Notes under the pieces: generated by a model
The model's input: the letters and a program-made list of their open reading frames with translations, nothing else
What the model was told of the DNA's origin: nothing
The model's database searches: none
Source of the DNA: an uncultured bacterium
GTDB taxonomy: Bacteria > Patescibacteriota > Patescibacteriia > Patescibacteriales > UBA12465
Direction of reading: 5' to 3'
Length of the DNA: 64,000 nt
Assembly: GCA_938003925.1 (NCBI GenBank)
Contig: CALKWQ010000023.1
Coordinates: 243,799 to 307,798, forward strand
In this document: one piece after another, positions 1 to 64,000 of the stretch
How positions within the stretch are numbered: the first letter of the stretch is position 1
Layout of the letters: every line of letters begins with the position of its first letter
Translations under genes and position numbers: made by a program

Positions 1-596
1 AGAGCGCCAACTTTGGCCGTGAAGCTCGCCTGACTACCGCCTATCACGAACAGATTCATCAGGGAGGCATCAAAGATGAAGCCTTGACTGAGGGTATTGC
101 TAAAGCCTTAATGGCCCAAAAATTATATGGTCGCAATGCTGCCACTGGTGGTCGCCACGTCAATGAAATTGCTGCCAAAGCGAAGCAAATGAAAGATGGC
201 GGATCTAGTAATGCCGATATTTTGAAAATGGTTAATCAAGAGGCCTCTCAGCGTTCAGCCGCTGAAAGCAAGAGTAGGGCGGAGAGAGTCGTGCAGATGG
301 AATCAGGCAAGCGGGAGACGGAGACGGATTTTGTTGCCTCTTCAGTTGCTGGCAGTAATGTTGAAGTAAATATAGATACTAAAACTTTAGAGACTAAACT
401 GGATAGTTTACAGAAGAGTTTTAAATCTCTCAAGTTGCCCGCAGATAATAGTAGTAAGATGGCGCAGTGGTTTGCTGCTTTAAATACCACTATTCGTAAA
501 ACTAGTGGCAATACCGCCAGAGCTATTGATAAAATGCCTGTCGCCGAAGCTTCCACTCCGCTAGAAGTTGAGTTGATGGCTGACACGATTAAGTAA
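1..596 (+). CDS. hypothetical protein, C-terminal part (ORF open to the window edge)
   Basis: Frame 3 is open from nt 3 to the TAA at 594-596. The listed ORF 84..596 only starts at an internal TTG. No recognisable motif; charged and Ser-rich. Confidence 0.5.
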   Translation, partial: SANFGREARLTTAYHEQIHQGGIKDEALTEGIAKALMAQKLYGRNAATGGRHVNEIAAKAKQMKDGGSSNADILKMVNQEASQRSAAESKSRAERVVQMESGKRETETDFVASSVAGSNVEVNIDTKTLETKLDSLQKSFKSLKLPADNSSKMAQWFAALNTTIRKTSGNTARAIDKMPVAEASTPLEVELMADTIK

Positions 597-610
597 TAAC
601 TTTTCTTTTT

Positions 611-1636
611 ATGAATTATATTGCCGAATGCTTAAAAAGATTTCAGGAACTGGATGATAAATTTAAGACGGATTTAGGAGCCGGGACTGCTTATTTGGCC
701 ATGAAGTCTTTAGAGGACGAGTACCAAGTTCATTTATCTTTTGTCTTGGTTTTATTGGCTGTCGGTGAATTGGAGGAAAATGATGTGGCTGAGTATTTGC
801 AGCTTAAGTTTAAGCTAGATGCCACCCGTTCGGTCACCATAGCGCAAAGATTAGCCGCGGAGGCCTATTATCCAGCAGTGGAAAGAGCTCTGGCAGCCTC
901 AGCTCTTAGAGAAGATGAGTCTTTAGAAATCAAATATCAGGCGTTTGAATTATTGTCTATTTTTGAGGGCAGTTTACTATCTTTTTTACAGAAGAATCCG
1001 GCCGAGATCAAAGATTTTAACATTGCGGTATTTGCTGCTATTGATGCCGATAATGCCTTGGAGGATAAGCTGATTAATGCTTTGTATGCCAATAAAGAAT
1101 TAATTTCTAATACTAACATAATGTTAGGTGAGCGCGAGGTCAGACCGACCGTCGCTAATTGGATTAAGCACTTTGTCGCTGATAGTGGTAGTGGTTTATT
1201 TGATGGCTTGGTGCTCGCTAAATATTTGAGCACTTCGGCCTCAGTTAGCCAGTTGAGTGCTTCTGATAAAAATTTGTTATCTAAAGTTCTTAAAACTTAT
1301 CGCAATCTGGTTTTCTTTCCGGAAAGTATGGATAACATCCCCTTAGAATTGTGGGAGGTTTTACCAGTGGAAAACGAGAACGGTATGCGTGATGTTTTAG
1401 CTGATGGCGAGATGGATGAACAGCCTATCTTGAAAAAATCAGTAACTGCAATTAAAGAAAAAGTTCAGCAAGCAGTCGTTACAGAAGCACCAACAGCGGG
1501 CACCGACAACGAACCTTCTCAGTTAGCTAAGTTGCAAGCAGCTCTCAATGATTATTCTCCTAACAGCTTAGAGTATAAGGTGATTAAGCAGGAGCTTGAT
1601 CGTCTGCGTCAGCTGGCTGGTAAAAAAAATATTTAG
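611..1636 (+). CDS. hypothetical protein (341 aa)
   Basis: Long ORF with an ATG start, tightly spaced after the upstream gene and followed by a hairpin terminator. No motif recognised. Confidence 0.6.
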   Translation: MNYIAECLKRFQELDDKFKTDLGAGTAYLAMKSLEDEYQVHLSFVLVLLAVGELEENDVAEYLQLKFKLDATRSVTIAQRLAAEAYYPAVERALAASALREDESLEIKYQAFELLSIFEGSLLSFLQKNPAEIKDFNIAVFAAIDADNALEDKLINALYANKELISNTNIMLGEREVRPTVANWIKHFVADSGSGLFDGLVLAKYLSTSASVSQLSASDKNLLSKVLKTYRNLVFFPESMDNIPLELWEVLPVENENGMRDVLADGEMDEQPILKKSVTAIKEKVQQAVVTEAPTAGTDNEPSQLAKLQAALNDYSPNSLEYKVIKQELDRLRQLAGKKNI

Positions 1637-1665
1637 TATTCTTGGTGTTATTATCAATTATATAT

Positions 1666-1700
1666 AGCCGCCTTTAAATGGGGCGGCTTTATAGTTTTTT
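1666..1700 (+). terminator. rho-independent terminator candidate
   Basis: Stem agccgcc (1666-1672) / ggcggct (1682-1688) followed by a T-rich run. Confidence 0.55.
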
Positions 1701-1817
1701 GAGCTATTTTTAAGACACTTTTTAGCTTTCACATTTTTGGGGAAATATGCTAAAATGGAGATAATGCCCGGAACAGATATCTGCGCTTTCTAATTTTAGT
1801 TTTTTCTTCGTTGTCTC

Positions 1818-3374
1818 ATGTTTGATTATTTGCAACAATTTAATAAACTGCCAAAAGAGCTTAGAGAGAAAGTATCCTCGCCAGCCGTGATGGAGATTTT
1901 GTCGTCTCTGGAATCTAAGTATGGTTTGAGTTTGGCTATGTTGGTGATGCAGGTGATGATTAAACAAATTCCTCTCAAATCTTTGCCCTCGCACTTTGTG
2001 GCGGATATGGGCTTAAGCGCCGAGAAAGCGCAAGCTTTGACTCAAGAATTGCAAGAAAGAATATTTTTTGCGGTAGCGGCTTATCTTGGCCTTAGACCTT
2101 CAGCCCCGCTTACCCCAGAAGAAAAAGAGTTGCAGACTTTGATGAAAGAAAATAGTATTGTGTTGCCAAGCCAAGATTTGATGTCTCGTTGCCGTCAAAT
2201 CTTATTAACATACCGCAAAGGGGTACGCACTAAGATTGATACTCGTGCCGCTTTAGAGAGATCAGTAGCTCAAGGTGGTTTAGGTTTAGATCAGGCCGCT
2301 TCCGATCGTTTATTACGGGCTTTAGAACAACCACTGCCATCGGCCAAGGCTACAGTCACAGCGACTGTAACTGCGAATGCCTCTGTTACTGCTCTAAATA
2401 ATTTAATCAATAACAATGAAAAAGGAGCTTACGATCTGAAAAAAGCTTTGGCTAGCGGTCAGGTCAAGCCTCCGGCTGCTTTGGCTGATAAGTTTAAGCC
2501 AGCAGGAGTTAAATTAGACCCCAGCCATGAATTAATAGCGCCTGAGTCAGAATTGAGCTTGGAAGCGCCTGATAAAATTTTGAATTTGCCCACCAAAACT
2601 CCTGCGCAGGCAATTAGTACACCATCGGTCAAGCCATCAGCGCCGGCAGCTCCTACGCCGACAACTATTAAAAGTGATATCTCTGTTGTTCCGCCTGCTC
2701 CCCTTGTTCCTCCTGTCCCCGTTGCCCCGGTCGCCACAGAAGTTTCTGCAGTCACTGCAGACAAGCCAGCAGCACCAGCGGCGGCAACAGCTAAAGATTT
2801 ATCATCCCTGCAACCGCCGGTAGCGGTTAATGCGCCTTTTAAAAAAGCCACGACTGGAGGCCTGTGGTCAAAATTATTTAAAGATAAAAAAGAAAAAGCT
2901 TCTGCTCATCAGTCTTTAGGCAAGATTACAGCCGCCAGTGTTAATTTGGAAGAAGCAGTCAGAATGGCTAACCAAAAAGCAGCCACTGCTCGTCCCGCGG
3001 CTTCTAGTGAAACTCGTCCAAAGATGGAAGACGTGAAGGCGCGACCAAAAGTGATGGGGCCCCTGGAAGAGTTGCGTTATTTAGATTTAATCAATTTTCG
3101 GCGTCTAGGTTCCGACCCTAAAGACATTACCACTAAAATCGTATCAAAAATCAGATTGTTGGAAAAAGATGGTTATGACCGTATGGTAGAAGGGGTTCAG
3201 GCTTGGCGTCAAAGCCCGGTTAATAGGATTTATGTGCGCCTGGTACAAGAGGCAGTAGCTAAAGGTGTGACTTTAAAGGAGGCGGTAGCTATTCGTCAGC
3301 AAGAAAACAAGGAAACTCTCAGCATGGAAGAAATAGAAGCAATCGTAGCCATGAATAGCCAGCTCATGTTTTAA
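1818..3374 (+). CDS. hypothetical protein with central Ala/Pro/Thr-rich low-complexity linker (518 aa)
   Basis: Long ORF. TGcTAAAAT extended -10-like element at 1748-1756. The middle third is PAAP/PVAP-type low complexity; the C-terminal roughly 120 aa look globular. Confidence 0.6.
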   Translation: MFDYLQQFNKLPKELREKVSSPAVMEILSSLESKYGLSLAMLVMQVMIKQIPLKSLPSHFVADMGLSAEKAQALTQELQERIFFAVAAYLGLRPSAPLTPEEKELQTLMKENSIVLPSQDLMSRCRQILLTYRKGVRTKIDTRAALERSVAQGGLGLDQAASDRLLRALEQPLPSAKATVTATVTANASVTALNNLINNNEKGAYDLKKALASGQVKPPAALADKFKPAGVKLDPSHELIAPESELSLEAPDKILNLPTKTPAQAISTPSVKPSAPAAPTPTTIKSDISVVPPAPLVPPVPVAPVATEVSAVTADKPAAPAAATAKDLSSLQPPVAVNAPFKKATTGGLWSKLFKDKKEKASAHQSLGKITAASVNLEEAVRMANQKAATARPAASSETRPKMEDVKARPKVMGPLEELRYLDLINFRRLGSDPKDITTKIVSKIRLLEKDGYDRMVEGVQAWRQSPVNRIYVRLVQEAVAKGVTLKEAVAIRQQENKETLSMEEIEAIVAMNSQLMF

Positions 3375-3376
3375 AT

Positions 3377-3811
3377 ATGCAGCAATTTACAGTACCTCAA
3401 TTTATTGATGTAGAGAGCAAAATTATTGGCCCGATTACGGTGCGTCAATTTTTAATCTTTTTGGGCGGCGCCATCATCATCGGTATTAGCTATAAGATTT
3501 TTGATTTTGCTCTGTTTCTGACTGTTGGTATTATTGTTTTTGCCCTATCTGGAACCTTTGCCTTTTTGAAAATTAATGGCCGACCCTTTCATTTTTTTGT
3601 ACTTAATCTGGTGCAAACTTGGCGTCGCCCCAATTTAAGGGTTTGGAATCATCATTTAGGTTTTGTAGATAGCCCCGAGTTTACCCCTACCATTAAAGCG
3701 GAACCTTTAGTAGCCGTAAAAGAAACGTATCATTCCTCGCGTTTAGCCGATTTATCTCTAGTGGTTGACACTAAAGGTCGCTATCGTGGCGATAAATCTG
3801 AAGATATTTAA
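3377..3811 (+). CDS. PrgI-family (VirB3-like) small membrane protein of type IV secretion systems
   Basis: N-terminus MQQFTVPQFIDVESKIIGPITVRQF followed by two TM helices is the pattern I associate with the PrgI family. It lies two genes upstream of a VirB4-like ATPase and starts 3 nt after the previous stop. Confidence 0.6.
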   Translation: MQQFTVPQFIDVESKIIGPITVRQFLIFLGGAIIIGISYKIFDFALFLTVGIIVFALSGTFAFLKINGRPFHFFVLNLVQTWRRPNLRVWNHHLGFVDSPEFTPTIKAEPLVAVKETYHSSRLADLSLVVDTKGRYRGDKSEDI

Positions 3812-3816
3812 TTTTT

Positions 3817-4500
3817 ATGCCCGAAAACAGTTTAGCGCGCAACAAAGTTAATGTGTCTACTCAGCAGTATTTAGATATTGCTGAGATTAAAGATGATGTT
3901 GTTATCATGAAGGATGGTACTTTGCGCTCAGTTTTGTTAGTATCCAGCATCAATTTTGCTTTAAAAAGTGAAGATGAACAGAATGCCGTAATTAATTCCT
4001 ACGTGATGTTTTTGAATAATCTCAATTTCATGTTGGAGATAGTTATTCAATCGCGTGAATTAGATATTGATAATTACCTTAATTATCTCAGAGAAAAAGA
4101 GAAACAACAGCTCAATAAATTGTTGAAGATTCAGACCGCTGAATATGTGGAATACATCAAGGAGCTTACTTCCATCGGCAAGATTATGAATAAGAGATTT
4201 TATGTTGTTGTGCCATACAATCCCTTGTCCGACAAGCATAAGAGTTTCTTTTCTTTGTTGCAGGAGGCTGTTAAGCCGGCCACTTCTATAAAATTAAAAG
4301 AGAAGAGTTTCTTGCGCTACAAAGAAATGCTCAACCGTCGCCTGGAAAGCGTTATTGGCGGTCTGGAATCAATCGGAGTGAGCGTAGCTCGTTTAGATAC
4401 CCAGAGCTTAATCGAATTGTATTACAAGACTTATAACCCAGAAACGGCTAAAAATCAGAATTTAGTTGAGGTGCAGAAGTTGCGAGTGGAGAGCAATTAA
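3817..4500 (+). CDS. hypothetical protein, T4SS-module associated (227 aa)
   Basis: Tightly packed between the PrgI-like and VirB4-like genes. No motif recognised. Confidence 0.55.
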   Translation: MPENSLARNKVNVSTQQYLDIAEIKDDVVIMKDGTLRSVLLVSSINFALKSEDEQNAVINSYVMFLNNLNFMLEIVIQSRELDIDNYLNYLREKEKQQLNKLLKIQTAEYVEYIKELTSIGKIMNKRFYVVVPYNPLSDKHKSFFSLLQEAVKPATSIKLKEKSFLRYKEMLNRRLESVIGGLESIGVSVARLDTQSLIELYYKTYNPETAKNQNLVEVQKLRVESN

Positions 4501-4509
4501 TATGACCGT

Positions 4510-6399
4510 ATGATTAATTTTAATAAAAACGACGACAAACAAAAAATTACTCTCAATACGCCGATTTCTCTTAAAGGCAAAGAGCGCTCTATTGAGTCTG
4601 ATCCAGAATTGACTAGGGAAATTATTGAAGAGGAAAAAGCTTTTAGGCGCGGCGTTTTGACGGTGCGCGATATTATTTCTCCGGCTAGTCTGCAGATTAC
4701 CCCTAAACATCTTCGCCTTGGTTCTAAATTTGTACGCACTATTTTTGTAATTGGCTATCCTCGCTATATTAGCGTTGGCTGGTTTGCTCCGATCATCAAT
4801 TTAAACCTGACTTTTGACGTTTCCATGTTCTTTTATCCGGTTAAAAGTTCTATTATTTTAAAACAGTTGAAGAATAAAGTTGGTGCCTTAGAGGCTCAGA
4901 TTGTATCTGACGCGGAAAAGGGAGCAGCGCGCGATCCTTTGCGAGAAACAGCTTTGCGCGATATTGAATATTTGCGCGATGCCTTGACTCAGGGTACAGA
5001 AAAATTCTTTCAATTCTCTTTGTATGTTACCTTGTATTCTGACGACTTGGAGGAGCTAGATCGGATGTCGGACCAGGTAGAAGATATTTTTGGTTCACGT
5101 CTAGTTTATTCTCGTCGTGTTTACTTCCAAGCAGAACAGGGATTTAGCTCCACACTACCTCTTTGTAATGATGAGCTCTATATTACCTTCAACATGAACT
5201 CCTCGCCGATTGCAGCTTCTTTCCCCTTTATCTCCAGTGAACTCACCAGCGATCGGGGTATTTTGTATGGTATCAATCGTCATAATAACAGCTTAATTTT
5301 ATTTGATCGCTTTTCTCTGCAAAACGCTAATTCTGTTGTTTTTGCTACCTCTGGAGCTGGTAAATCATACGCTATTAAACTGGAGATCCTGCGCTCTTTA
5401 ATGATGGGCTCTGAAGTGATTGTCATTGATCCCGAGTATGAGTACAAGCATTTAGCGGAGGCGGTGGGCGGTACTTATATTAACATCTCCCTGGCGTCAG
5501 AAAACAAGATTAATCCTTTTGATTTACCTAGAGCGATTGGCGGAGAGGCCAAGCCCAAAGACATTATCCGTAGTGCCGTTATTACACTCAAAGGCTTAGT
5601 GCGCCTGATGTTGGGCAAGCTGAATTATGATGAAGACTCCATTGTTGATCGAGCCCTGTTGGAAACTTATGCGAAAAAGGATATCACGCCCGACTCTGAT
5701 TTATCGGCTATTGAGGCGCCGATTATGGCGGATTTTGAACAGGTCTTAGACGGTATGGAGGGCGGCGGTGATTTAGCTTTACGTCTGAAGAAATTTACAG
5801 AAGGTACTTTTTCTGGTTTGTTAAACAGCCCCACTAATGTAGAGATGAATAATCAATTAGTTTGTTTTTCGGTTCGCGATCTTGAAGACGAGCTGCGTCC
5901 TTTGGCTATTTATACTATTGTTAATTACATCTGGAATATTGTGCGTAGCGAGATGCGCCAGCGTATTTTAGTAATTGATGAAGCTTGGTGGATGATGCAA
6001 AATGAAGACAGCGCCAAATTTATCTTTGCCTTAGTCAAGCGCTGCCGTAAGTATTATCTGGGCGTGACTACTATTACCCAGGATGTTAACGACTTTCTCA
6101 CTTCTCCTTATGGCCAGGCCATCGTGACTAACTCTTCTTTGCAAATTCTCTTGAAGCAATCACCTGCGGCTATTGATTTGATTCAGAAAACTTTCTTATT
6201 GACCGAAGGGGAAAAATACTTACTATTGGAATGTGGCGTAGGTGAAGGCATCTTTTTCGCTGGCAATAAGCATGTGGCCATGAAAGTAGTGGCGTCTTAC
6301 GCTGAAGACCAGCTGATTACTTCTGATCCTCGTCAGCTTCTAGAGATTGAAGAGGCTAAAAAAGAATTCAATGACAGCTTAGCTCAAAATCAAGCTTAA
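4510..6399 (+). CDS. VirB4/TraE-like type IV secretion ATPase (DUF87/AAA_10-type)
   Basis: Walker A FATSGAGKSY, Walker B-like RILVIDEAWWM, 629 aa, with the VirB4-like C-terminal ATPase layout and PrgI-like neighbourhood. Confidence 0.8.
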   Translation: MINFNKNDDKQKITLNTPISLKGKERSIESDPELTREIIEEEKAFRRGVLTVRDIISPASLQITPKHLRLGSKFVRTIFVIGYPRYISVGWFAPIINLNLTFDVSMFFYPVKSSIILKQLKNKVGALEAQIVSDAEKGAARDPLRETALRDIEYLRDALTQGTEKFFQFSLYVTLYSDDLEELDRMSDQVEDIFGSRLVYSRRVYFQAEQGFSSTLPLCNDELYITFNMNSSPIAASFPFISSELTSDRGILYGINRHNNSLILFDRFSLQNANSVVFATSGAGKSYAIKLEILRSLMMGSEVIVIDPEYEYKHLAEAVGGTYINISLASENKINPFDLPRAIGGEAKPKDIIRSAVITLKGLVRLMLGKLNYDEDSIVDRALLETYAKKDITPDSDLSAIEAPIMADFEQVLDGMEGGGDLALRLKKFTEGTFSGLLNSPTNVEMNNQLVCFSVRDLEDELRPLAIYTIVNYIWNIVRSEMRQRILVIDEAWWMMQNEDSAKFIFALVKRCRKYYLGVTTITQDVNDFLTSPYGQAIVTNSSLQILLKQSPAAIDLIQKTFLLTEGEKYLLLECGVGEGIFFAGNKHVAMKVVASYAEDQLITSDPRQLLEIEEAKKEFNDSLAQNQA

Positions 6400-6409
6400 T
6401 TAAAATCAT

Positions 6410-7027
6410 ATGGATAATCGTAAAAAACTAGGTATCTTTATCATCATTATCGGTTTGCTCATTATCGCCGGTATCATCTATTTTATTTTTATTCGAACAG
6501 ATGACGGCAATGATGTTCCGACAGTGCCGACAGCCACGACCACAGTGCAGTTACCCAGTGAGCCAGATACTAGCAGTACGACACCGAGTGATAAGCCTCG
6601 CAATTATCAGCAATATGACATTAGCCAAGAGGCAGAACACGAGATTAATGCTACTGATGTGGCTAAGTTGGCAGCTGCTTTTGCTGAGCGTCTAGGATCT
6701 TTTTCCAACCAGTCTAACTATCGTAATTTTGAAGACTTAAATATTTTTATGACTGCCTCCATGCGTTCTTGGGCGGTTGATTACGTGGCGAAAATGCGCC
6801 TGGACAATCCCTATGATGGTAATTATTACGGTATTACTACCCAGGCTGTAAATACTGAGGTTAAGACCTTTGATGATAAGGCGGGCAAGGCGCAGGTGAT
6901 GGTTAATACCCAGCGCCGAGAGGTAAAAACTGACGGTGGGGAAAATAACTTCGCCCAGAATTTGCGCCTCGATTTTGTTAAACAAGACGGTCAATGGCTG
7001 GTAGATGGCGCTTATTGGGAAAAATAA
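6410..7027 (+). CDS. membrane-anchored hypothetical protein (205 aa)
   Basis: N-terminal TM helix (LGIFIIIIGLLIIAGIIYFIFI), a Thr/Pro linker, then a globular domain. It is the last gene of the T4SS-like run. Confidence 0.55.
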   Translation: MDNRKKLGIFIIIIGLLIIAGIIYFIFIRTDDGNDVPTVPTATTTVQLPSEPDTSSTTPSDKPRNYQQYDISQEAEHEINATDVAKLAAAFAERLGSFSNQSNYRNFEDLNIFMTASMRSWAVDYVAKMRLDNPYDGNYYGITTQAVNTEVKTFDDKAGKAQVMVNTQRREVKTDGGENNFAQNLRLDFVKQDGQWLVDGAYWEK

Positions 7028-7030
7028 TTT

Positions 7031-8377
7031 ATGGCTTTAAAAAGGATTTATACTTGTGGCCACTGCGACGCCCAGTTTCCTAAGTGGAGTGGGCGTTGTT
7101 TAGAGTGTGGCGCCTGGGGTACACTGGCGGAAAGCATCACTGACGCGCAGAGCGAAAAAAAAGCCGAGGCTAAGCAGATGGGGGGAGCGACAGTGGTGGA
7201 TTTACGAACTCTAAAAAGCGGTCCCGAGGTGCGAATCCATAGCGGCTGGGAAGAAATTGACAGGGTGTTAGGGGGCGGGCTCCTGCCTGGATCTTTGTTA
7301 CTATTGAGCGGTGAACCAGGTATTGGTAAAAGCACTCTAGCCGCTCAATTAGCCAATGCTTTAAGCCAGGCAGGTGAAGTTTTGTATGTTAGCGGCGAGG
7401 AGTCAGCTACTCAAGTTAAGTCACGTTTAGAAAGATTATCTTGTGATTTGAGTCGATTGCGCTTCATCGGCGAAACCAGTGTAGAAAAGATTAGCGGGGC
7501 AGCCTTAAAATTAAAACCAACCTTAATGGTGGTTGATTCTATCCAAACCGTCTATTCCTCACTGATTCCTTCTGAGGCTGGCAGTCTAAGCCAGATCAGA
7601 GCGGTGGCGGTTAAATTTCTAGAAATTGCCAAAGAGCAAGGCATTACCGTTCTACTCATTGGCCATATCACCAAAGACGGTCAGATTGCCGGACCTAAAT
7701 CTTTGGAGCATATTGTAGATACGGTCTTGTCCCTAGAGAGTGAGCCAGGCAGTAATTATTGTCTATTGCGGGCCAGTAAAAATCGTTTTGGTTCAGTCAA
7801 CGAGTTGGGCGTCTTGGAGATGACCGGACAAGGCTTCGTAGAGGCTAAAGACCCAAGCTCTGTCTTCTTGGGAGCAGGCGCGAGCGCTATTGCTGGCTCG
7901 GTCATCGGTTGTGTTTTAGAAGGTAGCCGCCCCTTTCTGGTTAACATTCAGGCTTTAGTAACTAAAACTGTGTTTGGCTATCCTCAGCGCAAGGCCAGCG
8001 GTTTAGATTTAAATCGTTTACAGGTGTTGAGCGCTGTTATCGCTAAACGCAGCAAGATTAACCTGGTAACGCGTGATATTATTTTAAATGTGGTCGGAGG
8101 CCTAAAAATTAATGACCCCGCTTTAGATTTGGCAGTTTGTGCAGCCATGATTTCTTCTTATTTGAATAAACCTTTACCTGCCGGCATGGTTATTATCGGT
8201 GAAATTGGTCTAGGAGCTGAACTGCGCCCAGTATTTCGTTTAGAGCAACGCCTTAAAGAAGCTGAGAAGTTGGGCTTCAAGAGCGCCCTGATACCAGCGG
8301 GGGCAGAGTATAAGTCGGGCAAGTTAAAACTGATTAAAATTAGTGGTTTAAGTGAATTGGTAGAAATATTAGGCTAA
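7031..8377 (+). CDS. radA: DNA repair protein RadA/Sms
   Basis: N-terminal zinc ribbon CGHCDAQFPKWSGRCLECGAWG, Walker A GEPGIGKST, the KNRFG motif and a Lon-like C-terminal domain. Confidence 0.95.
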   Translation: MALKRIYTCGHCDAQFPKWSGRCLECGAWGTLAESITDAQSEKKAEAKQMGGATVVDLRTLKSGPEVRIHSGWEEIDRVLGGGLLPGSLLLLSGEPGIGKSTLAAQLANALSQAGEVLYVSGEESATQVKSRLERLSCDLSRLRFIGETSVEKISGAALKLKPTLMVVDSIQTVYSSLIPSEAGSLSQIRAVAVKFLEIAKEQGITVLLIGHITKDGQIAGPKSLEHIVDTVLSLESEPGSNYCLLRASKNRFGSVNELGVLEMTGQGFVEAKDPSSVFLGAGASAIAGSVIGCVLEGSRPFLVNIQALVTKTVFGYPQRKASGLDLNRLQVLSAVIAKRSKINLVTRDIILNVVGGLKINDPALDLAVCAAMISSYLNKPLPAGMVIIGEIGLGAELRPVFRLEQRLKEAEKLGFKSALIPAGAEYKSGKLKLIKISGLSELVEILG

Positions 8378-8412
8378 TATTAAAATATTAATTATTGTTA
8401 GGCCTTTAGCTA

Positions 8413-8441
8413 TTGACAATATTAAATAAAAGTGATATAAT
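8413..8441 (+). promoter_or_regulatory. consensus sigma70-type promoter
   Basis: TTGACA (8413-8418), a 17-nt spacer, then TATAAT (8436-8441). Confidence 0.6.
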
Positions 8442-8464
8442 TCAGTCAGCGTACCTTGAAAAAG

Positions 8465-8524
8465 AGATTTAGGGTTTGGTAAGGGACAATCAATATCGGT
8501 TTTTCCTTACAAACCCCTAAATCT
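8465..8524 (+). promoter_or_regulatory. long imperfect hairpin in the 5' leader of the 79-aa membrane protein gene
   Basis: agatttagggtttggtaagg (8465-8484) pairs with ccttacaaacccctaaatct (8505-8524). About 19 bp with two bulges and a 20-nt loop, ending 8 nt before the ATG at 8533. Confidence 0.5.
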
Positions 8525-8532
8525 TTGAAACA

Positions 8533-8772
8533 ATGAAAACAATGAAAAAAGTTTACACCATGATGTTGAACGTAATTGTTATTGTAGGCCTTTTAAGCCT
8601 CATTTACATGGTGTTAGTCTTTATATCTCTCGCCGGCATGCTTGACGGTGGTGGTACCGGAGAAATTTTGGAATCATGCAAATCCCCAATTCTTTATATC
8701 GGTATGCCCATCTCTATCATTTTCTTGGCTTTTTTAAAAAAGACCAGAAAAAGGCTTATCGGTTTAGATTAG
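8533..8772 (+). CDS. small two-TM membrane protein (79 aa)
   Basis: Two hydrophobic helices and a basic C-terminus, with a promoter and structured leader upstream and a hairpin terminator downstream. Confidence 0.45.
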   Translation: MKTMKKVYTMMLNVIVIVGLLSLIYMVLVFISLAGMLDGGGTGEILESCKSPILYIGMPISIIFLAFLKKTRKRLIGLD

Positions 8773-8880
8773 AGAAAATTTTACAAGCTTCCCCATAAAG
8801 GAAGCTTTTTTCATATAAAAAAGCTCTCCGGAGAGAGCTTTGGTAGGGAGGAGTGAGCCTAGAATTTTTTTTGTGGCACT

Positions 8881-9081
8881 TTAAGCGCGCATGATGATGC
8901 CGGCTCTTTCCGTTATTTCCATTTCGATTTGGTCTAACGGAATGCTGTTTGGCAGTCTTTCGTCAGTGCAATCACTGACATTTTTGGCGTTCCTTACCAC
9001 GAGTTCCTCATCGTCATAAAAGACATCGCCTTCATCGAAAGCTAAGTCGACACCATTGAATGATCCAAAATGAATGCTCAT
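8881..9081 (-). CDS. small acidic hypothetical protein (66 aa)
   Basis: ORF preceded on the minus strand by TTGACA (9145-9150), a 17-nt spacer and TAAACT (9122-9127). Confidence 0.4.
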   Translation of the reverse strand: MSIHFGSFNGVDLAFDEGDVFYDDEELVVRNAKNVSDCTDERLPNSIPLDQIEMEITERAGIIMRA

Positions 9082-9152
9082 TTTTTAAAAGTTTTAAATG
9101 AATACTGCTAATTATGAATTCAGTTTATATATTTTAGGCAAATTTGTCAAGA

Positions 9153-11219
9153 CTACTCCAGGTGAGCCTCCGGCTCTAGTTCTGAGCCGAGGTGTTGCTT
9201 AAGGGCTGGATAATTGCTTAATTCTGGGTCACTTTTGATTAATTCGCTGGCCGCAATCTGAGCTTTTTTAATTAATTCATAGTCAAAAAGTGAAGCTATC
9301 CGCAGTTCGGGAAAACCGCTCTGCACTAAGCCGTATAAATCACCAGCACCGCGTAATTTTAAGTCCATTTTAGCGAGCGAGAGTCCGTCATGGTATTTAC
9401 CTAAAGCTTGTAGGCGCTCAGCTGCTTTAGGGTTCTGCTGGTCTCGACTGGTTATAAGTAGGCAATATGACTGTTGTTTGCCGCGACCGACGCGACCACG
9501 GAATTGGTGGAGCTGGGCCAAGCCAAAACGCTCTGCTCCTTCAATCAACATCACCGAGGCATTAGGTATATCTACGCCGACTTCCACTACGGCGGTGGCG
9601 ACTAAAATATTAGTCTTACCAGCGGCAAAAGCGCTCATAGCTTTTTCTTTGTCAATGCTTTTGAGGCGGCCATGAATCAGATCCAGTTTTAATTCCGGGA
9701 ACACTTCTTGTTGCAGGCGTCTATATTCAGCCGTGGCTGAGCGCACTCCCAACTTGTCCGATTCTGTAACTAGCGGACAAATAATAAAGGCTTGATGGCC
9801 AGCTTTAATTTCTTGGCGAATGAAATCATAAGCTTGTTGGCGCTGTTCTTCGGCTATAATTTTGGTAATAATGGGGAGGCGATTTTTGGGCAGTTCGCGT
9901 ATGAGTGATAAGTCTAAATCTCCGTAAATTGTCAGCGCAAGAGAGCGGGGAATGGGGGTGGCAGTCATAGAGAGAAAATGAGGCCACAACTGTCCGCCGC
10001 TTTGTTGTAGTTTTTGGCGCTGACGAACACCAAAGCGATGCTGTTCGTCTACAATCACTAAAGCTAGACGAGGAATCTCGTAGTCTTGAATTAGGGCTTG
10101 GGTACCGATTAGTATTTCCGCCTCCTGGATGATAGTCGCTCTTCTGGCTGCTTTAGGTTTTGGCAAATTAAAATTAGCTTCAGCTTGGCTGCCACTAAGC
10201 AGCGCCAGTTTTACGTTGAAGGGACTGAGTAGGCGGTTAAGACTCTGGTAATGCTGATAAGCCAATATTTCTGTCGGCGCCATCAAGGCTCCTTGATATT
10301 TATTGATAGCTACATTAAACAAAGCCATAGCCGCGACCACAGTTTTGCCGCTACCGACATCTCCTTCCAACAGGCGCGACATGGGCTCATTTCGGTCAAT
10401 ATCTTGTAGTATTTCCCAGGCTGCCTGCTTTTGTCCGTTAGTAAGGGTGAAAGGAAGATCTTGGACAAAACGCCGGGTGATAACTTCTTGAAATTCAATT
10501 TTTGGAGCCGTTTTATTTTTCAACTGATGCTTTAATGATTGAGAGCGTAACTGTCTTAAAAACAGCTCGCCGAAACCAAGACGCCGACGAGCAGCAAGAG
10601 CTTGCTCTATATCTTCTGGGAAATGTATTTGTTTTACGGCGGTAGCTAGCGGTGTAAGCTGTAAAGAAGATAGGACTTGATTGGGTAACCACTCTTCCAA
10701 GTGGCTGACGGCATCAAGTGCCTGTTTAATCAAAAAACGCAGTTGTTTCTGAGTTAAATCGTTATTTAGATGGTAGACTGGGACTAAACCTTGAGTATGT
10801 ATAAGGCCGCCGCTTACCACCTTTTCATATTGAGGAGAGATGAGACTGAGCTGACCATAGCTCTCGGCTGTTTTGCCAGCCAAAGAAACCTTGTCGCCCG
10901 GCTTAAGATTTTGAGTAATAAAGGGTTGATTAAACCAAACCACCTTAATTATACCGCTATCGTCGCTAATCAGCGCTTCAGTAAGTTGTCTTTTTTGTTT
11001 GGTGCTGCGCTTGTTTTGGATTAATTCAATAGTACCGGTGATACTGACATTTTGTCCTGGTTCAATATCATTGATAGGAGTGGCCCGGCTAAAGTCATCA
11101 TAACGGAAAGGAAAATAGAAAAGCAGGTCTCTCACTGTTTCCAGTCCGAGTTTTTTGAGAGCTTGGGCGGTGCTTTGGCCAACGCGGTTGAGCGCCGATA
11201 AGGGTACGCTTAAAAGCAT
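9153..11219 (-). CDS. recG: ATP-dependent DNA helicase RecG
   Basis: OB-fold wedge N-terminus, helicase motif I GDVGSGKT, motif II DEQHRFG and QFRGRVGRG. 688 aa. Confidence 0.95.
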   Translation of the reverse strand: MLLSVPLSALNRVGQSTAQALKKLGLETVRDLLFYFPFRYDDFSRATPINDIEPGQNVSITGTIELIQNKRSTKQKRQLTEALISDDSGIIKVVWFNQPFITQNLKPGDKVSLAGKTAESYGQLSLISPQYEKVVSGGLIHTQGLVPVYHLNNDLTQKQLRFLIKQALDAVSHLEEWLPNQVLSSLQLTPLATAVKQIHFPEDIEQALAARRRLGFGELFLRQLRSQSLKHQLKNKTAPKIEFQEVITRRFVQDLPFTLTNGQKQAAWEILQDIDRNEPMSRLLEGDVGSGKTVVAAMALFNVAINKYQGALMAPTEILAYQHYQSLNRLLSPFNVKLALLSGSQAEANFNLPKPKAARRATIIQEAEILIGTQALIQDYEIPRLALVIVDEQHRFGVRQRQKLQQSGGQLWPHFLSMTATPIPRSLALTIYGDLDLSLIRELPKNRLPIITKIIAEEQRQQAYDFIRQEIKAGHQAFIICPLVTESDKLGVRSATAEYRRLQQEVFPELKLDLIHGRLKSIDKEKAMSAFAAGKTNILVATAVVEVGVDIPNASVMLIEGAERFGLAQLHQFRGRVGRGKQQSYCLLITSRDQQNPKAAERLQALGKYHDGLSLAKMDLKLRGAGDLYGLVQSGFPELRIASLFDYELIKKAQIAASELIKSDPELSNYPALKQHLGSELEPEAHLE

Positions 11220-11232
11220 AACTTACTGGTAT

Positions 11233-11258
11233 TAAAACAGGCGCCTAGGTGGCGCCTA
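11233..11258 (-). terminator. hairpin plus U-run downstream of tRNA-Arg (minus strand)
   Basis: Stem aggcgcc / ggcgcct followed on the minus strand by tgtttt. Confidence 0.45.
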
Positions 11259-11278
11259 TCATCTCAACTTGATTAATG

Positions 11279-11350
11279 TGCCCTCACCAGGAATCGAACC
11301 TGGATTACAAGATCCGCAATCTTGCGTTCTATCCATTAAACTATGGGGGC
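11279..11350 (-). tRNA. tRNA-Arg, anticodon GCG (folded by eye)
   Basis: Minus strand: acceptor GCCCCCA / TGAGGGC with one C-A mismatch, D arm GTTT..GAAC, anticodon stem CAAGA / TCTTG with loop TTGCGGA, and T arm CCAGG-TTCGATT-CCTGG. CCA is not encoded. Confidence 0.8.
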
Positions 11351-11382
11351 GCTAAGCAGAATCATACGATAGGCGAATTATA

Positions 11383-11907
11383 CTATAGCTTCAATAATTT
11401 CGTCAACTCCTCAGATAAGGGCGGAGAAATACGCTCTAAATCCTCGTTTAAATAGCGTACCAGATAGTTACGGACGGTTAAGGGGTCTTGTCGGCGCAAA
11501 GGTATGGTTAGGCGGGGCAGCATTTTGTTCTTAAATTCTAAGTAGAGATTTTTGACGCTCTGGCGTGGTTTGTAGAGGACACAAAAATTATTAATTTCGT
11601 CGTAATCGTAAAAGCGGCGACCTATACTAATACCCTCGGGACTAAGTTTGATTAAAACTGTTTGTGGTTCTTGACTGTCATGAATAATCATGATGGCTAC
11701 AGACATGAGGATGATGAGGGCAAATAAGAAATTAGATTCAGCTCCCAAAAATACCGGCCGCCAACCAGAGATGGTAAAGAAGGATAAGAATAGGCAGATA
11801 AAGACAAAAATGGCAGCTAATATATACCAGCGGGGGCCACGATCAGGCTTCTTGTATTCTGGCACTTGCCATTGAATGAAGTTGTTAGTACTGTTTGTTG
11901 GCGTCAT
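11383..11907 (-). CDS. membrane protein, two TM helices plus a C-terminal soluble domain
   Basis: The first ATG (MTPTNS) is at 11907; the listed ORF starts 12 nt earlier at a TTG. A TGgTATAAT element lies upstream on the minus strand. Confidence 0.55.
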   Translation of the reverse strand: MTPTNSTNNFIQWQVPEYKKPDRGPRWYILAAIFVFICLFLSFFTISGWRPVFLGAESNFLFALIILMSVAIMIIHDSQEPQTVLIKLSPEGISIGRRFYDYDEINNFCVLYKPRQSVKNLYLEFKNKMLPRLTIPLRRQDPLTVRNYLVRYLNEDLERISPPLSEELTKLLKL

Positions 11908-11978
11908 ATAGTTTGACAAGCAATGAGAGATTTTATATAGTGATTATACCATAAAATTTAAAAGAGAAGAATAATCAG

Positions 11979-12067
11979 GGAGAGGTGGCTGAGCGGCTGA
12001 AAGCGGCAGGTTGCTAACCTGTTATACGTGTAACAGCGTATCCGGGGTTCGAATCCCCGCCTCTCCG
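11979..12067 (+). tRNA. tRNA-Ser, anticodon GCT (long variable arm)
   Basis: Acceptor GGAGAGG / CCTCTCC, anticodon loop TTGCTAA, long variable arm, and T arm CGGGG-TTCGAAT-CCCCG. A hairpin terminator follows at about 12072-12108. Confidence 0.9.
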
Positions 12068-12246
12068 CAGTTGTAAAAAATAAGGCTAAAGGCCTTATTT
12101 TTTAATATCTTTTTAGTTCGAACATAAATAGGGAGAGCGGGACGGTGGTTTTTTAAATCGGCTATTTTTTGTTAATACTACATCAATATTACAAATTTCG
12201 AACATTTTAGTTTGAGTATAAATATAGCTGGTGGTACAATATTAGT

Positions 12247-12435
12247 ATGCAATTTACCGAAAAGCAGCTAAATAAATTTAGGAATTTATACAAAGAAACA
12301 TTCGGAGATGATTTATCGGATGGGGAAGTGTTAAGACAAGCCACAGCATTAGTTACTTTGGTTAAATTAACATACAAACCAATCACTAAGGGTGATTTTG
12401 AGAGAATTAAAAATTTAAAAACAAGTTGCACATAA
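12247..12435 (+). CDS. small hypothetical protein (62 aa), islet 1
   Basis: TGgTACAAT extended -10 (12232-12240) ends 6 nt before the ATG, so the mRNA may be leaderless. AT-rich islet context. Confidence 0.35.
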   Translation: MQFTEKQLNKFRNLYKETFGDDLSDGEVLRQATALVTLVKLTYKPITKGDFERIKNLKTSCT

Positions 12436-12500
12436 AAATAATCGCATTTCTAAAGATATATTTGGGTTATTATAAGTGATAGATAATTAATATTAACTAT

Positions 12501-12740
12501 ATGAAAATTGAGGATTATTTAAAAATTACTGTGCCAAAAATTGGTAATGCGGCTCTCGATTTAATACGCGACGCGCGCTTTAAAGCAATCGAAGAACTTT
12601 TAATAGAAAAAAATGTGGCGACACGAGAGGAAATAGATGCTGAAGTTGATAAACAATTAGGTGAAATTGCGAAGCAAATTTCAGAAATGCCGCCTATGCC
12701 TTCTAAAAATGAACAATCTAAAGAAACAAACAGAGATTAA
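12501..12740 (+). CDS. small hypothetical protein (79 aa), islet 1
   Basis: ORF only; helical and charged. It overlaps the start region of the next ORF. Confidence 0.4.
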   Translation: MKIEDYLKITVPKIGNAALDLIRDARFKAIEELLIEKNVATREEIDAEVDKQLGEIAKQISEMPPMPSKNEQSKETNRD

Positions 12741-13590
12741 GACCTCACTGCCGTATTGCTTGTATAAAATAGATACGAGGTTTTTTAAATTTGGCGATCG
12801 CTTTAATTCAAAAATTCGTTTTACAAAAGAGGATACTACTCCGAATCGCAGAACCCAAGATTCTAAAAACATGGAAGCAATTAGAGATAGATGGGGCATA
12901 GAAGCACACTCAGATGTACTTATTCTTACAGATAAACTTTTTGAAGAGTCTGTCGGGGCTGAAGAATTTGCGCTAGATCTATTAAATAATTTCATTAAAC
13001 TTTATCGTTGTTATGATGGTCAGGCGGTACATCTAGTTCCTCTTATAAAAGAAGATTTATTTGGCTTCTCAGTAGTTAGTCCAGACGGATCAGGAGTTCT
13101 TAGTTTGGCGCTGGGCGGTGGTATACAGATATATGACCCAATGTGGACGCAAAAAATTAGTGATAGTATAGAAAAAGCTCTGGATAAAAAAGAGGTTATA
13201 CCGTTGTGGCACGAACTCCTTCTCAATGCTGAGCAATATCTATATCAAGGAGATTATCGCCATTCCATATTGGAAAGCGTTATTGCACTTGAAGTCGTAT
13301 TATCTAGTTTTATACGAAAAATGTGTGTGTCTAAAGGCATCTCAGCTAAAGAAGCTAATAATTTTATAAAAGATGTTGGTCTCACGGGAAATATTAGAGT
13401 GTCTCTAAAACTCTTGCTCGATCCAACTATTATTTTAGGTGAAGATATGCTTGAAAAATGCAAGGCTGGTATTACTATAAGAAACGGCATTGTTCATAAA
13501 GGGGAGAATTCTGTCGGAAGTAAAGAAGCGAATGATACCATTATTAACGGAAGGAAATTGATTAATATAATGTTGCCATTTATAAATTAA
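12709..13590 (+). CDS. HEPN-like protein (Rx4H motif), candidate RNase toxin or abortive-infection effector
   Basis: C-terminal ITIRNGIVHKG contains R-N-x3-H, the Rx4-6H HEPN signature, in a helical C-terminal region. The start is ambiguous: ATG at 12709 or 12871, and the listed GTG at 12661 is unlikely. Confidence 0.5.
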   Translation: MNNLKKQTEIKTSLPYCLYKIDTRFFKFGDRFNSKIRFTKEDTTPNRRTQDSKNMEAIRDRWGIEAHSDVLILTDKLFEESVGAEEFALDLLNNFIKLYRCYDGQAVHLVPLIKEDLFGFSVVSPDGSGVLSLALGGGIQIYDPMWTQKISDSIEKALDKKEVIPLWHELLLNAEQYLYQGDYRHSILESVIALEVVLSSFIRKMCVSKGISAKEANNFIKDVGLTGNIRVSLKLLLDPTIILGEDMLEKCKAGITIRNGIVHKGENSVGSKEANDTIINGRKLINIMLPFIN

Positions 13591-13621
13591 AATTTAATAT
13601 TAGCCATTTTATTATAAAAAA

Positions 13622-13650
13622 GTTCGAATAGCGTCCCTCACTCTCCGCGG
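13622..13650 (+). repeat. degenerate copy of the tRNA-Ser 3' end (pseudo-att site 1)
   Basis: gttcgaatagcgtccctcactctccgcgg compared with the tRNA 3' end gttcgaatccccgcctctccgca. Like the tRNA, it is followed by a hairpin plus T-run (13657-13684). Confidence 0.55.
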
Positions 13651-13800
13651 CAAGTCAAAAACAAGGTTTAGCCTTGTTTTTTGGTGTCAAAAAATTCCAA
13701 AGTGGAGCAGAGAGTAAGTAAAAATATTTTTTAAAAATCACATAATTTATCTAATATTGATATATAAAATAGTGGTTCCAGGTAAATTATTTTAATTGTA

Positions 13801-13829
13801 TTGACAAATAAATAATAATGCCATACAAT
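13801..13829 (+). promoter_or_regulatory. sigma70-type promoter of the dinJ-yafQ pair
   Basis: TTGACA (13801-13806), a 17-nt spacer, then TACAAT (13824-13829). Confidence 0.6.
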
Positions 13830-13849
13830 ATGACTATAATAAAAAACAT

Positions 13850-14134
13850 ATGATTACTAAAAATAACGAACAAATTCAAATTCGTATCGACGCTGAAACT
13901 AAAAGAGAAACAAAAAAAATTCTTGATAGTTTGGGTATTGATATGAGTTCGGCTATAAAATTATTTTTTCGTCAGATAATAAATGCCAAAAATTTACCCT
14001 TTGAATTAAGGGGTGAAAATGGCCTTACTTTACGTAATGCTGAATTGTTAAGAGAATCCATTGTCAGTGCTAGTAATAGCACTAAGCTTTTTAAGGATGG
14101 GTCGGCCCTCATCAAAGACACTTTAAGGGATTAA
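13850..14134 (+). CDS. dinJ: type II antitoxin, RelB/DinJ family
   Basis: IQIRIDAETKRETKKILDSLGIDMSSAIKLFFRQIINAKNLPFEL matches the DinJ ribbon-helix-helix pattern. The toxin gene starts 3 nt downstream. Confidence 0.75.
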   Translation: MITKNNEQIQIRIDAETKRETKKILDSLGIDMSSAIKLFFRQIINAKNLPFELRGENGLTLRNAELLRESIVSASNSTKLFKDGSALIKDTLRD

Positions 14135-14137
14135 TCT

Positions 14138-14410
14138 ATGTTTTTGCTGAAATTTTCTAGTCGATTTAAGAAAGACTTAAAGTTTTATAAATATGACAAA
14201 GTTTTTTTAGTTGAGTTAGAAAAAGTTTTAGATATTTTAGCAAAAGGCAAAGATTTGCCAGATAAAAATCTTAATCATCCGCTTATTGGTGAATTTAAGG
14301 GTTGTTTTGAATGTCATATTAAACCCGATATTCTTCTTATTTATAAAATAGAAAAATCAGAGTTGACTGTTCTATTGCTTAGAGTTGGCTCACATTCAAA
14401 TCTTTTTTAA
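14138..14410 (+). CDS. yafQ: type II toxin, YafQ/RelE-family mRNA interferase
   Basis: HPLIGEFKGCFECHIKPDILLIYKI....LLLRVGSHSNLF matches the YafQ C-terminal signature (H..L.G....ECHI.PD.LLIY...R.GSHS.LF). Confidence 0.8.
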   Translation: MFLLKFSSRFKKDLKFYKYDKVFLVELEKVLDILAKGKDLPDKNLNHPLIGEFKGCFECHIKPDILLIYKIEKSELTVLLLRVGSHSNLF

Positions 14411-14454
14411 GGGTAATAATGGCGAATTAAGGTTTTTCTATAATACCGTTCCAA

Positions 14455-14475
14455 GTTCGTCCTACCCTCTCCGCA
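14455..14475 (+). repeat. second degenerate copy of the tRNA-Ser 3' end (pseudo-att site 2)
   Basis: gttcgtcctaccctctccgca compared with gttcgaatccccgcctctccgca. A GC-rich remnant and a hairpin terminator lie downstream. Confidence 0.5.
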
Positions 14476-14557
14476 TTAATAATGACCCCCTCCTCGCACT
14501 CGCGCTCCCGCTTCGCGGTTTGCCAATGAATACTCGTGCGGGGTTTCCTGACTATTT

Positions 14558-14590
14558 AAAAAAAAGACTGTTTTTAAAACAGTCTTTTTA
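14558..14590. terminator. bidirectional hairpin terminator
   Basis: aaaaaaaagactgttt ttaa aacagtcttttt is flanked by A- and T-runs and sits between convergent transcription units. Confidence 0.6.
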
Positions 14591-14598
14591 GTTGCTTG

Positions 14599-16041
14599 TT
14601 ATTTTATTGCATCTTTCATAACTTTGTAGATTTGGCTGAATTCTAGTCCAAGTTTTTTCCCGTATGATAGGAAGAAGGCCAAAGCCGCTTGGCTTACCAC
14701 CATGGGGAGACCGTCCATAGTCTGGAGCTTAAGCTTTTTAGCTTGAGAAATTAAAGGCGTATCATCGGAGCGCAAGATAATATCTGCTATTATACATGTT
14801 TTTGACATTTGCGTTAGAAGTTTCTGACTGATTTTTAAGTTTTCTTCTAGACCTTGATCAGTAACAGCTAAAGATGAATAATTTTCCCATTCTCCGGTTG
14901 CACCCTTGATACTAGCATTTACAATCAAATCTAGAGATGAAAAATAGTTTTCTACTTGTCTTTCTTGACAACCGATAGCTTTAGCTTCTCCTGAAAGTTG
15001 ATAAAAATCATTAATTTTTTCTGCTAGAGCTACAGCTTTAGATTCGGTTCGATTGGCGACTATTAAATGGGCTCCGGCTTTAGCTAAGGCGAATGCAATG
15101 GCATTGGCCGTACCACCAGAACCGAGTAATAAAACTTTTTTTTCAGTCATTTGGTTAAGAGAGGGGAAGTTTTCTTGTAGGCCTTGTACAAAACCAGTTC
15201 CATCAGTATTGTAGCCAATAAGGAGTCCTTTGTCGTTTTTAAGGATAAAATTAGCCGCACCGACGTTAGCGGCGCTATCATCTAAGAGATCAAGTAATTC
15301 TATAGCTTCATCTTTAAAGCCAACGCCGAGTCCACCTGCCAAAAAACGGTTATCATCTCGGAAAACTTCCAGTGTCCATTTTAGATTCTCTTTTTCTAGG
15401 TCATCTGTTCGGGGGACTAGAACTAAACTTTTTGCCGCAACATTAAAATGTGTGAAAGCGCTATTCCACAATAATGGCGTTCTAGCTGGGTAATCATGGT
15501 TAATTAGAGTAACCATCATTCCTTGATTGCTAAAACTTTTAGGATTGACAGGCGGTAGCTTAGCGATTTGCCATAAGCCATTTTGAGCCAAATTTTCTAG
15601 TTGTTTTTTGGGGACAGTCATAGATTTTGAATCATTATAATTTAGACGGATAATTGTGACATGAAAATCATCGGTAAGCTCATCTAGGCTGAGGTTATAA
15701 ATCAGTCCTAGATGGAATTTAAGAACATTTGAATCGTATACATCAGGACTTGATCCTTCAAAATCACTTCTATTCAGCTCGCCAATTTTTTTGCTATAGA
15801 TGTGTTCAATCGAAGCGATTATTTCTTCTGATTCATCAAATTGTGGAGCGATTCCTAATCGATCAGAACCTAAATGTTCGATTTTTTTTAAAGTTATTAC
15901 TTGTTTTTCACAATAACCACGATAAGCGGCGCATAGCCTCACTCCTGGGCGGAAAAAAGTAGTGACCCGTCCTTTAATAATTAGTGGCCAATATATTTTA
16001 CGAATGGCCATTTCATTAGGATTTAAGATGAGTTTTTTCAT
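14599..16041 (-). CDS. shikimate/quinate dehydrogenase (AroE)-like protein with an unrecognised roughly 160-aa N-terminal extension
   Basis: The C-terminal two thirds show the AroE layout: substrate domain ...LLWNSAFTHF..., GYNTDGTGF, and Rossmann LLLGSGGTANAIAFALAKAGAHLIVANRT. The N-terminal 160 aa may be ASCH/PUA-like (weak). Confidence 0.65.
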   Translation of the reverse strand: MKKLILNPNEMAIRKIYWPLIIKGRVTTFFRPGVRLCAAYRGYCEKQVITLKKIEHLGSDRLGIAPQFDESEEIIASIEHIYSKKIGELNRSDFEGSSPDVYDSNVLKFHLGLIYNLSLDELTDDFHVTIIRLNYNDSKSMTVPKKQLENLAQNGLWQIAKLPPVNPKSFSNQGMMVTLINHDYPARTPLLWNSAFTHFNVAAKSLVLVPRTDDLEKENLKWTLEVFRDDNRFLAGGLGVGFKDEAIELLDLLDDSAANVGAANFILKNDKGLLIGYNTDGTGFVQGLQENFPSLNQMTEKKVLLLGSGGTANAIAFALAKAGAHLIVANRTESKAVALAEKINDFYQLSGEAKAIGCQERQVENYFSSLDLIVNASIKGATGEWENYSSLAVTDQGLEENLKISQKLLTQMSKTCIIADIILRSDDTPLISQAKKLKLQTMDGLPMVVSQAALAFFLSYGKKLGLEFSQIYKVMKDAIK

Positions 16042-16276
16042 GATTAGTTTTTATTTTTTAATGAACCTTATTTTTTGAAACTATTTTTTATTATATACCC
16101 CCTAGGGGTGTATGTCAATAGTAAAAAGGTATTCTTTCTCTAAAAAATTTATCTCTATTTTGTTATAATTTAGATATGATAATAAAATAATGAATCATTA
16201 TAAATAATAGTTTTTTGTGATAAGCTATTTTATCTCTGCTAGCTTACATTTTTAATAATCATAGTAATACAAAACA

Positions 16277-16783
16277 ATGTGGAAAAATAAAGAAGGCTTT
16301 ACTTTAATAGAATTACTTGTAGTCATCGCTATCATTGCTCTTATTGCAGCGCTCTCAATAATTGCAATTAACCGTTCTCGCATGCTAGCACGCGATGCCA
16401 AACGAAAGGCTGATTTAAAAAATATAGTTGTTGCTTTAGAAATGTATTATCAAGAATATGGTGTTTATCCTCCCGCAGGATCTTGCGCATACGGTACGAA
16501 TTGTTACGTCTACAGTACTTCTGGAGCTAGCTGGCTCGCCCCTCTAAAACCTTATATATCACCACCAATCGATCCAATCAATAATCAGGCGGGGCCATGG
16601 ATAAGCGGGCGCTATTCATATTCATACGGAAACGTCACCGCTAATGGCCAAGAATACGATTTAGTTGGGCAACTGGAGAATACCAACGATCCCGATCGCT
16701 GCGCTATTAAAAAATATCGATTCAACTTAATTAAAAATACATGGTGCGGCAGTTATAGTGGACAAATGTATGCGCCACAGTAA
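16277..16783 (+). CDS. type IV pilin-like protein (prepilin N-terminal methylation motif)
   Basis: MWKNKEG|FTLIELLVVIAIIALIAA class III signal, with Glu at +5. Confidence 0.8.
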   Translation: MWKNKEGFTLIELLVVIAIIALIAALSIIAINRSRMLARDAKRKADLKNIVVALEMYYQEYGVYPPAGSCAYGTNCYVYSTSGASWLAPLKPYISPPIDPINNQAGPWISGRYSYSYGNVTANGQEYDLVGQLENTNDPDRCAIKKYRFNLIKNTWCGSYSGQMYAPQ

Positions 16784-16949
16784 AAATTTAGCGACCTTAA
16801 CATGAAAACTATCTCTAGAGATATTTTTTAAAGATTAGAAACTTCGTGCGAGTTGCCAGTGGTTGTGAGGAGGGTCTATTTGATTAAACTTTAGTTCCTA
16901 AATAAAATTAATTTTTAAGTTTTAATATAATAAAAGCGATTATCCTAAT

Positions 16950-17117
16950 ATGCTAAATATAATTATATATTGGATTCCAAAAATTCTAGCCATAGCACTG
17001 GGAGTCTTTTTTATTGTGTTTGGCGAATTTGACGACAGTCCCGGGCTGCAAGGGCTCGGACTCATTATAATCATGGCTATATTTTTTATAGTGATTAGGA
17101 GAAAAAAAGAAAAATAA
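16950..17117 (+). CDS. unlisted small two-TM protein (55 aa)
   Basis: My translation: MLNIIIYWIPKILAIALGVFFIVFGEFDDSPGLQGLGLIIIMAIFFIVIRRKKEK*. It is below the ORF-track cut-off. Two clean hydrophobic helices and a basic tail. Confidence 0.35.
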   Translation: MLNIIIYWIPKILAIALGVFFIVFGEFDDSPGLQGLGLIIIMAIFFIVIRRKKEK

Positions 17118-17196
17118 CTTTTTTAACTTGTCAAAATAAATTTAAATGTGTTATTTTTATAGATATGAGTTTTGTTAAATAAGAAAAGTAAAATTA

Positions 17197-17709
17197 ATGT
17201 CGATGTTTAGATTCCAGGCAGCTAAATCAAATAATAATTCCGGTTTTACCCTAATTGAGCTTTTGGTGGTGATTGCTATTATCGGTTTATTATCCACTAT
17301 TTCTATCGTGGCTCTCAACAGCACTCGCTCTCGAGCCCGTGATGCCAAGAGATTGGGTGACATGTCTCAAATAGCAAAAGCCCTAGATATGTATTATAAC
17401 GATAATGGCGCTTATCCTTCTTGCGGTGGTAGTAGTGGCGATAAAAATGGTGGCTGGTATACCTGTTTACAGCCAGCGCTGTCACCGTATATGAGTAAAT
17501 TACCCCATGATCCTTTAGAAAAAAGTTCCGGTTATTATTATACTGTTGCTTGGGCTAACAATAAGCAAGGAGCTCAATTAATATTTTTTTTAGAAAATAC
17601 TAATCCCAATCTAAGTAGTGCTAGGTTTAGCTGGTATGCGGGTGACTATGGTTATGCCTATGTGCACGAAGTGGGGCAATATAATCGCATCACTAGCTAT
17701 GGTTATTAA
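17197..17709 (+). CDS. type IV pilin-like protein
   Basis: ...NNNSG|FTLIELLVVIAIIGLLSTISIVALNSTRSRARDAKR is a typical T4 pilin N-terminus. Confidence 0.8.
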   Translation: MSMFRFQAAKSNNNSGFTLIELLVVIAIIGLLSTISIVALNSTRSRARDAKRLGDMSQIAKALDMYYNDNGAYPSCGGSSGDKNGGWYTCLQPALSPYMSKLPHDPLEKSSGYYYTVAWANNKQGAQLIFFLENTNPNLSSARFSWYAGDYGYAYVHEVGQYNRITSYGY

Positions 17710-19846
17710 CAAAAGAACTATTTTAGAGAAATTGTTGAAGGAGTACTATCCGTTATTATTTGTTTTTCTAGTGGGCCTGATTTTAATCACTGGCCCTTTT
17801 ATTTTTAGTAATAATTTGGAAGGTTTTGATGCTGCTGGCCAATATGCCAATGCTTATTATATCCGTTCCGCCTTTTGGCCTTGGCCAGGTGGATGGAATG
17901 CCATGCTTTTAACCGGTTTTCCTCAAGGCTTATTTTATCCTCCTTTTTTTCATTGGTTAAGCGCTGCTCTTAGCTTTGCTTTGCCCTTGCAATTTGCCTA
18001 TAAGTTAATTTTGAGTTTGGCAGTAATTGCTTTTCCTTTAGTATATTTCATTTTTGCGAAAAAACTTTTACTTAAATCGGTATTAGCCAATTCGGCTTTA
18101 TTGTTGGCTGGCATTTTTTATTATTTTGATTTAGGCCTAAATGATAATCTTTTCTGTGATTTATACTTTGGCATGTCTTCCCACCTTTTCTCTTTGACTT
18201 TGTTTATTGTGTATCTATATTTTTTGTGGTCTTTCTACCAAAACAAAGGACGCTGGCAATGGGCGAGCTTATTATTAGCTTTAGTGATTGTTACTCATGC
18301 CATTACTGGCTTGGTGGCTATTTTGTTCGGTGTGCTTTTTCTGATACTGAGCTGGCGTCAGCGCGATACCTTGGTAAAAGCCATTCAACACTTAGTGTTA
18401 GCAGCTCTGTTGTCTTTGTGGTGGTGGCTGCCGATGTTGCTTAATATTTCTTACATGTCTGGCAGCGACATCAGTTCTACGGCCGCTCCTGTTTTGATTT
18501 TGGTAATGCCTTTTATTTTGGCTATTAGTTTGGCGACATTAATGACAAAATCAAAGCACAGTGCTTTTATTCAAACTATAGCCGTCTTTAACTTTTTGAT
18601 TATAGCAGCCTACTTATTGGGCCGAGTTTTTGTGATTCATAATTTTCCTATTCATGTTAGCCGTTTCTTAGTGTACCCCTTATTATTGTCGCCTCTGCCT
18701 TTATTGAGCCTTATTGCTAAGTTCAAGTATGATTGGCAGAAGATAAATTTAACTCTAGTTTTTGCCTTCAGTTTCTATTTTTTCTTTTTCAGAATTATTC
18801 CTGTGGGCCCATTTGATACTTTTCTATTAGATAATGTGCATAATTACTACAAGCAAGGACGCGTTATCGTCACCGGGGGCAGTCGTTATCTAGATGATCG
18901 TTTTCACACCACCAGAATGAAGTTAGCAATGGAACATAATTTACCTGTTTCTGAGGGCTTGTTTGTAGAGTCCTCAGCTAATGGCTGGTTTATTATGTCT
19001 ATGATGCAGAGTTGGGAGAGCACGGTTCCTACTTTTGTTTGGGCTTATAAAAATTTGAAGAATGTGGCTGATTTGCGCTGGGGTGCTGACATTATGGCAG
19101 TTAACTATGAATACCGTTTAAACGACCTGCGACCCTCTCGGGAGGAAGAAGATTTATTGCAGGCACAAGCTAAAATAGCCTCTTCTACAGAGTCAACGAC
19201 TGCGACGGTAGAAGGCGAGAGAACTGCCGCAGAGAAAGAGGAAGCTGTTTTATCCTTTAAAAACGAGCGCGTTCGTTTGCTGGACAATGAACGCACCACC
19301 TCTCTATTGGCTGGCACTAATAACCCCTTTTATTATCAGTCTTTTTATCAAGTGGGTAATGCGGGTTTAGCCGAGGCTCTAGCGGTGAGACCTGTAACTA
19401 TTGATAGTAATTGGCAGGCAAGCACGCGACGCTGGTGGTCTAGTGATTGGCTGAAGCTAGATAATAACGAGGGTGGCTACACTAAGCCCGTTTTAGTTTA
19501 TCGGCAAAATGTAGCTGCCTGGGAGTTGTCGCCGACTAAGATTGGTTTACCTTTGTCGTTGTCTCCACAAAAAATGGATACTTTCGTTGTTGATGCGACC
19601 GTTCTTGAGTCACCGGCTCCTATTTATGTCAAGGTAGCTTATTTCCCCTTTTGGCGTGCTTTTGATGAGACTGGGAATAGATTGGAGATACATAGAGCCT
19701 CGCCTAATTTTATGTTGGTTTATGGGCAAGGAAAAATAACTTTTAAATACGTGGAACCTAATTATTATTTCGCTGGCTTCATAGTTTCCGGGCTAGCTCT
19801 ATTGTTCTGCTTAGCAGGCTTGATTTGGTTGCGTCCGAAGAGTTAA
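17699..19846 (+). CDS. large polytopic membrane protein (about 12 TM) with a C-terminal extracytoplasmic domain; GT-C-like glycosyltransferase candidate
   Basis: ATG at 17699 (MVINKRT...) overlaps the pilin stop by 11 nt. The listed start at 17618 lies inside the pilin gene. Many TM helices, an EGFDAAG first loop, a roughly 300-aa soluble region and a final TM. Confidence 0.55.
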   Translation: MVINKRTILEKLLKEYYPLLFVFLVGLILITGPFIFSNNLEGFDAAGQYANAYYIRSAFWPWPGGWNAMLLTGFPQGLFYPPFFHWLSAALSFALPLQFAYKLILSLAVIAFPLVYFIFAKKLLLKSVLANSALLLAGIFYYFDLGLNDNLFCDLYFGMSSHLFSLTLFIVYLYFLWSFYQNKGRWQWASLLLALVIVTHAITGLVAILFGVLFLILSWRQRDTLVKAIQHLVLAALLSLWWWLPMLLNISYMSGSDISSTAAPVLILVMPFILAISLATLMTKSKHSAFIQTIAVFNFLIIAAYLLGRVFVIHNFPIHVSRFLVYPLLLSPLPLLSLIAKFKYDWQKINLTLVFAFSFYFFFFRIIPVGPFDTFLLDNVHNYYKQGRVIVTGGSRYLDDRFHTTRMKLAMEHNLPVSEGLFVESSANGWFIMSMMQSWESTVPTFVWAYKNLKNVADLRWGADIMAVNYEYRLNDLRPSREEEDLLQAQAKIASSTESTTATVEGERTAAEKEEAVLSFKNERVRLLDNERTTSLLAGTNNPFYYQSFYQVGNAGLAEALAVRPVTIDSNWQASTRRWWSSDWLKLDNNEGGYTKPVLVYRQNVAAWELSPTKIGLPLSLSPQKMDTFVVDATVLESPAPIYVKVAYFPFWRAFDETGNRLEIHRASPNFMLVYGQGKITFKYVEPNYYFAGFIVSGLALLFCLAGLIWLRPKS

Positions 19847-19872
19847 TTTAATTCAGTATGACATGATATTTT

Positions 19873-19902
19873 AGCAACGCTTATTGGGGCGTTGCTTTTT
19901 TT
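19873..19902 (+). terminator. rho-independent terminator
   Basis: Stem agcaacgc / gcgttgct followed by T7. Confidence 0.65.
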
Positions 19903-19979
19903 ATGGCTATTGTTGCCCCTATTTGTTAATACTGCTAATTTTTTGATTTTTTGCTATAATATTAATAAGTTTTACTTTT

Positions 19980-22103
19980 ATGCTGAGTAGGATTAAGCGA
20001 GCCAATAAGCGTGCTCGCGTCATTATTTTAGGTGTTTTTTTATTAGCCGGCGGCTTAGCCTACAGCTTTGCTTTTGGTTATGGAATTAATAATAATAGTG
20101 ATGGCTTAGTTTTAGATATAGATTTTAGTCAGGCCAATTACAACTCCAGCACCAGAACTTTTACCGATCGGAGCGGTAATGGTAATCATGGTGTATCTAG
20201 TAGTGATGTTATTTTTGTAGCCGATAAGGATGGTAAGAGTAGCGGGGCCATTAGTTTAAATGGTACAAGTAATTATGTAAATATTCCTACTTCTAATTCT
20301 CTTAATCCTGGTGCAGATATGTCTTTTTCCGCTTGGGTATATTGGCAGGGAGGTTCTGGCGACGATAATATTTTAACCAAAGAAAATGCTTACGAATTTA
20401 GAGTAAATAATGGTTATGTTAATTACGCTATAAATCCATGGGCGTGGCGCGGAGGAACGTCAGCCCCGATAAATACGAATACTTGGAATCATGTTGTTGT
20501 TACTCATGATGGTGATGGCTCTCAAAAAATATATATAAATGGGATAGAAAGATTTGCCACCGCTTCTGGCGGGGGTATTGCTAGTAATTCTAACGTAGTG
20601 ACTGTGGGGGCAAGATATGGTGGAACTGCAAGCTTTTTTAATGGTTTAGTTAAAGACGTTACCATATATAATCGTGTTTTATCTATAGAAGAAGTCAAGC
20701 AAATGTATAAGGCTAGCATGCCCAAAGCTCAGTTTTCTTCTTTAGAAAAAGGCTTAATTGGCTATTGGCCCTTAGATGCTGATAATTTTAATGCGTCTGA
20801 TAATAAGGTGACCGACAAATCTGCTTATGGTAATCATGGCGTTGCCTTGAGCACCTCCTTGTCCACCGGCAGAAATGATGAAGCTGGTAGCGCCTTTGAT
20901 TTTGGAGGTATTAATGACGGTTATTCGGTTAATATTCCTAACAATAATTTTGCCGGTTTGTCAGATTTTTCTATGAGTGCTTGGATTTATATCAAGGGCG
21001 CTCATTTGCATTATGATGGCACTATTATCAGTTCAGGTAATTGGAATAATACTCACTGGTCTTTTGGTATAGCTCAAAATAATAATAGTTTTAAAACTAG
21101 GAATCCGCACGCTTCTGTGGCTTATAATTTTAGTCAGAATCGTTGGTATCACGTAGTTTATAAAAGACAGGGGACAACACTATCTTTTTACGTGGATGGA
21201 GTTTTAGTTTCTTCTGTTAACAGTAGTAGTAATATCCCTTTGACCAGTGGTTATACCAATACCAAAATAGGAATGGACACGTATACAGGTAATTATTTTA
21301 ATTTTAACGGTAAAATTTCTGAAGTTCGTATTTATAATCGCGCCTTAAACGAAGATGAAGTTAGTCAATTATATTCTCTGACTAAACCCAAAATAGCAGC
21401 TAAATCTTTAAGTCAGGGGCTAGTTTTGGATATGCCTTTGACCTCTAAATATACCAAGGGTGGGGCGGCGGGATCTGAAATTATGACAGATTTATCTGCC
21501 TACAGTCATGATGGGCATAACTTCGGCGGTGTAGTTAGTGCAGAGGGAACGCTTTTAGCTAATACCGGTAACAGGGTAGAAACAAACTTAACCGTTCCCA
21601 ATAGTGGCGGCACTATTTCTATTTGGTACAAACCGACCTATAGTTCTACTGACGCTAATCGTAATAGCGTATTATATTCTACCGGTAATTCTTGGGTTGC
21701 TAATAGCTTTGAGTTAGCGCTAAGGAGCTGTTGTGGTGAACCATATGACAATGTTTTGTATATGATGGCTGCCAACAATTCTTATTTACGTTTTGAGTGG
21801 GATAAACCTAATTGGGAGGCTAATCAGTGGATTAATTTGACTATAGTGTATGACTCCCGTGATTATATTAAGCCTTATGTTAATGGTGAACTAGCTTTGT
21901 CTTCGATGGCGGTTAATACAGCTGATTTCAATTTTCCGGCCGTTTTTAACATAGGCGCCCGTAGCTCTGCCGGTGTCTCCGCTAAAGGTACCGTTTCTTA
22001 TCTTAAGGTTTATAATCGACCTCTTTCTGGAGAAGAAATCAAGACTCTATATGATAAAGGGCGGGGTGATGCGGGGGCGATTCTAAGCGGTACTAATAAT
22101 TAG
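19980..22103 (+). CDS. LamG-like (concanavalin-A-type lectin) repeat surface protein, N-terminally anchored
   Basis: Signal anchor, then four repeats each ending in the LamG_3-type motif (F.G.I.DVRIYNRALS.EEV..LY). Examples: FNGLVKDVTIYNRVLSIEEVKQMY, FNGKISEVRIYNRALNEDEVSQLY, KGTVSYLKVYNRPLSGEEIKTLY. Confidence 0.75.
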   Translation: MLSRIKRANKRARVIILGVFLLAGGLAYSFAFGYGINNNSDGLVLDIDFSQANYNSSTRTFTDRSGNGNHGVSSSDVIFVADKDGKSSGAISLNGTSNYVNIPTSNSLNPGADMSFSAWVYWQGGSGDDNILTKENAYEFRVNNGYVNYAINPWAWRGGTSAPINTNTWNHVVVTHDGDGSQKIYINGIERFATASGGGIASNSNVVTVGARYGGTASFFNGLVKDVTIYNRVLSIEEVKQMYKASMPKAQFSSLEKGLIGYWPLDADNFNASDNKVTDKSAYGNHGVALSTSLSTGRNDEAGSAFDFGGINDGYSVNIPNNNFAGLSDFSMSAWIYIKGAHLHYDGTIISSGNWNNTHWSFGIAQNNNSFKTRNPHASVAYNFSQNRWYHVVYKRQGTTLSFYVDGVLVSSVNSSSNIPLTSGYTNTKIGMDTYTGNYFNFNGKISEVRIYNRALNEDEVSQLYSLTKPKIAAKSLSQGLVLDMPLTSKYTKGGAAGSEIMTDLSAYSHDGHNFGGVVSAEGTLLANTGNRVETNLTVPNSGGTISIWYKPTYSSTDANRNSVLYSTGNSWVANSFELALRSCCGEPYDNVLYMMAANNSYLRFEWDKPNWEANQWINLTIVYDSRDYIKPYVNGELALSSMAVNTADFNFPAVFNIGARSSAGVSAKGTVSYLKVYNRPLSGEEIKTLYDKGRGDAGAILSGTNN

Positions 22104-22126
22104 GTTAAATTAAATTACCATCTTTT

Positions 22127-22297
22127 ATGTCTCACGAAATTGAAGCCGACTTTGTTCACGATTGGGGGAATGATAACACCCAGTGTCAGCATTGCACCAG
22201 TTTTAACCAATTGCCTGATGGGGTTGGTTTTTGTAATGAAGCTCAAGCCGAAGTTCCGGCTACGGCTCATTGCGATTTTTTCCAAGCAGTAGATTAG
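22127..22297 (+). CDS. unlisted HiPIP-like 4-Cys mini-protein (56 aa)
   Basis: My translation: MSHEIEADFVHDWGNDNTQCQHCTSFNQLPDGVGFCNEAQAEVPATAHCDFFQAVD*. Cys spacing C-x2-C-x12-C-x12-C and the Q.C..C..F ... G.C ... C.FF context resemble high-potential iron-sulfur proteins. It replaces the antisense ORF 22115..22315. Confidence 0.45.
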   Translation: MSHEIEADFVHDWGNDNTQCQHCTSFNQLPDGVGFCNEAQAEVPATAHCDFFQAVD

Positions 22298-22307
22298 GAT
22301 TGATTGT

Positions 22308-22766
22308 ATGCACACTCTAATTATTTACGATTCTCTTTATGGCAATACGGCACAAGCGGCTGTATTTTTAGGCCGGCAGATAGCAGGCGCGGTGGTTAAA
22401 ACGATTAAAGAGACGCAACTTAAAGATGTGGCTACTGCTCGTCTAGTTATCATTGGCACGCCTACGCATGGCGGTCGCGCTAGTCAGCCGCTGCAGGCCT
22501 TTCTCGCTACTTTGCCAGTTTCAATTTGGCAAGAACGGAGGGTAGCTGTTTTTAGTACCGGCATGCCAGCGACTAATAAGAATATTTTTTTACGTTTAAT
22601 TATCCGACTTATTGGTTACGCCGCCACCCCCACCCTGTCCGCCTTAGTCAAAAAAGGGGCCGTGCCAGCTGCTGCTCCAATTAATCTTTTGGTACAAGGG
22701 AAAGAGGGGCCGTTATTGACGGGTGAATTAGAGCGTTTTAATGTTTGGTCGGCTAGTTTAAAATAA
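22308..22766 (+). CDS. flavodoxin-fold protein
   Basis: LIIYDSLYGNTAQAA ... LVIIGTPTHGGRAS is the flavodoxin-like FMN-binding pattern. Confidence 0.7.
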   Translation: MHTLIIYDSLYGNTAQAAVFLGRQIAGAVVKTIKETQLKDVATARLVIIGTPTHGGRASQPLQAFLATLPVSIWQERRVAVFSTGMPATNKNIFLRLIIRLIGYAATPTLSALVKKGAVPAAAPINLLVQGKEGPLLTGELERFNVWSASLK

Positions 22767-22767
22767 T

Positions 22768-24111
22768 ATGGATTTATCTATACGTCGTCGTAGATTAAAT
22801 GAGCGGTCGGTATTAGCTGGCCCGGTGGTTTGCTGGCTGTCACGCGATCAACGTCTACAAGACAATTGGGCTTTATTGTCTGCTCAGGACTTAGCTTTAA
22901 AGAACCACCAGCCTTTAGTGGTGGTTTTTTGTTTAGCAGCTAATTTTTTAGGCGCCACCGCCAGACAATATGATTTCATGTTAGCGGGGCTAAAAGAATT
23001 AGAGTTAGCTTTAGCTAAGCTAAATATAAAATTTTTGATTGTTTCCGGGGAGGCAAGGGTAGAAATACCTAAATTATGTGAAGAATTACAAGTAGGTGTG
23101 TTGTTGAGTGATTTTTCCCCTTTACGCTTACCTCGTCTTTGGAAGCAAGGGGTAGCAGCTAAAATCAGATGTGCTTTTTATGAGGTTGATGCTCATAATA
23201 TCGTGCCCGCTTGGCTGGCTTCTCCTAAGCAAGAATTTGGCGCCTATACTCTGCGCCCTAAACTGCACAAGCTGCTACCCGAGTATTTGCACGAATTTCC
23301 TAAATTAAAAAAACACCCCTTTGTCTTGACGAAGAGGGTATTGAAAAATAATTATAGCCAACTGCGGGCTACTATAAAAGTGGACGAAGCAGTGTTGCCG
23401 GTAGATAAAGTCATCCCAGGTGAGCGGGCGGCTCACACAGCGCTACAGATTTTTATTAAGTCGGGGTTGTCTAACTACAACACTGGCCGTAATAATCCCA
23501 ACGTTCAAGCGCAATCAGGTCTGTCTCCCTATCTGCATTTTGGCCACTTAAGCGCCCAACGAGTAGCTTTGGCGGTAATAGCATCTTCCGCGCCAGCTGC
23601 TGATAAGGAGGCTTTTTTAGAAGAATTAATTATACGGCGAGAATTGGCTGACAATTTTTGTTTATATAATAAACATTATGATACTCCAGCTGGTTTTCCA
23701 GCTTGGGCTCAGAAGAGCATTAGTAAGCACGCACGTGATAAAAGGACTTACTTATATACCAAAAAAGTTTTGGAGAGCGCAAATACTCATGACGCTTTGT
23801 GGAATGCCGCTCAACAAGAGATGTTAATCACCGGTAAGATGCATGGTTATATGCGGATGTATTGGGCAAAAAAAATCTTAGAGTGGACGCCGGACTTGGC
23901 TACTGCCACGAAAGTAGCAATTTATTTAAACGACAAGTATTCTTTAGATGGGCGCGATCCCAATGGTTATGCCGGTATTGCTTGGAGTTTGGGCGGCGTG
24001 CATGACCGGGCCTGGTTTGAACGACCAATTTTTGGACAGATTCGGTACATGAATGATAAAGGCTGTAGACGTAAGTTTGATGTGGAGGCTTATATTAAGA
24101 AATTTAATTAA
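22768..24111 (+). CDS. phr: deoxyribodipyrimidine (CPD) photolyase, class II type
   Basis: Class II hallmarks: RDQRLQDNWAL, SPYLHFGHLS, ELIIRRELADNF, GKMHGYMRMYWAKKILEW, DPNGYAGIAWS. It starts 1 nt after the flavodoxin stop. Confidence 0.9.
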   Translation: MDLSIRRRRLNERSVLAGPVVCWLSRDQRLQDNWALLSAQDLALKNHQPLVVVFCLAANFLGATARQYDFMLAGLKELELALAKLNIKFLIVSGEARVEIPKLCEELQVGVLLSDFSPLRLPRLWKQGVAAKIRCAFYEVDAHNIVPAWLASPKQEFGAYTLRPKLHKLLPEYLHEFPKLKKHPFVLTKRVLKNNYSQLRATIKVDEAVLPVDKVIPGERAAHTALQIFIKSGLSNYNTGRNNPNVQAQSGLSPYLHFGHLSAQRVALAVIASSAPAADKEAFLEELIIRRELADNFCLYNKHYDTPAGFPAWAQKSISKHARDKRTYLYTKKVLESANTHDALWNAAQQEMLITGKMHGYMRMYWAKKILEWTPDLATATKVAIYLNDKYSLDGRDPNGYAGIAWSLGGVHDRAWFERPIFGQIRYMNDKGCRRKFDVEAYIKKFN

Positions 24112-24135
24112 TATTAGCTATTTAGGATATTATAA

Positions 24136-24163
24136 AAAGCCATTCTGGAGAGTGGCTTTTATT
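24136..24163 (+). terminator. rho-independent terminator after the photolyase gene
   Basis: Stem agccatt / agtggct (one G-U pair) with a 6-nt loop and a T-run. Confidence 0.6.
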
Positions 24164-24164
24164 A

Positions 24165-24193
24165 TTGACAAATATCAATTAATATGATATAGT
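24165..24193 (+). promoter_or_regulatory. sigma70-type promoter
   Basis: TTGACA (24165-24170), a 17-nt spacer, then TATAGT (24188-24193). Confidence 0.6.
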
Positions 24194-24222
24194 TTAGTTG
24201 TAATATGGCTCTTTAAAAATAA

Positions 24223-24301
24223 GGTTAAATTTGATTAATTGCTAAGGTCGTCGTTATTTAGTGGACGGCGAATTTAGCAATTAATCAAATTAATATTAAC
24301 C
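24223..24301 (+). promoter_or_regulatory. large perfect-armed hairpin in the 5' leader of the lipoprotein gene
   Basis: aatttgattaattgctaa (24228-24245) is the exact reverse complement of ttagcaattaatcaaatt (24274-24291). There is an inner tcgtcg/cggcga helix and outer ggttaa/ttaacc pairing. Confidence 0.5.
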
Positions 24302-24318
24302 TTAATACAATTAAAGTC

Positions 24319-25035
24319 ATGAAATTTGCTAGTTTATTATTTATTCTTATTTCTTTTTCTGCTTGCCATCAAGATAGGCAAATCACTAATGCTAAGCTGG
24401 AGGGCTTGCATGAATCAACACCAGATTCTGCTTGCCATCAAGATAGGCAGATCACTAGTGCTAAGCTGGATAGCTTGTATGAATCAACGCCCGACCAGCC
24501 ACCAGTCATTATTTCCGATGACTATTCCATTGTCAGGGATGGTCAAAAAATGAGAGTTCCTGCCGGCAATCTCCCCGTAATGGTCTATGGGGAGCCTAAA
24601 AACGTCATTGAAGTGGCTGCGCATCATTGGTTCGAAAATAAAGGCTATATTGGCGTCTACAACATTGTAGACATCTCTCTTTTGAGGGGTAATACCTCTA
24701 TTTTTTATAGAGACCAGTTCCTCTATGAATTTGAGGAGTATGACCTCGAGCGCCCCTTACCTATACGGTTTGTTTTAGATGAGAAAATTATTGACGGACA
24801 AAGTTTTTTGTTTATTAAGGGAAACAGTTTCTTAATAAGCGATGTAGGACTGCTATATGTAGATGGAAAAATTGTCGCCTCTGTAGTACGAAGAGATGGC
24901 TGTACCTATAGCCTTGCAGCTATAAAAAAAGTTGAAGCTTCCGAAAAGATTTTGGTCCGTTTTGAAAACGGTAAAAAGAAAATTTTTGGTTACTTTGACC
25001 AAAAGTCACAAAAAATAATCCTCCCTTCTAAATAA
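24319..25035 (+). CDS. lipoprotein with tandemly duplicated N-terminal segment
   Basis: Signal peptide with lipobox LISFSA|C, then ACHQDRQIT(N/S)AKL(E/D)(G/S)L(H/Y)ESTPD twice. Confidence 0.6.
   Translation: MKFASLLFILISFSACHQDRQITNAKLEGLHESTPDSACHQDRQITSAKLDSLYESTPDQPPVIISDDYSIVRDGQKMRVPAGNLPVMVYGEPKNVIEVAAHHWFENKGYIGVYNIVDISLLRGNTSIFYRDQFLYEFEEYDLERPLPIRFVLDEKIIDGQSFLFIKGNSFLISDVGLLYVDGKIVASVVRRDGCTYSLAAIKKVEASEKILVRFENGKKKIFGYFDQKSQKIILPSK
24361..24498 (+). repeat. 2 x 69-bp in-frame tandem duplication
   Basis: 24361-24429 and 24430-24498 differ at about 10 positions. The repeat unit starts at the lipobox Cys codon region. Confidence 0.85.
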
Positions 25036-25051
25036 GAAGTTAATTCCTAAG

Positions 25052-25081
25052 GAAGTTCACAATGTTGGACTTCTTTTTTTA
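25052..25081 (+). terminator. rho-independent terminator
   Basis: Stem gaagttca / tggacttc followed by T8. Confidence 0.6.
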
Positions 25082-25129
25082 TTTGTTCAATTTTTAAGAG
25101 CGTGAGCAGTTTTAAATCTCTGCTATCTT

Positions 25130-26500
25130 TTAACTACTTGGTTTATCGGTCCTGGAAATTAATTTTTTCTTTTCCCAGGCGCTACGTTTAAATACGATGA
25201 AATAAATAACCGCCATTATGATGTTAGTCAGAGGGAAGGCCAGCCAAACTCCATTGAGATTCAAATCGTTGAGACGGGGTAAAAGATAAATGAGCGGTAG
25301 TTGTAGCAACCATTGAGAGGTTAGAGTTAGAGTCATAGCTCGAGTGGTGTTGCCCGAAGCTTGTAGGGTGCTGCCAATAATTATTTGTACTCCCAGTAAG
25401 CCGAAAATAGGAGCGATGAAATGCAGATAGTTGGTTCCAGCTACAATTACCGCTTGATCTTGGCCGGCAAAAAGGCTAATTAGGTTCGGGGCTAACAAGA
25501 AAACTACCGCACCTAAAATACTAAGGGTCATGGCAGCGAGTTTTAAGCTGGAGTTAGCTAAGCTGCGCGCTAGCGCTGGTTCGCCGGCGCCTAATTTTTG
25601 TCCGACTAGCGCGGCGTTGGCTCCGGCCAGCCCAAAAGTAATCATCAGTATTACTTGCAAGATGGTGCTACCCACGCCGTAAGCCGCTACAGCCAGGGTG
25701 CCAAAAGTCGCAATCATGCCCGTGGTGATAGTTAGGGCTAAGCTACGAGTAGATTGCTCAATAGAAGCGGGTAATCCCAATAGAAAAGCTTTTTTAATAA
25801 ATTTTATATCTGGCTTGAAATCTCGGTAATGCAAATGAATACCGTGTTTACCGGCAAACAACAGATAAAGTCCGATACTGGCCGCTAAGCTTTGGGTAAT
25901 GAGTGTGGCGAGTGCTATGCCGCCTATCCCCATGCCTGGTAAGGGGCCGAAGCCAAACATGAACAAAGGGTCAAGCATGAAGTTAAGCATGACTGTGCCA
26001 ATGACTATATAGACAGGTGTTTGCGGCTTGCCGATGCTGCGCATGATAGACTGGAAAATAAAAAAGCAGAAGTTAAAAATTAGACCCAGGAAAGCAATCC
26101 GCAGATAAGATGAGGCTTCGTTTATAATCGAGCTATCAGTGCCTAATAGGTGGAGAATGTTTTCAGTGTTGAGGTAGCCGATGATACTAAAAATAATTGA
26201 GGCCGCAGATACCATTAACATGGTTTGAGCGGCAGACTTGCTCAACATGCTCTCATTTTTAGCCCCAAAATACTGGGCCGTCAGTGTTGAACCCGCAATA
26301 GCCAGACCAATCCCCAGGCTAGTCATGAAAAAAATTACGGGCATGCTCATGGCTACGGAAGCAATAGCCTTTTCGCCTAAGCGGCCTATCCAAAAAGCAT
26401 CGGTAATCTGATAAGCAATTTGAAAAAGTTGGGCTAAAATAATAGGAGAGGCCAATTTAACAATTGTCTTGATGTTATTTGTTTGCTTAAAGTTATTCAT
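25130..26500 (-). CDS. MATE-family efflux transporter
   Basis: 456 aa with 12 predicted TM helices. The N-terminal PIILAQLFQIAYQITDAFWIGRLG motif and internal two-fold repeat are typical of MATE/NorM. Confidence 0.85.
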   Translation of the reverse strand: MNNFKQTNNIKTIVKLASPIILAQLFQIAYQITDAFWIGRLGEKAIASVAMSMPVIFFMTSLGIGLAIAGSTLTAQYFGAKNESMLSKSAAQTMLMVSAASIIFSIIGYLNTENILHLLGTDSSIINEASSYLRIAFLGLIFNFCFFIFQSIMRSIGKPQTPVYIVIGTVMLNFMLDPLFMFGFGPLPGMGIGGIALATLITQSLAASIGLYLLFAGKHGIHLHYRDFKPDIKFIKKAFLLGLPASIEQSTRSLALTITTGMIATFGTLAVAAYGVGSTILQVILMITFGLAGANAALVGQKLGAGEPALARSLANSSLKLAAMTLSILGAVVFLLAPNLISLFAGQDQAVIVAGTNYLHFIAPIFGLLGVQIIIGSTLQASGNTTRAMTLTLTSQWLLQLPLIYLLPRLNDLNLNGVWLAFPLTNIIMAVIYFIVFKRSAWEKKKLISRTDKPSS

Positions 26501-26607
26501 AGCTTAGCCATTTTAACTTATTAACGGACTAGGAGCAAGTAGTCTTAATTCTCGTTTTTATTAGTTGTTTGTGCTATAATAAACTTATAATAATTAATTA
26601 TAAAAGT

Positions 26608-27447
26608 ATGAAAAAAATCTTAGTTATAACTTTATTGTTAGCTCTAAGTTTTGGCATCTTGGCTGTAGTGCCAGTACAAGCGGAAACAGCGGTTGTTACT
26701 AATGCTAGTATAAGCGCTAACGGCCAACCAAATCTTGGTGATTTAGAAAAAATATCTTCTCCTGATCAAATTCGTTATTTTCGGGTAATGAAAAAAGAAA
26801 ATGGTGCTCTATACGGCATTCGTTTGGAGAAATTAAGTCAGAATGAAAAGATTAAAGTTAGTGCCGGTTTAAATCAAGCAGATTCTGTTACGGCCACCAA
26901 TACGAAGGCGCAGTTGGAAAAGATTTTAGCACCCCACTTAATTAGCCTTTACGAGAAAGTGCAAAAAATCGGCACTTCTTTATGGGGAGTGAAGAAGGAT
27001 AAAAATAACATTGAACAAGGTGATAAGAAGGGAGAGTCTAAGGATGAAACTAAGCCGGTAGTTAAATATCGGGTGGTTACTCCAGAGATGCTTACTTGCG
27101 TGACCAGTGCTATTGATAAAAAAGACAATGCTTTGCAGGCCAGGGTTACCAGTACCGGTGTTGATGTTAACGCGGCTATCGCTGCTCGGGGTACGTGCCA
27201 AAAACAGGCTCTAGCCAGTGTCGAGAATCAGCAGGAAAATATGAAAGTTTGTGTGCAGAAGTTTCAAGAAAAACACCGCGAGATCGTGGCCAAGGCTAAG
27301 ACCGAACAGCAAGCTATTTGGAAGACTTATCAGACCGAACTTAAAGCTTGCGTTCCGGTAATCGCTAGCGGTGCCGCAGAGGCTGAAGCAGAGTTAATAA
27401 TTGAAGATGGCGGCAGCGCTTCCTTGGAAGTAATGTTAAGTCAATAA
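26608..27447 (+). CDS. secreted hypothetical protein
   Basis: ATG at 26608 gives a clean signal peptide, MKKILVITLLLALSFGILAVVPVQA. TGcTATAAT at 26572-26580. The listed start at 26569 lies inside the promoter. Confidence 0.55.
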   Translation: MKKILVITLLLALSFGILAVVPVQAETAVVTNASISANGQPNLGDLEKISSPDQIRYFRVMKKENGALYGIRLEKLSQNEKIKVSAGLNQADSVTATNTKAQLEKILAPHLISLYEKVQKIGTSLWGVKKDKNNIEQGDKKGESKDETKPVVKYRVVTPEMLTCVTSAIDKKDNALQARVTSTGVDVNAAIAARGTCQKQALASVENQQENMKVCVQKFQEKHREIVAKAKTEQQAIWKTYQTELKACVPVIASGAAEAEAELIIEDGGSASLEVMLSQ

Positions 27448-27464
27448 TTTAATTAGAAATTATA

Positions 27465-27494
27465 AAGGCCTGATATTATCAGGCCTTTTGTTTT
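27465..27494 (+). terminator. rho-independent terminator
   Basis: Stem aaggcctga / tcaggcctt followed by ttttgtttt. Confidence 0.65.
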
Positions 27495-27579
27495 ACTGAT
27501 TTTTCTGTTATTATTAATAAACTCTTAATAATTAAAGCCGCCGCTCCGGTCTTGGTCCGGTCCGGTCATTATTGTTTAT

Positions 27580-28716
27580 ATGTCAGATTTTAAAGCCGAA
27601 TCTTTAGAGCTCCATCGTTTGAATCGCGGCAAATTAAGCACAGCTCTGTCTGTGCCTTTGGAAAATAAACACGATTTATCTTTAGCTTATACTCCTGGGG
27701 TAGCTGCTGTCTGTGAAGCTATCGCCGCTGATAAAACCAAAGCCTTCAGTCATACTATTAAGGGCAGGACCATTGCAGTAGTTAGTGACGGCAGCGCCAT
27801 CTTGGGCTTAGGTAATCTTGGTCCAGAGGCTGCTTTGCCTGTGATGGAAGGGAAGTGCGCGTTATTTAAAAAATTTGCTGGCGTAGATGCTTTTCCTTTA
27901 TGCTTAGATACTCAAGATACAGAAGAAATTATTAAGACTATTAAATATTTAGCCCCAGTTTTTGGCGGTATTAATCTGGAGGACATTGCCGCGCCTCGTT
28001 GTTTTGAAATCGAACGTCGTCTGCAAGAGGAATTGAATATTCCCGTGATGCATGATGATCAGCATGGTACCGCTGCGGTTGTCTTGGCTGCTCTTATTAA
28101 CGCTTTAAAAGTGAGACAGAGCAATAAAGAGGAAATTAAAGTTGTTATCAGTGGTGCTGGCGCGGCTGGCAATGCTATTGCACGTTTGTTAAGTGGTTAT
28201 GGTGTCAAGAATATTATTGCTTGCGATCGCCAGGGTGCGATTTATGCCGGTCGCCCTGATTTGGATGCTGAAAAAAGCTCTTTAGCTACTCTAACTAATG
28301 TTGAGCAACAAAAAGGTTCACTGGCAGATATTTTAGTCGGCGCCGATGTTTTTATCGGAGTATCTTCGGCTGGACTAGTAACGGCAGAGATGGTAAAGAG
28401 TATGGCGCCTCAACCAATTATTTTTGCCCTAGCCAATCCAGTGCCAGAAATCATGCCCGAAGTTGCCACTGCTGCCGGCGCTTTGGTGGTGGCTAGTGGG
28501 CGCAGTGATTTTCCTAATCAAATTAATAATGTTTTAATTTTCCCAGGTGTTTTTCGTGGCGCCTTAGATAATCAAGTGGCGCAAATTAGTGACGCGATGT
28601 TGGCAAAAGCCGCAGAGCAATTGGCGTCTTTAGTGGCGAAGCCAACGGCCGCTGAAATTTTGCCCTCAGCCTTTGATGAACGGATTGCGTCGGCGGTAGC
28701 CTCGGCGATTAAATAG
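27580..28716 (+). CDS. NAD(P)-dependent malic enzyme (short, MaeB N-terminal type)
   Basis: LSLAYTPGVA, VVSDGSAILGLGNLG, NLEDIAAP, HDDQHGTA, GAGAAG and LANPVPEI are the canonical malic enzyme blocks. Confidence 0.9.
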   Translation: MSDFKAESLELHRLNRGKLSTALSVPLENKHDLSLAYTPGVAAVCEAIAADKTKAFSHTIKGRTIAVVSDGSAILGLGNLGPEAALPVMEGKCALFKKFAGVDAFPLCLDTQDTEEIIKTIKYLAPVFGGINLEDIAAPRCFEIERRLQEELNIPVMHDDQHGTAAVVLAALINALKVRQSNKEEIKVVISGAGAAGNAIARLLSGYGVKNIIACDRQGAIYAGRPDLDAEKSSLATLTNVEQQKGSLADILVGADVFIGVSSAGLVTAEMVKSMAPQPIIFALANPVPEIMPEVATAAGALVVASGRSDFPNQINNVLIFPGVFRGALDNQVAQISDAMLAKAAEQLASLVAKPTAAEILPSAFDERIASAVASAIK

Positions 28717-28720
28717 GCCT

Positions 28721-29500
28721 ATGCGGTGGCAAGTTTTAATCACGGTTTTGGTTGTTGGTCTGTGGCCCTTGGGTTTAAACGAGGCCCAGTCTGACCAGTT
28801 TTTGTTATTGCCCGAGATGGTTACAGCACCACAGGTGGCAATAGTTGAGCCAGTAAAGGCGCCGGTAGCCGTGACAGCCACTGGTACTGAGGCATTAGCA
28901 GTAGCGACAACTACTAGTAGTTTGATAATGAATGTTCCTTTTATGTCGCAAGCCCCTTTGGGCCGTTGGGAAGATGAACGTCAACAAGACGGCTGCGAAG
29001 AAGCCGGCGCTTTAATGGCGATGGCTTGGGCGCGGGGCGATTTAGACCTATCACCACCAGCAGCCGAGAAAGCTTTGTTAGCTTTAGCTGATTGGCAACA
29101 GGAAAAGTATGGGGAAAATTTAGATGTAAATATCCAAGATGTGGCCGATCGCATTTTTGTTGATTATTTTAAGTATGACCAAACCAGCGTTATAACCGTA
29201 ACCGCTAAAAAAGATTTACTGGATGTGTTGTTAGCTGGCAATATTATACTAGCGCCTACTAATGGTCAGACCTTGCTTAATCCCCATTTTACCTCTCCGG
29301 GACCAGAAAGACATTTATTAGTGATAACTGGCTATGATGAAGTGAAGGATGAATTTATTACTAATGACCCGGGCACGCGTCACGGTCACAATTTTAATTA
29401 TCCAGCCGACCGCTTGTTACAAGCTATCAGGGTCTATCCTACCGGCTATCACTTGCCTATAGAACCGGGACCAAAGCAGGTTTTGGTGGTGGAAAAATGA
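28721..29500 (+). CDS. secreted C39-like (papain-fold) peptidase domain protein
   Basis: Signal peptide; VPFMSQAP....DGCEEAGALMA is the peptidase_C39_2-type catalytic Cys context; His candidates lie in the C-terminal GTRHGHNF. Confidence 0.55.
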   Translation: MRWQVLITVLVVGLWPLGLNEAQSDQFLLLPEMVTAPQVAIVEPVKAPVAVTATGTEALAVATTTSSLIMNVPFMSQAPLGRWEDERQQDGCEEAGALMAMAWARGDLDLSPPAAEKALLALADWQQEKYGENLDVNIQDVADRIFVDYFKYDQTSVITVTAKKDLLDVLLAGNIILAPTNGQTLLNPHFTSPGPERHLLVITGYDEVKDEFITNDPGTRHGHNFNYPADRLLQAIRVYPTGYHLPIEPGPKQVLVVEK

Positions 29501-29637
29501 TATTTATTGGCTAATTTTAAATTAATAAATTTTTGTTTAAACTATTTACATTTTTAATATTGTATTATAACATAGAGTTATCTGAAATTTTTTAAGTTCT
29601 TTAACCAGGCGCACTGCGCCACAAAACCCCAAGCAGC

Positions 29638-29985
29638 ATGATTCAAAAAGCAGAGAATTGGCTGATTACCATCAAGCCCAGCCACGTGATGAACAATCCC
29701 GATTTTCGTCGTGATTTTCACCCGCACACCCAGGTTCAACTTCGGCCCGATTCTATTACTACCGAGGAGGTCTATGGCAATAATTTACCTCTCGTTTTAG
29801 TAGAGATAGAAACCAGTCAGGGCAAAATATTGCCGATTGATTTGTCAGAGTTAATTCTGACAAAACAGCAACGCAAAGATCTTAATCGTCGCAATGTTTT
29901 GCCTCGTAAGTACTTCAAAAGACTCGCCCGTGTGGTGGGAGCAAAAGAAGATGCGATTGCTTATGCATTGATTGAGGAAGAATAG
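29638..29985 (+). CDS. hypothetical protein (115 aa)
   Basis: ORF only. Confidence 0.4.
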   Translation: MIQKAENWLITIKPSHVMNNPDFRRDFHPHTQVQLRPDSITTEEVYGNNLPLVLVEIETSQGKILPIDLSELILTKQQRKDLNRRNVLPRKYFKRLARVVGAKEDAIAYALIEEE

Positions 29986-30045
29986 CACGGCATCGCTTTA
30001 CAACAAAAGAGCCCCTCGCGGAGCTCTTTTTCTTTGGCAATAACT

Positions 30046-30582
30046 TTATTCTAAGCAGCAGTTGATGGCTCTTTTTACGAGCTCACCGAGTTTGCCGGCA
30101 AAACCTTTTTTCTCAGTATCTTGTTTATTAATAGCCCGCTCATCTATCTTTTTAATATCTTTAGTGCCGATTAACTTCATATTCAGCCCCCAAAAGAGGG
30201 AGTAGAGCTCATAGGCTTTGTTAAACATGTTGTAGGCTTCATCTTTTTGTCCGCGGCTAAGTTGTTTGGTGCCGACCTCCATTAGGCGATAACTGGCTGC
30301 TAAGAGGTGTTTAGAAATGCACCACACTTCACCTTCGTATTCTTTTATAATCTTTTTTAACAACTCTTTGCGCATTTCTCGCACCTCATTGATGAGGTCA
30401 TAATATTCATTTTTACCGGTTTTGGCGCCTGTGAAAAAGAAATGCTCCTCTATGCCGACCAAATTCATAATGGCGATAGTTAAGTCCTGGTCGGAGGATA
30501 GATCCATTTTTTCTTGTTTTTTCATGTCGTCCACGCGGTCAATGAAAGATTGTAAGTTTTGAGCGGTGTGATTATTGTCCAT
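30046..30582 (-). CDS. hypothetical cytoplasmic helical protein (178 aa)
   Basis: Last gene of a three-gene minus-strand run with 4-6 nt spacing. No motif recognised; ends in CCLE. Confidence 0.5.
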   Translation of the reverse strand: MDNNHTAQNLQSFIDRVDDMKKQEKMDLSSDQDLTIAIMNLVGIEEHFFFTGAKTGKNEYYDLINEVREMRKELLKKIIKEYEGEVWCISKHLLAASYRLMEVGTKQLSRGQKDEAYNMFNKAYELYSLFWGLNMKLIGTKDIKKIDERAINKQDTEKKGFAGKLGELVKRAINCCLE

Positions 30583-30586
30583 AGAT

Positions 30587-31099
30587 TTATTTGGTTAACA
30601 GATAAAAAATGAGACTCAATGTAATTAGAGAGCTAACTGGTAGCACCACTTTTTCTAAGGGGAAGTGAGCATGTCCGCCGTTACGTTTTTTCATTTCCTC
30701 GTATCCCCAAGCCGCCAAAGCAAAAACCAAACTGCCGCTGACAATGCCTAAGGCCAGCTTGTCCAAGCCAAACAAGCGGTTGAAGGGATTGCCGATAAAG
30801 TCCTGGGCGTACAGCGGCCAGATGACCATCAGGTAATAAGCTAGGACAATTAAGGGGTCACGCCAAGAGCGGTTGTTGATGAACCATCTTTTTTTATCAC
30901 AGTAACTGATGGTCCAGGCGCTTAAGGCGATGAGCATGCCCCCAATCCAAGCGCCGGCAATGCTATCATCAATGCCTAGATATTCGGATAATCCTAGGCC
31001 GGCTCCGACCGCCACGATGCAGACGGGGCAAACTGCTTGCGCCGGAACAATTGGTGCGGCCAATAATCCGATGGCGACGAATAAATATTTTTTAATCAT
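30587..31099 (-). CDS. integral membrane protein with an N-terminal CPVC motif
   Basis: Signal/TM region, then AVCPVCIVAVGAG and 4-5 TM helices. It lies directly downstream of the thioredoxin-fold gene. Confidence 0.55.
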   Translation of the reverse strand: MIKKYLFVAIGLLAAPIVPAQAVCPVCIVAVGAGLGLSEYLGIDDSIAGAWIGGMLIALSAWTISYCDKKRWFINNRSWRDPLIVLAYYLMVIWPLYAQDFIGNPFNRLFGLDKLALGIVSGSLVFALAAWGYEEMKKRNGGHAHFPLEKVVLPVSSLITLSLIFYLLTK

Positions 31100-31105
31100 A
31101 ATTTT

Positions 31106-31480
31106 TTATTGTTGAAAGAATTCAATAATATCGGTATCACCCATTAAGCACTTCTCGCCTGTCCATAGGAAGGGCACTCCTATACCCTGAGTGTCTAAAC
31201 CGCAGGCTCGAGCTTTAGCTGCCAGTTGAGCGCTATTATTTTGGTTTTTAGATACTTCCAAACGATCAAAACTATACTTTTCCTTAACTTTATTAGTCTC
31301 AATATATTGCTCCACGTTCTGACAATGGGGACAGGACAGACTATAGAAAAGAATCATGCCTTGATTGCCGCTGGTAGACTCGGCTTGCTCTTGTTTTCGG
31401 CTGAGCAGGAATAGTCCAGCTACCACAATGAGAATGGCTATGACCACTAGGGCAGTGTTAGCACTCTTGGGCTTATTCAT
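31106..31480 (-). CDS. membrane-anchored thioredoxin/glutaredoxin-fold protein (CPHC active site)
   Basis: N-terminal TM helix, then FYSLSCPHCQNVEQYI, with a cis-Pro region (GVPFLW) downstream. Confidence 0.7.
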   Translation of the reverse strand: MNKPKSANTALVVIAILIVVAGLFLLSRKQEQAESTSGNQGMILFYSLSCPHCQNVEQYIETNKVKEKYSFDRLEVSKNQNNSAQLAAKARACGLDTQGIGVPFLWTGEKCLMGDTDIIEFFQQ

Positions 31481-31520
31481 AGTTTTATTAGTTTAATTTT
31501 ATATTACTCAATTTTATCAT

Positions 31521-31553
31521 AAAAACAGGCGGGAAGGAAATTCTCGCCTGTTT
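31521..31553 (-). terminator. rho-independent terminator after thrS (minus strand)
   Basis: Stem acaggcg / cgcctgt followed by a T-run on the minus strand. Confidence 0.6.
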
Positions 31554-31578
31554 GGTTACTTAGTTACCAGTCAGTAAT

Positions 31579-33315
31579 TTATTGGTAATTTTTGACCTTA
31601 TCTAAGACTTCTTGGATAAAATCAGTACGGCTAATTTCTCTGGTAGTCTGAGCTCCGCGGTCACGGACAGCTAAATTGGAAGCGGCTGCTTCTTTGTCGC
31701 CAATGACTAACATATATGGAACCTTGTCATTAACTGCTTTGCGAATCTTATTACCAACCGTTTCGTTGTTTTCATCAATTTCTACCCTGATGCCAGCTGC
31801 TAATAATTCGGCGGCTAAAGTGCGGCAGGCCGTGATATGGGTTTCGGCTACCGAGACTAGTTTTACCTGCACGGGTGAGAGCCACACCGGGAAAGCGCCG
31901 GCGTAATGTTCAATGATGACGCCTAAGAATCTCTCTATTGATCCCAATAGAGCGCGGTGTATCACCACTGGGGTTTTGGCGCTACCATCTACGTCGGTGT
32001 ATTTCAATTCAAAGCGTAATGGTAGTTGGAAGTCCAGCTGAATAGTGGCTAGTTGCCACTGGCGACCAATGGCATCTTTAACCTTAACGTCAATTTTGGG
32101 TCCATAGAAAGCTCCGTCGCCCTCATTAATTTTATATTCCAAGTTGGCGCTAGTTAGCGCTTGTTTCAGGTTAGCTTCGGCTTCATCCCAGACTGATTTT
32201 TCACCCAGAAAATGTTCGGGCCGGGTGGAGAGATGAATTTCATCTATCTGCAGATTAAAGACCTGATAAATCATTTTAATTTTTTCCAACAAAGCTGCAA
32301 TTTCACCTAGAATCTGATCAGGGCGCACAAAGATGTGTGAATCGTCCTGGGATAAGCTGCGCACCCGGGTTAGCCCATGCAGGGTGCCGGATTTTTCGTT
32401 GCGATAGAGAGTGGTGGTTTCAGCTAAACGCAGAGGCAGTTCTTTGTATGATTTAAGGTCGCGCTTGAAGACTAACATATGTGCTGGGCAGTTCATCGGT
32501 TTGATGCCTAAATCGGTATCATCTTCAGCGTGATGCAGGCAGAACATGTCTTCTTGATAGTGATCCCAGTGGCCTGAAACCTTCCACAGCTCGGCGTTGA
32601 GAATTTGCGGTGTGCGCACTTCTTGATAGCCTGGTCCGTAGGAGTGCGTACGGGTAAATTTAATCAGTTCTTGCAACAAGATCATGCCTTTAGGCAGGAA
32701 GAAGGGCATGCCGGGAGCGAATTCATGATTCATAAACAAATCCAACTCTTTGCCTAATTTACGGTGGTCTCTTTTCTCGGCTTCAGCCATCATGTTTAGG
32801 TAATTATCTAGTTCTTCTTTAGTGTCAAAAGCCAAGCCATAGATACGGGTTAACATGGTGCGCTTTTCATCACCTCGCCAATAAGCGCCAGCGAGTTTAT
32901 CCAACTTGAAGCTCCCCGGTTTGATCTCATTAGTGTTGTCTACGTGTGGTCCGCGGCATAAATCAGTGAAACTGCCGACCGTATAAAAACTAACCCGAGT
33001 TTCACCTTGAGTTTTGAGGTCGCTGATGATTTCTTCTTTATATTGATCACCGGCCGCCTTAGCCCAAGCTAGGCCGTCATCAATATCTTTTTCATCGCGA
33101 ATGAAACTCAAATTTTGCTTGGCTAGGTGAGCCATGCGTTTTTCAATATCTTTTAATTGACTTTCACTAATGCTTTCGCCGTTAAAATCGATATCGTAGT
33201 AAAAGCCGTTATCGATGGCGGGGCCGATGGCAAGTTTAGCCTGAGGCCACATTTCTTTGACAGCAGTGGCTAGCAAATGTGCTAGCGAGTGCCTTTTAGT
33301 TTCTAAATTGCTCAT
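31579..33315 (-). CDS. thrS: threonine--tRNA ligase lacking the N-terminal TGS domain
   Basis: Start MSNLETKRHSLAHLLA at 33315. N2/editing-type HxxxH, AIGPAIDNGFYYD, CRGPH, class II motifs (FRNE-type LYRNEKSG, GAFYGPK) and an anticodon-binding C-terminus. The listed 36-codon extension runs over the leader terminator. Confidence 0.95.
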   Translation of the reverse strand: MSNLETKRHSLAHLLATAVKEMWPQAKLAIGPAIDNGFYYDIDFNGESISESQLKDIEKRMAHLAKQNLSFIRDEKDIDDGLAWAKAAGDQYKEEIISDLKTQGETRVSFYTVGSFTDLCRGPHVDNTNEIKPGSFKLDKLAGAYWRGDEKRTMLTRIYGLAFDTKEELDNYLNMMAEAEKRDHRKLGKELDLFMNHEFAPGMPFFLPKGMILLQELIKFTRTHSYGPGYQEVRTPQILNAELWKVSGHWDHYQEDMFCLHHAEDDTDLGIKPMNCPAHMLVFKRDLKSYKELPLRLAETTTLYRNEKSGTLHGLTRVRSLSQDDSHIFVRPDQILGEIAALLEKIKMIYQVFNLQIDEIHLSTRPEHFLGEKSVWDEAEANLKQALTSANLEYKINEGDGAFYGPKIDVKVKDAIGRQWQLATIQLDFQLPLRFELKYTDVDGSAKTPVVIHRALLGSIERFLGVIIEHYAGAFPVWLSPVQVKLVSVAETHITACRTLAAELLAAGIRVEIDENNETVGNKIRKAVNDKVPYMLVIGDKEAAASNLAVRDRGAQTTREISRTDFIQEVLDKVKNYQ

Positions 33316-33345
33316 ATGATTGTTATAAATTAATTTATTAAGTTT

Positions 33346-33545
33346 AAAAAAAGTCCCTTCCTCACAAAAACAGACAATTACTGTTTTTGCCAGGACGGGA
33401 CTCGTATGGTCTCGCGGTTCCACCTAGCTTTCCCGCCGGTGGCGGGACGCTTTCATTTATCACCTTTAGCCGTTAAATTTAACGGGGCTAGCATGGTGGC
33501 TAGTCTTGGGCTTGGTGGGCCCAACAATCAGGCAGGTCTCTTTTA
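33346..33545 (-). promoter_or_regulatory. T-box-like transcription-attenuation leader of thrS
   Basis: Minus strand reads AAGCUAGGUGGAACCGCGAG (plus 33411-33430), matching the T-box core GGUGGNACCGCG. A GC hairpin CCCGCC-acc-GGCGGG lies just upstream. Downstream is a long terminator: GUCCCGUCC ... GGAAGGGAC plus U7 (plus 33346-33402). An AGAGA element sits at the 5' end. Two hairpin loops display ACCA (33506-33524 and 33488-33503). Confidence 0.65.
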
Positions 33546-33580
33546 GCTTAGGTTATTTTAAGTTTTTTGTAAAGCCCACT

Positions 33581-34303
33581 TTAACTTACCTGAGCCATCA
33601 CAGCTACTAGGATATTGTTAGCACCGGCTTGTTTAAGAGCGATGCTGGCCGCTTGAGCGGTGGCGCCAGTGCTGACTATATCATCGACTAGAATAATAGT
33701 TTGTCCGTTCAGTGCGTTTTTTGGACAGACAAAGACGGGCGCTTGTTCTTGTCTCCAGTTATCACTAAGGTGGCTATTGGCCTGTCTGTATTTAATCCTT
33801 TGTAGCTGCTTGCTCCAAGCCCAGCCACTAGCCTGAGAAAGTCCAGTCGCAAGTAGGTCGCTCTGGTTAAAACCACGTTCTCGCTGTCGGCGAGGATGCA
33901 GGGGGATGGGTATAATGTGGGGTGTGGTTATTTGCCAAGCTGGTGGGGCTTGTTGCCAATCTGCCTTCAGGGCGCGCCCTAGCATTTTGCCCAGCTTATA
34001 GCCGATGTCTTTGACGCCGCGATCTTTACAGGCTTTAATGGCTGTCTGTAAGGTGGCTTGCTGATAATTGCCGTAGGCATAGATGCCTGAGAAAGCATAA
34101 TTTTTGGCAACTGTCTGACAGTTGACGCAAAACAAGCCTAGTTTGTTGTTGCGCCCACAGAGAGGGCAACACCTAGGCTTTTTTAGAATGTGGGCACGAC
34201 AGTGGGGACAGAAGCTAGTACCACTGCGGCCACAAGTGGCACAGGCAGTGGGTAGGAGTTGATACTCTAAGTTGCTTAAAAAATTATTAAAAATACTGAA
34301 CAT
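33581..34303 (-). CDS. comFC: ComF-family phosphoribosyltransferase-like competence protein
   Basis: Four-Cys N-terminus (CATCG...CPHC...CCPLCG...CVNC), ERGFNQS, and the PRTase loop IILVDDIVSTGAT. The start is moved to ATG 34303 because a terminator lies at 34311-34340. Confidence 0.85.
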   Translation of the reverse strand: MFSIFNNFLSNLEYQLLPTACATCGRSGTSFCPHCRAHILKKPRCCPLCGRNNKLGLFCVNCQTVAKNYAFSGIYAYGNYQQATLQTAIKACKDRGVKDIGYKLGKMLGRALKADWQQAPPAWQITTPHIIPIPLHPRRQRERGFNQSDLLATGLSQASGWAWSKQLQRIKYRQANSHLSDNWRQEQAPVFVCPKNALNGQTIILVDDIVSTGATAQAASIALKQAGANNILVAVMAQVS

Positions 34304-34310
34304 ATCGTTA

Positions 34311-34340
34311 AACAAAAAACCGGCGTTGGGTGCCGGTTTT
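34311..34340 (-). terminator. rho-independent terminator after the PD40 gene (minus strand)
   Basis: Stem aaaaccggc / gccggtttt followed by T6 on the minus strand. Confidence 0.6.
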
Positions 34341-34356
34341 GATGATCTCAATTTGT

Positions 34357-35628
34357 TTATTTTAATTTTATTTCGTAAATTAAACCACTGTTTTTATCGG
34401 TGAAGTATAATCGGTTTTGATTATCGGCCACCATAATACTGGAAACGTTACTAACTCCTTCGGGAACGGCAATTAGTTTTTTAGCGCCAGTCTTGAGATC
34501 GACTTTATAGAGACTGTCATTAGTCTTGTCAGCTAGTTCTGGGAATAGCCCCGCTCCTTCTGGTAGATTGTTGGGCACGGCGCAATAGACTTCATTGTTG
34601 GTAGCAAAGCTACATTTACTGGCCCAAGTATTTAATCCTAGGTTAGTGCGGTTTTGACCAATATTGTCACCCTGGGCTTGGACGATCCAGAGACTGGGAT
34701 TCATATTGTTATCACTGCTATATACGCTATATAACAACTGATCGCCGGTATCTGACCATTGTGGCTGGAAGCCTCGGCCGTTAATAATGGTGGATTTAAA
34801 GTTTTCTCCATTTAAACCAACAAAAAATACTTCTTGGCGATTAAAATCAACACCGCGAGTGTACATTGCTGCCACCTGGTTGCTGGGTGACCAGACTGGA
34901 TAGACGTCATCGGCGTTGTTACCGATAGCGCTTAAAGAGGCAGCTCTGGAACCATCACTGTTGGCAGTAATTAGGTAACGATTTTCCACGTCTGTACCCA
35001 TGCTCTTAGCGCTGATTTTATTGCTATCTGGTGAAAAAGAGAAATCTTCCCAGTGTTTAGGCAAAGTTACCTGTTTTTTGGTATTAAAGTCATAGGTAAT
35101 TTTGGAACCATCGGGATATTCTAAAATGGCTTTATTGCCGTCGTTTGACCAAGTAACATTCTGTACTTGATGAAAGACTTTATCACTCAGCGCTACTAAC
35201 TCACCGCTACTATCCAGTTTATAGAACTTGCCGTCGTTGTTATTATAGTAGCGCAGCTGACCGTCGCTGCTCATTGTGGGATCTAAGACCGGGTCGCTTG
35301 TAACTGGTGTGACTTTAGTTAAGCCGCCCACAGCTAGGTCACTGGCCTCTGAGCCTGTAGGTGCGCCCGTACTGGAGGCGGTGCCAGTTTGGTTACTGTC
35401 ACTTCCGTCTAAGCCCTCTAGGCGACCGCTGCCAGTGGAAGAAGATAAGTTGCCACTACCGTCTCCTGCCGGGTTAAGCCCGCCAATATTGCCAATTGTT
35501 CCCGGTTCGGTAGTAGGACTTATTTGACTGCGAAAAAATAGGCTCCACAACAGGTAGCCAATAAGGCAAACCACTCCTAAAAAAGCAATAATTATCAAGA
35601 CTTTTTTATATTTGCTAAAGAATCCCAT
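34357..35628 (-). CDS. membrane-anchored PD40/TolB-like beta-propeller protein
   Basis: N-terminal TM helix and a Gly/Ser/Thr linker. Repeated W-S-P/D-G motifs (VTWSNDGNKA, FSFSPDSNKI, PVWSPSNQVA, PQWSDTGDQL) are typical of PD40 blades. Confidence 0.65.
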   Translation of the reverse strand: MGFFSKYKKVLIIIAFLGVVCLIGYLLWSLFFRSQISPTTEPGTIGNIGGLNPAGDGSGNLSSSTGSGRLEGLDGSDSNQTGTASSTGAPTGSEASDLAVGGLTKVTPVTSDPVLDPTMSSDGQLRYYNNNDGKFYKLDSSGELVALSDKVFHQVQNVTWSNDGNKAILEYPDGSKITYDFNTKKQVTLPKHWEDFSFSPDSNKISAKSMGTDVENRYLITANSDGSRAASLSAIGNNADDVYPVWSPSNQVAAMYTRGVDFNRQEVFFVGLNGENFKSTIINGRGFQPQWSDTGDQLLYSVYSSDNNMNPSLWIVQAQGDNIGQNRTNLGLNTWASKCSFATNNEVYCAVPNNLPEGAGLFPELADKTNDSLYKVDLKTGAKKLIAVPEGVSNVSSIMVADNQNRLYFTDKNSGLIYEIKLK

Positions 35629-35800
35629 ATTCTTATTTTTTATTTACTGTTTTTATGATACACTAAAGCTAGTGACGGATAATTTTTTTCAGCTTCTTTT
35701 TTTATTTTTCCTTGTCTCTTATCTCTAAATATTATATACTAGAAGTAGTTAGAATACAATTTTGATTGGCTGAGATGCAGTGATAATTTAATTTTTACTT

Positions 35801-36853
35801 ATGGGTTTATTTTCTTCAGCGGATGACAATTTGTTCCTCGGTATTGATATTGGTGATTCTTCTCTGAAGATGGTGGAGTTAAGGAAGAAGAGCAAAAAAA
35901 TCTATCTTTCCAATTACGCTTTTAGTGAAAACGTGAGCGGGGTTAATTTTACCAAAATTGACGATATTAATTATCTGGCTCAAGCGATTCTGAAAGTGAA
36001 GGCTGAAGCTGGTATCAAGGCTCGTCGTGTGACTGCCTCTTTGCCGACTTTTTCAGTATTTTCCTCCATTATTAACTTGCCCTCGGTGGACAAGAAGAAT
36101 ATGGACTTAGCCGTCGCTGAAGAGGCTAAGAAGGTTATTCCGTTGCCGGTGGAGGAAATGATTCTGGACTGGAAACTTGTTCCAGGTGATGTTAAAGCTG
36201 ATAATAAGGAGGGGGTGCGTGTGTTTCTAACCGGTTCACCTAAAAAGTTAGTACGGCGTTATATTGAGATTTTTCGCCTAGCTAAATTAGAATTAGCTAG
36301 CTTAGAGACCGAAACCTTTTCTTTGGTGCGCGGCTTGATGGGCAATGATCCTTCTACCGTCATGATTGTTGAGATTGGCGCTAACAGTACCGATTTATCC
36401 ATTGTGCAGGAGAGCATTCCCGTATTGAATCGTAGCCTAGAAATATGTGGCGGTACCGTTACGGCAGCTCTAGCTGAAAAATTGGGCTTAAGTTTTGCTC
36501 AGGCCGAACAATTTAAATTTGATCTCAGCGCATCTTTATCCGACGCTTCCAAAGAAGAGCTGCCACAATTGATTGTCAAAACTTTAGCTCCGGTAATTCA
36601 CGAGATTGAATATATGCGGGAATTTTTCCAGAGCAATGCTGGGGGCAAGAAGATTGAAAAAATTATTCTATCTGGCGGCGGAGCTTTGTTAATGAATTTA
36701 GCTGATTACATCTCGCATCACCTTAATTTACAAGTTATTATCGGCGATCCTTTTAGCCGTATTGCCTATCCTGCGGAAATGAAGCCTATTATTGCCGAGG
36801 TTGGACCTAAGTTGGCGGTAGCGGCTGGCTTAGCGCTGCGTGAGATTTCTTAA
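35801..36853 (+). CDS. pilM: type IV pilus assembly protein PilM (actin-like ATPase fold)
   Basis: GIDIGDSSLKMVEL phosphate-1 motif, 350 aa, and a C-terminal SGGGA motif. PilN/PilO-like genes follow. Confidence 0.85.
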   Translation: MGLFSSADDNLFLGIDIGDSSLKMVELRKKSKKIYLSNYAFSENVSGVNFTKIDDINYLAQAILKVKAEAGIKARRVTASLPTFSVFSSIINLPSVDKKNMDLAVAEEAKKVIPLPVEEMILDWKLVPGDVKADNKEGVRVFLTGSPKKLVRRYIEIFRLAKLELASLETETFSLVRGLMGNDPSTVMIVEIGANSTDLSIVQESIPVLNRSLEICGGTVTAALAEKLGLSFAQAEQFKFDLSASLSDASKEELPQLIVKTLAPVIHEIEYMREFFQSNAGGKKIEKIILSGGGALLMNLADYISHHLNLQVIIGDPFSRIAYPAEMKPIIAEVGPKLAVAAGLALREIS

Positions 36854-36864
36854 TTTCTACTGAT

Positions 36865-37518
36865 GTGCTTAATTTTAAGGCCAAACTAAATAATTCTACC
36901 CTCAAAAGTCGCGCTGACTCCAGCCAGAACCCTAAGGTGTTGGAGGTCAACTTGATTAAGAATGAGATGAGGGTGGATTTTGATGTGCGTAAGCACCTGG
37001 GCACGCTGTTATTTTCTTTGGCAGTGACGGCTTTGTTCGTGGCAGAAATATATTTTGGCCTTAATTGGTGGTCGGCTTATGAAAATGAGCGCGTTTTGGC
37101 AACTGAAGCTAAATTCAATCAGGTCTCTAAAGAAATCAAAGACATGAAGAGCGAGTCTGATCAAATCCTAGCCTTCAAGCAAAGAGTTGATTTAGCTGAT
37201 TCTTTATTGGCTAATCACATTTATTGGACCAATTTTTTCGCCTGGTTGGAAAAAAATACTCTTAGCACCGTTAACTACAATGGTTTTTCCGGCAAGATAG
37301 ATGGTAATTACGACTTGCAAGCTTCGGCCGACACTTTCCGCGATATCAGCTGGCAAACCAGAGCCTTATTAGCTGATCCTTCAGTTCTGTCGGTTAAGGT
37401 AGATAGCGGGAGTTCTCAATTAGCTGGCGATGCCGCTCAGGATAATCCCGACGGTAGTATTAGTTTTAGCGTTAACCTCAAGATTAATCCCCAATTATTT
37501 AAGGCCAATAACCAATAA
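36865..37518 (+). CDS. pilN: PilN-like bitopic pilus alignment protein
   Basis: N-terminal VNLIK (compare the PilN INLLP PilM-binding motif), one TM helix, a coiled coil and a ferredoxin-like tail. GTG start. Confidence 0.55.
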   Translation: MLNFKAKLNNSTLKSRADSSQNPKVLEVNLIKNEMRVDFDVRKHLGTLLFSLAVTALFVAEIYFGLNWWSAYENERVLATEAKFNQVSKEIKDMKSESDQILAFKQRVDLADSLLANHIYWTNFFAWLEKNTLSTVNYNGFSGKIDGNYDLQASADTFRDISWQTRALLADPSVLSVKVDSGSSQLAGDAAQDNPDGSISFSVNLKINPQLFKANNQ

Positions 37519-37526
37519 GCATTTTT

Positions 37527-38153
37527 ATGCCCGTAGCTGCACCTGTAAAAAACTCCAGAAACGATCTTAACTCTTTTTTGAACGCCAATTTTAATTTGGT
37601 AATTGTGTTTTTGGTGATTATTGTATTAGTGGCCTCTTATTTCTTTCTAATTAAGCCTAAGTTTGAACTCACTTTGGTGGCTATTCGTGATAATACGGCT
37701 CAGCAGGAACAATTTTATCAAAATCAACGCCAGAAGCTAGCTGATTTACAAGCAGCCGCCAACTTATACCGCCAAGTCAGTGAAGCGGATATTAAGAAGG
37801 TTAATACTATTTTGCCTAATGAATACGCGAAAGAGAGATTGTTTGGTGAACTTGAGGACGTATTGCTGCAACAAGGTTTGATTTTAAACAACATTAAATT
37901 AACTAAGTCCGGTGAAGATGTTGGTGGCGAGCCTATGGCGGCCAAAGATGGGCGCGTTTTAGATATCCCTAACGCTGATAGAGTGGGCACTATTAGAGCC
38001 GAAGTGTCTTTATCGTCGACGGATTACGCCGCTTTACGCAATCTACTGCCAGTTCTAGAAAATCACTTACAGCTGATAGATATCCAGTCGCTAGATTTTA
38101 GCGCCGCTGCTAAGACGGTTAATTTAGTGTTTTTAACCTATTATTTTAAATAA
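37527..38153 (+). CDS. pilO: PilO-like bitopic pilus alignment protein
   Basis: One TM helix, a long coiled coil and a C-terminal alpha/beta domain. Called from its position after pilM-pilN. Confidence 0.5.
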   Translation: MPVAAPVKNSRNDLNSFLNANFNLVIVFLVIIVLVASYFFLIKPKFELTLVAIRDNTAQQEQFYQNQRQKLADLQAAANLYRQVSEADIKKVNTILPNEYAKERLFGELEDVLLQQGLILNNIKLTKSGEDVGGEPMAAKDGRVLDIPNADRVGTIRAEVSLSSTDYAALRNLLPVLENHLQLIDIQSLDFSAAAKTVNLVFLTYYFK

Positions 38154-38158
38154 TCCCT

Positions 38159-38539
38159 ATGTCATCTCGCCGTAACGCCAGCATCTACATACTCGTCGGA
38201 CTTTTGCTGATTGTCGGCATTTTGATTTTTGCTTTTAAGGACCGTTTATTGTCTTATGTCAGTGTTCGCGTTTTTGGCGAGGCGCCAACGGGGGTGGAGG
38301 CGCCACTGAAAGCCTCGGCAGCTAGCGTCATTAATTTGCAGATTTTAGACAACAACCGTTTTCGTCAGCTAGAAAATAAGGTGCTTTATTTTGACTTTAA
38401 TACGGTGGGCAAACCGGTGGTCAATCCTGACTATAGCGGCAAAATTCCCGCTCCTTCTTGGCAGCCAGTTTATTTAGGTAATGCTAATCCTTTTTTAGTT
38501 CCAGTTAAGGCGGCGCCAGACTCCGAAGAGGTAAAATAA
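38159..38539 (+). CDS. small membrane-anchored pilus-locus protein (126 aa)
   Basis: N-terminal TM helix. Located between the pilO-like gene and pilB. Confidence 0.45.
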   Translation: MSSRRNASIYILVGLLLIVGILIFAFKDRLLSYVSVRVFGEAPTGVEAPLKASAASVINLQILDNNRFRQLENKVLYFDFNTVGKPVVNPDYSGKIPAPSWQPVYLGNANPFLVPVKAAPDSEEVK

Positions 38540-38544
38540 TAATT

Positions 38545-40302
38545 ATGGATCAACAAGACCAATTACTGCGCATTTTGCAGGAAAAACAATGGCTGAGCGC
38601 AGAGCAGGCCGCAGATATTAAAAATCAAGCTTTGGCCGCTAAGATGGAGCTGCCAAGTTTTTTATTATCCAAAAAATTGGTGACCGAAGAGCAGTTGGCT
38701 GAGGCTAAGGCCGCTGTTTACAATCTACCTTATTACATCCATACCGACGAGCCGGTCAGTGAAGACGCTTTAAATTTTTTACCCGAAGAAATCGCCCGTA
38801 CTTATAACATGGTTTGTTTCTCACGGGAAAATAAGGCTATCAAAATCGGGATGGTGGAGCCGAATTTGAAAGCCATGGAGGCTGTGAATTTTTTAGCCTT
38901 GGATGAGAAATTGACGGTGCAGTATTATTTGCTCTCGGCCGCTAGCTGGCAGAAAGTTTTTAAACAATATCAAAAAATTGAAGAAGAAATTTCCAGCGCT
39001 TTGGAAGTTAAGGCTAAAGAAGAGAGTGATGATGTTGTTTCCGTAAAAGCTGAAGATTCTTCCATGGTGGATGACGAAGATATCAATAGCGCGCCGGTAT
39101 CGCGCATTGTGTCCGTGGTCATTCGCCATGCCGTCGAAGCTCGAGCCAGTGATATTCATATTGAGCCTTTTGATAAAGAGAGTCGGGTGCGCTATCGCAT
39201 CGACGGTATTTTACATACTTCCTTGACCTTGCCCAAGAGTATTCATAACGCTATTATCGCTCGTGTGAAGGTTATGGCCAAATTGAAGTTGGACGAAACT
39301 CGCATTCCTCAAGACGGCCGTATTCGTTTGCTGGTGAGCGGTCGGGCGGTGGACTTCCGTATCTCCACCTTACCTTTAGCTAGTCAAGAAAAAGTGGTAA
39401 TGCGTATTTTAGATACTGCCAAAGGCGCACCGTCTTTAAATGATCTAGGTTTTAATTCCAATTCTTTGCGGGTGATTAATAATGCGGCCCTAAAAACGAG
39501 CGGTATCATCTTGGTTACCGGTCCGACCGGTTCTGGTAAAACCACCACCCTCTATTCCTTATTGAATATTTTAAATCAAGAGGGTGTCAATATCTCTACT
39601 TTAGAAGATCCGATTGAGTATGAAATGAAAGGCATTAATCAGTCCCAGGTTCGTCCTAAGGTCGGTTTTACTTTTGCCAGCGGCTTGCGTTCACTGTTGC
39701 GTCAGGATCCAAATATTATCATGGTCGGAGAAATTCGTGATGAAGAAACAGCAGAGTTGTCTATCCACGCTTCTTTGACCGGACACTTAGTGGTTTCCAC
39801 TTTGCATACTAACGACGCTCTGGGAGCAGTGTTCCGTTTGTTGGACATGAAGATTGAGCGTTTTTTACTCGCGTCTACCCTTAAAACAGTGGTGGCTCAA
39901 CGTTTAGCTCGGCGTTTGTGTGACAAGTGTAAAAAAGAAGTAGTTTTACCACCGGCTGAACTAGCTGCTTTGTCTGCCGATATTAAAGACGTGCCAGCCA
40001 GTATTTTGCAAGAAGAATTGCCGGGTTTGACTGATACTAATAACTTGAGTGCTTATAAATTTTATCAACCAGTCGGTTGCAGTCATTGTGAAAACACCGG
40101 TTTCACTGGTCGCGTCGCTGTTTCTGAAGTTATTGACATCAACGAACAGTTGAAAGAGATGATTAATCAGGGTGATAAGAATTTTAATCTTGACGCCGTG
40201 AAGAAGAGCCAAGACTTTATTTCTATCAAACAAGACGGAGCGATTAAAGTTTTGAAGGGAATAACGACTATTGAAGAAGTTTTGCGCGTCATTGAAAGTT
40301 AA
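38545..40302 (+). CDS. pilB: type IV pilus assembly ATPase PilB (GspE family)
   Basis: Walker A GPTGSGKTTT, Asp box, Walker B IIMVGEIRD, His box TGHLVVSTLHTN and a tetracysteine motif (CDKC...CSHC). Confidence 0.95.
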   Translation: MDQQDQLLRILQEKQWLSAEQAADIKNQALAAKMELPSFLLSKKLVTEEQLAEAKAAVYNLPYYIHTDEPVSEDALNFLPEEIARTYNMVCFSRENKAIKIGMVEPNLKAMEAVNFLALDEKLTVQYYLLSAASWQKVFKQYQKIEEEISSALEVKAKEESDDVVSVKAEDSSMVDDEDINSAPVSRIVSVVIRHAVEARASDIHIEPFDKESRVRYRIDGILHTSLTLPKSIHNAIIARVKVMAKLKLDETRIPQDGRIRLLVSGRAVDFRISTLPLASQEKVVMRILDTAKGAPSLNDLGFNSNSLRVINNAALKTSGIILVTGPTGSGKTTTLYSLLNILNQEGVNISTLEDPIEYEMKGINQSQVRPKVGFTFASGLRSLLRQDPNIIMVGEIRDEETAELSIHASLTGHLVVSTLHTNDALGAVFRLLDMKIERFLLASTLKTVVAQRLARRLCDKCKKEVVLPPAELAALSADIKDVPASILQEELPGLTDTNNLSAYKFYQPVGCSHCENTGFTGRVAVSEVIDINEQLKEMINQGDKNFNLDAVKKSQDFISIKQDGAIKVLKGITTIEEVLRVIES

Positions 40303-40307
40303 AATGT

Positions 40308-41516
40308 ATGCCAATTTTTAAATATAAGGCCAAGAATAACACGACTGGTCGTTTAAAGTCAGAGATGACGGTCGGGGTCAACGAAAATGATGTGGCCGCT
40401 CGCTTGCGCCGGCGTGATTTTAGTATTATCTCTTTGACCGAGGCTAGCAGTAGTTGGGAGGCTAAAATTCACTTGTTTTTAAACCCCATTAGCGTGAAGG
40501 ATTTAGTGATCTTTTCACGCCAATTTTCCGTGATGATTGCCGCTAATGTTCCGGTAGTGGAATCCTTATTGATTTTAATCGATCAGACCGATAATTTTTC
40601 CTTAAAAAACATGATTGCTGATATCGCCTTTGAAGTCGATAGCGGCTCCTTATTATCCGATGCCTTTGCCAGGCGTCCCAAAATATTCTCTGAATTCTTT
40701 GTAAATATCATTAAAAGCGGTGAAACTTCAGGTAAGTTAGACGAAGTGCTGACCTATTTAGCTGATGAAACTGAGAAGAGTTACGACATGGCAGCTAAAA
40801 TCAAGGGCGCTATGATTTATCCGGTTTTTATTTTGGTCGGCTTGACTGGGGTGGGTGTGGTGTTAATGGTTTACATCATTCCTAATTTAACCGCCATGCT
40901 GACGGAGTCTGGTATGGAGCTGCCCATTTCTACCCGCGTGATTATTGCGATATCTAATTTCATGAAAGATTATTTGATTCTGTTGGGATTTATCGTCGCC
41001 GGCTTGGTATTTGGCGCCCGTTATTATTTGAAAACAACGTTAGGTCGTTATCAGTTAGATAAAGTAAAATTAAAGATGCCTATTTTTGGGAAACTATTTA
41101 AATATATCTATTTGATGCGTTTTACGCGATCTCTGTCCACTTTGCTTAAAGGTGGAGTGACCATTACCCGCGGCTTAGAGATTACCTCTAATGTGGTCGG
41201 TAATGTGGTGTATAGAGATTTGTTGCTGGAGACTTTAAGTTCAATTAATGATGGCAATCCTTTATCTACAGTGCTGGAAGCCAGTACGGATGTACCTAAA
41301 ATGGTGCCGCAGATGATCAGCGTCGGTGAACGCACTGGTCGCTTGGATTCAGTTTTAGACAAAATTACTGACTTTTATGGCCGAGAAGTGAGCGCGATGC
41401 TAGCCAATATGAGCGCTTTGATGGAGCCATTAATCATGGTCGTGATGGGTGTCGGCGTGGGTATCATGGTAGCAGCCGTCTTAATGCCGATGTATAATAT
41501 GGCCAGTCAGTTTTAA
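40308..41516 (+). CDS. pilC: type IV pilus platform protein PilC (GspF family)
   Basis: Duplicated T2SF domain, three TM helices, GE.SG.L and GERTG.L motifs. 402 aa. Confidence 0.9.
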   Translation: MPIFKYKAKNNTTGRLKSEMTVGVNENDVAARLRRRDFSIISLTEASSSWEAKIHLFLNPISVKDLVIFSRQFSVMIAANVPVVESLLILIDQTDNFSLKNMIADIAFEVDSGSLLSDAFARRPKIFSEFFVNIIKSGETSGKLDEVLTYLADETEKSYDMAAKIKGAMIYPVFILVGLTGVGVVLMVYIIPNLTAMLTESGMELPISTRVIIAISNFMKDYLILLGFIVAGLVFGARYYLKTTLGRYQLDKVKLKMPIFGKLFKYIYLMRFTRSLSTLLKGGVTITRGLEITSNVVGNVVYRDLLLETLSSINDGNPLSTVLEASTDVPKMVPQMISVGERTGRLDSVLDKITDFYGREVSAMLANMSALMEPLIMVVMGVGVGIMVAAVLMPMYNMASQF

Positions 41517-41645
41517 TTAGGTTTAGCTCTTGTTGTTAAATTTTATTATTGCTATAATTTAATTATCTTATATCTTTATTTGCGCTTGCGCCCTTACCAC
41601 CGGTATTAAGGGTGTAAATGGAAATTTTTGAAAGGGGGTGAATCT

Positions 41646-42086
41646 ATGAATAAAAATAACAAAGGTTTTACTTTAATTGAGCTCTTAGTGGTTATTGCCA
41701 TTATCGGTCTTTTATCCACGCTCTCAGTTTTAGCTTTAAACAGCGCCAGAGCTCGCTCTCGTGATGCTAAGCGTATTTCCGACATTAAACAGATTCAGAC
41801 CGCTTTAGAAATGTATTACAACGAAGCTGGTTATTATCCGGCTGACGGTGCAGTGGACGCTGGTGATACCATTTCTACTGGTACCAATGTTTACATGAAG
41901 GTTGTCCCCACTGCCCCTATTCCAGTTGATGGCAGCTGTTCCGCAGCTCAAAATACTTATACTTATGACTACCTCGGATCAGGTACTGAAGCTTCCGGTT
42001 CCTACACCTTGACCTACTGTCTGGGTGCCGCCACTGGTGGTGTACCTGCCGGTGTCAACACCGCTACTCCGTCCGGTATTAGATAA
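41646..42086 (+). CDS. major type IV pilin candidate, copy 1
   Basis: AAGGGGG Shine-Dalgarno sequence, then MNKNNKG|FTLIELLVVIAIIGLLSTLSVLALNSARARSRDAKR. The listed TTG start at 41628 is less likely. Confidence 0.85.
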   Translation: MNKNNKGFTLIELLVVIAIIGLLSTLSVLALNSARARSRDAKRISDIKQIQTALEMYYNEAGYYPADGAVDAGDTISTGTNVYMKVVPTAPIPVDGSCSAAQNTYTYDYLGSGTEASGSYTLTYCLGAATGGVPAGVNTATPSGIR

Positions 42087-42100
42087 TTAGTGATTAAACA

Positions 42101-42136
42101 AAAACCTCCTCCTATTTTTGGGGGAGGTTTTTTGTT
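42101..42136 (+). terminator. rho-independent terminator after pilin copy 1
   Basis: Stem aacctcc / ggaggtt followed by T6. Confidence 0.7.
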
Positions 42137-42205
42137 TGCGGTGGTTTTTGTTTTATGCTATATTAATAATAATTAGTTGATTACTTATTTTTTTAAAATA
42201 ATTCT

Positions 42206-42640
42206 ATGCGCAAGCAAGGTTTTACTTTAATTGAGCTCTTAGTGGTTATTGCCATTATCGGTCTTTTATCCACACTCTCAGTTTTAGCTTTAAACAGCGC
42301 CAGAGCTCGCTCTCGTGACGCTAAACGTGTGTCTGATATTAAGCAGATTCAGACCGCTTTAGAAATGTACTACAACGAAGCTGGTTATTATCCAGCTGAC
42401 GGTGCAGTAGACGCTGGTGATACCATTTCTACTGGCACCAATGTTTACATGAAGGTTGTCCCCACCGCCCCTATTCCAGTTGATGGCGGCTGTTCCGCGG
42501 CTCAAAATACTTATACTTATGACTACATCGGTACTGGTGGCGCCGCTGCCGGTTCCTACACCTTGACCTACTGTCTGGGTGCCGCCACTGGTGGTGTACC
42601 TGCCGGTGTCAACACCGCTACTCCTTCTGGTATTAGATAA
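42206..42640 (+). CDS. major type IV pilin candidate, copy 2
   Basis: MRKQG|FTLIELLVV... The mature part is nearly identical to copy 1. Confidence 0.85.
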   Translation: MRKQGFTLIELLVVIAIIGLLSTLSVLALNSARARSRDAKRVSDIKQIQTALEMYYNEAGYYPADGAVDAGDTISTGTNVYMKVVPTAPIPVDGGCSAAQNTYTYDYIGTGGAAAGSYTLTYCLGAATGGVPAGVNTATPSGIR

Positions 42641-42655
42641 TTAGTGATTAAACTC

Positions 42656-42690
42656 AAACCTCCCCCTATCTTTGGGGGAGGTTTTTTGTT
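42656..42690 (+). terminator. rho-independent terminator after pilin copy 2
   Basis: Same hairpin as 42101-42136: aacctcc / ggaggtt plus T6. Confidence 0.7.
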
Positions 42691-42716
42691 TGGGTGCTTA
42701 TGCTATACTTAGTAAT

Positions 42717-43709
42717 ATGAATTTAGAGTTAGTGGACAACATTACCAGCGAGGAATGGGAAGAGGCCTTATCCTTTCTGCCAGATGGCGGCGAATTATTG
42801 CAATCTATTTTTTGGCAACGTTTAGCAGAGACTGAACATAAAATTTGCCATCGTTGGGCTTGGCGTTTAGATGGTCAACTTGTAGCTCTGGCTCAGGTTT
42901 TAGAAACTACCCGAGCTGGCCTTAAGTTTTGGTATATACCGCGCGGACCGGTGTGTCTATCTTTTATAGACGGTTCTTCTATGTGGGTGAAATTAGAACA
43001 TGATTTGCGTCTGCTGGCGGCTAAGCATAGGGTGATAGCGTTGCATTTTGAACCACAAAATTGGCCTGCTAATTTAGGTGTAAGGAGTAGATTGACCAAG
43101 GCAATCCAGCCTGCAAAAAGTTTGTTGTTAGATTTGAGTTTTGACGCCGAGTCTTTGTTGTCAGGCATGCATCCTAAGACGCGCTATAACCTGCGTTTGG
43201 CGGAAAAGAAGGGGGTTACTATTGTTCGCGGCGAGGAAAAAGATTTAGTTGCTTTTATGGATTTAATGGATAAAACCACTGCTCGTGATGGTTTCCGCGG
43301 CCACAGTGCAGAACACTATCGTCAGCTCTTGTTACAGGGTAATCCAGCAGTGGAATTATATTTAGCTAAGCGGGAAGGGAAGGTATTGGCAGCTGGTATT
43401 TTTTCTTTTTATCAGGGTAGAGCTGTATATCTGCATGGCGCCTCCTCGGACTACGATCGTCAATATATGGCCCCGTATTTGTTGCAGTGGCATATAATCC
43501 AGTTGGCCCGGTCTCGTGCTTGCCGTTATTATGATTTTTACGGCATTGATGAACAAAAATGGCCAGGGGTAACCAGGTTTAAGCGTGGTTTTGGCGGGGA
43601 AGAGCGGGTTTATCCCGGTACTTTTCTCATGGTTATTAGTCCGCTCAAATATTATTTTTATCGCTATAGCGCCAGTTGCTTCAACTATTTGCGCTCTAAA
43701 TTTGTTTAA
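42717..43709 (+). CDS. FemAB-family peptidoglycan-bridge aminoacyltransferase
   Basis: FWQRLAE, WYIPRGP, KTRYNLRLAEKKGV, YLHGASS, APYLLQWHIIQLAR and YDFYGI...W.GVTRFKRGFGG. ATG 42717 lies 7 nt after a TGcTATACT element. The listed start at 42672 lies in the terminator. Confidence 0.8.
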   Translation: MNLELVDNITSEEWEEALSFLPDGGELLQSIFWQRLAETEHKICHRWAWRLDGQLVALAQVLETTRAGLKFWYIPRGPVCLSFIDGSSMWVKLEHDLRLLAAKHRVIALHFEPQNWPANLGVRSRLTKAIQPAKSLLLDLSFDAESLLSGMHPKTRYNLRLAEKKGVTIVRGEEKDLVAFMDLMDKTTARDGFRGHSAEHYRQLLLQGNPAVELYLAKREGKVLAAGIFSFYQGRAVYLHGASSDYDRQYMAPYLLQWHIIQLARSRACRYYDFYGIDEQKWPGVTRFKRGFGGEERVYPGTFLMVISPLKYYFYRYSASCFNYLRSKFV

Positions 43710-43717
43710 CTAACTTT

Positions 43718-44173
43718 ATGTTTACTGTAGAGATTATTAATTTAACTAAACAAAAGGCGCCCTTATCAACGCTTAGAGCCGCCACTCTTTTTGCGGCGAA
43801 ACGTTGGCGCTTGCGGGGCGAACTGTCGGTAGTATTGGCCGGTGATCGGCGCTTGCAATCTTTAAATCGGGATTTTCGACAGCTAGATAAGGTTACAGAC
43901 GTTTTGTCTTTTGCTGCGCCCATAGGAGCCGAAGGAGCTCTAGGTGAAATCTTCATTAATCTATCCGATTGTCGCCGGCCCTTTAAATACCGGGAAGTAT
44001 TGGCAGCGAGGCCGACTTTCAATTATCTTTTATTGTTTTTATTGCTCCACGGTTTGTTGCATTTAGCCGGTTATGACGATGTTTTGGAAGTAGATAGGCG
44101 TGCGATGGTAATAAAAGGTGAAAAGATGATGAAAGAGTTGATAAAAAATGGTATAATTAAAGAGAAGTTTTAG
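43718..44173 (+). CDS. ybeY: rRNA maturation endoribonuclease YbeY
   Basis: DVLSF and the metal-binding motif HGLLHLAGYDD. The last His of the canonical H..LHL.GYDH is Asp here. Confidence 0.85.
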   Translation: MFTVEIINLTKQKAPLSTLRAATLFAAKRWRLRGELSVVLAGDRRLQSLNRDFRQLDKVTDVLSFAAPIGAEGALGEIFINLSDCRRPFKYREVLAARPTFNYLLLFLLLHGLLHLAGYDDVLEVDRRAMVIKGEKMMKELIKNGIIKEKF

Positions 44174-44176
44174 ATT

Positions 44177-45556
44177 ATGATTCGCCGTCGTTGGTTATTG
44201 GTATTTTTATTAGTCTTAGCTGGTGCCATGCCGGCTTTTCGTCGTGATGCCCAGGCTTCGTTGAGTCATAATATCCGGGGTTTGGCGGATTCTTTATATG
44301 GTTATATTAGCTTTAATTGTCTGGATGATGATTTTGCCGGCCGTTTTCCTTTCATCTTTACTTTTCGTTTTAACGTTCCCGCCTGTTCTTTGTCCAACCA
44401 TGGTGTTAACCTCGGTTTAGATAACAAGTTTACCGGGCAGGCCTGGAATCCGACTTTAGGTTATATTGATATGGATCCGGCAGGGCCGCCGCCGGATAAT
44501 TATGCTTCTACCAATGCCCATTGCCAGAGTCCTTGCAACGCCAGTAATTGCCTGTCTTGCTATAATGAAATTGATCAACGAGTCTACGGTTGGGCACGTC
44601 AAGCGGTTACCGATGGCGAGTGGATTGAATTAAATAGCGCAATTAATCCACCTACCACGATGACTAATTATCTAGCCCCTAATCCTGGTATTTTTTCCGG
44701 CTATGCTTCCAGTTCTTTTGGTGCTATCAGTTTCAATTGCACTAATGACGGCAGTTGCGGCACTTTTGATTACAAGGTTTATTTGTGGAAGTTGGAATTG
44801 GAGGCAATGTCAGCGCCTAACTGGAGTTTTGCCGAAGCTTGTAGTGGTGGTGCCAGGAAGGCTGTGTTTAAATGGTCTCGTCGTGGCGGTACCCAGAGCG
44901 CTTATCGGGTAATCGTCAATACTGTTAATAGCACCTCTAGTCCAGTATTTGATTCGGGTAAAATTTATGGTGCGGCTTCGCAATTAGTTTGTCCCGGAGC
45001 TACTTGCGTTAACACTATAGATAGCTCAATTTTCACCCCAGCCTATAATACTACCTATTACTGGTGGCTACAGCTTTGGAATCTTGATGACGAGCCGACG
45101 GAATATTTTCAGTTTAATACCAATGTCTACGGCGCAGAGTCTTTGACTGATAATAAGCTTTATAATCAAACGGTAAATCCCGATGATAATTATCTGACTT
45201 TTACTACTTATCGCCACGAATTCCCGACGCCTTTTTTTACTTGGACTCCGTTTGAGCCTATAGTCAGCAGCAGCACCGAATTCATTAGCAACTCCGCCTA
45301 TTATTCCGGTGTGGGCCCGGGCACGTCTCAACCCTGTGTCGGTGGTAATTGCACTTTATTATGGACAGCTTCTGACCCGGTGGCTATTATCAGCAGTACT
45401 AATACGCCGACCACCAGCATCATCTTTGGTAATCGTCGCCCTCAGACGGTGTCGCTAACGATAACCGACCAAGATCAATATATTTGTTCTATGACTTCAC
45501 CTACTCTAACGATTAATTTTGAATTACCGATTTGGAAAGAGGTTAAGGCGCAATAA
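44177..45556 (+). CDS. secreted Cys-rich protein heading the minor-pilin gene run
   Basis: Signal peptide (…AMPAFRRDAQA). About 20 Cys. Repeated G(Y/A)ISFNC and YGWA motifs. The first minor pilin gene starts 15 nt after its stop. Confidence 0.55.
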   Translation: MIRRRWLLVFLLVLAGAMPAFRRDAQASLSHNIRGLADSLYGYISFNCLDDDFAGRFPFIFTFRFNVPACSLSNHGVNLGLDNKFTGQAWNPTLGYIDMDPAGPPPDNYASTNAHCQSPCNASNCLSCYNEIDQRVYGWARQAVTDGEWIELNSAINPPTTMTNYLAPNPGIFSGYASSSFGAISFNCTNDGSCGTFDYKVYLWKLELEAMSAPNWSFAEACSGGARKAVFKWSRRGGTQSAYRVIVNTVNSTSSPVFDSGKIYGAASQLVCPGATCVNTIDSSIFTPAYNTTYYWWLQLWNLDDEPTEYFQFNTNVYGAESLTDNKLYNQTVNPDDNYLTFTTYRHEFPTPFFTWTPFEPIVSSSTEFISNSAYYSGVGPGTSQPCVGGNCTLLWTASDPVAIISSTNTPTTSIIFGNRRPQTVSLTITDQDQYICSMTSPTLTINFELPIWKEVKAQ

Positions 45557-45570
45557 TAATTTGTTTCTAC

Positions 45571-46086
45571 ATGTTGAAAATATTTAAACAACTCAAGCAA
45601 CCACAGCCGGCCTTTAGCTTGATTGAGATTATGGCAGTATTATTGATTGTCTCTTTGGGTATTGTTGGTACTGCTAATTTGGCTGTTCAAAGTATTCAGG
45701 CCCAGACTATTAATCGTGGCAGTATCGTGGCCTATCAATTAGCTCAAGAAGGAATCGAATTGGTTCGGCAAATTCGCGATACCAATTGGATGCAGGGCAA
45801 TGACTGGTCTGACGGTTTAGCTTCTGGCACTTATTGCGTAGACTACAAGTCGCCAGTTCTTAGGGCCGTAGCTGGACCCAATGATTGCGGGTTGTATTTT
45901 GACGCTGATAACTGGTATTTTGCTCCTGCTGTTATTTCTCCGGGGATGCGTTTTAGTAATTTTAGACGGGCAATAGTGATTGATATGGCTAGTTCCAGCG
46001 CTTCGGTGAAAGCGGTGGTTACCTGGGACGATCGGGATAAGGTTTTTCGTTACGAAACTGAAACTGAACTTTATGATTGGCGTTAA
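45571..46086 (+). CDS. minor pilin / pseudopilin-like protein
   Basis: ...QPQPA|FSLIEIMAVLLIVSLGIVG class III signal-like N-terminus. Confidence 0.7.
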   Translation: MLKIFKQLKQPQPAFSLIEIMAVLLIVSLGIVGTANLAVQSIQAQTINRGSIVAYQLAQEGIELVRQIRDTNWMQGNDWSDGLASGTYCVDYKSPVLRAVAGPNDCGLYFDADNWYFAPAVISPGMRFSNFRRAIVIDMASSSASVKAVVTWDDRDKVFRYETETELYDWR

Positions 46087-46663
46087 TTTAAGTCCGGCTA
46101 AGCGCCGGTTATCACGGGGTTTTTCTTTAATAGAGCTGATTGTCAGCATCAGCATTATTGCTTTACTGTCTGGCTTATTTTTAGCCAACTATCGCAGCAC
46201 CAACCGTCGCACTGATTTGGTGATGGCGGCTCAGACACTAGTGACTGATATCCGTTTTGCTCAGGCTAATGCCTTGGGACTAATTAAATATGACGGAGAA
46301 GTCCCGGCTGGCGGTTGGGGTATATACGTTTCTAATACCACTGGCACCACTAAGGGCGGCACCAGTTATACCTTATTTGCTGATGAAAATGATGATCAAA
46401 TCATGAATACCGGCGAAGCGGCTGCTAATTTGGGCGGGAAGCTGATAGATTTGCCGCCTAACATTGTAATTGACCGCTTGACTTTAGGCACTAGCGAGGT
46501 GTCTACGGCCAATATCACTTTTTTGCCGCCGGATCCAATTACACGTTTGCGTGGTAGTGTGGGCACTAGCACCGTCTTGGAGATACGTTTGCGTGAAAAG
46601 GTGAAGGACACCAACAAGACAGTGAGAGTTAATTTTTTAGGTTTAGTAGAGGTGATTGATTAA
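46073..46663 (+). CDS. minor pilin (FimT/GspH-like)
   Basis: ...LSRG|FSLIELIVSISIIALLSGLFL. It overlaps the previous gene by 14 nt. Confidence 0.7.
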   Translation: MIGVNLSPAKRRLSRGFSLIELIVSISIIALLSGLFLANYRSTNRRTDLVMAAQTLVTDIRFAQANALGLIKYDGEVPAGGWGIYVSNTTGTTKGGTSYTLFADENDDQIMNTGEAAANLGGKLIDLPPNIVIDRLTLGTSEVSTANITFLPPDPITRLRGSVGTSTVLEIRLREKVKDTNKTVRVNFLGLVEVID

Positions 46664-47231
46664 TATGTTGAACTACTGCCGTCGCCATCATTTGCATAGT
46701 GGCATCTCTTTAATTGAGGTGCTAGTTTCCACGACTTTGTTCGTGGTTATTTTGCTGGCTATGACCGGTATTTTTAAATTGATTTTAGATAGCCAGCGTC
46801 AAGCCATCGCTACCCAGAACGTACAAGAGAATTTGAAATATTTCTTTGAAGTTATTTCTAAAGAAATTAGGATGGCAAAAAGAGATGGCGGCGAATGCCC
46901 TAACTTATCGTCCAACAAGCGTTTTGCCACTAGCACTAATGCTTACGGTGAGGTTTTGTATTTAAAGAATTATCATGGTGAATGCGTCACCTATTCTTTG
47001 GATGAAGATAATGGTGTCTTGCGTTTCAAAGTAGAAAGAGGAGCTAATGGCGGCTTCTTATCGCCCATGAAGATAGAAGTGAAGGACCTGCGTTTTATCG
47101 TGCATGAAGAAACGGATGAGCAGGCTTATGTCTCTATTAATCTCAGCGCTCAGTCGGTGGGCAGAGAAGCCATGTTTTCCCAGATGCGGGTACAGACCAC
47201 GATTACTTCCCGTTATTATCGAGTTAATTAA
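46656..47231 (+). CDS. minor pilin (PilW-like)
   Basis: ...HLHSG|ISLIEVLVSTTLFVVILLAM. It overlaps the previous gene by 8 nt. Confidence 0.7.
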   Translation: MINMLNYCRRHHLHSGISLIEVLVSTTLFVVILLAMTGIFKLILDSQRQAIATQNVQENLKYFFEVISKEIRMAKRDGGECPNLSSNKRFATSTNAYGEVLYLKNYHGECVTYSLDEDNGVLRFKVERGANGGFLSPMKIEVKDLRFIVHEETDEQAYVSINLSAQSVGREAMFSQMRVQTTITSRYYRVN

Positions 47232-47233
47232 TT

Positions 47234-47617
47234 ATGCGTATCAGGATGAAAATTTTTGAAAATTATGACGGCAGTGCGATTATGCTCACCCTCTTTTTGT
47301 TGAGCGCGATTATGCTCATCGTGTTTGGCGGAGCTTCGGTGATCGTTTCCGGTTTAAAAATGGGTAGCGTGCAGTCACAGTCAACTCGGGCTTATTTTGC
47401 GGCTGAGGCAGGAGCGGAAAGATTGTTGTATGAGTTCAGACATACTTCTAATTTTGAGACTTTAGATAAGGTGGGCATGGAAAATGTTTTTGGTACCACT
47501 ACCTTAGCTTCCGGTAGTACTTATACCGTCAATTACGACTCTTTTTTACCTCAAATTATTTTCACCAGTATCGGTTCCTACGAATCCACTAAAAGAAGTG
47601 TGGAATTGAATTTTTAA
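47234..47617 (+). CDS. PilX-like minor pilus protein
   Basis: Hydrophobic N-terminus GSAIMLTLFLLSAIMLIVFGG followed by SQSTRAYFAAEAGAERLLYEF, the PilX_N-type pattern. Confidence 0.55.
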   Translation: MRIRMKIFENYDGSAIMLTLFLLSAIMLIVFGGASVIVSGLKMGSVQSQSTRAYFAAEAGAERLLYEFRHTSNFETLDKVGMENVFGTTTLASGSTYTVNYDSFLPQIIFTSIGSYESTKRSVELNF

Positions 47618-47635
47618 GACTATTTACAATGCTTT

Positions 47636-47667
47636 AAAAACGCCTGCAATCCAGGCGTTTTTTGTTT
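47636..47667 (+). terminator. rho-independent terminator closing the pilus locus
   Basis: Stem cgcctg / caggcg followed by T6. Confidence 0.7.
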
Positions 47668-47720
47668 TCAATGTTGTGGCCAGAAAAAATCGTTTAAAGC
47701 TTTCCTTGATTTAGAAAAAA

Positions 47721-47729
47721 TGATATAAT
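47721..47729 (+). promoter_or_regulatory. extended -10 promoter (TGaTATAAT) of giant gene 1
   Basis: TG at 47721-47722 and TATAAT at 47724-47729, 51 nt upstream of the GTG start. Confidence 0.5.
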
Positions 47730-47780
47730 TTTATTATAAAATCAGTCTCCTTTTAGGACCTGTTTATTCATATTCTGCTT

Positions 47781-50700
47781 GTGCAGAGAAAATTAATTGC
47801 GACAAAAAAAATTAGCTGGGCACCCAAGCTGGGGTTGCTGTTTTTTGTTATGGGTGGGCTGTTTTTCGTTCTCGGTATTCAGCCGTCTCAAGCCGCTTTA
47901 GCTAATTTATACAACAAAGCTACAAGTAGCACTTTAGCGGCTTATGAGTGGAATAATCTGTTGTCCGATTTTGTTACTAAGAATAATGGCGGCGATAGAT
48001 TGGATGGCTACTTCAGTATTAATACGGCGACTTCTTCCACCTATGCTTTAGATATCAATGGTGCTTTGCGCGCCACCAACTTAACAGGCGCTCTGTCTGG
48101 CACCCTGAACGCTGGTAATGTTTCTACCGGTGCCTTCGGTTTAAATACCGGTGGCGGTAATTATAATTTTCCTGCCAATATCGGTATCGGTATCGGTACC
48201 GCCACTCCGGCCTCTATCATCACTCTCGCCAACAATCGCTGGGTGTCTGCTTTAAATAGCACCGGCACTGGTTATGTGAACATGTTTAGAGTGAACGCTA
48301 ACGATGAGATTGAAGTGGGGGGAGCTTTAAACATCGGTCAATTCCAGTTTGCTGCCGATAGCGGTTTTAACACTTTTGTAGATATGCCGGTGACTAATGC
48401 TCCGGCGGCTGGCACTATCATGGGCTACACCATGAAGGTGGATGGGGACAATATTTTAAATGTCTATTCTGAAGCTAATGGTAGCGGCGGTATTCAAAAT
48501 CGTCGCATTGGTATTGGTACTAGTACCCCTGCTTTTACTCTGGATGTTAATGGCATTATCAATGCTTCCGCTCTTTATGTTAATGGCGCTCCTTATATCG
48601 GTAGTCAGTGGACTACTAACGGCACGAGCGTGTATTACAACACTGGTAATGTCGGTATCGGCACTACTACTCCTATCGCCACTTTAGACGTGAACGGGTT
48701 GATTAAGATGCGGACTGCTTTGATTACCGCCAATGAGGATGTAATTAACAAAGGTTATTTGGACTCAGCTTTAGCCAGTACCACCGCCCAAATTATTACC
48801 CAGGTTGCCACCAGTAGTTTCTGGCAGGGCAGCATGGCGGGCAGTATTTATAATGCTAACTCTGGTAGCGTTGGGATTGGGACGACGAATCCGAGTGGGA
48901 AGCTGCATATTACTGATGCTAGTAATACAACGAGGTATGCGTCCTTTAGTTCTACTGGTTTGTTAACCATCAATTTTCAAGATGGTACTGGTAGCATTCC
49001 TTTTCTAACCTTGCAGAATCCTTATGGCAATATGGGTGTTTCTTCGCACATATTGTTTAAGTCTGGTTACGCTGGCACTACTTACGTTGATTCTGGTCGT
49101 ATCACCTTGGGTCATGAAGTTGATTGGACTAGCACGGCTGCCACTAGGGACTCTTATCTCGCTCTTTTTACCTCTCTAGACGGTGCGTTGGGAGAAAAGA
49201 TGAGGATTACGAGCGCTGGTAATGTGGGGATTGGAGTAACTAACCCTATTCATAAGCTTCAAATCAGTTCCGGTAATTTATCTTTAAGTGATGGTAATTT
49301 TATTGATTGGGGTAACGGTAGCACAAGAATTCTTTCAATAACCTCTGTTCCAAATAACAGAATTATGGGATTTGAGACTTGGAACAGCACAACTGGTAGA
49401 GCGGAAAGGATGAGAATAGATGGAGTTGGCAACGTCGGCATCGGGACTACCAACCCCACCGCCAAACTATACGTCAATGGTACTTCCATATTTAATGATA
49501 TTGCCACCTTCACTCAACCAGTAGTAGTGGCCACCCCTATTTTAGGTCCTCATGCTGCTACTAAGAGTTACGTAGATTCTACTATTGCTTCTGCCACTTC
49601 CAGCATTACTCTATGGGGCGGAACAATTGGGGGTAATGTTTGGAATTTAAATTCTGGTAACGTTGGGATTGGGACGACTAGCCCTGGTATTAGCAAATTA
49701 AGAATTGAACATAACGCCTGGACGACATATGGATTAACTTTAAGCAATACCTATACCGGCGGTCGGTCTTGGAATTTGGGCGATGGATTAGCGGCCATGG
49801 GCATGTTTTCTATCAGAGATGAAACCGCTGGTCAGGTCAGGTTGACTATTAATGGCAATGGTAACGTCGGCATTGGTACTACCACTCCTGGCACTAAATT
49901 GACGGTGGTTGGATCAGGTAATTACAGTATTGATGCTGGTAATTATCGCGTCGGCAATGTTGCTACGCCGGTAGCTGCTTTGGATGCGGTTAATAAATCA
50001 TATCTTGATTCCGCGGTTGGCACCGCACAAACCGCCTTTTGGAACATTAACGGTTCTAACCTCTACGCCTCTTCAACCAGTTGGAATGTCGGAGTCGGAA
50101 CCACCGCCCCAGATTCACGCCTTCATATTGTAGGCACCGGCCAACCTCTTTTGCATATTCAAAACTCTAATGGAACCGATGGAATAACCGCCGGAATTTT
50201 ATTTGGAGTTACGAATGCGACTGATTATCAGCAAGCAGGTATATTTTTTGAAAGACTTGGTGGTTCAGCTGAGGGCAGTTTGCATTTCGCCACTAAAAAT
50301 GGTGGCGCTGGTAACGCAACTAAGGCAAATGCAAGGATGACAATAAACGCTAGTGGAAATGTTGGGATTGGAACAACCAATCCAGATGCCAAGCTACAAG
50401 TACAAGGAACTTTAAAGTTACAGAATGTTGTTTCTTCTTCACCTGATACTAATTTTAGAAGAATGATTAATGTTGCTTCGTATAATGGTGGAGGCACTTA
50501 TCGAACTGGTATATTAACTGTTAAATTACCTTCTCCTTTAGCTCATTCAATGGCTAAAATCAAAATTAGTGGTTGGAGTTATGGTCAGGCTTGGGATGTG
50601 ATTGTGTCTGGTTATTTAAATACTACTCAATGGACGCAAGTCGGAGGCACAGTGGTTACAGGTAATCCTCCTTTTAATACCGATCAAATTCGCTTAGTAG

Positions 50701-53700
50701 CTGATAGTGCTTCAGATACTTTCTATATCTTATTAGGCGATGCGGCAACTACTTATGGATATTATGCTAGTATCGGTGTTGATGTAGATAGTATTTACTC
50801 AAACAATCTGCCTTCTACTGGTTGGGATATTTATATTGCTGCTAGTGATCCGTCTTTTGATTATGTAACTACTCCCGCCTCGTCTTTGTATGGTAGTCAT
50901 GGTGCAGATATTAATAACGGTAATGTTTATATTAATGATGCCGTTATTACCTCTGGCACTCCTAAGGCTGCTATTACCAAAGAATACCTCACCTCTTCCT
51001 TAGAAGCTTTTAATTCAGAAACTAATCTATGGAAGTTAAATGGTTCTAACCTCTACGCTTCTACTACTACTTGGAATGTGGGTATTGGTACTAGTAGCCC
51101 AGCCACTAAATTAGATGTCTGGGGTAATATTTATATTAATTCGGCTACACATAATAACACTACTACTCTAGCCTTTGCTACTAATGGTAGTCCCTATCAC
51201 CAGATATTTTCTAATCGGCAAACCGGCGAATTCTCTATAAGGGCTGGCGTTGGCGGCAGTGGCCACTATCTAACCTTTGGTTCAGGTGATGGTTCGGAAA
51301 AAATGAGAATTACTACTACTGGCAACGTCGGGATTGGCACTAACAATCCGGCTGGCTTATTGGAACTGTATAAGGCTGGTTCTAATGCTAACTTAAAGCT
51401 CTATGCTTTTAGCAGCTCTGCTTATGATTCCCAATTGCAATTTTCTGCCAACACTAATGCTGCCGTGGAATATAGCGCTGGTCTAGATAATAATGATAAT
51501 AATTTTAAGATTTACTCTGGTGAAAATGTAAGAGGGACTAATGAGTTCGTAATTAATCCATCGGGCAACGTCGGCATCGGCACCACCAACCCCACCGCCA
51601 AACTATACGTCAATGGTACTTCCATATTTAATGATATTGCCACCTTCACTCAACCAGTAGTAGTGGCCACCCCTATTTTAGGTCCTCATGCTGCTACTAA
51701 GAGTTACGTAGATTCTACTATTGCTTCTGCCACTTCCAGCATTACTCTATGGGGCGGAACAATTGGGGGTAATGTTTGGAATTTAAATTCTGGTAACGTT
51801 GGGATTGGGACGACTAATGCCCTAGAAAAGCTAGATTTAAGAGACGGTAATTTGTATATTTCTGATTCAGATTTGGCAACGAACAGTGCTGGTGGTGCTA
51901 TAAAATTTGGTAGACCCGATGGTTATGCCTCTAATTGGTTGGCATCAATAGGCTCTTATACTACTACTGGCTACGATCGCATAGGTTTAACTTTTAATAC
52001 TTCTTTCGGGACTTCTCAAGAGCGAATAAGAATTACGCCAGAAGGTAATGTTGGGATTGGAACAACAAATCCGACAACGAAGTTGCATATAGAAAATGGA
52101 GTGATAAGGGCAAACAATATAGTAGCCGTTGGCAGTAGTGCCGCCCACCCTACGGGAATTGGATCTTATATAGAACTTTATATGTTGGGTGAAGTGGGAA
52201 GAATTTTGCCTTATGATGGTGCTAGTTATAAAGATTTGGCTATTGGTGATTGGAATGGAGGTAATCCGAATATAATGTTGAAAGTGGGCGGTAATGTCGG
52301 TATTGGAAATGGGTCTCCTTCTAATAAATTGAGTGTTGCGGGTAGTGCAGACTTTTCCGGTAACGTCGGTATCGGGACTACCAACCCCACCGCCAAACTA
52401 TACGTCAATGGTACTTCCATATTTAATGATATTGCCACCTTCACTCAACCAGTAGTAGTGGCCACCCCTATTTTAGGTCCTCATGCCGCTACTAAGAGTT
52501 ACGTAGATTCCACTATTGCTTCCGCCACTTCCAGTATCGCCACTCTCTGGGGTGGAACCGTTGGAGGACATATCTGGAATTTAAATTCAGGTAATGTTGG
52601 TATTGGTGTGGCCAGTCCGGAATCATTATTTGAAGTAGAGCGATCTGCTACTGGGACCGTGGCTACCTTTGACGTTAATACGACTAATAGAGCGACTGTC
52701 CAGTTGAGCGTATTTGATAATTATGCTCAGCTGCAAAGTTACGGTCGCGGGTCTTCTAGCGGTTACTTGTCTATTAATCCTCTAGGTAATAATGTCGGTA
52801 TCGGGACTACTAACCCGGGTTCTTACAAGCTAAACGTTAATGGCAGCACTAATATCAGTGGCAGTTTAAATGTCACTGGCACAACTACCGCCGGAGCCTT
52901 TGTTGGCCCAGTGGTAGGCACAATTAATGCTCGCAACGTTTCTTCCGGGGCTTTTGGCGCTGATGCTGGCGGAGGTAATTTTAGCTTTCCGGCTAATGTT
53001 GGAATTGGGACGACGAATCCTGGTTCTAGGCTGACTATTAATGGGGTTGGGGCTTCTAGTACACCTTTAACCTTGTTGCAGGTGTTTAATATGATTCCTT
53101 ATGCTACAGGCAATGGTCTTGGCGCAGCTCGAATTGAAATTGGTCACGGCACTTTGCATGGTTATATAGAAAGTGCTGCTAATTCTGAGAATAATAGCGC
53201 TGATGGTTATATGGCTTTTGGTACCCGTCGTCCTACTAATAATGTGACTGAGGCAATGAGGATAGATCAATCTGGTAATATCGGAATTGGGACCACTACT
53301 CCGGATGCAAAATTATCCGTTAATGGCGGAGCTACTTTTAATACTGGCGCCGGACTCGCAATTGGTAATGTTGGCAGTTATAATAAATTAATAACTTATT
53401 CTGCTGGTCCCGTTTTTCGTATTTTTACTGGTGGTAGTTACGGTAGTTTTGGCGCTGGCAGTGCTTCTATCGGAGCTTCGTATGCTGCCATATCTTCGCC
53501 TGCGGGCGGGTTAATTGTAGAGGGTAACGTCGGTATCGGCACTTCTAATCCTGGCGCATATCGCTTGAAGGTGGCAGGAGATATGGCTGTTACTGGCACC
53601 TTACAGACTCAGACTGGTTCCGACTTTGCGGAAGAATTTAGTGTAGATTCAGTAATTTTACCAGGTACGGTGGTGGTGATGGCTGATAACGGGCACAAAT

Positions 53701-54005
53701 CGGTTCGAGTCTCAACTGCAGCCTATGATCGCAAGGTTGTAGGTATTGTGTCCGATAATCCCTCTATTATTGCTGGTAGAATTGAAAGCGGACAAAAGGT
53801 TGTGGTGGCTATGATGGGGGTAGTTTCAGTTAATGTCACTAGTGCTAATGGCAAAATTGAAAAGGGGGATTTATTGACTTCTTCTAACCTGCCTGGCTAT
53901 GCCATGAAGGTGACTGAGTTTGCGCCGGGAACTGTAATTGGCAAAGCCTTGGAAGATCTAGTGGGAAAGAAAGGGAAGATTAAGGTGTTGGTAAATTTGC
54001 AGTAA
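47781..54005 (+). CDS. giant (2074 aa) secreted fibre/adhesin-like protein built from about 20 GNVGIGTTxPxxKLxVxG modules
   Basis: GTG start and an N-terminal signal anchor. The G-N-V-G-I-G-T-T-x-P...KL.V.G motif recurs about 20 times and is also seen in phage tail-fibre-like proteins. A distinct C-terminal roughly 150-aa domain follows (GSDFAEEF...VVGIVSDNPSII...GDLLTSS..PGYAMK...GTVIGKALE). Confidence 0.85.
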   Translation: MQRKLIATKKISWAPKLGLLFFVMGGLFFVLGIQPSQAALANLYNKATSSTLAAYEWNNLLSDFVTKNNGGDRLDGYFSINTATSSTYALDINGALRATNLTGALSGTLNAGNVSTGAFGLNTGGGNYNFPANIGIGIGTATPASIITLANNRWVSALNSTGTGYVNMFRVNANDEIEVGGALNIGQFQFAADSGFNTFVDMPVTNAPAAGTIMGYTMKVDGDNILNVYSEANGSGGIQNRRIGIGTSTPAFTLDVNGIINASALYVNGAPYIGSQWTTNGTSVYYNTGNVGIGTTTPIATLDVNGLIKMRTALITANEDVINKGYLDSALASTTAQIITQVATSSFWQGSMAGSIYNANSGSVGIGTTNPSGKLHITDASNTTRYASFSSTGLLTINFQDGTGSIPFLTLQNPYGNMGVSSHILFKSGYAGTTYVDSGRITLGHEVDWTSTAATRDSYLALFTSLDGALGEKMRITSAGNVGIGVTNPIHKLQISSGNLSLSDGNFIDWGNGSTRILSITSVPNNRIMGFETWNSTTGRAERMRIDGVGNVGIGTTNPTAKLYVNGTSIFNDIATFTQPVVVATPILGPHAATKSYVDSTIASATSSITLWGGTIGGNVWNLNSGNVGIGTTSPGISKLRIEHNAWTTYGLTLSNTYTGGRSWNLGDGLAAMGMFSIRDETAGQVRLTINGNGNVGIGTTTPGTKLTVVGSGNYSIDAGNYRVGNVATPVAALDAVNKSYLDSAVGTAQTAFWNINGSNLYASSTSWNVGVGTTAPDSRLHIVGTGQPLLHIQNSNGTDGITAGILFGVTNATDYQQAGIFFERLGGSAEGSLHFATKNGGAGNATKANARMTINASGNVGIGTTNPDAKLQVQGTLKLQNVVSSSPDTNFRRMINVASYNGGGTYRTGILTVKLPSPLAHSMAKIKISGWSYGQAWDVIVSGYLNTTQWTQVGGTVVTGNPPFNTDQIRLVADSASDTFYILLGDAATTYGYYASIGVDVDSIYSNNLPSTGWDIYIAASDPSFDYVTTPASSLYGSHGADINNGNVYINDAVITSGTPKAAITKEYLTSSLEAFNSETNLWKLNGSNLYASTTTWNVGIGTSSPATKLDVWGNIYINSATHNNTTTLAFATNGSPYHQIFSNRQTGEFSIRAGVGGSGHYLTFGSGDGSEKMRITTTGNVGIGTNNPAGLLELYKAGSNANLKLYAFSSSAYDSQLQFSANTNAAVEYSAGLDNNDNNFKIYSGENVRGTNEFVINPSGNVGIGTTNPTAKLYVNGTSIFNDIATFTQPVVVATPILGPHAATKSYVDSTIASATSSITLWGGTIGGNVWNLNSGNVGIGTTNALEKLDLRDGNLYISDSDLATNSAGGAIKFGRPDGYASNWLASIGSYTTTGYDRIGLTFNTSFGTSQERIRITPEGNVGIGTTNPTTKLHIENGVIRANNIVAVGSSAAHPTGIGSYIELYMLGEVGRILPYDGASYKDLAIGDWNGGNPNIMLKVGGNVGIGNGSPSNKLSVAGSADFSGNVGIGTTNPTAKLYVNGTSIFNDIATFTQPVVVATPILGPHAATKSYVDSTIASATSSIATLWGGTVGGHIWNLNSGNVGIGVASPESLFEVERSATGTVATFDVNTTNRATVQLSVFDNYAQLQSYGRGSSSGYLSINPLGNNVGIGTTNPGSYKLNVNGSTNISGSLNVTGTTTAGAFVGPVVGTINARNVSSGAFGADAGGGNFSFPANVGIGTTNPGSRLTINGVGASSTPLTLLQVFNMIPYATGNGLGAARIEIGHGTLHGYIESAANSENNSADGYMAFGTRRPTNNVTEAMRIDQSGNIGIGTTTPDAKLSVNGGATFNTGAGLAIGNVGSYNKLITYSAGPVFRIFTGGSYGSFGAGSASIGASYAAISSPAGGLIVEGNVGIGTSNPGAYRLKVAGDMAVTGTLQTQTGSDFAEEFSVDSVILPGTVVVMADNGHKSVRVSTAAYDRKVVGIVSDNPSIIAGRIESGQKVVVAMMGVVSVNVTSANGKIEKGDLLTSSNLPGYAMKVTEFAPGTVIGKALEDLVGKKGKIKVLVNLQ
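49428..49679 (+). repeat. 252-bp cassette, copy A (encodes GNVGIGTTNPTAKLYVNGTSIFNDIATFTQPVVVATPILGPHAATKSYVDSTIASATSSITLWGGTIGGNVWNLNSGNVGIGTT)
   Basis: It differs from copy B at only two synonymous sites (49445 and 49448). 49449-49679 reads identical to 51585-51815. Confidence 0.9.
51564..51815 (+). repeat. 252-bp cassette, copy B
   Basis: See copy A. The flanks of A and B are unrelated at the DNA level. Confidence 0.9.
52359..52607 (+). repeat. cassette copy C (mosaic)
   Basis: The 5' roughly 140 bp are near-identical to A and B. The 3' roughly 110 bp carry substitutions (catgccgct, gattccact, an extra Ala codon, ctctggggtggaac) that match copy D in the second giant gene. Confidence 0.8.
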
Positions 54006-54014
54006 ATTCTTTAC

Positions 54015-54260
54015 AAATGAATATCCCTGTGTCCGCTTCTACCACTCTTTAGAGGCATTAACAGTCAAGGGGTCCGCGCCAACAAAAACCGCTAATGCCG
54101 GTGGTGTCGGATGACTTGATTTTATCCATCACTAGTCATCCCCCGAAGGGGCGACTAGCAAGAGAAAATCCCAGCGATCAAGCTGGGACTCATTGTCAAG
54201 AAAACAGCGTGCGGCCGTCAGGTACGTACGTTCTAGGAGCGGTCACAAGGATATTCATTT
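54015..54260 (+). ncRNA. candidate RT-associated structured non-coding RNA (retron msr/msd-like or DRT-type template RNA)
   Basis: 54015-54038 pairs with 54237-54260: 22 of 24 positions, including aaatgaatatcc.tgtg against cacaaggatattcattt. The enclosed roughly 200 nt are visibly more GC-rich than the flanks. They contain hairpins 54054-54060/54093-54099, 54132-54158 (ctagtc..cccc gaa gggg..gactag) and 54169-54188 (tcccagc/gctggga). There is no ORF. A 6-bp hairpin plus T5 (54267-54287) lies just before the RT ATG. Confidence 0.55.
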
Positions 54261-54289
54261 TTTAGTAGGGGCTTAATTGCCCTTTTTGT

Positions 54290-55498
54290 ATGTATCAACA
54301 GATTATTGCCCTTAAAAACTTGGAAGCAGCTTATTTGAAAATCGCCGGTGATATGGAATTAGATGGGCGCTCCGGTCGTTATCGGGGCTGGGATAGCTGG
54401 AAAATGGCTGATGTAGAAGTGAGAACTTCAGCTTTGTTGCGGTTAATTAGGGCGGAATTACGCGATTTAAAACCCATTGCTCCGGCTGTACTATTTAAAA
54501 TTCCTAAAAAGAGTAATCCTCAGAAACTCAGAGAAATTTATATCTATAATTGGTCGGAGCGCATCAAGGCCCAGGCTATTTATCAGGTGGTCGAGCCGGT
54601 TTTTGATGCTTATTTTTCCCCTTATCTCTTTTCCTATCGCTCGTCTCACGCAAGTTATTTTGCAGCGCGTAGCGCCGTCAGGCATTACCGTAGATATTGG
54701 CACCGAGATTCAGTGTTGATTGGTGATTTGTCTGACTATTCTAATTATATCCAGCATGACCAGTTAAAAGAGAAAATCAAGAAATTGCAACTAGACAAGA
54801 AAGTTGAAGAGCTGTTATTCTTATTCATCGGCAATGAAGTTATTCGTGATGGCGCGATTGTTAAGCCGTCAGTTGGCTTGGTTCAGGGTGTGCCGTTGAT
54901 TGCTCTGTTTAATAATCTGTATCTAGATGATTTTGATAAATACGTTGGGCAGCGGGCTGATTTTTATCGCCGCGTAGGCGATGATTTGGCTATCTTTGAC
55001 CGTTTGTCTGCACGTTTATTGCCTCTGCGTGATCGCTTAGAGCAGGAGGCTAAAGTCTTAGGTTTGAAAATTAACCAAGACAAGACTGGTTTGCGTTTAG
55101 CCTCTGAGCCCTTTAATTTTCTAGGTTATCATTTTCAAGCTGGACAAGTGTCCTTACCGCCCAATTTCGTTAAGGCCTTAGTTAATAAATGGCGGCAACA
55201 ATTTTCTTACTACGGCAGTCAGCGCCTTGTCCTTAAGAGTCGCATGTTAAAAAACTCTTTACGCCAAGACAGGCAGAATTTACGCGAACAATTGCGGCAG
55301 TTATCTCAGCAGAAGAAGTTGGTCACAGATGAAGCGCAGTTGCGCCGTTTATCTGAAGCTTTTTTTCGGGTTTTGACTCGTTATTTCTTCAAAGATTATT
55401 CACCTCGTCATCGTCGTCTTTTGGCCGGAAAACTTGAAAAGTTAGGTTTAAAATCGGTATACAAACATTTTTTATCAGCTCGTTATGACTCAGATTAG
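54290..55498 (+). CDS. reverse transcriptase, unclassified (not DGR-type; retron, group-II-like or UG-like)
   Basis: RT motifs in order: FKIPKKSNPQKLREIY (1/2), FSYRSSHAS (3), LIGDLSDYSNYIQHD (4/A), GLVQGVPLIALFNNLYLDDFD (5/B), FYRRVGDDLAIF (C; VGDD instead of YADD), GLKINQDKT (6), FNFLGYHF (7). These are followed by a roughly 120-aa basic helical tail. Confidence 0.85.
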   Translation: MYQQIIALKNLEAAYLKIAGDMELDGRSGRYRGWDSWKMADVEVRTSALLRLIRAELRDLKPIAPAVLFKIPKKSNPQKLREIYIYNWSERIKAQAIYQVVEPVFDAYFSPYLFSYRSSHASYFAARSAVRHYRRYWHRDSVLIGDLSDYSNYIQHDQLKEKIKKLQLDKKVEELLFLFIGNEVIRDGAIVKPSVGLVQGVPLIALFNNLYLDDFDKYVGQRADFYRRVGDDLAIFDRLSARLLPLRDRLEQEAKVLGLKINQDKTGLRLASEPFNFLGYHFQAGQVSLPPNFVKALVNKWRQQFSYYGSQRLVLKSRMLKNSLRQDRQNLREQLRQLSQQKKLVTDEAQLRRLSEAFFRVLTRYFFKDYSPRHRRLLAGKLEKLGLKSVYKHFLSARYDSD

Positions 55499-57188
55499 GG
55501 ACAATGTTAAATTATTGCGTCAACGCCGGGCACAAAGATTGGCTAATAAGCCACTGTGGCCCAGTCAAGAGCACTTGGTCTATTTGCGTAATTTTTTTAG
55601 GCGGCAGCATCGCTTGTTGTCGATTAGTTTGATGGCCTTGTTACTGCAGGGACTATTTGAAATCGCTCTGATTGTTATTAGCCACCGGTATCTAAAGAGT
55701 TTTTCTGGTTACGAATTAGCCGTTAGTCGTCGTGCCTTATTTATCTTATTGGTAGTAATGGCGACCGTGTATCTGTTGGCAGCCTTTGCAGCGATTAAGG
55801 GGGAGCGCACCTTGATTGTGCGATTGATTAATGACTTACGTGCCCGTTGGTTTAAGTTGTTTTTATATAAGCGGCGCGAGGAAAATAATTTGGAAAATAA
55901 GGGTATGTTGCTGGCTAAAATCTCTTATCATCTGCCTTTACTCAGCACTGGTCTGTCTAATTCGTTGGCCGGAGTCGTGCGTTGGCTGATGTTTGTCCTG
56001 ATTTTGTTGTTCTTAGCTTTTGTTTTTACCTATAAGCTTTTGTGGTTTGTAGCTGGGGCGGTATTAGTTGGTCTATTGGTTGGAGCGGCTGCTTTTTGGA
56101 TTTCCTATAATTACGTTACCAAAGAAACTACTTTCTATTCCCAAATCATCAGGTTGGTGGATTTTAACTTATCCGACTGGTCGTTTGTAAAACAATATCG
56201 ACGTGAACGGGCGGTAGTGAAGGAGTTTGATCAGTTGGTAGAATTAGATTCATACTTTCGAGTACGCCGCGATCTCTGGCTGCGTTTCAGTATCAGTTTA
56301 GTGTTTGTGCTCTTAGTTTTTATCAGCTTTATGGTCGGTTCTTGGCATAGTCGCTTGGAATACTTTTTCGGAGCCGCTAGCTTGGACGCCAGATTCGTCT
56401 TGGTAATTGCTCTAGTCTATTTTTCTCGTCTACTCTATGAAAGTTTGCGGGTAGGTCTGTATTCCGTACCCTTGCTTTTAGGTCTGAAGCTGGCTATACC
56501 TGATTTTTTGCCGCGGAAACTAGGGGCGGGGAAACTAATTACAGCACCAGCGCTGGTTTTCAGCGCAGCTAAAGCCAAGCTCTTTGCTCGTGATCATAAA
56601 TATCGTCGTTTCAATTTCGAATTTGTGCCAGGCGGGCGCTATGTTATCAGTGGCCCCTCCCGTTCTGGTCGTAGTTCTTTGGCTAAGTTACTGGCCGGTC
56701 AAGCTGTTTATGGCCGTCGCGCCTGGTTAATTAAGGTGGGACGTAGGCGCTATTTCTATAACGAATTTTTTGATAAATACGCGGGCACCTATTATTTTGA
56801 TCCCCACTTTAACAGTGCTCGTTCTTTGTTGGAGGTAGTGGTGGGCAAAGAGAAGACGGCTATTACCCCAGCTGATTTAGCTACCGCTTCTACTTTAGTT
56901 AATGAACATCAGGAGCTAAGGGCCATCTTTTTTGAACGCGAAGACTGGCGTTATCCAGCTAATAGGTTTTGCAATAATCGTAAAAGCGTCTTTTTAGTGC
57001 AGCTGCTTTACTGCTTAATCAACAAGCCCTATTTAGTAATGATAGATAATGAGTGGCTTGAGACTGAAGATGCCGATATTAGCGCTTGGTTGCGCCTATT
57101 GGATCAGTTATTACCGAAGAGCGCTGTAGTGGCCTTCACTTCTACTAATAGAAAATTATTTACTAACCAACATCATCATGAAATTTAA
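55485..57188 (+). CDS. ABC-exporter-like protein (6-TM domain plus degenerate nucleotide-binding domain)
   Basis: It overlaps the RT stop by 14 nt. The N-terminal roughly 340 aa have the ABC_membrane-type six-helix layout. In the C-terminal NBD, Walker A is GPSRSGRSS (Lys to Arg), the signature is FCNNR in place of LSGGQ, and Walker B is YLVMIDNE. Confidence 0.65.
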   Translation: MTQIRDNVKLLRQRRAQRLANKPLWPSQEHLVYLRNFFRRQHRLLSISLMALLLQGLFEIALIVISHRYLKSFSGYELAVSRRALFILLVVMATVYLLAAFAAIKGERTLIVRLINDLRARWFKLFLYKRREENNLENKGMLLAKISYHLPLLSTGLSNSLAGVVRWLMFVLILLFLAFVFTYKLLWFVAGAVLVGLLVGAAAFWISYNYVTKETTFYSQIIRLVDFNLSDWSFVKQYRRERAVVKEFDQLVELDSYFRVRRDLWLRFSISLVFVLLVFISFMVGSWHSRLEYFFGAASLDARFVLVIALVYFSRLLYESLRVGLYSVPLLLGLKLAIPDFLPRKLGAGKLITAPALVFSAAKAKLFARDHKYRRFNFEFVPGGRYVISGPSRSGRSSLAKLLAGQAVYGRRAWLIKVGRRRYFYNEFFDKYAGTYYFDPHFNSARSLLEVVVGKEKTAITPADLATASTLVNEHQELRAIFFEREDWRYPANRFCNNRKSVFLVQLLYCLINKPYLVMIDNEWLETEDADISAWLRLLDQLLPKSAVVAFTSTNRKLFTNQHHHEI

Positions 57189-58419
57189 GTTTAAACATTG
57201 GCGCTGGCTGTGGGCGCCCCTAGTAATTATCTTGGGTCTATTATTACTGGCCTTAGTGGCAAGACAGGGAGGGGCGTTAGTAGAAAAATGGTTGCTTATC
57301 AAAAGTCGGCCAGCTGTCAGCGTTACTACGGTCTTACCCGTGTCAGCCGAATTGCTATTTAATCACGAGCCGGGAGTGGAGATTTTTTCGGAACGGATTG
57401 TTACTGAAATTGGCCAGGCGCAGCAGAGCTTAGAAATTGCGATGTACGCTTTTTCTTCGGTTAAGCTGAAAGAAGCGGTTTATGCTGCTCAGCGGCGCGG
57501 GGTAAAAGTAACTATTATCACAGATTTTCGTAAACGAGAAAATCACGAGGCTTTTTTTGCAGATGCGGTTAGAGACATCAAGCGCTTAGAGGCTGGGGCT
57601 GAAACCGCCAGTAAGACTATTTTGATGCACCATAAGTTTGCTTTAATTGATCGAGGCACCGCCAATCAGAAATTACTATTTGGCGCCTATAATTGGACGG
57701 ATTTACAAGAAAAGTATGATCCCAGTTTCTTGATGGTGAGCACTAGTTCGGAGTTGGTTGCTAGTTTCGGTCGAGAATTTGATCGTTTATTGGCCGGCCA
57801 AGCCGGAACTCAGAAGCTGCGTGACCAGGCTTATCATCCCTGGGATTTAGAGCTTAAGGCCGCTGGCTATACTTCGGAAGTCTGGTTTAGTCCGGGGCGA
57901 GAGGGCGATGGCATTAAGACCAGGCTTTCTTCTTTGATTAATAGCGCTCAACAAGAGATCCAAATTATGATTTGGGACTTTACCGACAAGGAATTAGCAG
58001 TGGATTTAATTCGTCGTGCCCGCCAAGGCGTAAAAGTGACCATCATCACTGATACCTGGAATTTTTACAACCAAAATTCAGTATTCTTATACTTAGCCGA
58101 AGCTAAACAGCGTTATCAGTTAGATAATTTTGAATTAATTGTCGATAAAGTAGGCGGTGAAAAGACCATTGCCGCTGTCAACGCTCCTGATTTAGAGGCT
58201 GACTTTGATCCCTTCTTGCATTTTCACGTTTTGATTGTAGATGGGCAAAAAGTTTTGTTTGGCACCAACAATTGGAGTCGTGCCGGCTCTTATTTCAATG
58301 ACGAGTCAATGATGATTAGTGAAGACCCGGCTGTGGCTGCTGCTTTTCAGGAGGCTTTCAGGTATCAGTATCAACACAATACTACGCCATTAGTGGAGGC
58401 TGGGGTAATTGTTGATTAA
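57178..58419 (+). CDS. membrane-anchored phospholipase-D/HKD-superfamily protein (nuclease-like, two HKD domains)
   Basis: It overlaps the upstream stop by 11 nt. N-terminal TM helix. HKD 1 is HHKFALID...GAYN. HKD 2 is HFHVLIVD...GTNN, with the Lys replaced by His. Confidence 0.8.
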   Translation: MKFKFKHWRWLWAPLVIILGLLLLALVARQGGALVEKWLLIKSRPAVSVTTVLPVSAELLFNHEPGVEIFSERIVTEIGQAQQSLEIAMYAFSSVKLKEAVYAAQRRGVKVTIITDFRKRENHEAFFADAVRDIKRLEAGAETASKTILMHHKFALIDRGTANQKLLFGAYNWTDLQEKYDPSFLMVSTSSELVASFGREFDRLLAGQAGTQKLRDQAYHPWDLELKAAGYTSEVWFSPGREGDGIKTRLSSLINSAQQEIQIMIWDFTDKELAVDLIRRARQGVKVTIITDTWNFYNQNSVFLYLAEAKQRYQLDNFELIVDKVGGEKTIAAVNAPDLEADFDPFLHFHVLIVDGQKVLFGTNNWSRAGSYFNDESMMISEDPAVAAAFQEAFRYQYQHNTTPLVEAGVIVD

Positions 58420-58466
58420 ATGGGAAAATGCTATAATTAAATTAATTAAAAATTAAATTTAAAAGT

Positions 58467-59057
58467 ATGTCTGAACAAGCAAAAAGTTCTCTTTCTAGCC
58501 ATCGCCGTGTCTGGCTATTTTCGGCCCTTATTTTTTTCCTGCTAGCTTTAGCCGCCGCTGGCCCCTTAGTTTTTAAAGCTTTCGCTGACGCCAGTTCTGC
58601 TCATGAGCAGGTTATTCAAGCCCGCAATGCTGCCATCAGTGAAGCTATCCTAAATAATGATTATAATGCCTGGGATTCTTTAGTTCAGGATCAAACACTT
58701 AAGCAACAGATTAACTCTAGTAATTTCGAGGCCTTTGCTGAAGCCTATCGTCTTTTAGAGAAGGGCATGATTACCGAGGCAGAGTTACTGAAACGGCAGG
58801 TAGGTATTAAGGAGGAGATGAATCAAAACGCTGTAGTGAGCAGCATGATTGGCCAGGCAATCGTCAATAAAGACTATAACCTGTGGCGCCAAGCCGTGGG
58901 CAATGATTATGCTCAGGGTGTAGTTACTGCTGGTAATTTTGATAAATATGCCAGCTTTCTCCAAGATGTGGAAAAAGGCAGGTTAAATCGCGCCGTTCGC
59001 TATCAGTATGATTTGGGGGTAAAGCAGAAAATGGATTACAGTTCTAGTCGCGAGTAG
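58467..59057 (+). CDS. membrane-anchored hypothetical protein with an internal duplication
   Basis: TGcTATAAT at 58429-58437 and one TM helix. Repeated AI(L/V)N(N/K)DYN.W ... NF(E/D)..A ... EKG segments. Confidence 0.5.
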   Translation: MSEQAKSSLSSHRRVWLFSALIFFLLALAAAGPLVFKAFADASSAHEQVIQARNAAISEAILNNDYNAWDSLVQDQTLKQQINSSNFEAFAEAYRLLEKGMITEAELLKRQVGIKEEMNQNAVVSSMIGQAIVNKDYNLWRQAVGNDYAQGVVTAGNFDKYASFLQDVEKGRLNRAVRYQYDLGVKQKMDYSSSRE

Positions 59058-59069
59058 CGCTAATTTATT

Positions 59070-59252
59070 ATGATGAAATATTTAAAGGTAACCTTCGCCT
59101 TTCTGGTGGTAGCAATTTTTTTACTCTCTGCTTATATGGTCATCTTCGACTCTAGAAATCGGGAGCTGGCTATAGCTAAGAGTCAGCGTTTCAGTGCTGG
59201 TGGCGCTGGGCGTTTCCTGAGTTTGGGTGATTACAGTTCCAGCCATGATTAA
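59070..59252 (+). CDS. small single-TM protein (60 aa)
   Basis: ORF with one hydrophobic helix, tightly spaced within the run. Confidence 0.35.
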   Translation: MMKYLKVTFAFLVVAIFLLSAYMVIFDSRNRELAIAKSQRFSAGGAGRFLSLGDYSSSHD

Positions 59253-59264
59253 TTTTTGCAATTT

Positions 59265-59825
59265 ATGCTTAACAAAAAAATAATTATTGCCGTCTTGTCA
59301 GTGGTGGTGGTGATGTTAGTAGTAGCTTTGTGGTGGCGCAATGGTGACAAGGAGATTAAGGTGACTGAAGTTAAGGTAACGCCGGAGCAAGTCACTAACA
59401 CCACTCCCTTGCCAGGCGGCAATACCATCAATGAAGAGCAAATTGTAGTGACTGAGGCTGGTACGCCGGTGCAGGTAAATGTGATGCCCAATAATCCCGA
59501 AGCCCCTAAAGCGGTAGTGGTATCAACTAAGAAACTGCCGCAGAGCGCAGTGCAAATCAAGGTGGGTGATAGTAAGTTTGAGCCCTCAACCTTTACCGTG
59601 CAGCCTGGAGCGCCGGTGTCTTTAGCTTTTTCTTCGGTTGATAAAAAAGTTCATGTCATTACTTTTTCTGACCCCTCTTTGGCGGCTCTGTCTTTCGGGG
59701 TGGGGGCCAATCAGACTAAGGCTATGACTTTCAATGCTCCTAGCCAGGCGGGTGAGTATGAGTTCCACTGTGATGTTCCCGGTCATCGAGCAGCTGGAGA
59801 AGTGGGGGTCATGATTGTGCAATAA
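59265..59825 (+). CDS. membrane-anchored cupredoxin (type-1 copper-like) domain protein
   Basis: The first ATG is at 59265. TM anchor, then a C-terminal beta domain with VHVITF...EYEFHCDVPGHRAAGEVGVMIV, giving a His ... Cys-x4-His ... Met ligand pattern. Confidence 0.65.
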   Translation: MLNKKIIIAVLSVVVVMLVVALWWRNGDKEIKVTEVKVTPEQVTNTTPLPGGNTINEEQIVVTEAGTPVQVNVMPNNPEAPKAVVVSTKKLPQSAVQIKVGDSKFEPSTFTVQPGAPVSLAFSSVDKKVHVITFSDPSLAALSFGVGANQTKAMTFNAPSQAGEYEFHCDVPGHRAAGEVGVMIVQ

Positions 59826-59846
59826 TTGTTAACTTATTATATCTCT

Positions 59847-60470
59847 ATGTCTAAATTTCTAACTAAAAATCTACCCGGTAACCAGAAAGCCATCCTCCTT
59901 GCTTTATTAGGTGTAGCTATTGTCTTAGTGGTCCTAGTGGCGATAGATTTGTTTCGTAAACCGGTGGCGGAAACACCGATAATAGAGGGGGCCAATGTTC
60001 CCACTGAGGCTTTACCCGATCAGGAAGATTATCAAGATGTCGTAGCTATGCCTCAAGTGCAGAAAGATGAATTTAAGGAAGAAGTACCAGTAGATATTGT
60101 AGTGCCGGAGATCGACACTCAATTAACCGAGGAACAAAAAAAAGAAATAGCCCTACCGACAGTGACAGTGGCAGCGGCTCCTGGTGTTGAAGCTAAGTTC
60201 CGTAGCTTCCAGATTAAAGCGGAGGGTGGAGCGTTTGTGCCGACCAAAGTTATTGCTAATGCCGGCGATACCGTTCACATTGATTTCACGGCTGTAGATG
60301 GTAATTATGACATTGTATTTCCGAGCTACAACATGATGCAGACAGCTAGCCAGGGTCAGACAAAAATCTTAGAGTTCCAAGCCCTGCAATCCGGCAGCTT
60401 TACCTACTACTGTTCCAGCTGTGGCGGTCCTGAGAGCGGGCCTAAAGGCAATATTATTATTGTGGAATAA
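59847..60470 (+). CDS. membrane-anchored cupredoxin-fold-like protein lacking the full copper ligand set
   Basis: ATG at 59847 and a TM anchor. The C-terminal domain parallels the upstream gene (GDTVHIDFT...FTYYCSSCGGPESGPKGNIIIVE) but has no His/Met after the Cys pair. Confidence 0.5.
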   Translation: MSKFLTKNLPGNQKAILLALLGVAIVLVVLVAIDLFRKPVAETPIIEGANVPTEALPDQEDYQDVVAMPQVQKDEFKEEVPVDIVVPEIDTQLTEEQKKEIALPTVTVAAAPGVEAKFRSFQIKAEGGAFVPTKVIANAGDTVHIDFTAVDGNYDIVFPSYNMMQTASQGQTKILEFQALQSGSFTYYCSSCGGPESGPKGNIIIVE

Positions 60471-60489
60471 AAAATTATTGTTAGTTCTA

Positions 60490-60520
60490 AAAACGCCTAC
60501 TACATAGTGGGCGTTTTTGT
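60490..60520 (+). terminator. rho-independent terminator
   Basis: Stem aacgcctac / gtgggcgtt followed by a T-run. Confidence 0.6.
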
Positions 60521-60612
60521 GTTTTCAGACCCAGTTTATGCTGAGTGTTTCTTGGCTGTAGCCAGCGTTTAAAAGTATTATTTAGAACCTTGAAAAAACA
60601 GGCAAAAAATTA

Positions 60613-60641
60613 TTGCTAGGATTCTAAAAATGAGGTATAAT
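60613..60641 (+). promoter_or_regulatory. sigma70-type promoter of giant gene 2
   Basis: TTGCTA (60613-60618), a 17-nt spacer, then TATAAT (60636-60641), 15 nt before the ATG. Confidence 0.55.
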
Positions 60642-60656
60642 TAGGGCATAGTAAGT

Positions 60657-63600
60657 ATGCTTAAATCGTCCCTAAAATTAACTGCGAAAACGCTGGTTTT
60701 ATTGTTAATTCCGGCGGCGTTTTTATTTATTGAGACTCATTCTACTGAGGCGGCAGTTGGTTTATCAGTGGGCAACACTGGTTTAAATTTATTACAGGCA
60801 GAGAATTTATTTTATGGTAACGTCGGTTCTACCAGCCATGCTTCCAGTAGTTTCTTATTATTCCAAAACAATAGCGTGGATAGATTGAGAATTGATATCT
60901 TGGGCAACTTAACCACGTCCGGAACCATTACTGCTGGTGCTTTTTCTGGTCCAATCACCGGAGGTTCTATCTCGGCCGCTAATGTCTCCGCTGGTAATTT
61001 TGGATCCAATGTTGGTAATGGTAATTTCAGTTTTCCTGGTAATGTGGGAGTGGGCACGACAAATCCTTTGGGTCTTTTGCATATTTATTCAACAGCTTCT
61101 TCATCTCAGGCTTTATTCATTGCTAATAATGGTTATGTTGGAATTGGTAGAAATAATCCAGGTTTTAGATTGGATGTACAGGGCGATACTTACATTCAAG
61201 GGTCCTTATATAATTGGGGAAATGCATCTATACAGACCTTAGCTTTAGGTTACGGTGCAGCATATCCGGCAATTTTAACAACTCAAACCGCCAATGAAGA
61301 TTTAACTATTGACCCTGCCGGCGTAGGTAACATTATTATGCAAGGTAACGTCGGGATAGGGACGACGAATCCATTAGCAACTTTAGATATTTTGCATCCC
61401 AATTCTGCCGCCGGGGGCATAAGACTTCAATCTTCATTAGATGATTTAACTCTAAAGAGGGGCAGAATAAAAACAGGACATTATAATAATAGCGAAGAGC
61501 CGGTGACGTTACTTATTACCAGTAATTCAAGCGGCGAGAATTTAATTGCTCTTGGTGGCAGCAGTACTGTTGAAAATTCTGCAAATACAATTTCATTTTA
61601 TACAGGCGAAACAGCGGCAACTCTAAACGGTACGGAGCGAATGAGAATAAATTCTGCCGGCAACGTCGGCATCGGCACCACCAATCCTACTGCTAAACTA
61701 TATGTTAATGGTACTTCCATATTTAACGATATTGCTACCTTCACTCAACCAGTAGTAGTCTCCGCTCCTATTTTGGGTCCTCATGCCGCTACTAAGAGTT
61801 ACGTAGATTCCACTATTGCTTCTGCCACTTCCAGTATTGCCACTCTCTGGGGTGGAACAATTGGAGGAAATGTTTGGAATTTAAATTCTGGTAATGTTGG
61901 GATTGGTAATAATAATCCACTAGCCAAATTGCAGATTAATAATCAGGGAGCATTTAATGCGGTCATTCCTGGACCTTCGGCTTATTACGGTCTCCATTTT
62001 AATGGCCAGACTACTGCAGATTATGCCACGGGTATTACTTGGAATGGCGGCACCACGGGGACTCAGGCTGGTTTATATGTCCAAGGCTCAGGTGCTTATG
62101 GTACCAAAATGTATTTTGCTACAACTCAGAGTTATGCTACCGGCGCTCAAACCAGAATGATGATTGATCATAGTGGTAACGTCGGCATTGGCACCACTAC
62201 TCCGGGCACCAGACTAACTGTAATTGGTTCAGGTAATTATAGTATTGATGCTGGCAATTATCGTATCGGCAATATTGCTGCACCGGTATCAGCTAATGAT
62301 GCTGTTAATTTATCTTATTTGCAATCGGCTGTCGGTACTGCTCAAAACGCCTACTGGAATCTATCTGGCAGTACTTTGTCGGCCTCATCTACCACTTGGA
62401 ATGTGCGCGTTGGCACCACCACCGCGGGCACTGACAAAATTGGAGTTGCCGGTGGCCGTATTTCCACTTTAGATACCAGCGACATCTATGCTGGTGGTCA
62501 GGTTAATTCAGCTGGTACTGGCGCTAACGCTTTTGCTGGTCGGTTAGCGGTTGGGCAAATTGCAGTGGCCACACCCAAGTTTTTTGTAAATGGTGGCGCG
62601 GCTATCGGTACGAATTATTCTACCGCTAACATCGCGACTGGCACCATGGCTTTAGAGACCAATTTAGGTATCGGTTTAACTAATCCCACTGCTCGCTTAC
62701 ATGTCTTTGACCCCACGACGACGACGGGCTACAACACCTATTTGTATAATAATGGCATCACCTCAGGCACAATGCTGGGTTTAGTCCAAGCTTCTTCTAC
62801 CTTTAACGGTATTGGCTTGTATATGAATTTTCAATCCGGCACTGGCACTAGCACTGCTAATTTTGCCGATTTTAGGATTAATAATTCTCAGCGTTTTGCT
62901 GTTAATTATCGTGGTGGCATTACCAGCACCTATGCTAATGATGCCGATAATGTTAACTTAAATAGTTTCACGCTTACTAGTGGTAATGCCAGTGCAGCTT
63001 CATATAATGCTTTGGCAGTTAGCAGTCCGAGTCGGCTCATAGTTTCGCAAACTTCCGCCACTGAAGATGAGTTGTTTGATAATAATTACGAGGGCTTTAA
63101 ATTTAACTCCGGTACTTATAACAACATGGGTGGCTTCTATGTTCGCATGAGGAGGGGCACTACTACCCCAGTTAATGCGGGTGGAGCTTATTTCCGCGCC
63201 CATATTTACACTGATAACGGTGGTCAGCCTGGCACCAATGTCACTAATAGCCCTTCTATTTATGTTGCGCGCTTAGGTACCACTTATGCTGATTATTATT
63301 TTCCTTTAAGCGTTGCGCTGACCGCCAATACTAACTATTGGATTTTGCTTTATAAAGTTGGTGGCTTTAACGCTGCCGACCAAGTGTATTTTTATACTCA
63401 TCCTACTTCCGGCAGCGCTGAATGGGCTTACGGCAACGGGACATCCTGGTCAGTTGACCCAACTCGTCGCGGTTATTTTAGAGTGTATTCGCGTAGCGCT
63501 AATGGTATTACCGCCACTTCTGATGTTAACTATGGTGTTTATGGTAGCTCTACTTTTGGCACTGGAGTCAGGGGCGCCTCTAATGCCGGTATTGGTGTGT

Positions 63601-64000
63601 ACGGCGTCAGTACCCATGGTTATGGCGGCCAGTTTGATAGTGGCTTAGGTTTGTATAATGTAGTTAATGGCCCATCAGCTTCAGCGATTTATAATTTTAC
63701 TGCCCTACAGAGAACTGGGCAGCGTTTCTTAGATTATACCTATAACTTGGGTTATACCGGTGATATTTTTAATATTAACTCCGGATCTAATGTTTATACC
63801 GTTCACTATCTTTACTATAACGGTTCTGCTTTCACTGACTATACCAACGCTGCTCGTAATTTCGGCGGCTCTGCCTATCCATTATTAGCCGATAGCGATG
63901 ATTATTTTTACTTTGGTCGTACTTCCGCTACCACAGCTTATCGTAATCTCTTCTTTGATATTTCCAATACACCCAATCTCTCGGGTGTTACTTGGGAATA
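60657..64000 (+). CDS. second giant fibre/adhesin-like protein, N-terminal 1114 aa (open to the window end); absent from the ORF track
   Basis: ATG 60657 gives MLKSSLKLTAKTLVLLLIPAAFLFIETHSTEA (signal). I translated several stretches in this frame (60657-61400, 63000-63400, 63960-64000) and found no stop. It has the same GNVGIGTTNP modules, carries cassette copy D, and has a segment (62175-62425) about 80 percent identical to 49861-50105. All listed small ORFs in this region are in other frames. Confidence 0.8.
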   Translation, partial: MLKSSLKLTAKTLVLLLIPAAFLFIETHSTEAAVGLSVGNTGLNLLQAENLFYGNVGSTSHASSSFLLFQNNSVDRLRIDILGNLTTSGTITAGAFSGPITGGSISAANVSAGNFGSNVGNGNFSFPGNVGVGTTNPLGLLHIYSTASSSQALFIANNGYVGIGRNNPGFRLDVQGDTYIQGSLYNWGNASIQTLALGYGAAYPAILTTQTANEDLTIDPAGVGNIIMQGNVGIGTTNPLATLDILHPNSAAGGIRLQSSLDDLTLKRGRIKTGHYNNSEEPVTLLITSNSSGENLIALGGSSTVENSANTISFYTGETAATLNGTERMRINSAGNVGIGTTNPTAKLYVNGTSIFNDIATFTQPVVVSAPILGPHAATKSYVDSTIASATSSIATLWGGTIGGNVWNLNSGNVGIGNNNPLAKLQINNQGAFNAVIPGPSAYYGLHFNGQTTADYATGITWNGGTTGTQAGLYVQGSGAYGTKMYFATTQSYATGAQTRMMIDHSGNVGIGTTTPGTRLTVIGSGNYSIDAGNYRIGNIAAPVSANDAVNLSYLQSAVGTAQNAYWNLSGSTLSASSTTWNVRVGTTTAGTDKIGVAGGRISTLDTSDIYAGGQVNSAGTGANAFAGRLAVGQIAVATPKFFVNGGAAIGTNYSTANIATGTMALETNLGIGLTNPTARLHVFDPTTTTGYNTYLYNNGITSGTMLGLVQASSTFNGIGLYMNFQSGTGTSTANFADFRINNSQRFAVNYRGGITSTYANDADNVNLNSFTLTSGNASAASYNALAVSSPSRLIVSQTSATEDELFDNNYEGFKFNSGTYNNMGGFYVRMRRGTTTPVNAGGAYFRAHIYTDNGGQPGTNVTNSPSIYVARLGTTYADYYFPLSVALTANTNYWILLYKVGGFNAADQVYFYTHPTSGSAEWAYGNGTSWSVDPTRRGYFRVYSRSANGITATSDVNYGVYGSSTFGTGVRGASNAGIGVYGVSTHGYGGQFDSGLGLYNVVNGPSASAIYNFTALQRTGQRFLDYTYNLGYTGDIFNINSGSNVYTVHYLYYNGSAFTDYTNAARNFGGSAYPLLADSDDYFYFGRTSATTAYRNLFFDISNTPNLSGVTWE
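61659..61907 (+). repeat. cassette copy D, in giant gene 2
   Basis: Same module, with mostly synonymous substitutions in the 5' half. The 3' half shares the copy C variants. Confidence 0.8.

Follow-up and report, generated by a model that had tools for sequence, protein, structure and literature searches.

An islet of two AT-rich units, 12069-13648 (unit 1) and 13649-14474 (unit 2), stands behind a tRNA-Ser(GCT) gene in the window, that is, in the whole 64-kb stretch of DNA analysed here. It is interpreted, with a probability of roughly 0.72, as an array of two mobile cassettes that lack a recombinase of their own and were inserted at the 3' end of the tRNA gene through the action of a large serine recombinase (LSR). 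This reading is carried by the architecture of the islet and its sites, by the distribution and exchange of its units among related loci, and by the position of LSR genes in complete islands of relatives.

Organisation of the islet

Foreign DNA begins at 12069, the junction with the tRNA lying at 12068/12069, and a tRNA-3'-end-like site closes both units alike. Each unit is composed, in the same order, of a left arm (a hairpin and two GTTCCAAAG-like boxes), a promoter-like site, cargo and a 30-nt right-end site. The features, in window positions, are as follows.

11979-12068, + strand: tRNA-Ser(GCT), intact (ARAGORN; Rfam tRNA 58.5 bits)
12047-12068, + strand: host-type (attB-like) left half-site, the last 22 nt of tRNA-Ser, GTTCGAATCCCCGCCTCTCCGC
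12069-12246, + strand: left arm of unit 1, containing a direct repeat and alignable to the arm of unit 2 and to those in L018, L053 and L042
12075-12103: terminator hairpin of the unit 1 arm
12115-12123 and 12209-12217: boxes AGTTCGAAC and AGTTTGAGT of the unit 1 arm, 94 nt apart
12212-12240: promoter-like site of the unit 1 arm
12247-12435, + strand: 62-aa ORF, no family match
12501-12740, + strand: 79-aa ORF, conserved small partner of the HEPN-like protein, overlapping the next gene by 32 nt
12709-13590, + strand: 293-aa protein, predicted C-terminal HEPN-like domain and beta-rich N-terminal half
13619-13648, + strand: element-type (P-type) site 1, hereafter site 2, AAAGTTCGAATAGCGTCCCTCACTCTCCGC; right end of unit 1 and junction with unit 2
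13649-13849, + strand: left arm of unit 2, conserved ahead of different cargo
13657-13681: terminator hairpin of the unit 2 arm
13694-13702 and 13774-13782: boxes ATTCCAAAG and GGTTCCAGG of the unit 2 arm
13801-13829: promoter-like TTGACA-17-TACAAT of the unit 2 arm
13850-14134, + strand: RelB/DinJ-family antitoxin, 94 aa (Pfam RelB 4.1e-13), 95.7% identical to the L018 copy
14138-14410, + strand: YafQ (RelE/ParE-fold) toxin, 90 aa (Pfam YafQ_toxin 3.9e-28)
14445-14474, + strand: element-type (P-type) site 2, hereafter site 3, ACCGTTCCAAGTTCGTCCTACCCTCTCCGC; right end of unit 2 and junction with the non-island flank
14475-14598, no strand: non-island flank, followed by the convergent aroE-like gene
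14561-14589: bidirectional terminator hairpin in the distal flank, ahead of the aroE-like gene
14599-16041, - strand: aroE-like gene, convergent

The islet has a GC content of 32.4%, against 42.0% for the whole window (sd 2.7%, windows of the same size), and is the lowest-GC stretch of its size in the 64 kb. The GC3 z-scores of all five islet ORFs range from -2.8 to -4.5 relative to 49 background ORFs, in agreement with the earlier sequence-only reading of this DNA, which had described the two segments as more AT-rich than their surroundings. The low-GC zone runs past the islet, to about 18 kb. Within the distal flank, a GC-rich stretch (approximately 14484-14545) occurs with the same sequence in contig L001 from another sample, and a homologue search with it found none besides this identical contig. 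That no integrase is left also agrees with the present analysis: no LSR homologue was found in the 64-kb window, and no recombinase domain in any islet ORF by Pfam.

A hairpin with a T-run had been described behind each copy of the tRNA end. Such structures do lie directly 3' of the tRNA (12075-12103) and of site 2 (13657-13681), whereas after site 3 the hairpin stands off, 87 nt downstream, and is probably a terminator shared with the convergent aroE-like gene.

The arm of unit 2 is kept at 75-94% in L018, L063, L042, L053, L058, L052, L029, L057 and L061 while the cargo differs, and the arm architecture of both units recurs in 9 other loci with other cargo. To our knowledge, the GTTCCAAAG boxes of the arms have no counterpart in LSR systems. 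Because both units share a left arm and a right-end site with cassettes of other cargo, they may represent mobile cassettes that are non-autonomous, and not larger elements that have eroded. The description of the islet as stacked integrated units is thus retained, while the term "remnants", previously applied to them, may understate what they are.

The tRNA-like sites and their motif family

The pattern GTTCG-N(4-24)-CTCTCCGC has just three matches in the window (12047, 13622 and 14455), each of them on the + strand, with 0.01 expected by chance. This count bears out the proposal that the tRNA-Ser 3' end recurs twice in degenerate form, as do Markov shuffles of the window, of which 0 of 300 gave a match with 8 or fewer mismatches to a 30-nt consensus, ACCGTTCCAAGTGCGTCCCACCCTCTCCGC; by these two measures the similarity of the repeats is significant. 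The third copy is real, but its register is better placed at 14445/14448 (GTTCCAAG) than at the originally proposed start of 14455. In that register sites 2 and 3 align ungapped over 42 nt with 71% identity.

Both window sites belong to a 30-nt motif family defined by this consensus, which is common to 41 distinct sites from other genomes. Site 3 matches the consensus of the metagenome sites at 28 of 30 positions (2 mismatches) and site 2 at 23 of 30 (7 mismatches), ungapped and with the 5-nt-longer spacing, the score of site 2 being the more independent since the search pattern was partly designed from site 3. The more diverged of the two is the tRNA-proximal one, while several other arrays trend in the opposite direction.

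The family is widespread in Patescibacteria. The motif is present on 44 JGI metagenome contigs, and 0 matches were obtained from the viral contigs searched. Where a same-strand tRNA lies upstream it is always tRNA-Ser (anticodons cga, gct, tga and gga), and no opposite-strand copies of the motif occur among the family loci. The flanks on either side of the 30 nt are unrelated between loci, and inspection of the consensus revealed no internal dyad. The motif is often found in arrays of 2-5 copies between co-oriented, mostly single-gene cassettes. Related loci hold 46 such cassettes, mostly of 0.5-1.1 kb, in which 45 of 47 ORFs are on the same strand and the cargo is highly varied (40 clusters from the 47 ORFs), including GNAT, glyoxalase, toxin-antitoxin and NUDIX-type genes. 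The left neighbour of cassettes that are 99.4-99.8% identical may be tRNA-Ser or a P-type site (L057/L042, L041/L030).

Classical tDNA islands driven by tyrosine integrases would provide another origin for such repeats, in that the copy of the tRNA end carried by each element displaces the native end and the displaced copies decay randomly. A regenerated and then decayed tRNA 3' end was the mechanism originally put forward for this islet, and the AT-rich composition, the position at a tRNA 3' end and the direct tRNA-like repeats as bounds are all compatible with it. In addition, L016 and L018 each repeat the last 18-19 nt of the tRNA almost exactly approximately 190 nt downstream, in a displaced copy that looks classical. 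Both window copies, however, fit the consensus of the 41 sites from other genomes and share their spacing, which is always 5 bases longer than that of the tRNA end, and random decay is unlikely because independent sites would not converge on one consensus and one spacing. Furthermore, homology to relatives breaks right at the 3' terminus of the tRNA and leaves no part of it to be regenerated, no tyrosine integrase was found among the sampled island ORFs scanned against Pfam, and the recombinases that adjoin tRNA-Ser are LSRs. The original mechanism is therefore not upheld, and tyrosine-integrase islands are considered quite improbable here.

Exchange and absence of units in relatives

Positions 13641-14474 are 93.8% identical to L018, against 73.9% for the DNA from RecG to tRNA-Ser. 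Unit 2 is homologous to L018 from 13641, inside site 2, to 14474, and the homology breaks exactly in the two sites; unit 2 has been horizontally exchanged. Unit 1 is missing from L018, where unit 2 is present, and both units are missing from L020-L023. Homology with L020-L023 ends at 12068, while with L016 and L018 it continues to 12080. The view that two stacked, horizontally acquired units lie at the tRNA-Ser 3' end is well supported by these breaks. The site that precedes unit 2 in L018 is of the host type, with tRNA-like spacing, which a simple model does not predict. The island-free L022 is 99.4% identical to the island-bearing L020 over 12.9 kb, with the break at the tRNA 3' end, and its tRNA-Ser is followed directly by non-island genes. 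L020 and L022 diverge beyond about 60 nt of flank, and L022 is accordingly not a clean empty-site allele.

The same comparisons make it very improbable that the islet is vertically inherited native intergenic DNA, with terminator-linked or regulatory motifs as its repeats and ordinary accessory genes between them. Hairpin terminators do accompany the sites and the low GC does extend beyond the islet; yet unit 2 stands at 94% identity to L018 where the flanks reach 74%, units are absent from L018 (unit 1) and from L020-L023 (both), and the cargo differs at almost every locus.

RecA-type homologous recombination after DNA uptake, with the 30-nt sites and the tRNA serving as mere short homology anchors, would be a route that involves no site-specific recombination. 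The bounds of the exchange fall inside sequence that donor and recipient have in common (the inner 15 nt, either of the site or of the tRNA end), the window has no recombinase, and a type IV secretion-like or uptake-like gene cluster is conserved near RecG in relatives. Such anchors would nevertheless be only 15-30 nt long, no longer than the minimum usually required for homologous recombination to be efficient. The existence of the motif, its one-strand position behind tRNA-Ser, its attP-like geometry and the placement of an LSR exactly at the tRNA junction in complete islands would also be left unexplained, and we regard this route as unlikely.

Recombinase linkage and geometry of the sites

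Islands of a similar kind next to integrases, which the sequence-only reading had suggested looking for, are found at tRNA-Ser in L020, L024 and L050. These complete islands, of 5-8 kb, have an LSR gene against tRNA-Ser and the motif at the far end, and two of the three contain a rolling-circle Rep-like gene. In L020 a 537-aa ORF (Resolvase 4.5e-22, Recombinase 1.6e-16, Zn_ribbon_recom 5e-12) reads into tRNA-Ser, and LSR homologues adjoin tRNA-Ser in L024, where the motif follows after 7.8 kb, and in L050, where it follows after 5.5 kb; L024 also encodes a REP_ORF2-G2P protein. Further LSR genes are present in L027, L038, L045 and L048. The 30-nt site probably serves these serine-recombinase-borne islands.

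The site mimics the T-loop and acceptor 3' strand of the tRNA, with a difference in spacing: the tRNA consists of GTTCGAAT, 6 nt and CTCTCCGC, and the motif of GTTCCAAG, 11 nt and CTCTCCGC. The inner 14 nt of the motif are in register with the tRNA end (12 of 14 match), while its outer 8-nt T-loop-like box lies 5 nt further from the junction than in the tRNA. In attB, the zinc-ribbon-domain motif is shifted 5 bp towards the centre relative to attP (Rutherford et al., 2013; PMC3783163). By analogy, the offset of the motif would be the difference expected between serine-integrase attP and attB half-sites, in the left half only, and the fixed 5 extra bases together with the shared consensus point to an element-borne, attP-type half-site. 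No clear mirror image of the left half was seen in the right arms, read by eye against the consensus, so that support for the LSR site geometry extends to one half only. The common core of L020 attL, L020 attR and L022 is at most 6 nt (CGCCAA).

An LSR, acting in trans or since lost, would have recombined the element site with the 3' end of tRNA-Ser, and crossover within a few bases of the discriminator/CCA position would leave the tRNA gene intact. Repeated insertion on the tRNA side would push earlier units outward, unit 2 thus arriving first and unit 1 second, while the left arm of each unit would provide a terminator hairpin for whatever stands upstream. Recombination of attP with attL lies outside the repertoire of canonical serine integrases, and their known model does not foresee that an occupied site is entered serially. 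Stacking of units beside the tRNA therefore calls for a relaxed enzyme, such as Ccr in the staphylococcal cassette chromosome (SCC), or for some other route.

Cargo of the units

The three ORFs of unit 1 had been taken for orphans, a description that does not hold for any of them. The 62-aa ORF has a 44%-identical homologue in L048, adjoining a large serine recombinase gene. The 79-aa ORF shows 63% identity to the ORF in the same position in Roizmanbacteria locus L002, and in L068 and L069 an equivalent ORF of 77-81 aa precedes a homologue of the 293-aa protein. For the 293-aa protein itself 69 homologues were found, with a called length of about 290 aa, and R258-N259-x3-H263 (the Rx4-6H motif) is invariant across 42 sequences.

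The AlphaFold2 model of the 293-aa protein has a mean pLDDT of 84, and its top Foldseek matches are the HEPN proteins 1ufb, 2q00, 2hsb (1.00) and 1wol, with an overall probability of 0.97-1.00, a target-normalised TM of 0.60-0.72 and E-values of only 0.01-0.3. A Pfam scan of the protein matched no HEPN model. The C-terminal fold is predicted from the model to be all-alpha and HEPN-like, and the initial recognition of an Rx4H HEPN-like protein is sustained by both motif and fold. In Roizmanbacteria the module of 79-aa and 293-aa proteins belongs to an island at tRNA-Asn that carries an LSR. In L068 it immediately follows a tRNA 3' end, and in L069 its neighbours are methyltransferase, helicase and NucS-like genes. 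The module probably works as an RNase system, either toxin-antitoxin-like or of the abortive-infection kind, in which the small protein neutralises the larger one.

The cargo of unit 2 had been recognised as a DinJ/YafQ pair with its own promoter, and both assignments stand. The antitoxin gene is immediately upstream of the toxin gene, with a 3-nt gap, in one operon with the promoter-like site ahead. The toxin additionally matches a PHROG RelE-like toxin (1.9e-26) and is 97.8% identical to the L018 copy. RelB/YafQ is a type II toxin-antitoxin pair, probably acting as an addiction or defence module.

Relation to known systems

Tandem islands at tRNA genes (Islander/TIGER-type) and the tycheposons of Prochlorococcus (bioRxiv 10.1101/2020.12.28.424599) resemble the islet in inserting 3' of a tRNA, in moving older elements outward by repeated insertion, in carrying defence and niche cargo, and in containing degenerate remnants with partial tRNA-like repeats scattered inside. 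Tyrosine integrases drive the great majority of them, and their bounds are genuine partial copies of the tRNA, an LSR being present in a minority of the integrase-carrying elements of the tycheposon study (bioRxiv 10.1101/2020.12.28.424599). Here, in contrast, the distal site is a mimic and not a copy of the tRNA, its offset fixed at 5 nt, the associated recombinase is an LSR, and most units of the family are single-gene and of 0.5-1.1 kb. The site geometry resembles that of the Listeria innocua prophage integrase (A118-family; PMC3783163), with an inner half-site in register and the outer box of the element 5 bp further out. Unlike the Listeria sites, only the left half displays this geometry, the right halves being without convincing symmetry, and the elements are islands and cassettes rather than phages, as the 0 viral-contig matches indicate.

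With regard to architecture, a further parallel is found in SCC. Ccr belongs to the LSR family and inserts SCC at the 3' end of rlmH without inactivating the gene. Composite SCC islands are described as stacked SCC elements that include recombinase-less pseudo-SCC. The islet likewise consists of tandem units between short direct site repeats, without a recombinase, with the 3' end of a housekeeping gene kept. The likeness considered here is one of architecture; the target is a tRNA gene rather than rlmH, the units are about tenfold smaller and the host belongs to the Patescibacteria.

CIMEs of streptococci are cis-mobilisable, att-flanked elements without integration genes, derived from ICEs with tyrosine integrases. 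The units studied here are similarly short and recombinase-less, lying between attachment-type sites beside the target of a related autonomous element. Unlike in CIMEs, a conserved arm and site are combined with many cargos, which suggests a dedicated family of non-autonomous cassettes.

In integrons, too, the cassettes are co-oriented and mostly carry a single gene (in the present family 45 of 47 ORFs lie on the same strand), each being closed by a conserved recombination-type site, and the array of the window, with its two cassette units, is comparable. The cargo of the present family is very diverse, and its GNAT, glyoxalase, toxin-antitoxin and NUDIX-type genes resemble integron cassette content. 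Integrons differ in their IntI-type tyrosine recombinase, which was not found in the window or in the scanned proteins of related loci, where the recombinases found were of the serine type. In addition, the site is without an attC-like internal inverted repeat on inspection, the array is anchored on a tRNA gene, and the window cassettes, at least, carry their own promoter-like site and terminator.

Implications

It is conceivable, although still doubtful, that Patescibacteria hold an integron-like gene-capture platform built on an LSR, in which cassettes are inserted and excised behind any tRNA-Ser. The LSR would often come from a small LSR-plus-Rep island and act in trans, and the cassettes would be non-autonomous and mostly single-gene, with a left arm that is conserved and, on the right, a 30-nt site mimicking the tRNA. 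If this were true, co-oriented cassette arrays would be where these tiny genomes chiefly keep their accessory and defence genes, and the islet of the window would be one such two-cassette array.

Organisation and composition of the islet

Five plus-strand ORFs lie between an intact tRNA-Ser and a convergent aroE-like gene, and are divided by tRNA-3'-end-like sites into unit 1 (12069-13648) and unit 2 (13649-14474).

Features of the islet behind tRNA-Ser (window coordinates)
11979-12068, plus strand: tRNA-Ser(GCT), intact (ARAGORN, Rfam); its end, 12047-12068, is site 1
12075-12103: hairpin and T-run after the tRNA
12115-12123 and 12209-12217: GTTCCAAAG-like boxes, unit 1 arm
12247-12435, plus strand: 62-aa ORF
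12501-12740, plus strand: 79-aa ORF, overlapping the 293-aa ORF
12709-13590, plus strand: 293-aa ORF, start fixed by homologues
13619-13648: site 2
13657-13681: hairpin and T-run after site 2
13694-13702 and 13774-13782: GTTCCAAAG-like boxes, unit 2 arm
13801-13829: near-consensus promoter-like site, TTGACA-17-TACAAT
13850-14134, plus strand: RelB/DinJ antitoxin (Pfam 4e-13)
14138-14410, plus strand: YafQ toxin (Pfam 4e-28)
14445-14474: site 3
14561-14589: hairpin beyond site 3, 87 nt away
14599-16041, minus strand: aroE-like gene, convergent

The pattern GTTCG-N(4-24)-CTCTCCGC has three matches in 64 kb, all on the plus strand (12047, 13622 and 14455), against 0.01 expected, which bears out the sequence-only reading that tRNA-3'-end-like sites recur behind tRNA-Ser. 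The third copy is real, but its register is better taken from 14448 (GTTCCAAG) than from 14455, and sites 2 and 3 then align without gaps over 42 nt. A hairpin with T-run had been described after each copy; this holds for the tRNA and site 2, but not for site 3, where the hairpin is offset and probably also serves the aroE-like gene. The DinJ/YafQ assignment and its consensus-like promoter were confirmed, as was the AT-richness of the islet: GC content is 32.4% vs 42.0% for the window, the lowest of any stretch of that size within it, and GC3 z-scores of all five ORFs range from -2.8 to -4.5. Past the islet (14599-18000) GC stays low across the aroE-like gene (GC3 z = -2.65) and the region of a pilin-like gene, as far as ~18 kb. 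Apart from the tRNAs, an Rfam search with a permissive threshold detected no RNA family in the islet. A GC-rich stretch at 14484-14545 folds no better than expected (z = -2.2), its sole homologue being an identical copy in one other contig (L001), and searches for exact copies of the 178-aa and the 293-aa window protein gave no match.

A conserved 30-nt site family

The distal sites in the window and in the related loci L018, L020 and L010 share one form, unlike the tRNA end. The tRNA end (host-type) reads GTTCGAAT + 6 nt + CTCTCCGC and the distal motif (element-type, or P-type) GTTCCAAG + 11 nt + CTCTCCGC, with 12 of the inner 14 nt matching. Scanning JGI metagenomes with ACCGTTCCMAGNNNGTCCYACCCTYTYCGC returned 44 contigs, from which the family consensus is ACCGTTCCAAGTGCGTCCCACCCTCTCCGC; the flanks on both sides are unrelated between loci. 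Where a same-strand tRNA is present upstream it is always tRNA-Ser, with four anticodons represented. With up to 8 mismatches allowed, 2-5 sites are arrayed in many loci; every one lies on the strand of the tRNA, and at that threshold the opposite strand has no motif in any locus. Site 3 of the window differs from the consensus at 2 positions and site 2 at 7, and none of the window shuffles reaches 8 mismatches or fewer. The sites are a conserved family and not decayed tRNA ends, so the mechanism of tRNA-end decay previously proposed for them has to be set aside. A viral contig collection held no match for the 30-nt motif or the 293-aa family, and a prophage origin thus finds no support.

Relatives and exchange of discrete units

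Relatives were anchored on the upstream RecG (homologues 75-82% identical), and these loci keep the order RecG, tRNA-Arg, 174-aa gene, tRNA-Ser. In one of them, L018, ~190 nt separate tRNA-Ser from a near-exact copy of its end, after which comes a RelB/YafQ unit as in the window; the 79-aa + 293-aa module is missing. Identity to L018 is 93.8% for window 13641-14474 (over 849 nt), vs 73.9% for the RecG-to-tRNA DNA, and the homology starts exactly at the CTCTCCGC of site 2 and stops exactly at the ...CCGC of site 3. Because of this excess identity and these breaks, unit 2 is regarded as a discrete, horizontally exchanged unit and, since L018 has unit 2 without the module, unit 1 as a separate insertion between unit 2 and the tRNA. 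The proposal of two stacked integrated elements is thereby upheld.

A different island of ~4.8 kb occupies the same tRNA in L020, L021 and L023. L022, which is 99.4% identical to L020 over 12.9 kb, lacks the island, and homology between the two breaks at the 3' end of the tRNA. At its distal end the L020 island has the junction ACCGTTCCCAGCGCGTCCCACCCTCTTCGCCA, then ~60 nt resembling the sequence directly after the tRNA in L022, past which the two diverge; because the flanks differ beyond 60 nt, L022 represents an unoccupied state, not a clean deletion allele. A genome-collection scan with the aroE-like protein gave only two distant loci, one with tRNA-Asn and no tRNA-Ser (L008) and one with no tRNA at all (L009), and hence no empty-site comparison. 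In aroE-like-anchored relatives (L010-L015) the same kind of repeats occurs, and the contigs break in the variable region.

Several further observations concern these loci. The last 18-19 nt of tRNA-Ser recur as a near-exact host-type copy ~190 nt downstream in L016 (320-342) and L018 (8946-8968), and the DNA before it is GC-rich and contains GGGATTCGAA, an inverted T-loop-like sequence; the copy resembles a scar left at the tRNA-Ser hotspot by an older insertion of another type. In L010 the counterpart of the small membrane-protein gene at window 16950-17117 flanks the aroE-like gene on the opposite side, from which it follows that this neighbourhood has been rearranged between relatives. Four independent contigs of a more distant relative (L012-L015) end ~365 nt past the tRNA-Arg(CCG) adjoining the aroE-like gene, which suggests another strain-variable or repeated, assembly-breaking region there. 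On the far side of RecG, L016 and L018-L023 carry a conserved cluster of PrgI, TraC-like, TraG/VirB4-like P-loop ATPase and RadA/DnaB_C-like genes; by synteny, window ORFs 611-8377 (~600-8400) probably correspond to this cluster.

Cassette architecture and cargo

Both window units open with a homologous arm, composed of a terminator hairpin and two GTTCCAAAG-like boxes, then a promoter-like site. The unit 2 arm is kept at 75-94% identity in nine other loci, after a site and before different cargo, including a 500-aa protein, a Bro-N protein, a Fic protein (called from reading the sequence, not from a Pfam scan) and another RelB/YafQ pair. Conserved ends, variable cargo and the lack of a recombinase together define a non-autonomous cassette family. 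The boxes, which resemble the outer box of the 30-nt site, also occur ~80-95 nt apart in the arms of L018, L042, L053, L058 and others, and in another arm type the box is inverted (CTTTGGAACG), ~50 nt from the junction. The stretch 12117-12146 (GTTCGAAC...AGGGAGAGCGGGACG) was considered as an inverted site copy and rejected, as it aligns within the conserved left arm and none of the loci has a motif on the reverse strand.

The related loci yielded 46 distinct cassettes, mostly of 0.5-1.1 kb with a single ORF. Their ORFs fall into 40 sequence clusters, and 45 of 47 (at least 80 aa) point in the tRNA direction (binomial p = 1.6e-11). Pfam identified ART-PolyVal, NYN, RhuM/Fic, glyoxalase, NTPase_I-T, serine hydrolase, Bro-N, HD, metallo-beta-lactamase fold, SDR, GNAT and NERD among cassette and island proteins. 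Cassettes 99.4-99.8% identical have as left neighbour either a tRNA-Ser end or a P-type site (L057/L042, L041/L030), homology breaking within the inner 15 nt of the site.

The HEPN module of unit 1

The ORFs of unit 1, previously described as orphans, have relatives: 69 homologues of the 293-aa protein were found, none of them with a Pfam domain, and the 79-aa ORF is conserved upstream of, and overlapping, the larger gene in four contexts (window, L002, L068, L069). R258, N259 and H263 occur in every one of the 42 sequences aligned. The AlphaFold2 model (mean pLDDT 84) best matches the small HEPN proteins 1ufb, 2q00, 2hsb and 1wol over ~132 columns, with probabilities of 0.97-1.00 and E-values of only 0.01-0.3; the N-terminal beta-rich half had no structural match. 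A weak, partial PADLOC match (PDC-S32, E = 0.003) was not used. The HEPN pair directly follows a tRNA 3' end in L068, and stands beside methyltransferase, helicase and NucS-like genes in L069. From these features we infer that the pair is a predicted two-component toxin/neutraliser or abortive-infection module.

Large serine recombinases at tRNA-Ser in related loci

In the L020 island, a 537-aa protein combines Resolvase, Recombinase and zinc-ribbon recombinase domains, the composition of a large serine recombinase (LSR). L024 and L050 have homologues in the same position against tRNA-Ser, and there the motif follows after 7.8 kb and 5.5 kb, respectively; further homologues occur in L027, L038, L045 and L048; L024 also encodes a rolling-circle Rep-like protein. 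One 500-aa cargo gene is found in the LSR-plus-Rep island of L050 and, 98.2% identical, in a site-bounded cassette in L053. No tyrosine integrase was present among the proteins scanned against Pfam from a sample of islands. Roizmanbacteria loci with a 79-aa + 292-aa module are organised in the same way at tRNA-Asn, a serine recombinase gene adjoining the tRNA gene.

The recombinase ORF crosses the junction and reads through the antisense of tRNA-Ser in L020 (7638-9251), L024 and L050, which places the element site inside the 3' end of the recombinase gene, its last ~32 codons being replaced on integration. In serine integrases the zinc-ribbon-domain motif lies 5 bp nearer the centre in attB than in attP (Rutherford et al., PMC3783163), and the outer box of the P-type site lies 5 nt further out than that of the tRNA end. 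By sequence, the left half-sites fit exactly the half-site rule known from phage serine integrases; support is partial, the presumed attP right half showing no convincing mirror symmetry in the three arm types examined. The core common to L020 attL, L020 attR and L022 is at most CGCCAA, which puts crossover at the discriminator/CCA end, so that the tRNA gene is unsplit and needs no regenerating.

Other repeats occur in and around these islands. Perfect 139-nt inverted repeats (L020 4942-5080 and 7240-7378; also L021, L034) enclose ~2.1 kb with a 578-aa ORF and an HTH gene, and this segment, being flipped in L021 and L034, resembles an invertible switch. In Roizmanbacteria L002-L004, two extra copies of the 5' 40 nt of tRNA-Asn precede it, flanking a GIY-YIG gene (3030-3480), and 121-nt direct repeats (9768-12204; 92% identical; tRNA-3'-like end GGGGAGCCA) delimit other segments lying downstream of the island with the LSR.

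Proposed history of the islet

A family element carrying RelB/YafQ would first have recombined with the 3' end of tRNA-Ser; a second, carrying the 62-aa ORF and the HEPN module, would then have inserted at the tRNA side, leaving site 2 as an internal junction. The enzyme was probably an LSR from a co-resident island, or one since lost. Several points weaken this model. Canonical serine integrases are not known to recombine sites that are already occupied (attL-type); no convincing mirror image is seen in the right half-sites; the repeated GTTCCAAAG-like arm boxes have no place in it; L018 carries a host-type copy to the left of unit 2; and the window site nearer the tRNA is the more diverged (7 vs 2 mismatches).

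Relation to known systems and significance

In tycheposons, too, elements insert serially at tRNA genes, accompanied by degenerate remnants and by repeats of part of the tRNA, and a minority of their integrase-carrying elements carry an LSR (bioRxiv 10.1101/2020.12.28.424599). SCC composite islands resemble the islet in their stacked units without a recombinase, which serine recombinases service there. The novelty lies in the host group, Patescibacteria, and in finding together a target common to tRNA-Ser isoacceptors, a fixed tRNA-mimic site and co-oriented, mostly single-gene cassette arrays.

Patescibacteria have very small genomes, and their gain and loss of accessory genes is little described. 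The 3' end of tRNA-Ser genes with four anticodons is here defined as a base-precise insertion hotspot, marked by a 30-nt sequence and loaded with arrays of small cassettes that carry toxin-antitoxin, nuclease, acetyltransferase and other accessory genes. The finding also provides a setting in which the two-gene HEPN module, not previously characterised, can be tested. Should a serine recombinase service the sites, it would be an unusual member of its class in targeting tRNA genes and in tolerating stacked insertions, and the sites would supply recombinase engineering with compact natural attP/attB pairs built on tRNA mimicry.

Follow-up and report, generated by a model that had tools for sequence, protein, structure and literature searches.

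The reading of one structured RNA by another has its model case in T-boxes. The 64-kb stretch of DNA analyzed here (the window) carries a T-box core sequence upstream of thrS, in a compact leader from which the long Stem I, the elbow platform, the Stem II S-turn, and the F-box are absent. This raises the question of whether the element is a T-box at all and, if so, how it might read its tRNA. We consider it very likely (probability of about 0.85) that positions 33346 to 33534 (minus strand) are a T-box leader of thrS in a compact form. No experiment has been performed, and tRNA binding and antitermination are inferred. No T-box reports from Patescibacteria, CPR, or Parcubacteria were found in the literature searched, and a short Stem I is, in the prevailing view, restricted to the translational ileS leaders of Actinobacteria (PMC7583486; bioRxiv 10.1101/2023.02.28.530422).

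The thrS locus

The genome from which the window derives is Falkowbacteria-like (Patescibacteria/CPR). Residues 1 to 577 of the window threonyl-tRNA synthetase (ThrRS) are 88% identical to Patescibacteria ThrRS, and the Pfam domains tRNA_SAD, tRNA-synt_2b, and HGTP_anticodon are present. An identical copy of the protein was located only on a contig of 2.4 kb. The thrS ATG is at position 33315 (minus strand), with the U7 tract of the leader ending 30 nt upstream of it. A longer thrS ORF with a GTG start (to position 33423) was rejected because it would cross the terminator. The window also includes a reverse transcriptase locus, at 54290; it was considered as a possible DGR and discarded, no template/variable repeat pair being found.

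Architecture of the leader

The features of the leader are listed in Table 1.

Table 1. Positions of the thrS leader elements and associated features in the window
Feature	Sequence	Position	Strand	Remarks
-35-like hexamer	TTTACA	33568-33573	minus	Read directly from sequence
-10-like hexamer	TAAGCT	33545-33550	minus	17 nt after -35
P0 closing helix, 5′ strand	UGCCU	33530-33534	minus	Pairs with 33465-33461
Junction strand	GAUUG	33525-33529	minus	Conserved; A8, U9, and G11 invariant (20 genome-derived leaders)
Stem I specifier hairpin	UUGGGC-CCACCAA-GCCCAA	33506-33524	minus	6-bp stem, 7-nt loop (33518-33512); ACC codon at 33516-33514, then A-A
P2 variable junction hairpin	CUAGC-CACCAU-GCUAG	33488-33503	minus	Second ACC hairpin
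P3 second variable junction hairpin	CCGUUAAAUUUAACGG	33470-33485	minus	Variable junction insert
Junction strand (C-Y-A-A)	CUAA	33466-33469	minus	Conserved
P0 closing helix, 3′ strand	AGGUG	33461-33465	minus	Pairs with UGCCU; covariation, permutation, MFE fold
A-rich linker	ends in AAGCG	33448-33460	minus	RRRNG purine string; precedes Stem III
Stem III	UCCCGCC-ACC-GGCGGGA	33431-33447	minus	Followed by AA at 33430-33429; covered by Rfam alignment
Antiterminator		33389-33428	minus	Rfam alignment, covariation
Antiterminator helix A1		33428-33423 with 33394-33389	minus	
T-box bulge	UGGAACC	33422-33416	minus	7 nt, between A1 and A2; UGGA at 33422-33419
Antiterminator helix A2		33415-33409 with 33401-33395	minus	
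Intrinsic terminator		33346-33401	minus	Hairpin 33401-33353 plus U7 33352-33346; folding, relatives
thrS (threonyl-tRNA synthetase)		31579-33315	minus	578 aa; gene putatively regulated by the leader

The fold of the leader (251 nt) was more stable than those of 200/200 dinucleotide shuffles (z = -4.3), and when the decoding module was folded alone, the MFE structure contained P0, Stem I, P2, and P3. In its 3′ half the leader is canonical, with an RRRNG-Stem III-AA arrangement, a UGGAACC antiterminator, and an overlapping terminator. GGUGGAACCGCG at 33424-33413 is the sole exact match to GGTGGNACCGCG in the window, and the conserved T-box sequence (A)GGGUGGNACCGCG with the 7-nt bulge UGGNACC is met by AGGUGGAACCGCG (33425-33413). 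The terminator hairpin, composed of an outer and an inner helix, has a folding energy of -28.7 kcal/mol, and the antiterminator one of -11.0 kcal/mol. Since the 5′ arm of the terminator is the 3′ arm of the antiterminator, with positions 33401-33389 common to both, the two structures are mutually exclusive.

The -10-like hexamer ends 15 nt before GAUUG, and the transcript is therefore predicted to start at about position 33538. A generic promoter and terminator scan of the window reported neither the leader promoter nor the long terminator, the former being missed because the -35/-10 pair is below the thresholds of the scan. Both are apparent from folding and comparison with relatives. A TTTACA or TTGACA followed, after a 16- to 18-nt spacer, by TAnnnT is found upstream of 99 of 110 nonredundant leaders, compared to about 5 expected from shuffles, and the promoter ends 10 to 32 nt before GAUUG in 99/110.

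Several of these elements had been pointed out in an earlier note, made from sequence alone. The T-box core match that it reported held and is unique in the 64-kb window, as did the GC-rich hairpin resembling Stem III (33447-33431) and the two-helix terminator with U7 at its stated distance of 30 nt from the thrS ATG. Its overall reading, a compact noncanonical T-box in a CPR-like genome, also stands, as an inference without experimental support. An AGAGA element that the note placed at the 5′ end is present, at 33541-33537, and the predicted transcript start falls inside it; its supposed role as a Stem I motif failed. As a Stem I AG bulge, AGAGA is not conserved and sits at the predicted transcription start, after the -10 box. 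AGAGA is absent from the relatives, and so is the ACC of the second hairpin; both are hence regarded as chance features.

Behavior of the Rfam T-box model

In a permissive local search of 451 nt, the Rfam T-box model (RF00230) gave 26.2 bits (E = 5e-4). The alignment spanned model positions 149 to 216, i.e., the Stem III/antiterminator half, with no part of the window aligning to positions 1 to 148, Stem I included. At the gathering threshold of the model, 93 bits, there was no T-box match in the window and none in 20 CPR loci. The model is sound as a control, since full-length RF00230 matches of 95 to 134 bits were obtained at 8 of 19 thrS loci from outside the CPR, Firmicutes included. A Gracilibacteria thrS leader (L022) matched the full-length model with only 49 bits, which shows that a CPR T-box may diverge and still be of the canonical form. 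The score of the window leader is below the gathering threshold because its 5′ domain is differently built, not because it is not a T-box. The earlier note had proposed an Infernal search with the Rfam model as a check and the lack of a significant hit as a refutation; with 26.2 bits, under the gathering score, the T-box reading is refuted in a formal sense only.

Conservation and covariation among relatives

About 120 related CPR leaders share the same layout and show strong covariation. A leader of this layout lies upstream of thrS in loci L001 to L004, L006 to L016, and L018 to L021, and in L005 it precedes a 209-aa ORF that is followed by thrS. Leader-bearing genomes include CP066698.1 (977 kb; L008) and JAHILH010000001.1 (565 kb; L198). 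In three CPR relatives (L017, L030, and L033) no leader was found upstream of thrS.

The conservation and covariation of the T-box core, Stem III, the antiterminator/terminator pair, and the first ACC hairpin exceed what is expected by chance. Across 20 sequences, P0 and Stem I together are 87.5% paired compared to 56.7 ± 2.1 in shuffles, with a covariation score of 0.904 versus 0.281 (0/500 shuffles as high), a signal that collapses once the register is slid. The inner three P0 pairs are 95 to 100% paired in these 20 sequences, through many pair types. In a permutation of P0 strands among 86 leaders, own-strand pairing was 4.38 compared to 2.76 ± 0.11 for swapped strands (z of about 15). The register of the P0 3′ strand was initially picked by complementarity, a bias that the permutation and slide controls offset but do not remove. 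In Stem I, 95% of cells are paired and compensatory changes occur at 6/6 pairs; RNAalifold, applied to 35 contiguous leaders, independently predicts this stem as well as Stem III (five covarying pairs) and A1.

In the 3′ half, 90% of antiterminator cells are paired, with compensatory changes at 5/6 pairs of A1 and a conserved A.C mismatch in A2. A terminator of -21 to -35 kcal/mol followed by U5 to U8 and overlapping the antiterminator is found in 19 of the 20 relatives examined; it ends 22 to 242 nt before the start codon, the start region not being overlapped. Stem III is followed by AA in 86/86 leaders, and the five bases before it are mostly R, R, G, N, G (56 leaders with Stem III delineated), matching the RRRNG-Stem III-AA motif quoted in PMC7778990.

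The decoding module, closed by P0, measures about 45 to 100 nt. In the CYAA strand, A34 and A35 never vary, and the conservation of C32 is 90% or higher; N-C-Y-A-A precedes the P0 3′ strand, in the form CCUAA in 49/86 leaders. In most relatives a P2-type hairpin, variable in sequence and loop, directly follows Stem I (0-nt spacing in 60/80 leaders). The junction insert consists of one hairpin in 36 and of two in 42 of 80 leaders, the second being often short and GNRA capped in the relatives. Neither an AG bulge nor a distal loop proved to be conserved among the leaders of the relatives. Two further candidate motifs were rejected: CCGUUA in P3 as an F-box, since the motif is present in just 4/86 leaders, and GAUUG/CYAA as a standard K-turn, since by our own reading the sequence departs from the K-turn consensus.

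Specifier codon

Stem I in these leaders has a 6-bp stem and a loop of consensus Y-N-ACC-A-A, in which position 1 is a pyrimidine and positions 6 and 7 are A-A; ACC-A-A is invariant in the 20 genome-derived leaders. Loop position 2 is often not U (U in only about 58% of leaders), and a tRNA-like U-turn is thus not guaranteed. No other Thr codon was found to be conserved anywhere in the leader among the relatives.

A metagenome scan in which GAUUG was imposed while the codon and the UGGN base were left free retrieved 116 stretches. One hundred of these are genuine, with ACC and UGGA, and 99 have at least 5/6 stem pairs. The remaining 16 are chance matches, with poorly paired stems in all but one and a non-A UGGN base in 12. 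Because GAUUG was imposed, this set is uninformative on its conservation. In the first 80 loci, which were examined for the downstream gene, ThrRS was found whenever the contig extended far enough. The association of the leader with thrS, ACC, and UGGA is exclusive.

These data bear on the proposal in the earlier note that two hairpin loops display an ACC specifier, which held in part: the specifier is the first hairpin (CCACCAA) alone. The second ACC hairpin (CACCAU), as a second specifier or part of a two-tRNA sensor, was rejected because its ACC is not conserved in the relatives. The statement that the Thr codon ACC is followed by a purine held for the first hairpin, ACC-A being invariant in 20 leaders.

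Discriminator base of tRNA-Thr

The same note had predicted from UGGA a tRNA-Thr with discriminator U, to be checked together with the GGU anticodon. All four distinct CPR tRNA-Thr(GGU) genes identified have U73, complementary to UGGA, as do 2/2 distinct CPR tRNA-Thr(UGU) genes; the neighboring tRNA-Tyr and tRNA-Trp have A73 and G73, respectively. The prediction is therefore supported by U73 in related CPR genes, not in the same genome. The tRNA-Thr genes, located in GlyRS- and L33-anchored CPR loci, are from related Parcubacteria-group contigs, none from the window genome or from a contig known to bear the leader. One of the tRNA-Thr(GGU) sequences is at L207:6546-6618. No tRNA-Thr genes were found in the 64-kb window, in thrS-flanking CPR loci, or near glyS on the contig with the tRNA-Thr cluster. 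None of the 12 L33-anchored candidates is on a contig known to carry a compact leader. No EF-Tu was found in the CPR loci examined. In canonical thrS T-boxes, UGGA is present in 21 of the 22 leaders compared.

Proposed mechanism

We propose that the leader is a transcription-attenuating T-box riboswitch that would sense uncharged tRNA-Thr(GGU) and control thrS. Transcription would begin a few bases upstream of P0; the promoter position is shown. The sequence elements and the helices with their covariation are likewise shown; their assembly into a decoding module is predicted, as a three- or four-way junction closed by P0, lined by GAUUG and CYAA, and filled by one or two hairpins whose sequence varies. 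The role of the junction, also inferred, would be to present the 6-bp hairpin with its 7-nt loop (Y-N-A-C-C-A-A), shaped like an anticodon loop and with ACC at positions 3 to 5. The ACC loop would pair with the GGU anticodon of tRNA-Thr in a loop-loop "kissing" contact, a geometry for which there is no experiment, and the A after ACC would be placed for stacking on the codon-anticodon contact or for pairing with U33.

After the A-rich linker, the discriminator domain would capture the free tRNA 3′ end, UGGA pairing with 5′-UCCA-3′, i.e., U73 plus CCA. That CPR tRNA-Thr(GGU) has U73 and that terminator and antiterminator are mutually exclusive is shown; tRNA binding itself is not, and has been deduced without experiment. 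In this model, uncharged tRNA alone would stabilize the weak antiterminator (-11 kcal/mol) against the terminator (-29 kcal/mol) with which it shares the 3′ arm. Because only uncharged tRNA would favor the antiterminator, read-through into thrS is expected only when charged tRNA-Thr is scarce. This tRNA-dependent read-through likewise remains an inference.

An objection to this mechanism comes from reviews in which the elbow platform of Stem I is held to be required if a transcriptional T-box is to capture its tRNA fast enough (PMC7583486). It is possible that a 3-bp loop-loop contact with neither platform nor S-turn is too weak or too slow unless otherwise helped.

Alternative explanations

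The alternative that survives best, although very unlikely, is that the tRNA 3′ end is sensed while the ACC hairpin is only a scaffold, decoding being relaxed or located elsewhere. The absence of the elbow platform and of the Stem II S-turn favors it, as does the weakness of a 3-bp contact by itself. Against it, ACC-A-A is invariant in 20 leaders while every stem pair beneath it changes, ACC is present in 100/100 genuine matches of the codon-free scan, and no alternative Thr codon is conserved in the leader.

The leader could also belong to the ordinary class I T-boxes, its long Stem I having diverged so far that the model fails to align it and the short hairpins being parts of this stem. Its canonical 3′ half is in line with this, and the Gracilibacteria leader L022 (49 bits) is a precedent for a diverged but canonical CPR case. 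The evidence against it all but excludes this reading. The entire decoding module is only about 45 to 100 nt and closed by P0, and the conserved promoter, ending 10 to 32 nt before GAUUG, leaves no upstream room for a long Stem I. AG bulge, distal loop, and F-box are not conserved, and the inner hairpins vary in sequence and number. The codon occupies the center of a terminal loop of 7 nt rather than the 3′ side of an internal loop, and even a permissive Rfam search aligns positions 149 to 216 only.

That the leader is merely a constitutive or protein-dependent attenuator, or a relic in decay whose likeness to a T-box has no function today, can be practically ruled out. In its favor, experimental evidence is absent either way, and L017, L030, and L033 have no leader at all. 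Against it, the full set of functional elements is kept, through compensatory change, in about 120 leaders that come from diverse CPR lineages (ThrRS identity as low as 52%), which points to purifying selection on the structure of the leader. Leader-peptide attenuation was considered as well and rejected: the 13-codon ORF of the window leader lies in a variable region and, not being conserved, makes a leader-peptide attenuator unlikely.

The last alternative, that ThrRS binds the first hairpin as a mimic of the anticodon arm and so autoregulates its gene, in the manner of the E. coli operator and with the T-box-like 3′ part being secondary, has in its favor the anticodon stem-loop dimensions of Stem I (6 bp, 7-nt loop) and the regulation of E. 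coli thrS by such a mimic (PMC9976931), but is next to excluded by a loop that shows the codon ACC instead of the NGU triplet recognized by ThrRS (G35, U36), by the position of the hairpin about 190 nt upstream of the ATG without overlap with the ribosome-binding site, and by a conserved and covarying UGGA discriminator domain and overlapping terminator, which a protein-binding operator would not need.

Implications

Returning to the compact T-box reading, the data would admit a bolder version, namely, that the leaders represent an undescribed minimal class of transcriptional T-box in the CPR (Parcubacteria group) with kissing decoding, no elbow platform, and no Stem II/IIA/B clamp. On balance we lean toward this version, by a narrow margin. 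The compact class seems to be a derived reduction, since the Gracilibacteria thrS leader keeps a canonical Stem I.

In two Parcubacteria contigs, a glyS leader has a single hairpin with GGC-A in its terminal loop, followed by a full discriminator and terminator. Given this leader, compact decoding might perhaps be part of a wider CPR trend. For the glyS leader of L201 to L203, the decoding fold is ambiguous because the three copies are identical and the MFE fold differs from the hand fold, and it was left out of the evidence.

A terminal-loop specifier combined with an intrinsic terminator, without known compensating domains and both widespread and strongly conserved in the CPR, directly challenges the platform rule; should the bolder version be true, the elbow contact would not be generally required for cotranscriptional tRNA sensing. 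If the mechanism holds, T-box regulation reaches the Patescibacteria, in which regulatory RNAs are almost unstudied, and a reductive route from the canonical to the compact form in a reduced-genome lineage is suggested. It would also mean that the Rfam gathering score and TBDB, which is built from the Rfam model, miss a whole class; with standard annotation missing the compact class, T-box censuses in uncultured phyla would be underestimates. On the same proviso, structural studies, single-molecule experiments, and the engineering of tRNA-responsive switches would gain a minimal scaffold of natural origin, about 190 nt in length.

Comparison with known systems

The E. coli thrS operator is, like the CPR element, a thrS leader with hairpins shaped as anticodon stem-loops (PMC9976931). 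It carries an anticodon-like triplet, binds the synthetase, and blocks the ribosome, whereas the triplet in the CPR hairpin is the complementary codon, and the hairpin is coupled to a T-box discriminator plus a terminator. tRNAs with complementary anticodons form loop-loop complexes in which 7-nt loops pair via their three central bases, and by analogy the geometry of these complexes would be like that of the proposed contact between Stem I and tRNA. Anticodon-anticodon complexes are formed between tRNAs and have no regulatory role, and position 2 of the CPR loop is not always U.

The glyQS-type T-box is similarly transcriptional and has similarly few domains, with just Stem I, linker, Stem III, and antiterminator (PMC7583486). 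It differs from the CPR leader in its long Stem I with elbow platform and in its all-G-C codon-anticodon pairing.

Ultrashort (US) Stem I T-boxes are known from ileS in Actinobacteria (M. smegmatis, M. tuberculosis) (bioRxiv 10.1101/2023.02.28.530422; PMC7583486). Like the CPR leader, they have a short Stem I with the Specifier in its terminal loop and no elbow platform (bioRxiv 10.1101/2023.02.28.530422). The US class is translational (Shine-Dalgarno sequestrator), restricted to ileS, and actinobacterial, while the CPR leader has an intrinsic terminator with a U tract, precedes thrS, and uses an ACC codon. The US class needs a conserved Stem II S-turn and a Stem IIA/B pseudoknot that clamp the codon-anticodon duplex (PMC7583486; bioRxiv 10.1101/2023.02.28.530422). 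In the CPR leader, variable hairpins replace Stem II and IIA/B, and a nonhomologous functional substitute is not excluded. The P0 helix with its GAUUG and CYAA junction strands is undescribed for the US class.

The Firmicutes thrS T-box has in common with the CPR leader the gene, the ACC specifier followed by a purine, the UGGA bulge, RRRNG-Stem III-AA, and the A1/bulge/A2 structure opposed to an intrinsic terminator. Canonical features missing from the CPR leader are the long Stem I, the K-turn, the internal Specifier Loop with its S-turn, the elbow platform formed by AG bulge and distal loop, the Stem II S-turn, the Stem IIA/B pseudoknot, and the F-box. In the CPR leader the codon is instead at positions 3 to 5 of a 7-nt terminal loop within a junction closed by P0. 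Since the ultrashort class also lacks it, the long Stem I is a mark of the canonical class and not of the mechanism.

A putative T-box leader upstream of thrS

The intergenic region 33580-33316 (minus strand) separates a comF-like gene, ending at 33581, from thrS. The thrS product, a threonyl-tRNA synthetase, is 69 to 88% identical to its nearest relatives, which come from MAGs labelled Patescibacteria or Candidatus Falkowbacteria, i.e., the Parcubacteria group of the CPR. Besides thrS, the window contains no second aminoacyl-tRNA synthetase gene, and its only tRNA genes are tRNA-Arg and tRNA-Ser. We consider it very likely (probability about 0.85) that the thrS leader is a transcription-attenuating T-box, with tRNA binding and tRNA-dependent read-through inferred and without experimental proof.

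An earlier note, made from the sequence alone, had proposed a compact, noncanonical T-box in a CPR-like genome. This main inference held, and all the elements it listed were confirmed in the sequence (see table). Two incidental details failed: AGAGA is not a Stem I motif, as it spans the predicted transcription start and is not conserved, and the second "ACC" hairpin (loop CACCAU) is not a codon display but, like the third hairpin, one of the variable elements of the junction insert described below. The folding of the leader beats 200/200 dinucleotide shuffles (z = -4.3), and its MFE fold includes every listed hairpin.

Features of the thrS leader in the window
Feature	Position	Strand	Remark
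-35-like TTTACA	33573-33568	(-)	promoter pattern
-10-like TAAGCT	33550-33545	(-)	promoter pattern
AGAGA	33541-33537	(-)	read in sequence
Short hairpin, loop CCACCAA	33524-33506	(-)	read in sequence
Short hairpin, loop CACCAU	33503-33488	(-)	read in sequence
GC-rich hairpin	33447-33431	(-)	just upstream of T-box core
T-box core GGUGGAACCGCG	33424-33413	(-)	sole exact match to GGTGGNACCGCG in window
Two-tier long terminator hairpin	33401-33353	(-)	then U7, ending 30 nt before ATG

The longest thrS ORF (31579-33423, minus strand, 614 aa) begins with a GTG that lies within the T-box, and it crosses the terminator, while homology places the true start at ATG 33315 (578 aa). Such over-extension by automatic gene callers could conceal the leader. 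The genes around thrS are of competence and pilus type (33581-34351, minus strand; 35801-41516 and 4510-6399, plus strand). They include genes resembling T2SSE/PilB and T2SSF/PilC, a TraG/VirB4-like ATPase, and the comF-like ORF directly upstream, which was assigned by reading its translation and has no Pfam match at E <= 1e-5. Gene content of this type is commonly reported in CPR genomes. The window also encodes a 2074-aa ORF (47781-55498, plus strand) with ~18 diverged repeats (core GGTAAYGTYGGNATYGGNAC, peptide GNVGIGT..NP), after which comes a reverse-transcriptase ORF (RVT_1, 54290-55498). A diversity-generating retroelement is not obvious there, no near-identical template/variable repeat pair adjoining the reverse transcriptase.

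Only the 3' half is recognized by the family model

The T-box model RF00230, with which the earlier note had suggested scanning the leader, gave no match in the window at the Rfam gathering score. With permissive filters (451 nt), a subthreshold match of 26.2 bits (E = 5e-4; threshold, 93) was obtained, spanning only model positions 149-216. Because these correspond to Stem III and the antiterminator alone, the 3' half is a recognizable T-box whereas the 5' half lies outside the family model. In control searches, 8/19 non-CPR thrS loci, Firmicutes among them, gave full-length matches of 95 to 134 bits; none of 20 CPR thrS loci reached the threshold. TBDB would not have captured the compact form, as its entries derive from RF00230 and from a class II model whose use was limited to Actinobacteria and to T-boxes that RF00230 had detected with a truncated Stem I.

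A conserved 5' module with a proposed decoding role

Compact leaders, i.e., thrS T-boxes with ACC in a small hairpin loop and no long Stem I, were found upstream of thrS in comparison loci L001-L004, L006-L016, and L018-L021, the last a Paceibacterota MAG with a ThrRS merely 52% identical. The closely related L005 has a ThrRS with 79% identity; its compact leader (2090-2330) lacks GAUUG and lies ~780 nt upstream of thrS, with an extra 209-aa ORF in between. The common layout comprises, 5' to 3', the 5' strand of a short closing helix (P0), GAUUG, Stem I (a 6-bp hairpin with a 7-nt loop, Y-N-A-C-C-A-A), one or two variable hairpins, C-Y-A-A, and the P0 3' strand.

When 20 sequences were aligned in a fixed register after excision of the variable insert, 87.5% of cells were paired (56.7 +/- 2.1 in shuffles) and the covariation score was 0.904 (0.281 in shuffles; reached by 0/500); a one-column register slide dropped pairing to ~40%. 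Stem I was 95% paired with compensatory changes at 6/6 pairs, and the inner three P0 pairs were 95 to 100% paired with 4 to 6 pair types each. Since the P0 register had originally been picked by complementarity, P0 was tested separately on 86 nonredundant leaders: contiguous pairing beside the AA motif averaged 4.38 with the own 5' strand versus 2.76 +/- 0.11 with strands swapped between sequences (maximum 3.09, 200 permutations). RNAalifold on 35 real contiguous sequences independently recovered Stem I, Stem III, and the antiterminator helix A1. P0 was missed, since the variable insert defeats the MAFFT alignment.

This insert forms one hairpin in 36/80 leaders and two in 42/80. The first directly abuts Stem I (0-nt spacing) in 60/80; the second is short and often GNRA capped. 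No conserved sequence or loop was found among the insert hairpins of these 80 leaders. A window CCGUUA considered as an F-box is a resemblance only, the motif occurring in 4/86 leaders.

A sigma-70-like promoter (TTTACA or TTGACA, 16 to 18 nt, TAnnnT) is present in 99/110 nonredundant leaders, against ~5 expected from shuffles, its end located 10 to 32 nt before GAUUG. Transcripts are therefore predicted to start a few bases ahead of P0, and a hidden long Stem I upstream of GAUUG is very likely absent.

Stem III, antiterminator, and terminator

Stem III is always present, preceded by an R-R-G-N-G purine string and followed by AA in 86/86 leaders. The compact leader in this respect resembles canonical T-boxes, for which the motif RRRNG-Stem III-AA is quoted (PMC7778990). 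The antiterminator is 90% paired, with A1 covarying at 5/6 pairs. Its second helix, A2, has a conserved mid-helix A.C mismatch (window 33412 with 33398) in 13/14 distinct sequences, an A-U pair being seen only in locus L016; the mismatch would weaken the antiterminator and may tune tRNA dependence. In five loci (L119, L146, L147, L112, and L150), the A2 loop is enlarged by additional sequence that probably forms a hairpin (alignment A3, columns ~160-190), recalling the lineage-specific insertions described for staphylococcal glyS T-boxes.

In 19/20 leaders, the antiterminator 3' arm doubles as the 5' arm of a hairpin (-21 to -35 kcal/mol) that precedes U5-U8. The sequence elements, the covarying helices, and the mutual exclusivity of antiterminator and terminator are shown by these data. 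In the window, the terminator (-28.7 kcal/mol) is stronger than the antiterminator (-11.0 kcal/mol), which makes termination the default.

Within the scan pattern, the architecture is confined to thrS

A metagenome scan with the pattern GATTG-N11-AA-N{69,99}-GGTGGNACCGCGAGA, which leaves the codon, stem pairing, and discriminator-pairing base unfixed, returned 116 stretches. One hundred were genuine, with ACC and UGGA, 99 of them with >=5/6 stem pairs. The 16 chance matches had another triplet, all but one with 1 to 4 stem pairs and 12 with a UGGN base other than A. ThrRS was encoded downstream of every genuine match whose contig extends to the gene (downstream ORF examined for the first 80 loci). 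Within reach of the scan pattern, the compact architecture is specific to thrS.

The tRNA-Thr discriminator in related genomes matches the bulge

The UGGA bulge predicts a U73 discriminator on tRNA-Thr, as the earlier note had pointed out. No tRNA-Thr gene was found in the window or in ~0.7 Mb of thrS-flanking CPR DNA; such genes were located in CPR loci anchored on GlyRS and L33. Several CPR lineages share a cluster tRNA-Thr(UGU)-tRNA-Tyr(GUA)-tRNA-Thr(GGU)-rpmG(L33)-tRNA-Trp(CCA) (contigs L207:6329-6924, L209, L211-L214, and L215-L218, the last group without tRNA-Thr(UGU)), reminiscent of E. coli thrU-tyrU-glyT-thrT. The majority of its tRNA-Thr genes lack an encoded CCA. U73 was found in 4/4 distinct tRNA-Thr(GGU) genes (L207; L209/210; L211-214; L215-218) and in two distinct tRNA-Thr(UGU) genes, while the neighboring tRNA-Tyr and tRNA-Trp have A73 and G73. 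The prediction held in related Parcubacteria-group genomes, none of them the window's own and none shown to carry the compact leader. UGGA also occurs in 21/22 canonical thrS T-boxes of the Firmicutes and other non-CPR loci examined. The U73/UGGA match is informative because position 73 is no identity element of bacterial tRNA-Thr (PMC9976931). What is shown, then, is that gene, codon, and bulge base go together, where the promoter lies, and that a compatible tRNA exists in CPR genomes.

Proposed mechanism and alternatives

In the proposed mechanism, the junction-mounted Stem I loop would present ACC at loop positions 3-5, the place of the anticodon in a tRNA loop, for pairing with the GGU anticodon; UGGA in the discriminator domain would pair with the free UCCA tRNA end; and the weak antiterminator would be stabilized against the strong terminator by uncharged tRNA only. 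Binding itself, the kissing geometry, and tRNA-dependent read-through are inferred, as is any part that the GAUUG/CYAA junction or the insert hairpins (P2/P3) may play in docking.

An E. coli-type operator bound by ThrRS is unlikely, since the loop displays the codon rather than the anticodon and the discriminator and terminator are conserved. Attenuation independent of decoding is also improbable, given ACC in all 100 genuine matches of a codon-free scan. A diverged canonical Stem I is contradicted by the promoter position, P0, and the variable insert, and is practically ruled out. The same applies to a nonfunctional relic, contradicted by the covariation.

Relationship to other T-boxes

Compact leaders occur widely among CPR bacteria of the Parcubacteria group and should clearly interest riboswitch specialists. 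The full-text literature searched held nothing on T-boxes in Patescibacteria, the candidate phyla radiation, or Parcubacteria, although coverage was incomplete and an earlier description is not excluded. A Gracilibacteria thrS leader (L022:2599-2887) gave a full-length T-box model match (49.3 bits, E = 3e-8; under the gathering score of 93), with a canonical long Stem I, AGAGA bulge, GAA-A-ACC-A internal specifier, and CGUUA F-box. The CPR thus contains both canonical and compact thrS T-boxes, and the compact form is likely derived from the canonical one.

A minimal glyS leader, based on two sequences only, was observed in Parcubacteria contigs that also bear the compact thrS leader (L118:7003-7202, minus strand; L198:9835-10000, plus strand). 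It consists of one 7- to 8-bp hairpin with a 9-nt terminal loop, AGAUC-GGC-A (GGC-A at the loop 3' side), after which a 20-nt linker leads to RRRNG-Stem III-AA, the UGGAACC bulge, and, immediately ahead of GlyRS, a terminator with U7-U8; all Stem III differences between the two are compensatory. Its occurrence is sporadic, being missing upstream of glyS in L204, L207, L211, L219, L220, and L221. Moranbacteria assemblies have a T-box core, GGGUGGAACCGCG, and a terminator ahead of a small PDDEXK_3 ORF and then glyS (L201:9318-9500; L202 and L203 carry identical copies). One possible fold places GGC-A in a 7-nt loop (UUGGCAG) within a closing helix, as in thrS; the MFE fold differs, and with a single distinct sequence the fold remains undecided.

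The compact thrS leader meets the mechanistic hallmarks of the T-box family, tRNA-dependent antitermination being without experimental proof; it lacks a canonical Stem I and scores below the Rfam threshold. Nor does it fit the ultrashort Stem I class of actinobacterial translational ileS T-boxes, three of whose four defining features are not met. In those ileS elements, a conserved Stem II S-turn and Stem IIA/B pseudoknot compensate for the missing elbow contact. The CPR element shares with them the terminal-loop specifier but differs in its intrinsic terminator output, gene, and lineage, in lacking conserved Stem II and IIA/B, and in having P0 with its junction strands.

Follow-up and report, generated by a model that had tools for sequence, protein, structure and literature searches.

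The window considered here, i.e., the whole 64,000-nucleotide stretch of DNA that was analysed, contains two giant fibre genes that carry four copies, A to D, of one cassette, and these cassettes are probably fibre modules that have been homogenised and reshuffled by non-reciprocal homologous recombination, with junctions at a conserved motif. A first-pass annotation had proposed that modules are homogenised by recombination or gene conversion, both inside each gene and across the two, which could change the order of the modules or the size of the fibres, and the core of this proposal has gained support from the cassettes of related genomes, from a switch in synonymous divergence between the halves of one copy, and from the lengths of the giant genes among relatives. 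The source organism is probably one of the Patescibacteria, which are ultrasmall bacteria.

The two giant genes, and the conserved domain that closes the first of them, are located as follows.

47781-54005, + strand: giant gene 1, 2074 amino acids, with an N-terminal signal/transmembrane segment, about 20 modules and a conserved C-terminal domain

53592-54002, + strand: C-terminal domain of gene 1, 137 amino acids, all-beta, modelled with a pLDDT of 86

60657-64000 and on beyond the window, + strand: giant gene 2, 2298 amino acids on the source contig, where it ends at extended coordinate 67553

The sequence past the window, on a SPAdes contig with about 21x coverage from the sole short-read metagenome assembly, was recovered through a third giant gene (1788 amino acids) that follows giant gene 2. 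The three giant genes are adjacent and follow a type IV pilus operon. An exact-sequence look-up of the gene 2 protein (P0016) returned no record.

Gene 1 matches PHROG tail-fibre families (E = 2e-65 and 7e-52), and a phmmer search of the PDB returns the Bdellovibrio MAT (mosaic adhesive trimer) fibres 8OND (Bd2133, E = 1e-7), 8OML and 8OJN. A profile of the cassette matches 8OJN (2.5e-7) and 8OND (9e-7), its central motif matches the necks of phage tailspikes and hyaluronidase, and the cassette module is one of the short modules of stalk or neck type, with the sequence P..HAATKSYVDS. The giant fibre proteins also have signal-like hydrophobic segments at their N-termini. The giant genes are predicted to encode long, modular, secreted fibres, the repeat units of which are homologous to those of Bdellovibrio MAT fibres and phage tail fibres. 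The C-terminal domain of gene 1 recurs with 63-77% identity in 21 giant homologues, which also end in it but are otherwise diverse, and its model resembles trimeric phage decoration proteins of the beta-tulip type and the C-terminal autochaperone of phi29 gp12 (TM 0.55-0.67). The fibres may form trimers and be displayed at the cell surface, and they may serve in attachment to a host or to a surface. A Pfam search of gene 1 found neither S74 nor any other domain; many homologues of the gene carry PF13884 (S74 chaperone). The AlphaFold (AF2) monomer model of the cassette is unusable, because its pLDDT is 46.

Each cassette consists of one complete module of 76-77 amino acids and the first eight codons of the next module. 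All four copies lie where they had first been placed.

49428-49680, + strand: copy A, giant gene 1; a 76-amino-acid stalk-class module and the first 8 codons of the following module's motif

51564-51816, + strand: copy B, giant gene 1; two synonymous mismatches to A and a 232-bp exact run

52359-52607, + strand: copy C, mosaic, giant gene 1; 5' part as in A and B, 3' part with the variant set of D and 9 private changes

61659-61907, + strand: copy D, giant gene 2

The block common to A and B extends over 253 bp, from offset 0 of one motif to about +24 to +29 of the next, and directly outside it the flanks of the two copies are unalignable. Within the block there are two mismatches (49445 and 49448), both synonymous (Gly GGG/GGC and Thr ACT/ACC). 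The near-identity first described for A and B, with two synonymous differences and unrelated flanks, is thereby upheld, except that the longest exact run (49449-49680) is 232 bp and not 231. Copies C and D are 87-91% identical to A and B in gapped alignment, and the 70-74% obtained in ungapped comparison is an artefact of a 3-bp indel. Since the background identity of the other modules of the giant genes is only 70-85%, the A-D family stands out. The copies are not in tandem: they lie in two genes and are separated by 0.8-9 kb of unrelated modules, and every copy is in frame within an intact full-length open reading frame.

By tblastn and the module list, the window and the 12.7 kb that follow it contain no further copies, and silent promoterless donor cassettes, as in antigenic variation of the pilE/pilS type, were not found in the same interval. 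An exact pattern scan of JGI metagenomes with the cassette gave 0 matches and no further strains, and a whole-protein self-BLASTP returned the full-length self-match alone, with nothing off the diagonal. The same tblastn search and module list identify an old relative of the cassette, and a second family of stalk modules is present in all three giant genes.

48645-48863, + strand: old, diverged stalk-class module, about 41% identical in amino acids to the cassette

49859/49860-50108, + strand: second stalk-module family, gene 1 copy

62174-62423, + strand: second stalk-module family, gene 2 copy

The first-pass annotation had given about 80 percent identity for 49861-50105 against 62175-62425. 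The measured value is 74%, the gene 1 copy is 77% identical to a further copy in the third giant gene beyond the window, and this family (49860-50108, 62174-62423) is ordinary old paralogy.

When an exact repeat of 232 bp, longer than the usual k-mer sizes, is read from a single SPAdes contig, repeat collapse or chimeric joining in the short-read metagenome assembly has to be considered, also because small differences between repeats can be lost when an assembler removes bubbles, by which A and B could look too identical. Such an artefact is very unlikely. Each copy has unique in-frame flanks in the intact 2074-amino-acid reading frame, the graph path is unique for direct repeats, and two samples, ERZ724088 and ERZ724089, agree exactly on all five cassette copies of a related species. 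Near-identical module pairs also occur in many other assemblies: in a count made with protein fragments, 37 of 120 homologous giant proteins contain two segments that do not overlap, are at least 60 amino acids long and are at least 95% identical to each other. Furthermore, the mosaic differences of C and D are real sequence differences and not collapses.

Copy C is a mosaic. It equals copy A over 116 bp (49440-49555 and 52371-52486), and after this run it shares nine substitutions and an extra Ala codon with copy D (alignment columns 129-249). The switch can be confined to a short interval.

52476-52486, + strand: crossover interval in copy C, 11 nt contained both in the exact run of A with C (to 52486) and in the exact run of C with D (from 52476)

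In the triplet A, C and D, the 15 sites at which C agrees with A and not with D are all at column 117 or below, while the nine sites and the indel at which C agrees with D and not with A are all at column 129 or above. So perfect a split would arise by chance with a probability of about 1 in 10^6, and it bears out the earlier description of C as half A/B-like and half D-like, including catgccgct, gattccact and the inserted Ala codon. Synonymous divergence switches in the same manner. The dS value is 0.03 between A and B. For the 5' half, it is 0.06 between A and C and 0.69 between C and D; for the 3' half, the corresponding values are 0.80 and 0.22.

Could the copies be alike without any recombination, because an essential protein or an essential nucleic-acid element is under purifying selection? 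The module occurs widely and its amino-acid sequence is conserved, and the dN/dS ratio among the cassette copies is very low, about 0.03-0.07. From the dS pattern taken together with this ratio it follows, however, that selection at the protein level alone cannot explain the identity: synonymous sites are near-identical in A, in B and in the 5' half of C, although modules of the same class elsewhere are at saturated synonymous divergence and the orthologous cassettes of relatives show many synonymous differences. As for a nucleic-acid element, an Rfam scan of 47000-64000 gave only a sub-threshold chance match. This explanation is scarcely credible.

Related genomes yielded the syntenic loci L002-L006, and in what follows W denotes the genome of the window. 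The single-copy flanks of W are about 89% identical to those of L003 and about 70% identical to those of L005. The cassettes of W are 87-99% identical among themselves and 76-85% identical to the L003 copies, so that paralogues are closer to each other than orthologues are, at a flank identity of 89%. A tree of 17 cassette copies unites A, B, C and D in one clade with 98% bootstrap support and leaves the L003 copies outside; the two gene-1 copies of L005 cluster as well (85% bootstrap). Copy D illustrates the same relation: it is at the same position as the cassette of L003 gene 2a, about 1 kb from the gene start, and is 77-83% identical to this positional orthologue, as against 87-92% to the gene-1 copies of W, with the same direction in every quarter. 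L003 is without most of gene 1, and replacement of L003 cassettes from a foreign donor could therefore also explain the distance between D and its orthologue. Mosaic tracts are found in a second lineage, where the L005 copies g1b and g2b are 82%, 99% and 78% identical in successive thirds; the mosaic pattern is replicated in L005 and L006. A scan of the genome collection with an alignment of the neighbouring reverse transcriptase (RT) gave only two loci, of which L007 duplicates L004. In metagenomes the RT alignment gave one short contig and one distant RT, by which the lineage gained no strains.

The relatives also differ in the size of the giant genes. The gene 1 protein has 2074, 1460 or 1917 amino acids among orthologues, and that of gene 2 has 2298 or 1570, or else 773 with an extra gene for 2134 amino acids alongside. 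In close relatives the ends of the giant genes are collinear, and the middles differ by whole modules. When gene 2 of W is compared with gene 2a of L003, identity is 94% up to the motif and 87% in the cassette module, and the two are unrelated both between these stretches and past the next motif. The simple idea that W gene 2 arose when L003 genes 2a and 2b were fused across the cassette was rejected, because the sequence 3' of D does not match that 3' of the L003 g2b cassette.

Variable gene lengths, together with unrelated flanks of A and B, block ends precisely at motifs and identical module pairs in many homologues, would also be expected if one module had recently been duplicated and inserted by illegitimate or unequal recombination at motifs, without conversion or lasting concerted evolution. 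Duplication alone is unlikely. It does not account for the patchwork with an internal switch point in copy C, for the position of D at the site of the L003 gene-2a cassette together with its likeness to the gene-1 copies of W, or for the 99% tracts inside copies of 78-82% identity in the second clade, and from these three observations it follows that exchange between existing copies is needed.

The modules all open with GNVGIGTT(N/T)P, the coding sequence of which is about 30 nt long, and it is mostly here that homology between close relatives begins and ends. Four starts of homology blocks are at motif offset 0 or -1; of the block ends, three are at +23 to +29 and one is at +46. Altogether, 7 of 10 breakpoints are found between offsets -1 and +29 from the start of a motif, where 6-9% would be expected (P about 2e-5), and two of the 10 are off-motif, both at one indel in gene 3. 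Two of the junctions with L003 are the following.

53523-53552, + strand: GNVGIGTSNP motif, start of collinear homology with L003 at 89% identity (offset 0)

61038-61067, + strand: GNVGVGTTNP motif, end of collinear homology with L003 (offset +29), the protein being 94% identical upstream and unrelated downstream

The motif copies are only about 70-80% identical in DNA, which is short and imperfect for exchange of the RecA type. That the junctions coincide with module boundaries could be due to selection for proteins that fold, instead of a mechanistic preference for the motif. The codon usage of the motif is unusual and position-specific, with two flavours that follow the class of the next module, and common descent of the module types would therefore explain it as well as conservation of the motif at the DNA level for recombination. 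The unusual codons and the motif-centred breakpoints are compatible with a bolder reading, in which the GNVGIGTTNP-coding motif would be a dedicated recombination signal for frequent, quasi-programmed shuffling of modules among the three fibre genes in the population. We regard this as decidedly doubtful. If it were true, episymbiotic Patescibacteria would vary the length or specificity of their host-attachment fibres by cassettes, in analogy with antigenic variation and with host-range switching in phages.

In the scheme that we favour, non-reciprocal homologous recombination, both inside gene 1 and from one of the two genes to the other, would maintain the likeness of the four cassette copies. 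A very recent event would have produced A and B, and copy C is a patchwork of a 5' half of A/B type and a 3' half related to D. Two types of events may be distinguished. In the first, whole modules would be replaced, inserted or lost with junctions in the roughly 30-nt motif-coding sequence; in the second, conversion tracts would end anywhere within copies that already resemble each other. An older module that was converted would look the same here as a module that was duplicated and inserted. Over time, the paralogous modules would evolve in concert, and the middle of the fibre would be restructured while both ends stay fixed, with the outcome that close relatives differ in fibre length and module composition.

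One of the closest known systems is that of the MAT fibres, which are mosaic in Bdellovibrio bacteriovorus (Caulton et al. 2024, PMC10769870). MAT fibres (Bd2133, Bd1334) resemble the fibres of the window in repeat sequence, including ERMRI...GNxGxGTxxPxxxLxV, and both are long, secreted, related to phage tail fibres and present as several mosaic paralogues per genome. An S74 chaperone domain (PF13884) is found in many MAT members and in some patescibacterial homologues, whereas in the genes of the window no S74 was found and a beta-rich C-terminal domain, of the phage decoration or gp12-autochaperone type, stands in its place, unlike in MAT. MAT fibres conserve one end and diversify the tip; the window's fibres conserve both ends and, among close relatives, restructure the middle. 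Furthermore, the proteins of the window are two to three times longer, and the MAT host is a predator, while the organism of the window is a probable Patescibacterium and non-predator with the genes placed after a type IV pilus operon.

In the tail-fibre adhesin genes g37/g38 of T-even phages, segments are exchanged when conserved motifs recombine (Tetart et al. 1996, 1998, as related by Trojet et al. 2011, PMC3157838). As far as that account goes, short conserved glycine-rich motifs bound variable segments there as in the window, exchanges fall in or near the motifs, and duplication of a small domain alters the fibre; the T-even exchanges come from experimental phage crosses, while those of the window would have taken place in a cellular chromosome, between paralogues and strains, and the T-even motif and module fold differ from the GNVGIGTTNP modules. 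Module shuffling at conserved motifs is already known from phage adhesins, and the mechanism is familiar also from repeat-rich surface proteins. Repeats of bacterial and fungal surface proteins can evolve in concert by gene conversion or unequal crossover, and share with the window paralogues that are closer within a genome, mosaic tracts and variable repeat number, but the modules of the window are non-tandem.

Patescibacteria presumably live in attachment to other microbes, and the recognition of their hosts is poorly understood. The present comparison suggests that their giant fibre genes evolve by exchange of whole modules at a conserved motif, and if the fibres act in attachment, these genes would be candidates for determining host range. 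Both the conserved ends and the motif would offer practical anchors by which the variable middle can be amplified and compared across populations.

Between genes 1 and 2 lies an RT/PLD operon, a separate unit of three genes (RT, membrane protein, PLD nuclease) with its own structured RNA. Its location between the recombining genes was described correctly at the outset, but the position is without mechanistic meaning; the trio also occurs away from giant genes in other Patescibacteria, in unrelated neighbourhoods (L009, L010), and is not a diversity-generating retroelement (DGR). DGRs are common in Patescibacteria, and they resemble the window in having an RT gene beside a gene for a surface protein of ligand-binding type, in a lineage rich in DGRs. 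With an RT gene and a structured upstream RNA between the two fibre genes, and a gene order that is kept in W, L003, L004/L005, L006 and L008, the neighbouring RT might be thought to copy or mutate the cassettes, in a DGR-like manner or by retro-conversion. This is highly improbable. A DGR has a template/variable repeat pair, adenine-specific changes and a DGR-type RT motif. The differences between cassette copies are mostly C/T at third codon positions and not adenine-specific, and a repeat scan of 54006-60656 with A as wildcard against the whole extended locus gave 0 matches, i.e., no template/variable pair with A-only mismatches around the RT. The RT core reads QG...VGDD and presumably has no DGR-type motif. 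On the difference spectrum, the RT motifs and the repeat scan, the DGR reading was rejected. The RNA region upstream of the RT has no similarity to the giant genes, a short-word blastn against the cassettes giving only chance 10-14-mers, and no Avd-like gene is evident among the scanned RT neighbours. The best matches of the RT are to UG26-like, generic RT and group II-like models. For UG26, a Vsr-like partner and an inconclusive prediction of defence have been reported, and no PLD partner is described (PMC9226505). The PADLOC match to RT_UG26 (E = 7e-32) covers only model positions 49-295 of 398.

The three giant proteins of the locus are strings of modules, each of which opens with the motif GNVGIGTT(N/T)P, and 33 strict instances of the motif occur between positions 48645 and 72184, in coordinates that extend past the end of the window. 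Two classes alternate: 'stalk' modules, short at about 75 aa, which contain the pattern P..(H/D)A(A/V)(T/N)K.Y(V/L)DS and a Trp, and longer 'body' modules, many of which have ERMRI at their end. The proteins match PHROG tail-fibre families and, by sequence search, the solved Bdellovibrio MAT fibres 8OND, 8OML and 8OJN, which are trimeric, phage-like, mosaic surface fibres (PMC10769870). The cassette that recurs in these genes corresponds precisely to one stalk module, of 76 aa in copies A and B and 77 aa in copies C and D, together with the first eight codons of the next module. By sequence search its centre matches phage tailspikes and hyaluronidases in their neck regions; modelled as a monomer, the cassette gave no informative structure. 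A repeat search and blastn on the window recover all four copies where the first-pass annotation had placed them, three in giant gene 1 (47781-54005) and one in giant gene 2, with the following blastn boundaries:

49428-49680, cassette A
51564-51816, cassette B
52359-52607, cassette C
61659-61907, cassette D

Copies A and B differ, as had been claimed, at two positions only, 49445 and 49448, both of them synonymous; the longest exact run that they share is 232 bp, and their flanks are indeed unrelated, since alignment fails right up to the edges of the block. Once a 3-bp indel is allowed, blastn gives 87-91% identity between C or D and A/B. The remaining modules of the giant genes are only 70-85% similar to one another, and it follows that the A-D family is exceptional. 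Copy C had been described as a mosaic, and the alignments agree: its 5' part has 116 bp identical to A (49440-49555 in A, 52371-52486 in C), and its 3' part carries nine substitutions and an extra Ala codon that are elsewhere found in D alone. When A, C and D are compared as a triplet, each of the 15 sites where C equals A lies before the nine sites where C equals D, and the crossover interval in C is 52476-52486. A second pair of segments, for which about 80% identity had been given, is less alike than that: 49859-50108 and 62174-62423 are 74% identical, and a third copy of this family is present in the third giant gene.

Synonymous divergence switches along copy C as well. Between A and B, dS is 0.03 for the whole cassette (0.06 in the 5' half and 0.00 in the 3' half); between A and C it is 0.33, composed of 0.06 in the 5' half and 0.80 in the 3' half; and between C and D it is 0.43, with 0.69 in the 5' half and 0.22 in the 3' half. 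The dN/dS ratio among the cassette copies is about 0.03-0.07, and constraint at the protein level cannot produce identical synonymous sites.

The window derives from ENA assembly ERZ724100, contig NODE_2_length_481252, and syntenic loci from related genomes were obtained by looking up exact protein sequences and by a scan anchored on the RT:

L002, GCA_030696105.1, pilus operon genes about 67-74% identical in nucleotides to the window's genome
L003, SRR17148716, 89% nucleotide identity to the window's genome, collinear across 7.5 kb
L004 and L005, ERZ724089 and ERZ724088, flanks about 70% identical in nucleotides to the window's genome
L006, CAZTUJ010000001.1, about 83% identical in nucleotides to L005

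The gene order is conserved in L002-L006, to the limit of each contig. The record title of L006 reads 'uncultured Gammaproteobacteria bacterium' despite its synteny and about 83% identity with the Patescibacteria-type L005, and the title probably stems from an error of binning or naming.

When 17 cassette copies are compared in a neighbour-joining tree, a clade with 98% bootstrap unites A, B, C and D and includes neither L003 copy, and the two gene-1 copies of L005 pair at 85%. Copy D shares its position in gene 2 with the cassette of gene 2a, the short L003 version of gene 2, yet it is only 77-83% identical to that cassette, as against 87-92% in every quarter to the gene-1 copies of its own genome. 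The residues ATPILGPHAATKSYVDSTIASATSSI are common to all copies in the window's genome, and the L005 and L006 copies share GAPVLNTHAATKNYVDSQISSSTGAI instead, in both genes. Mosaicism is also present in this independent lineage: in successive thirds, cassette copies g1b and g2b of L005 are 82%, 99% and 78% identical, and copies g2a and g2b of L006 are 93%, 85% and 72% identical. Near-identical module pairs are, moreover, a trait of the whole family, in that 37 of 120 giant homologues have a non-overlapping segment pair of at least 60 aa and at least 95% identity, and 14 of the 120 hold a pair that is 100% identical.

To see where exchange begins and ends, consider the giant genes of the window's genome against those of L003, and of L005 against L006. 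Collinear homology is confined to the first 400 bp or so and the last 500 bp or so of each gene, and the middles have scattered module-level matches only. Relative to the start of the motif, homology blocks begin at 0, 0, -1 and 0 and end at +29, +28 and +23, with one at +46; the only off-motif endpoints are the two ends of one indel in gene 3. Seven of ten endpoints have offsets between -1 and +29 nt from the start of a motif, where 6-9% are expected (P ~2e-5), and the A-B identity block follows the same rule. The gene 2 protein of the window's genome and that of gene 2a are 94% identical over 137 aa and unrelated directly past the motif, then 87% identical across the cassette module and again unrelated past the next motif. 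With exchange of modules at motifs, gene sizes differ accordingly: across loci, gene 1 encodes 2074, 1460 or 1917 aa, and gene 2 encodes 2298 or 1570 aa. Gene 2a encodes 773 aa, with N- and C-terminal end types as in gene 2, and beside it lies an extra gene of 2134 aa, which over its final 512 nt shares 87% identity with the end of gene 2 in the window's genome. L003 has four fibre genes (7632-16405), and the window's genome three.

The recombination or gene conversion among modules that the first-pass annotation had proposed is therefore upheld by the switches in dS, the within-genome clustering, the L005/L006 mosaics and the motif-bounded blocks. The single short-read assembly shows that the exchange is 'recent', and the word 'ongoing' in the first-pass annotation goes further than that. 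The motif may be favoured mechanistically, as short DNA homology, or only through selection, which would retain junctions that stay in frame and can fold. Its codons differ from the rest of the same genes (AAC 59% versus 24%, GTC 55% versus 16%, GGG 42% versus 8%) and come in two flavours over the 33 instances, C-ending before stalk modules and T/G-ending before body modules, which common descent would explain equally well.

That the repeats of surface proteins evolve in concert is well established. The evolution of T-even phage adhesins has been described as exchange at conserved glycine-rich motifs (PMC3157838), and MAT fibres owe their name to their mosaic composition (PMC10769870); in contrast to the latter, both ends are conserved here and the middle is variable. 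Within a lineage that has been little studied, the locus adds a clear new example, and its junctions are mapped unusually sharply. The C-terminal 137 aa of gene 1 (53592-54002, ending IKVLVNLQ) have counterparts, 63-77% identical, at the C-terminal end of 21 giant homologues that otherwise differ widely. In a model of this domain (pLDDT 86) the fold is like that of trimeric phage capsid-decoration proteins and of the C-terminal autochaperone of phi29 gp12, and the phi29 match begins at DFAEEF, which hints at candidate autocleavage after GS. The C-terminal domain of gene 2 (ending ACCK) and the N-terminal region of gene 3 are Cys-rich.

The gene order read in the window agrees that an RT/PLD operon lies between the two recombining genes. 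In the 3' direction from gene 1 come the RT, a membrane protein, a PLD nuclease, a small gene, two cupredoxins and gene 2, which exceeds the window and is followed by gene 3 and another cupredoxin, so that cupredoxin genes recur near the fibre genes.

54006-54289, upstream RNA region, about 280 nt, conserved in five genomes
54290-55498, RT with QG...VGDD core
55485-57188, ABC-membrane-like protein, 567 aa
57178-58419, two-domain PLD nuclease
67588-72954 in extended coordinates, third giant fibre gene (1788 aa), equal to 10001-15367 of L001, the record that reaches past the window (15511-16248 of L001 lies just beyond this gene)

Matches of the RT to UG26-like, generic RT and group II-like models are all partial. 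Its homologues in the protein collection are numerous and 37-97% identical, and the named homologues of both the RT and the giant proteins are Patescibacteria (Falkowbacteria, Parcubacteria, Saccharibacteria, Magasanikbacteria), which makes the source of the window a probable Patescibacterium. The RNA region has a predicted fold with a long closing stem and compensatory changes in 21 of 71 pairs over the five genomes; an Rfam scan of it gave no match. Each of the eight loci examined has RT, membrane protein and PLD nuclease in succession, and what surrounds them varies: the L008 trio (RT 57% identical) adjoins giant genes, and those of L009 and L010 (RT 41% identical) have unrelated neighbourhoods. 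A DGR-like origin of the cassettes was rejected, as there is no template/variable repeat and no A-specific change among the copies. The RNA region shows no similarity to the fibre genes. From these results, and from the unrelated neighbourhoods elsewhere, it follows that the RT operon is a separate system that did not give rise to the pattern of cassettes. The RT-PLD combination was not found in the UG/Abi survey; the trio with its structured RNA may represent a retron-like or DRT-like system not described before, and it deserves study in its own right.

Directly upstream of giant gene 1 lies a further operon:

35801-47617, type IV pilus-like operon: PilM, PilB-type ATPase, PilC and five pilin-like genes, interspersed with FemAB and YbeY

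The order of pilus operon and giant gene is kept in L002 and L005, and L006 keeps the downstream part of the operon (about 70% nucleotide identity to the window's genome), an arrangement which suggests that pilus and fibres may be functionally linked. The remainder of the window is ordinary chromosome, with RecG, photolyase, MatE, malic enzyme and ThrRS. A VirB4/TraG-type ATPase (4510-6399) is encoded close to the window start. A stretch at 12000-20000 has a GC content of 33-37%, as against about 43%, and ORFs without Pfam matches; adjoining it, at 19980-22103, is a gene for a 707-aa protein with three Laminin_G_3 / lectin-like domains.
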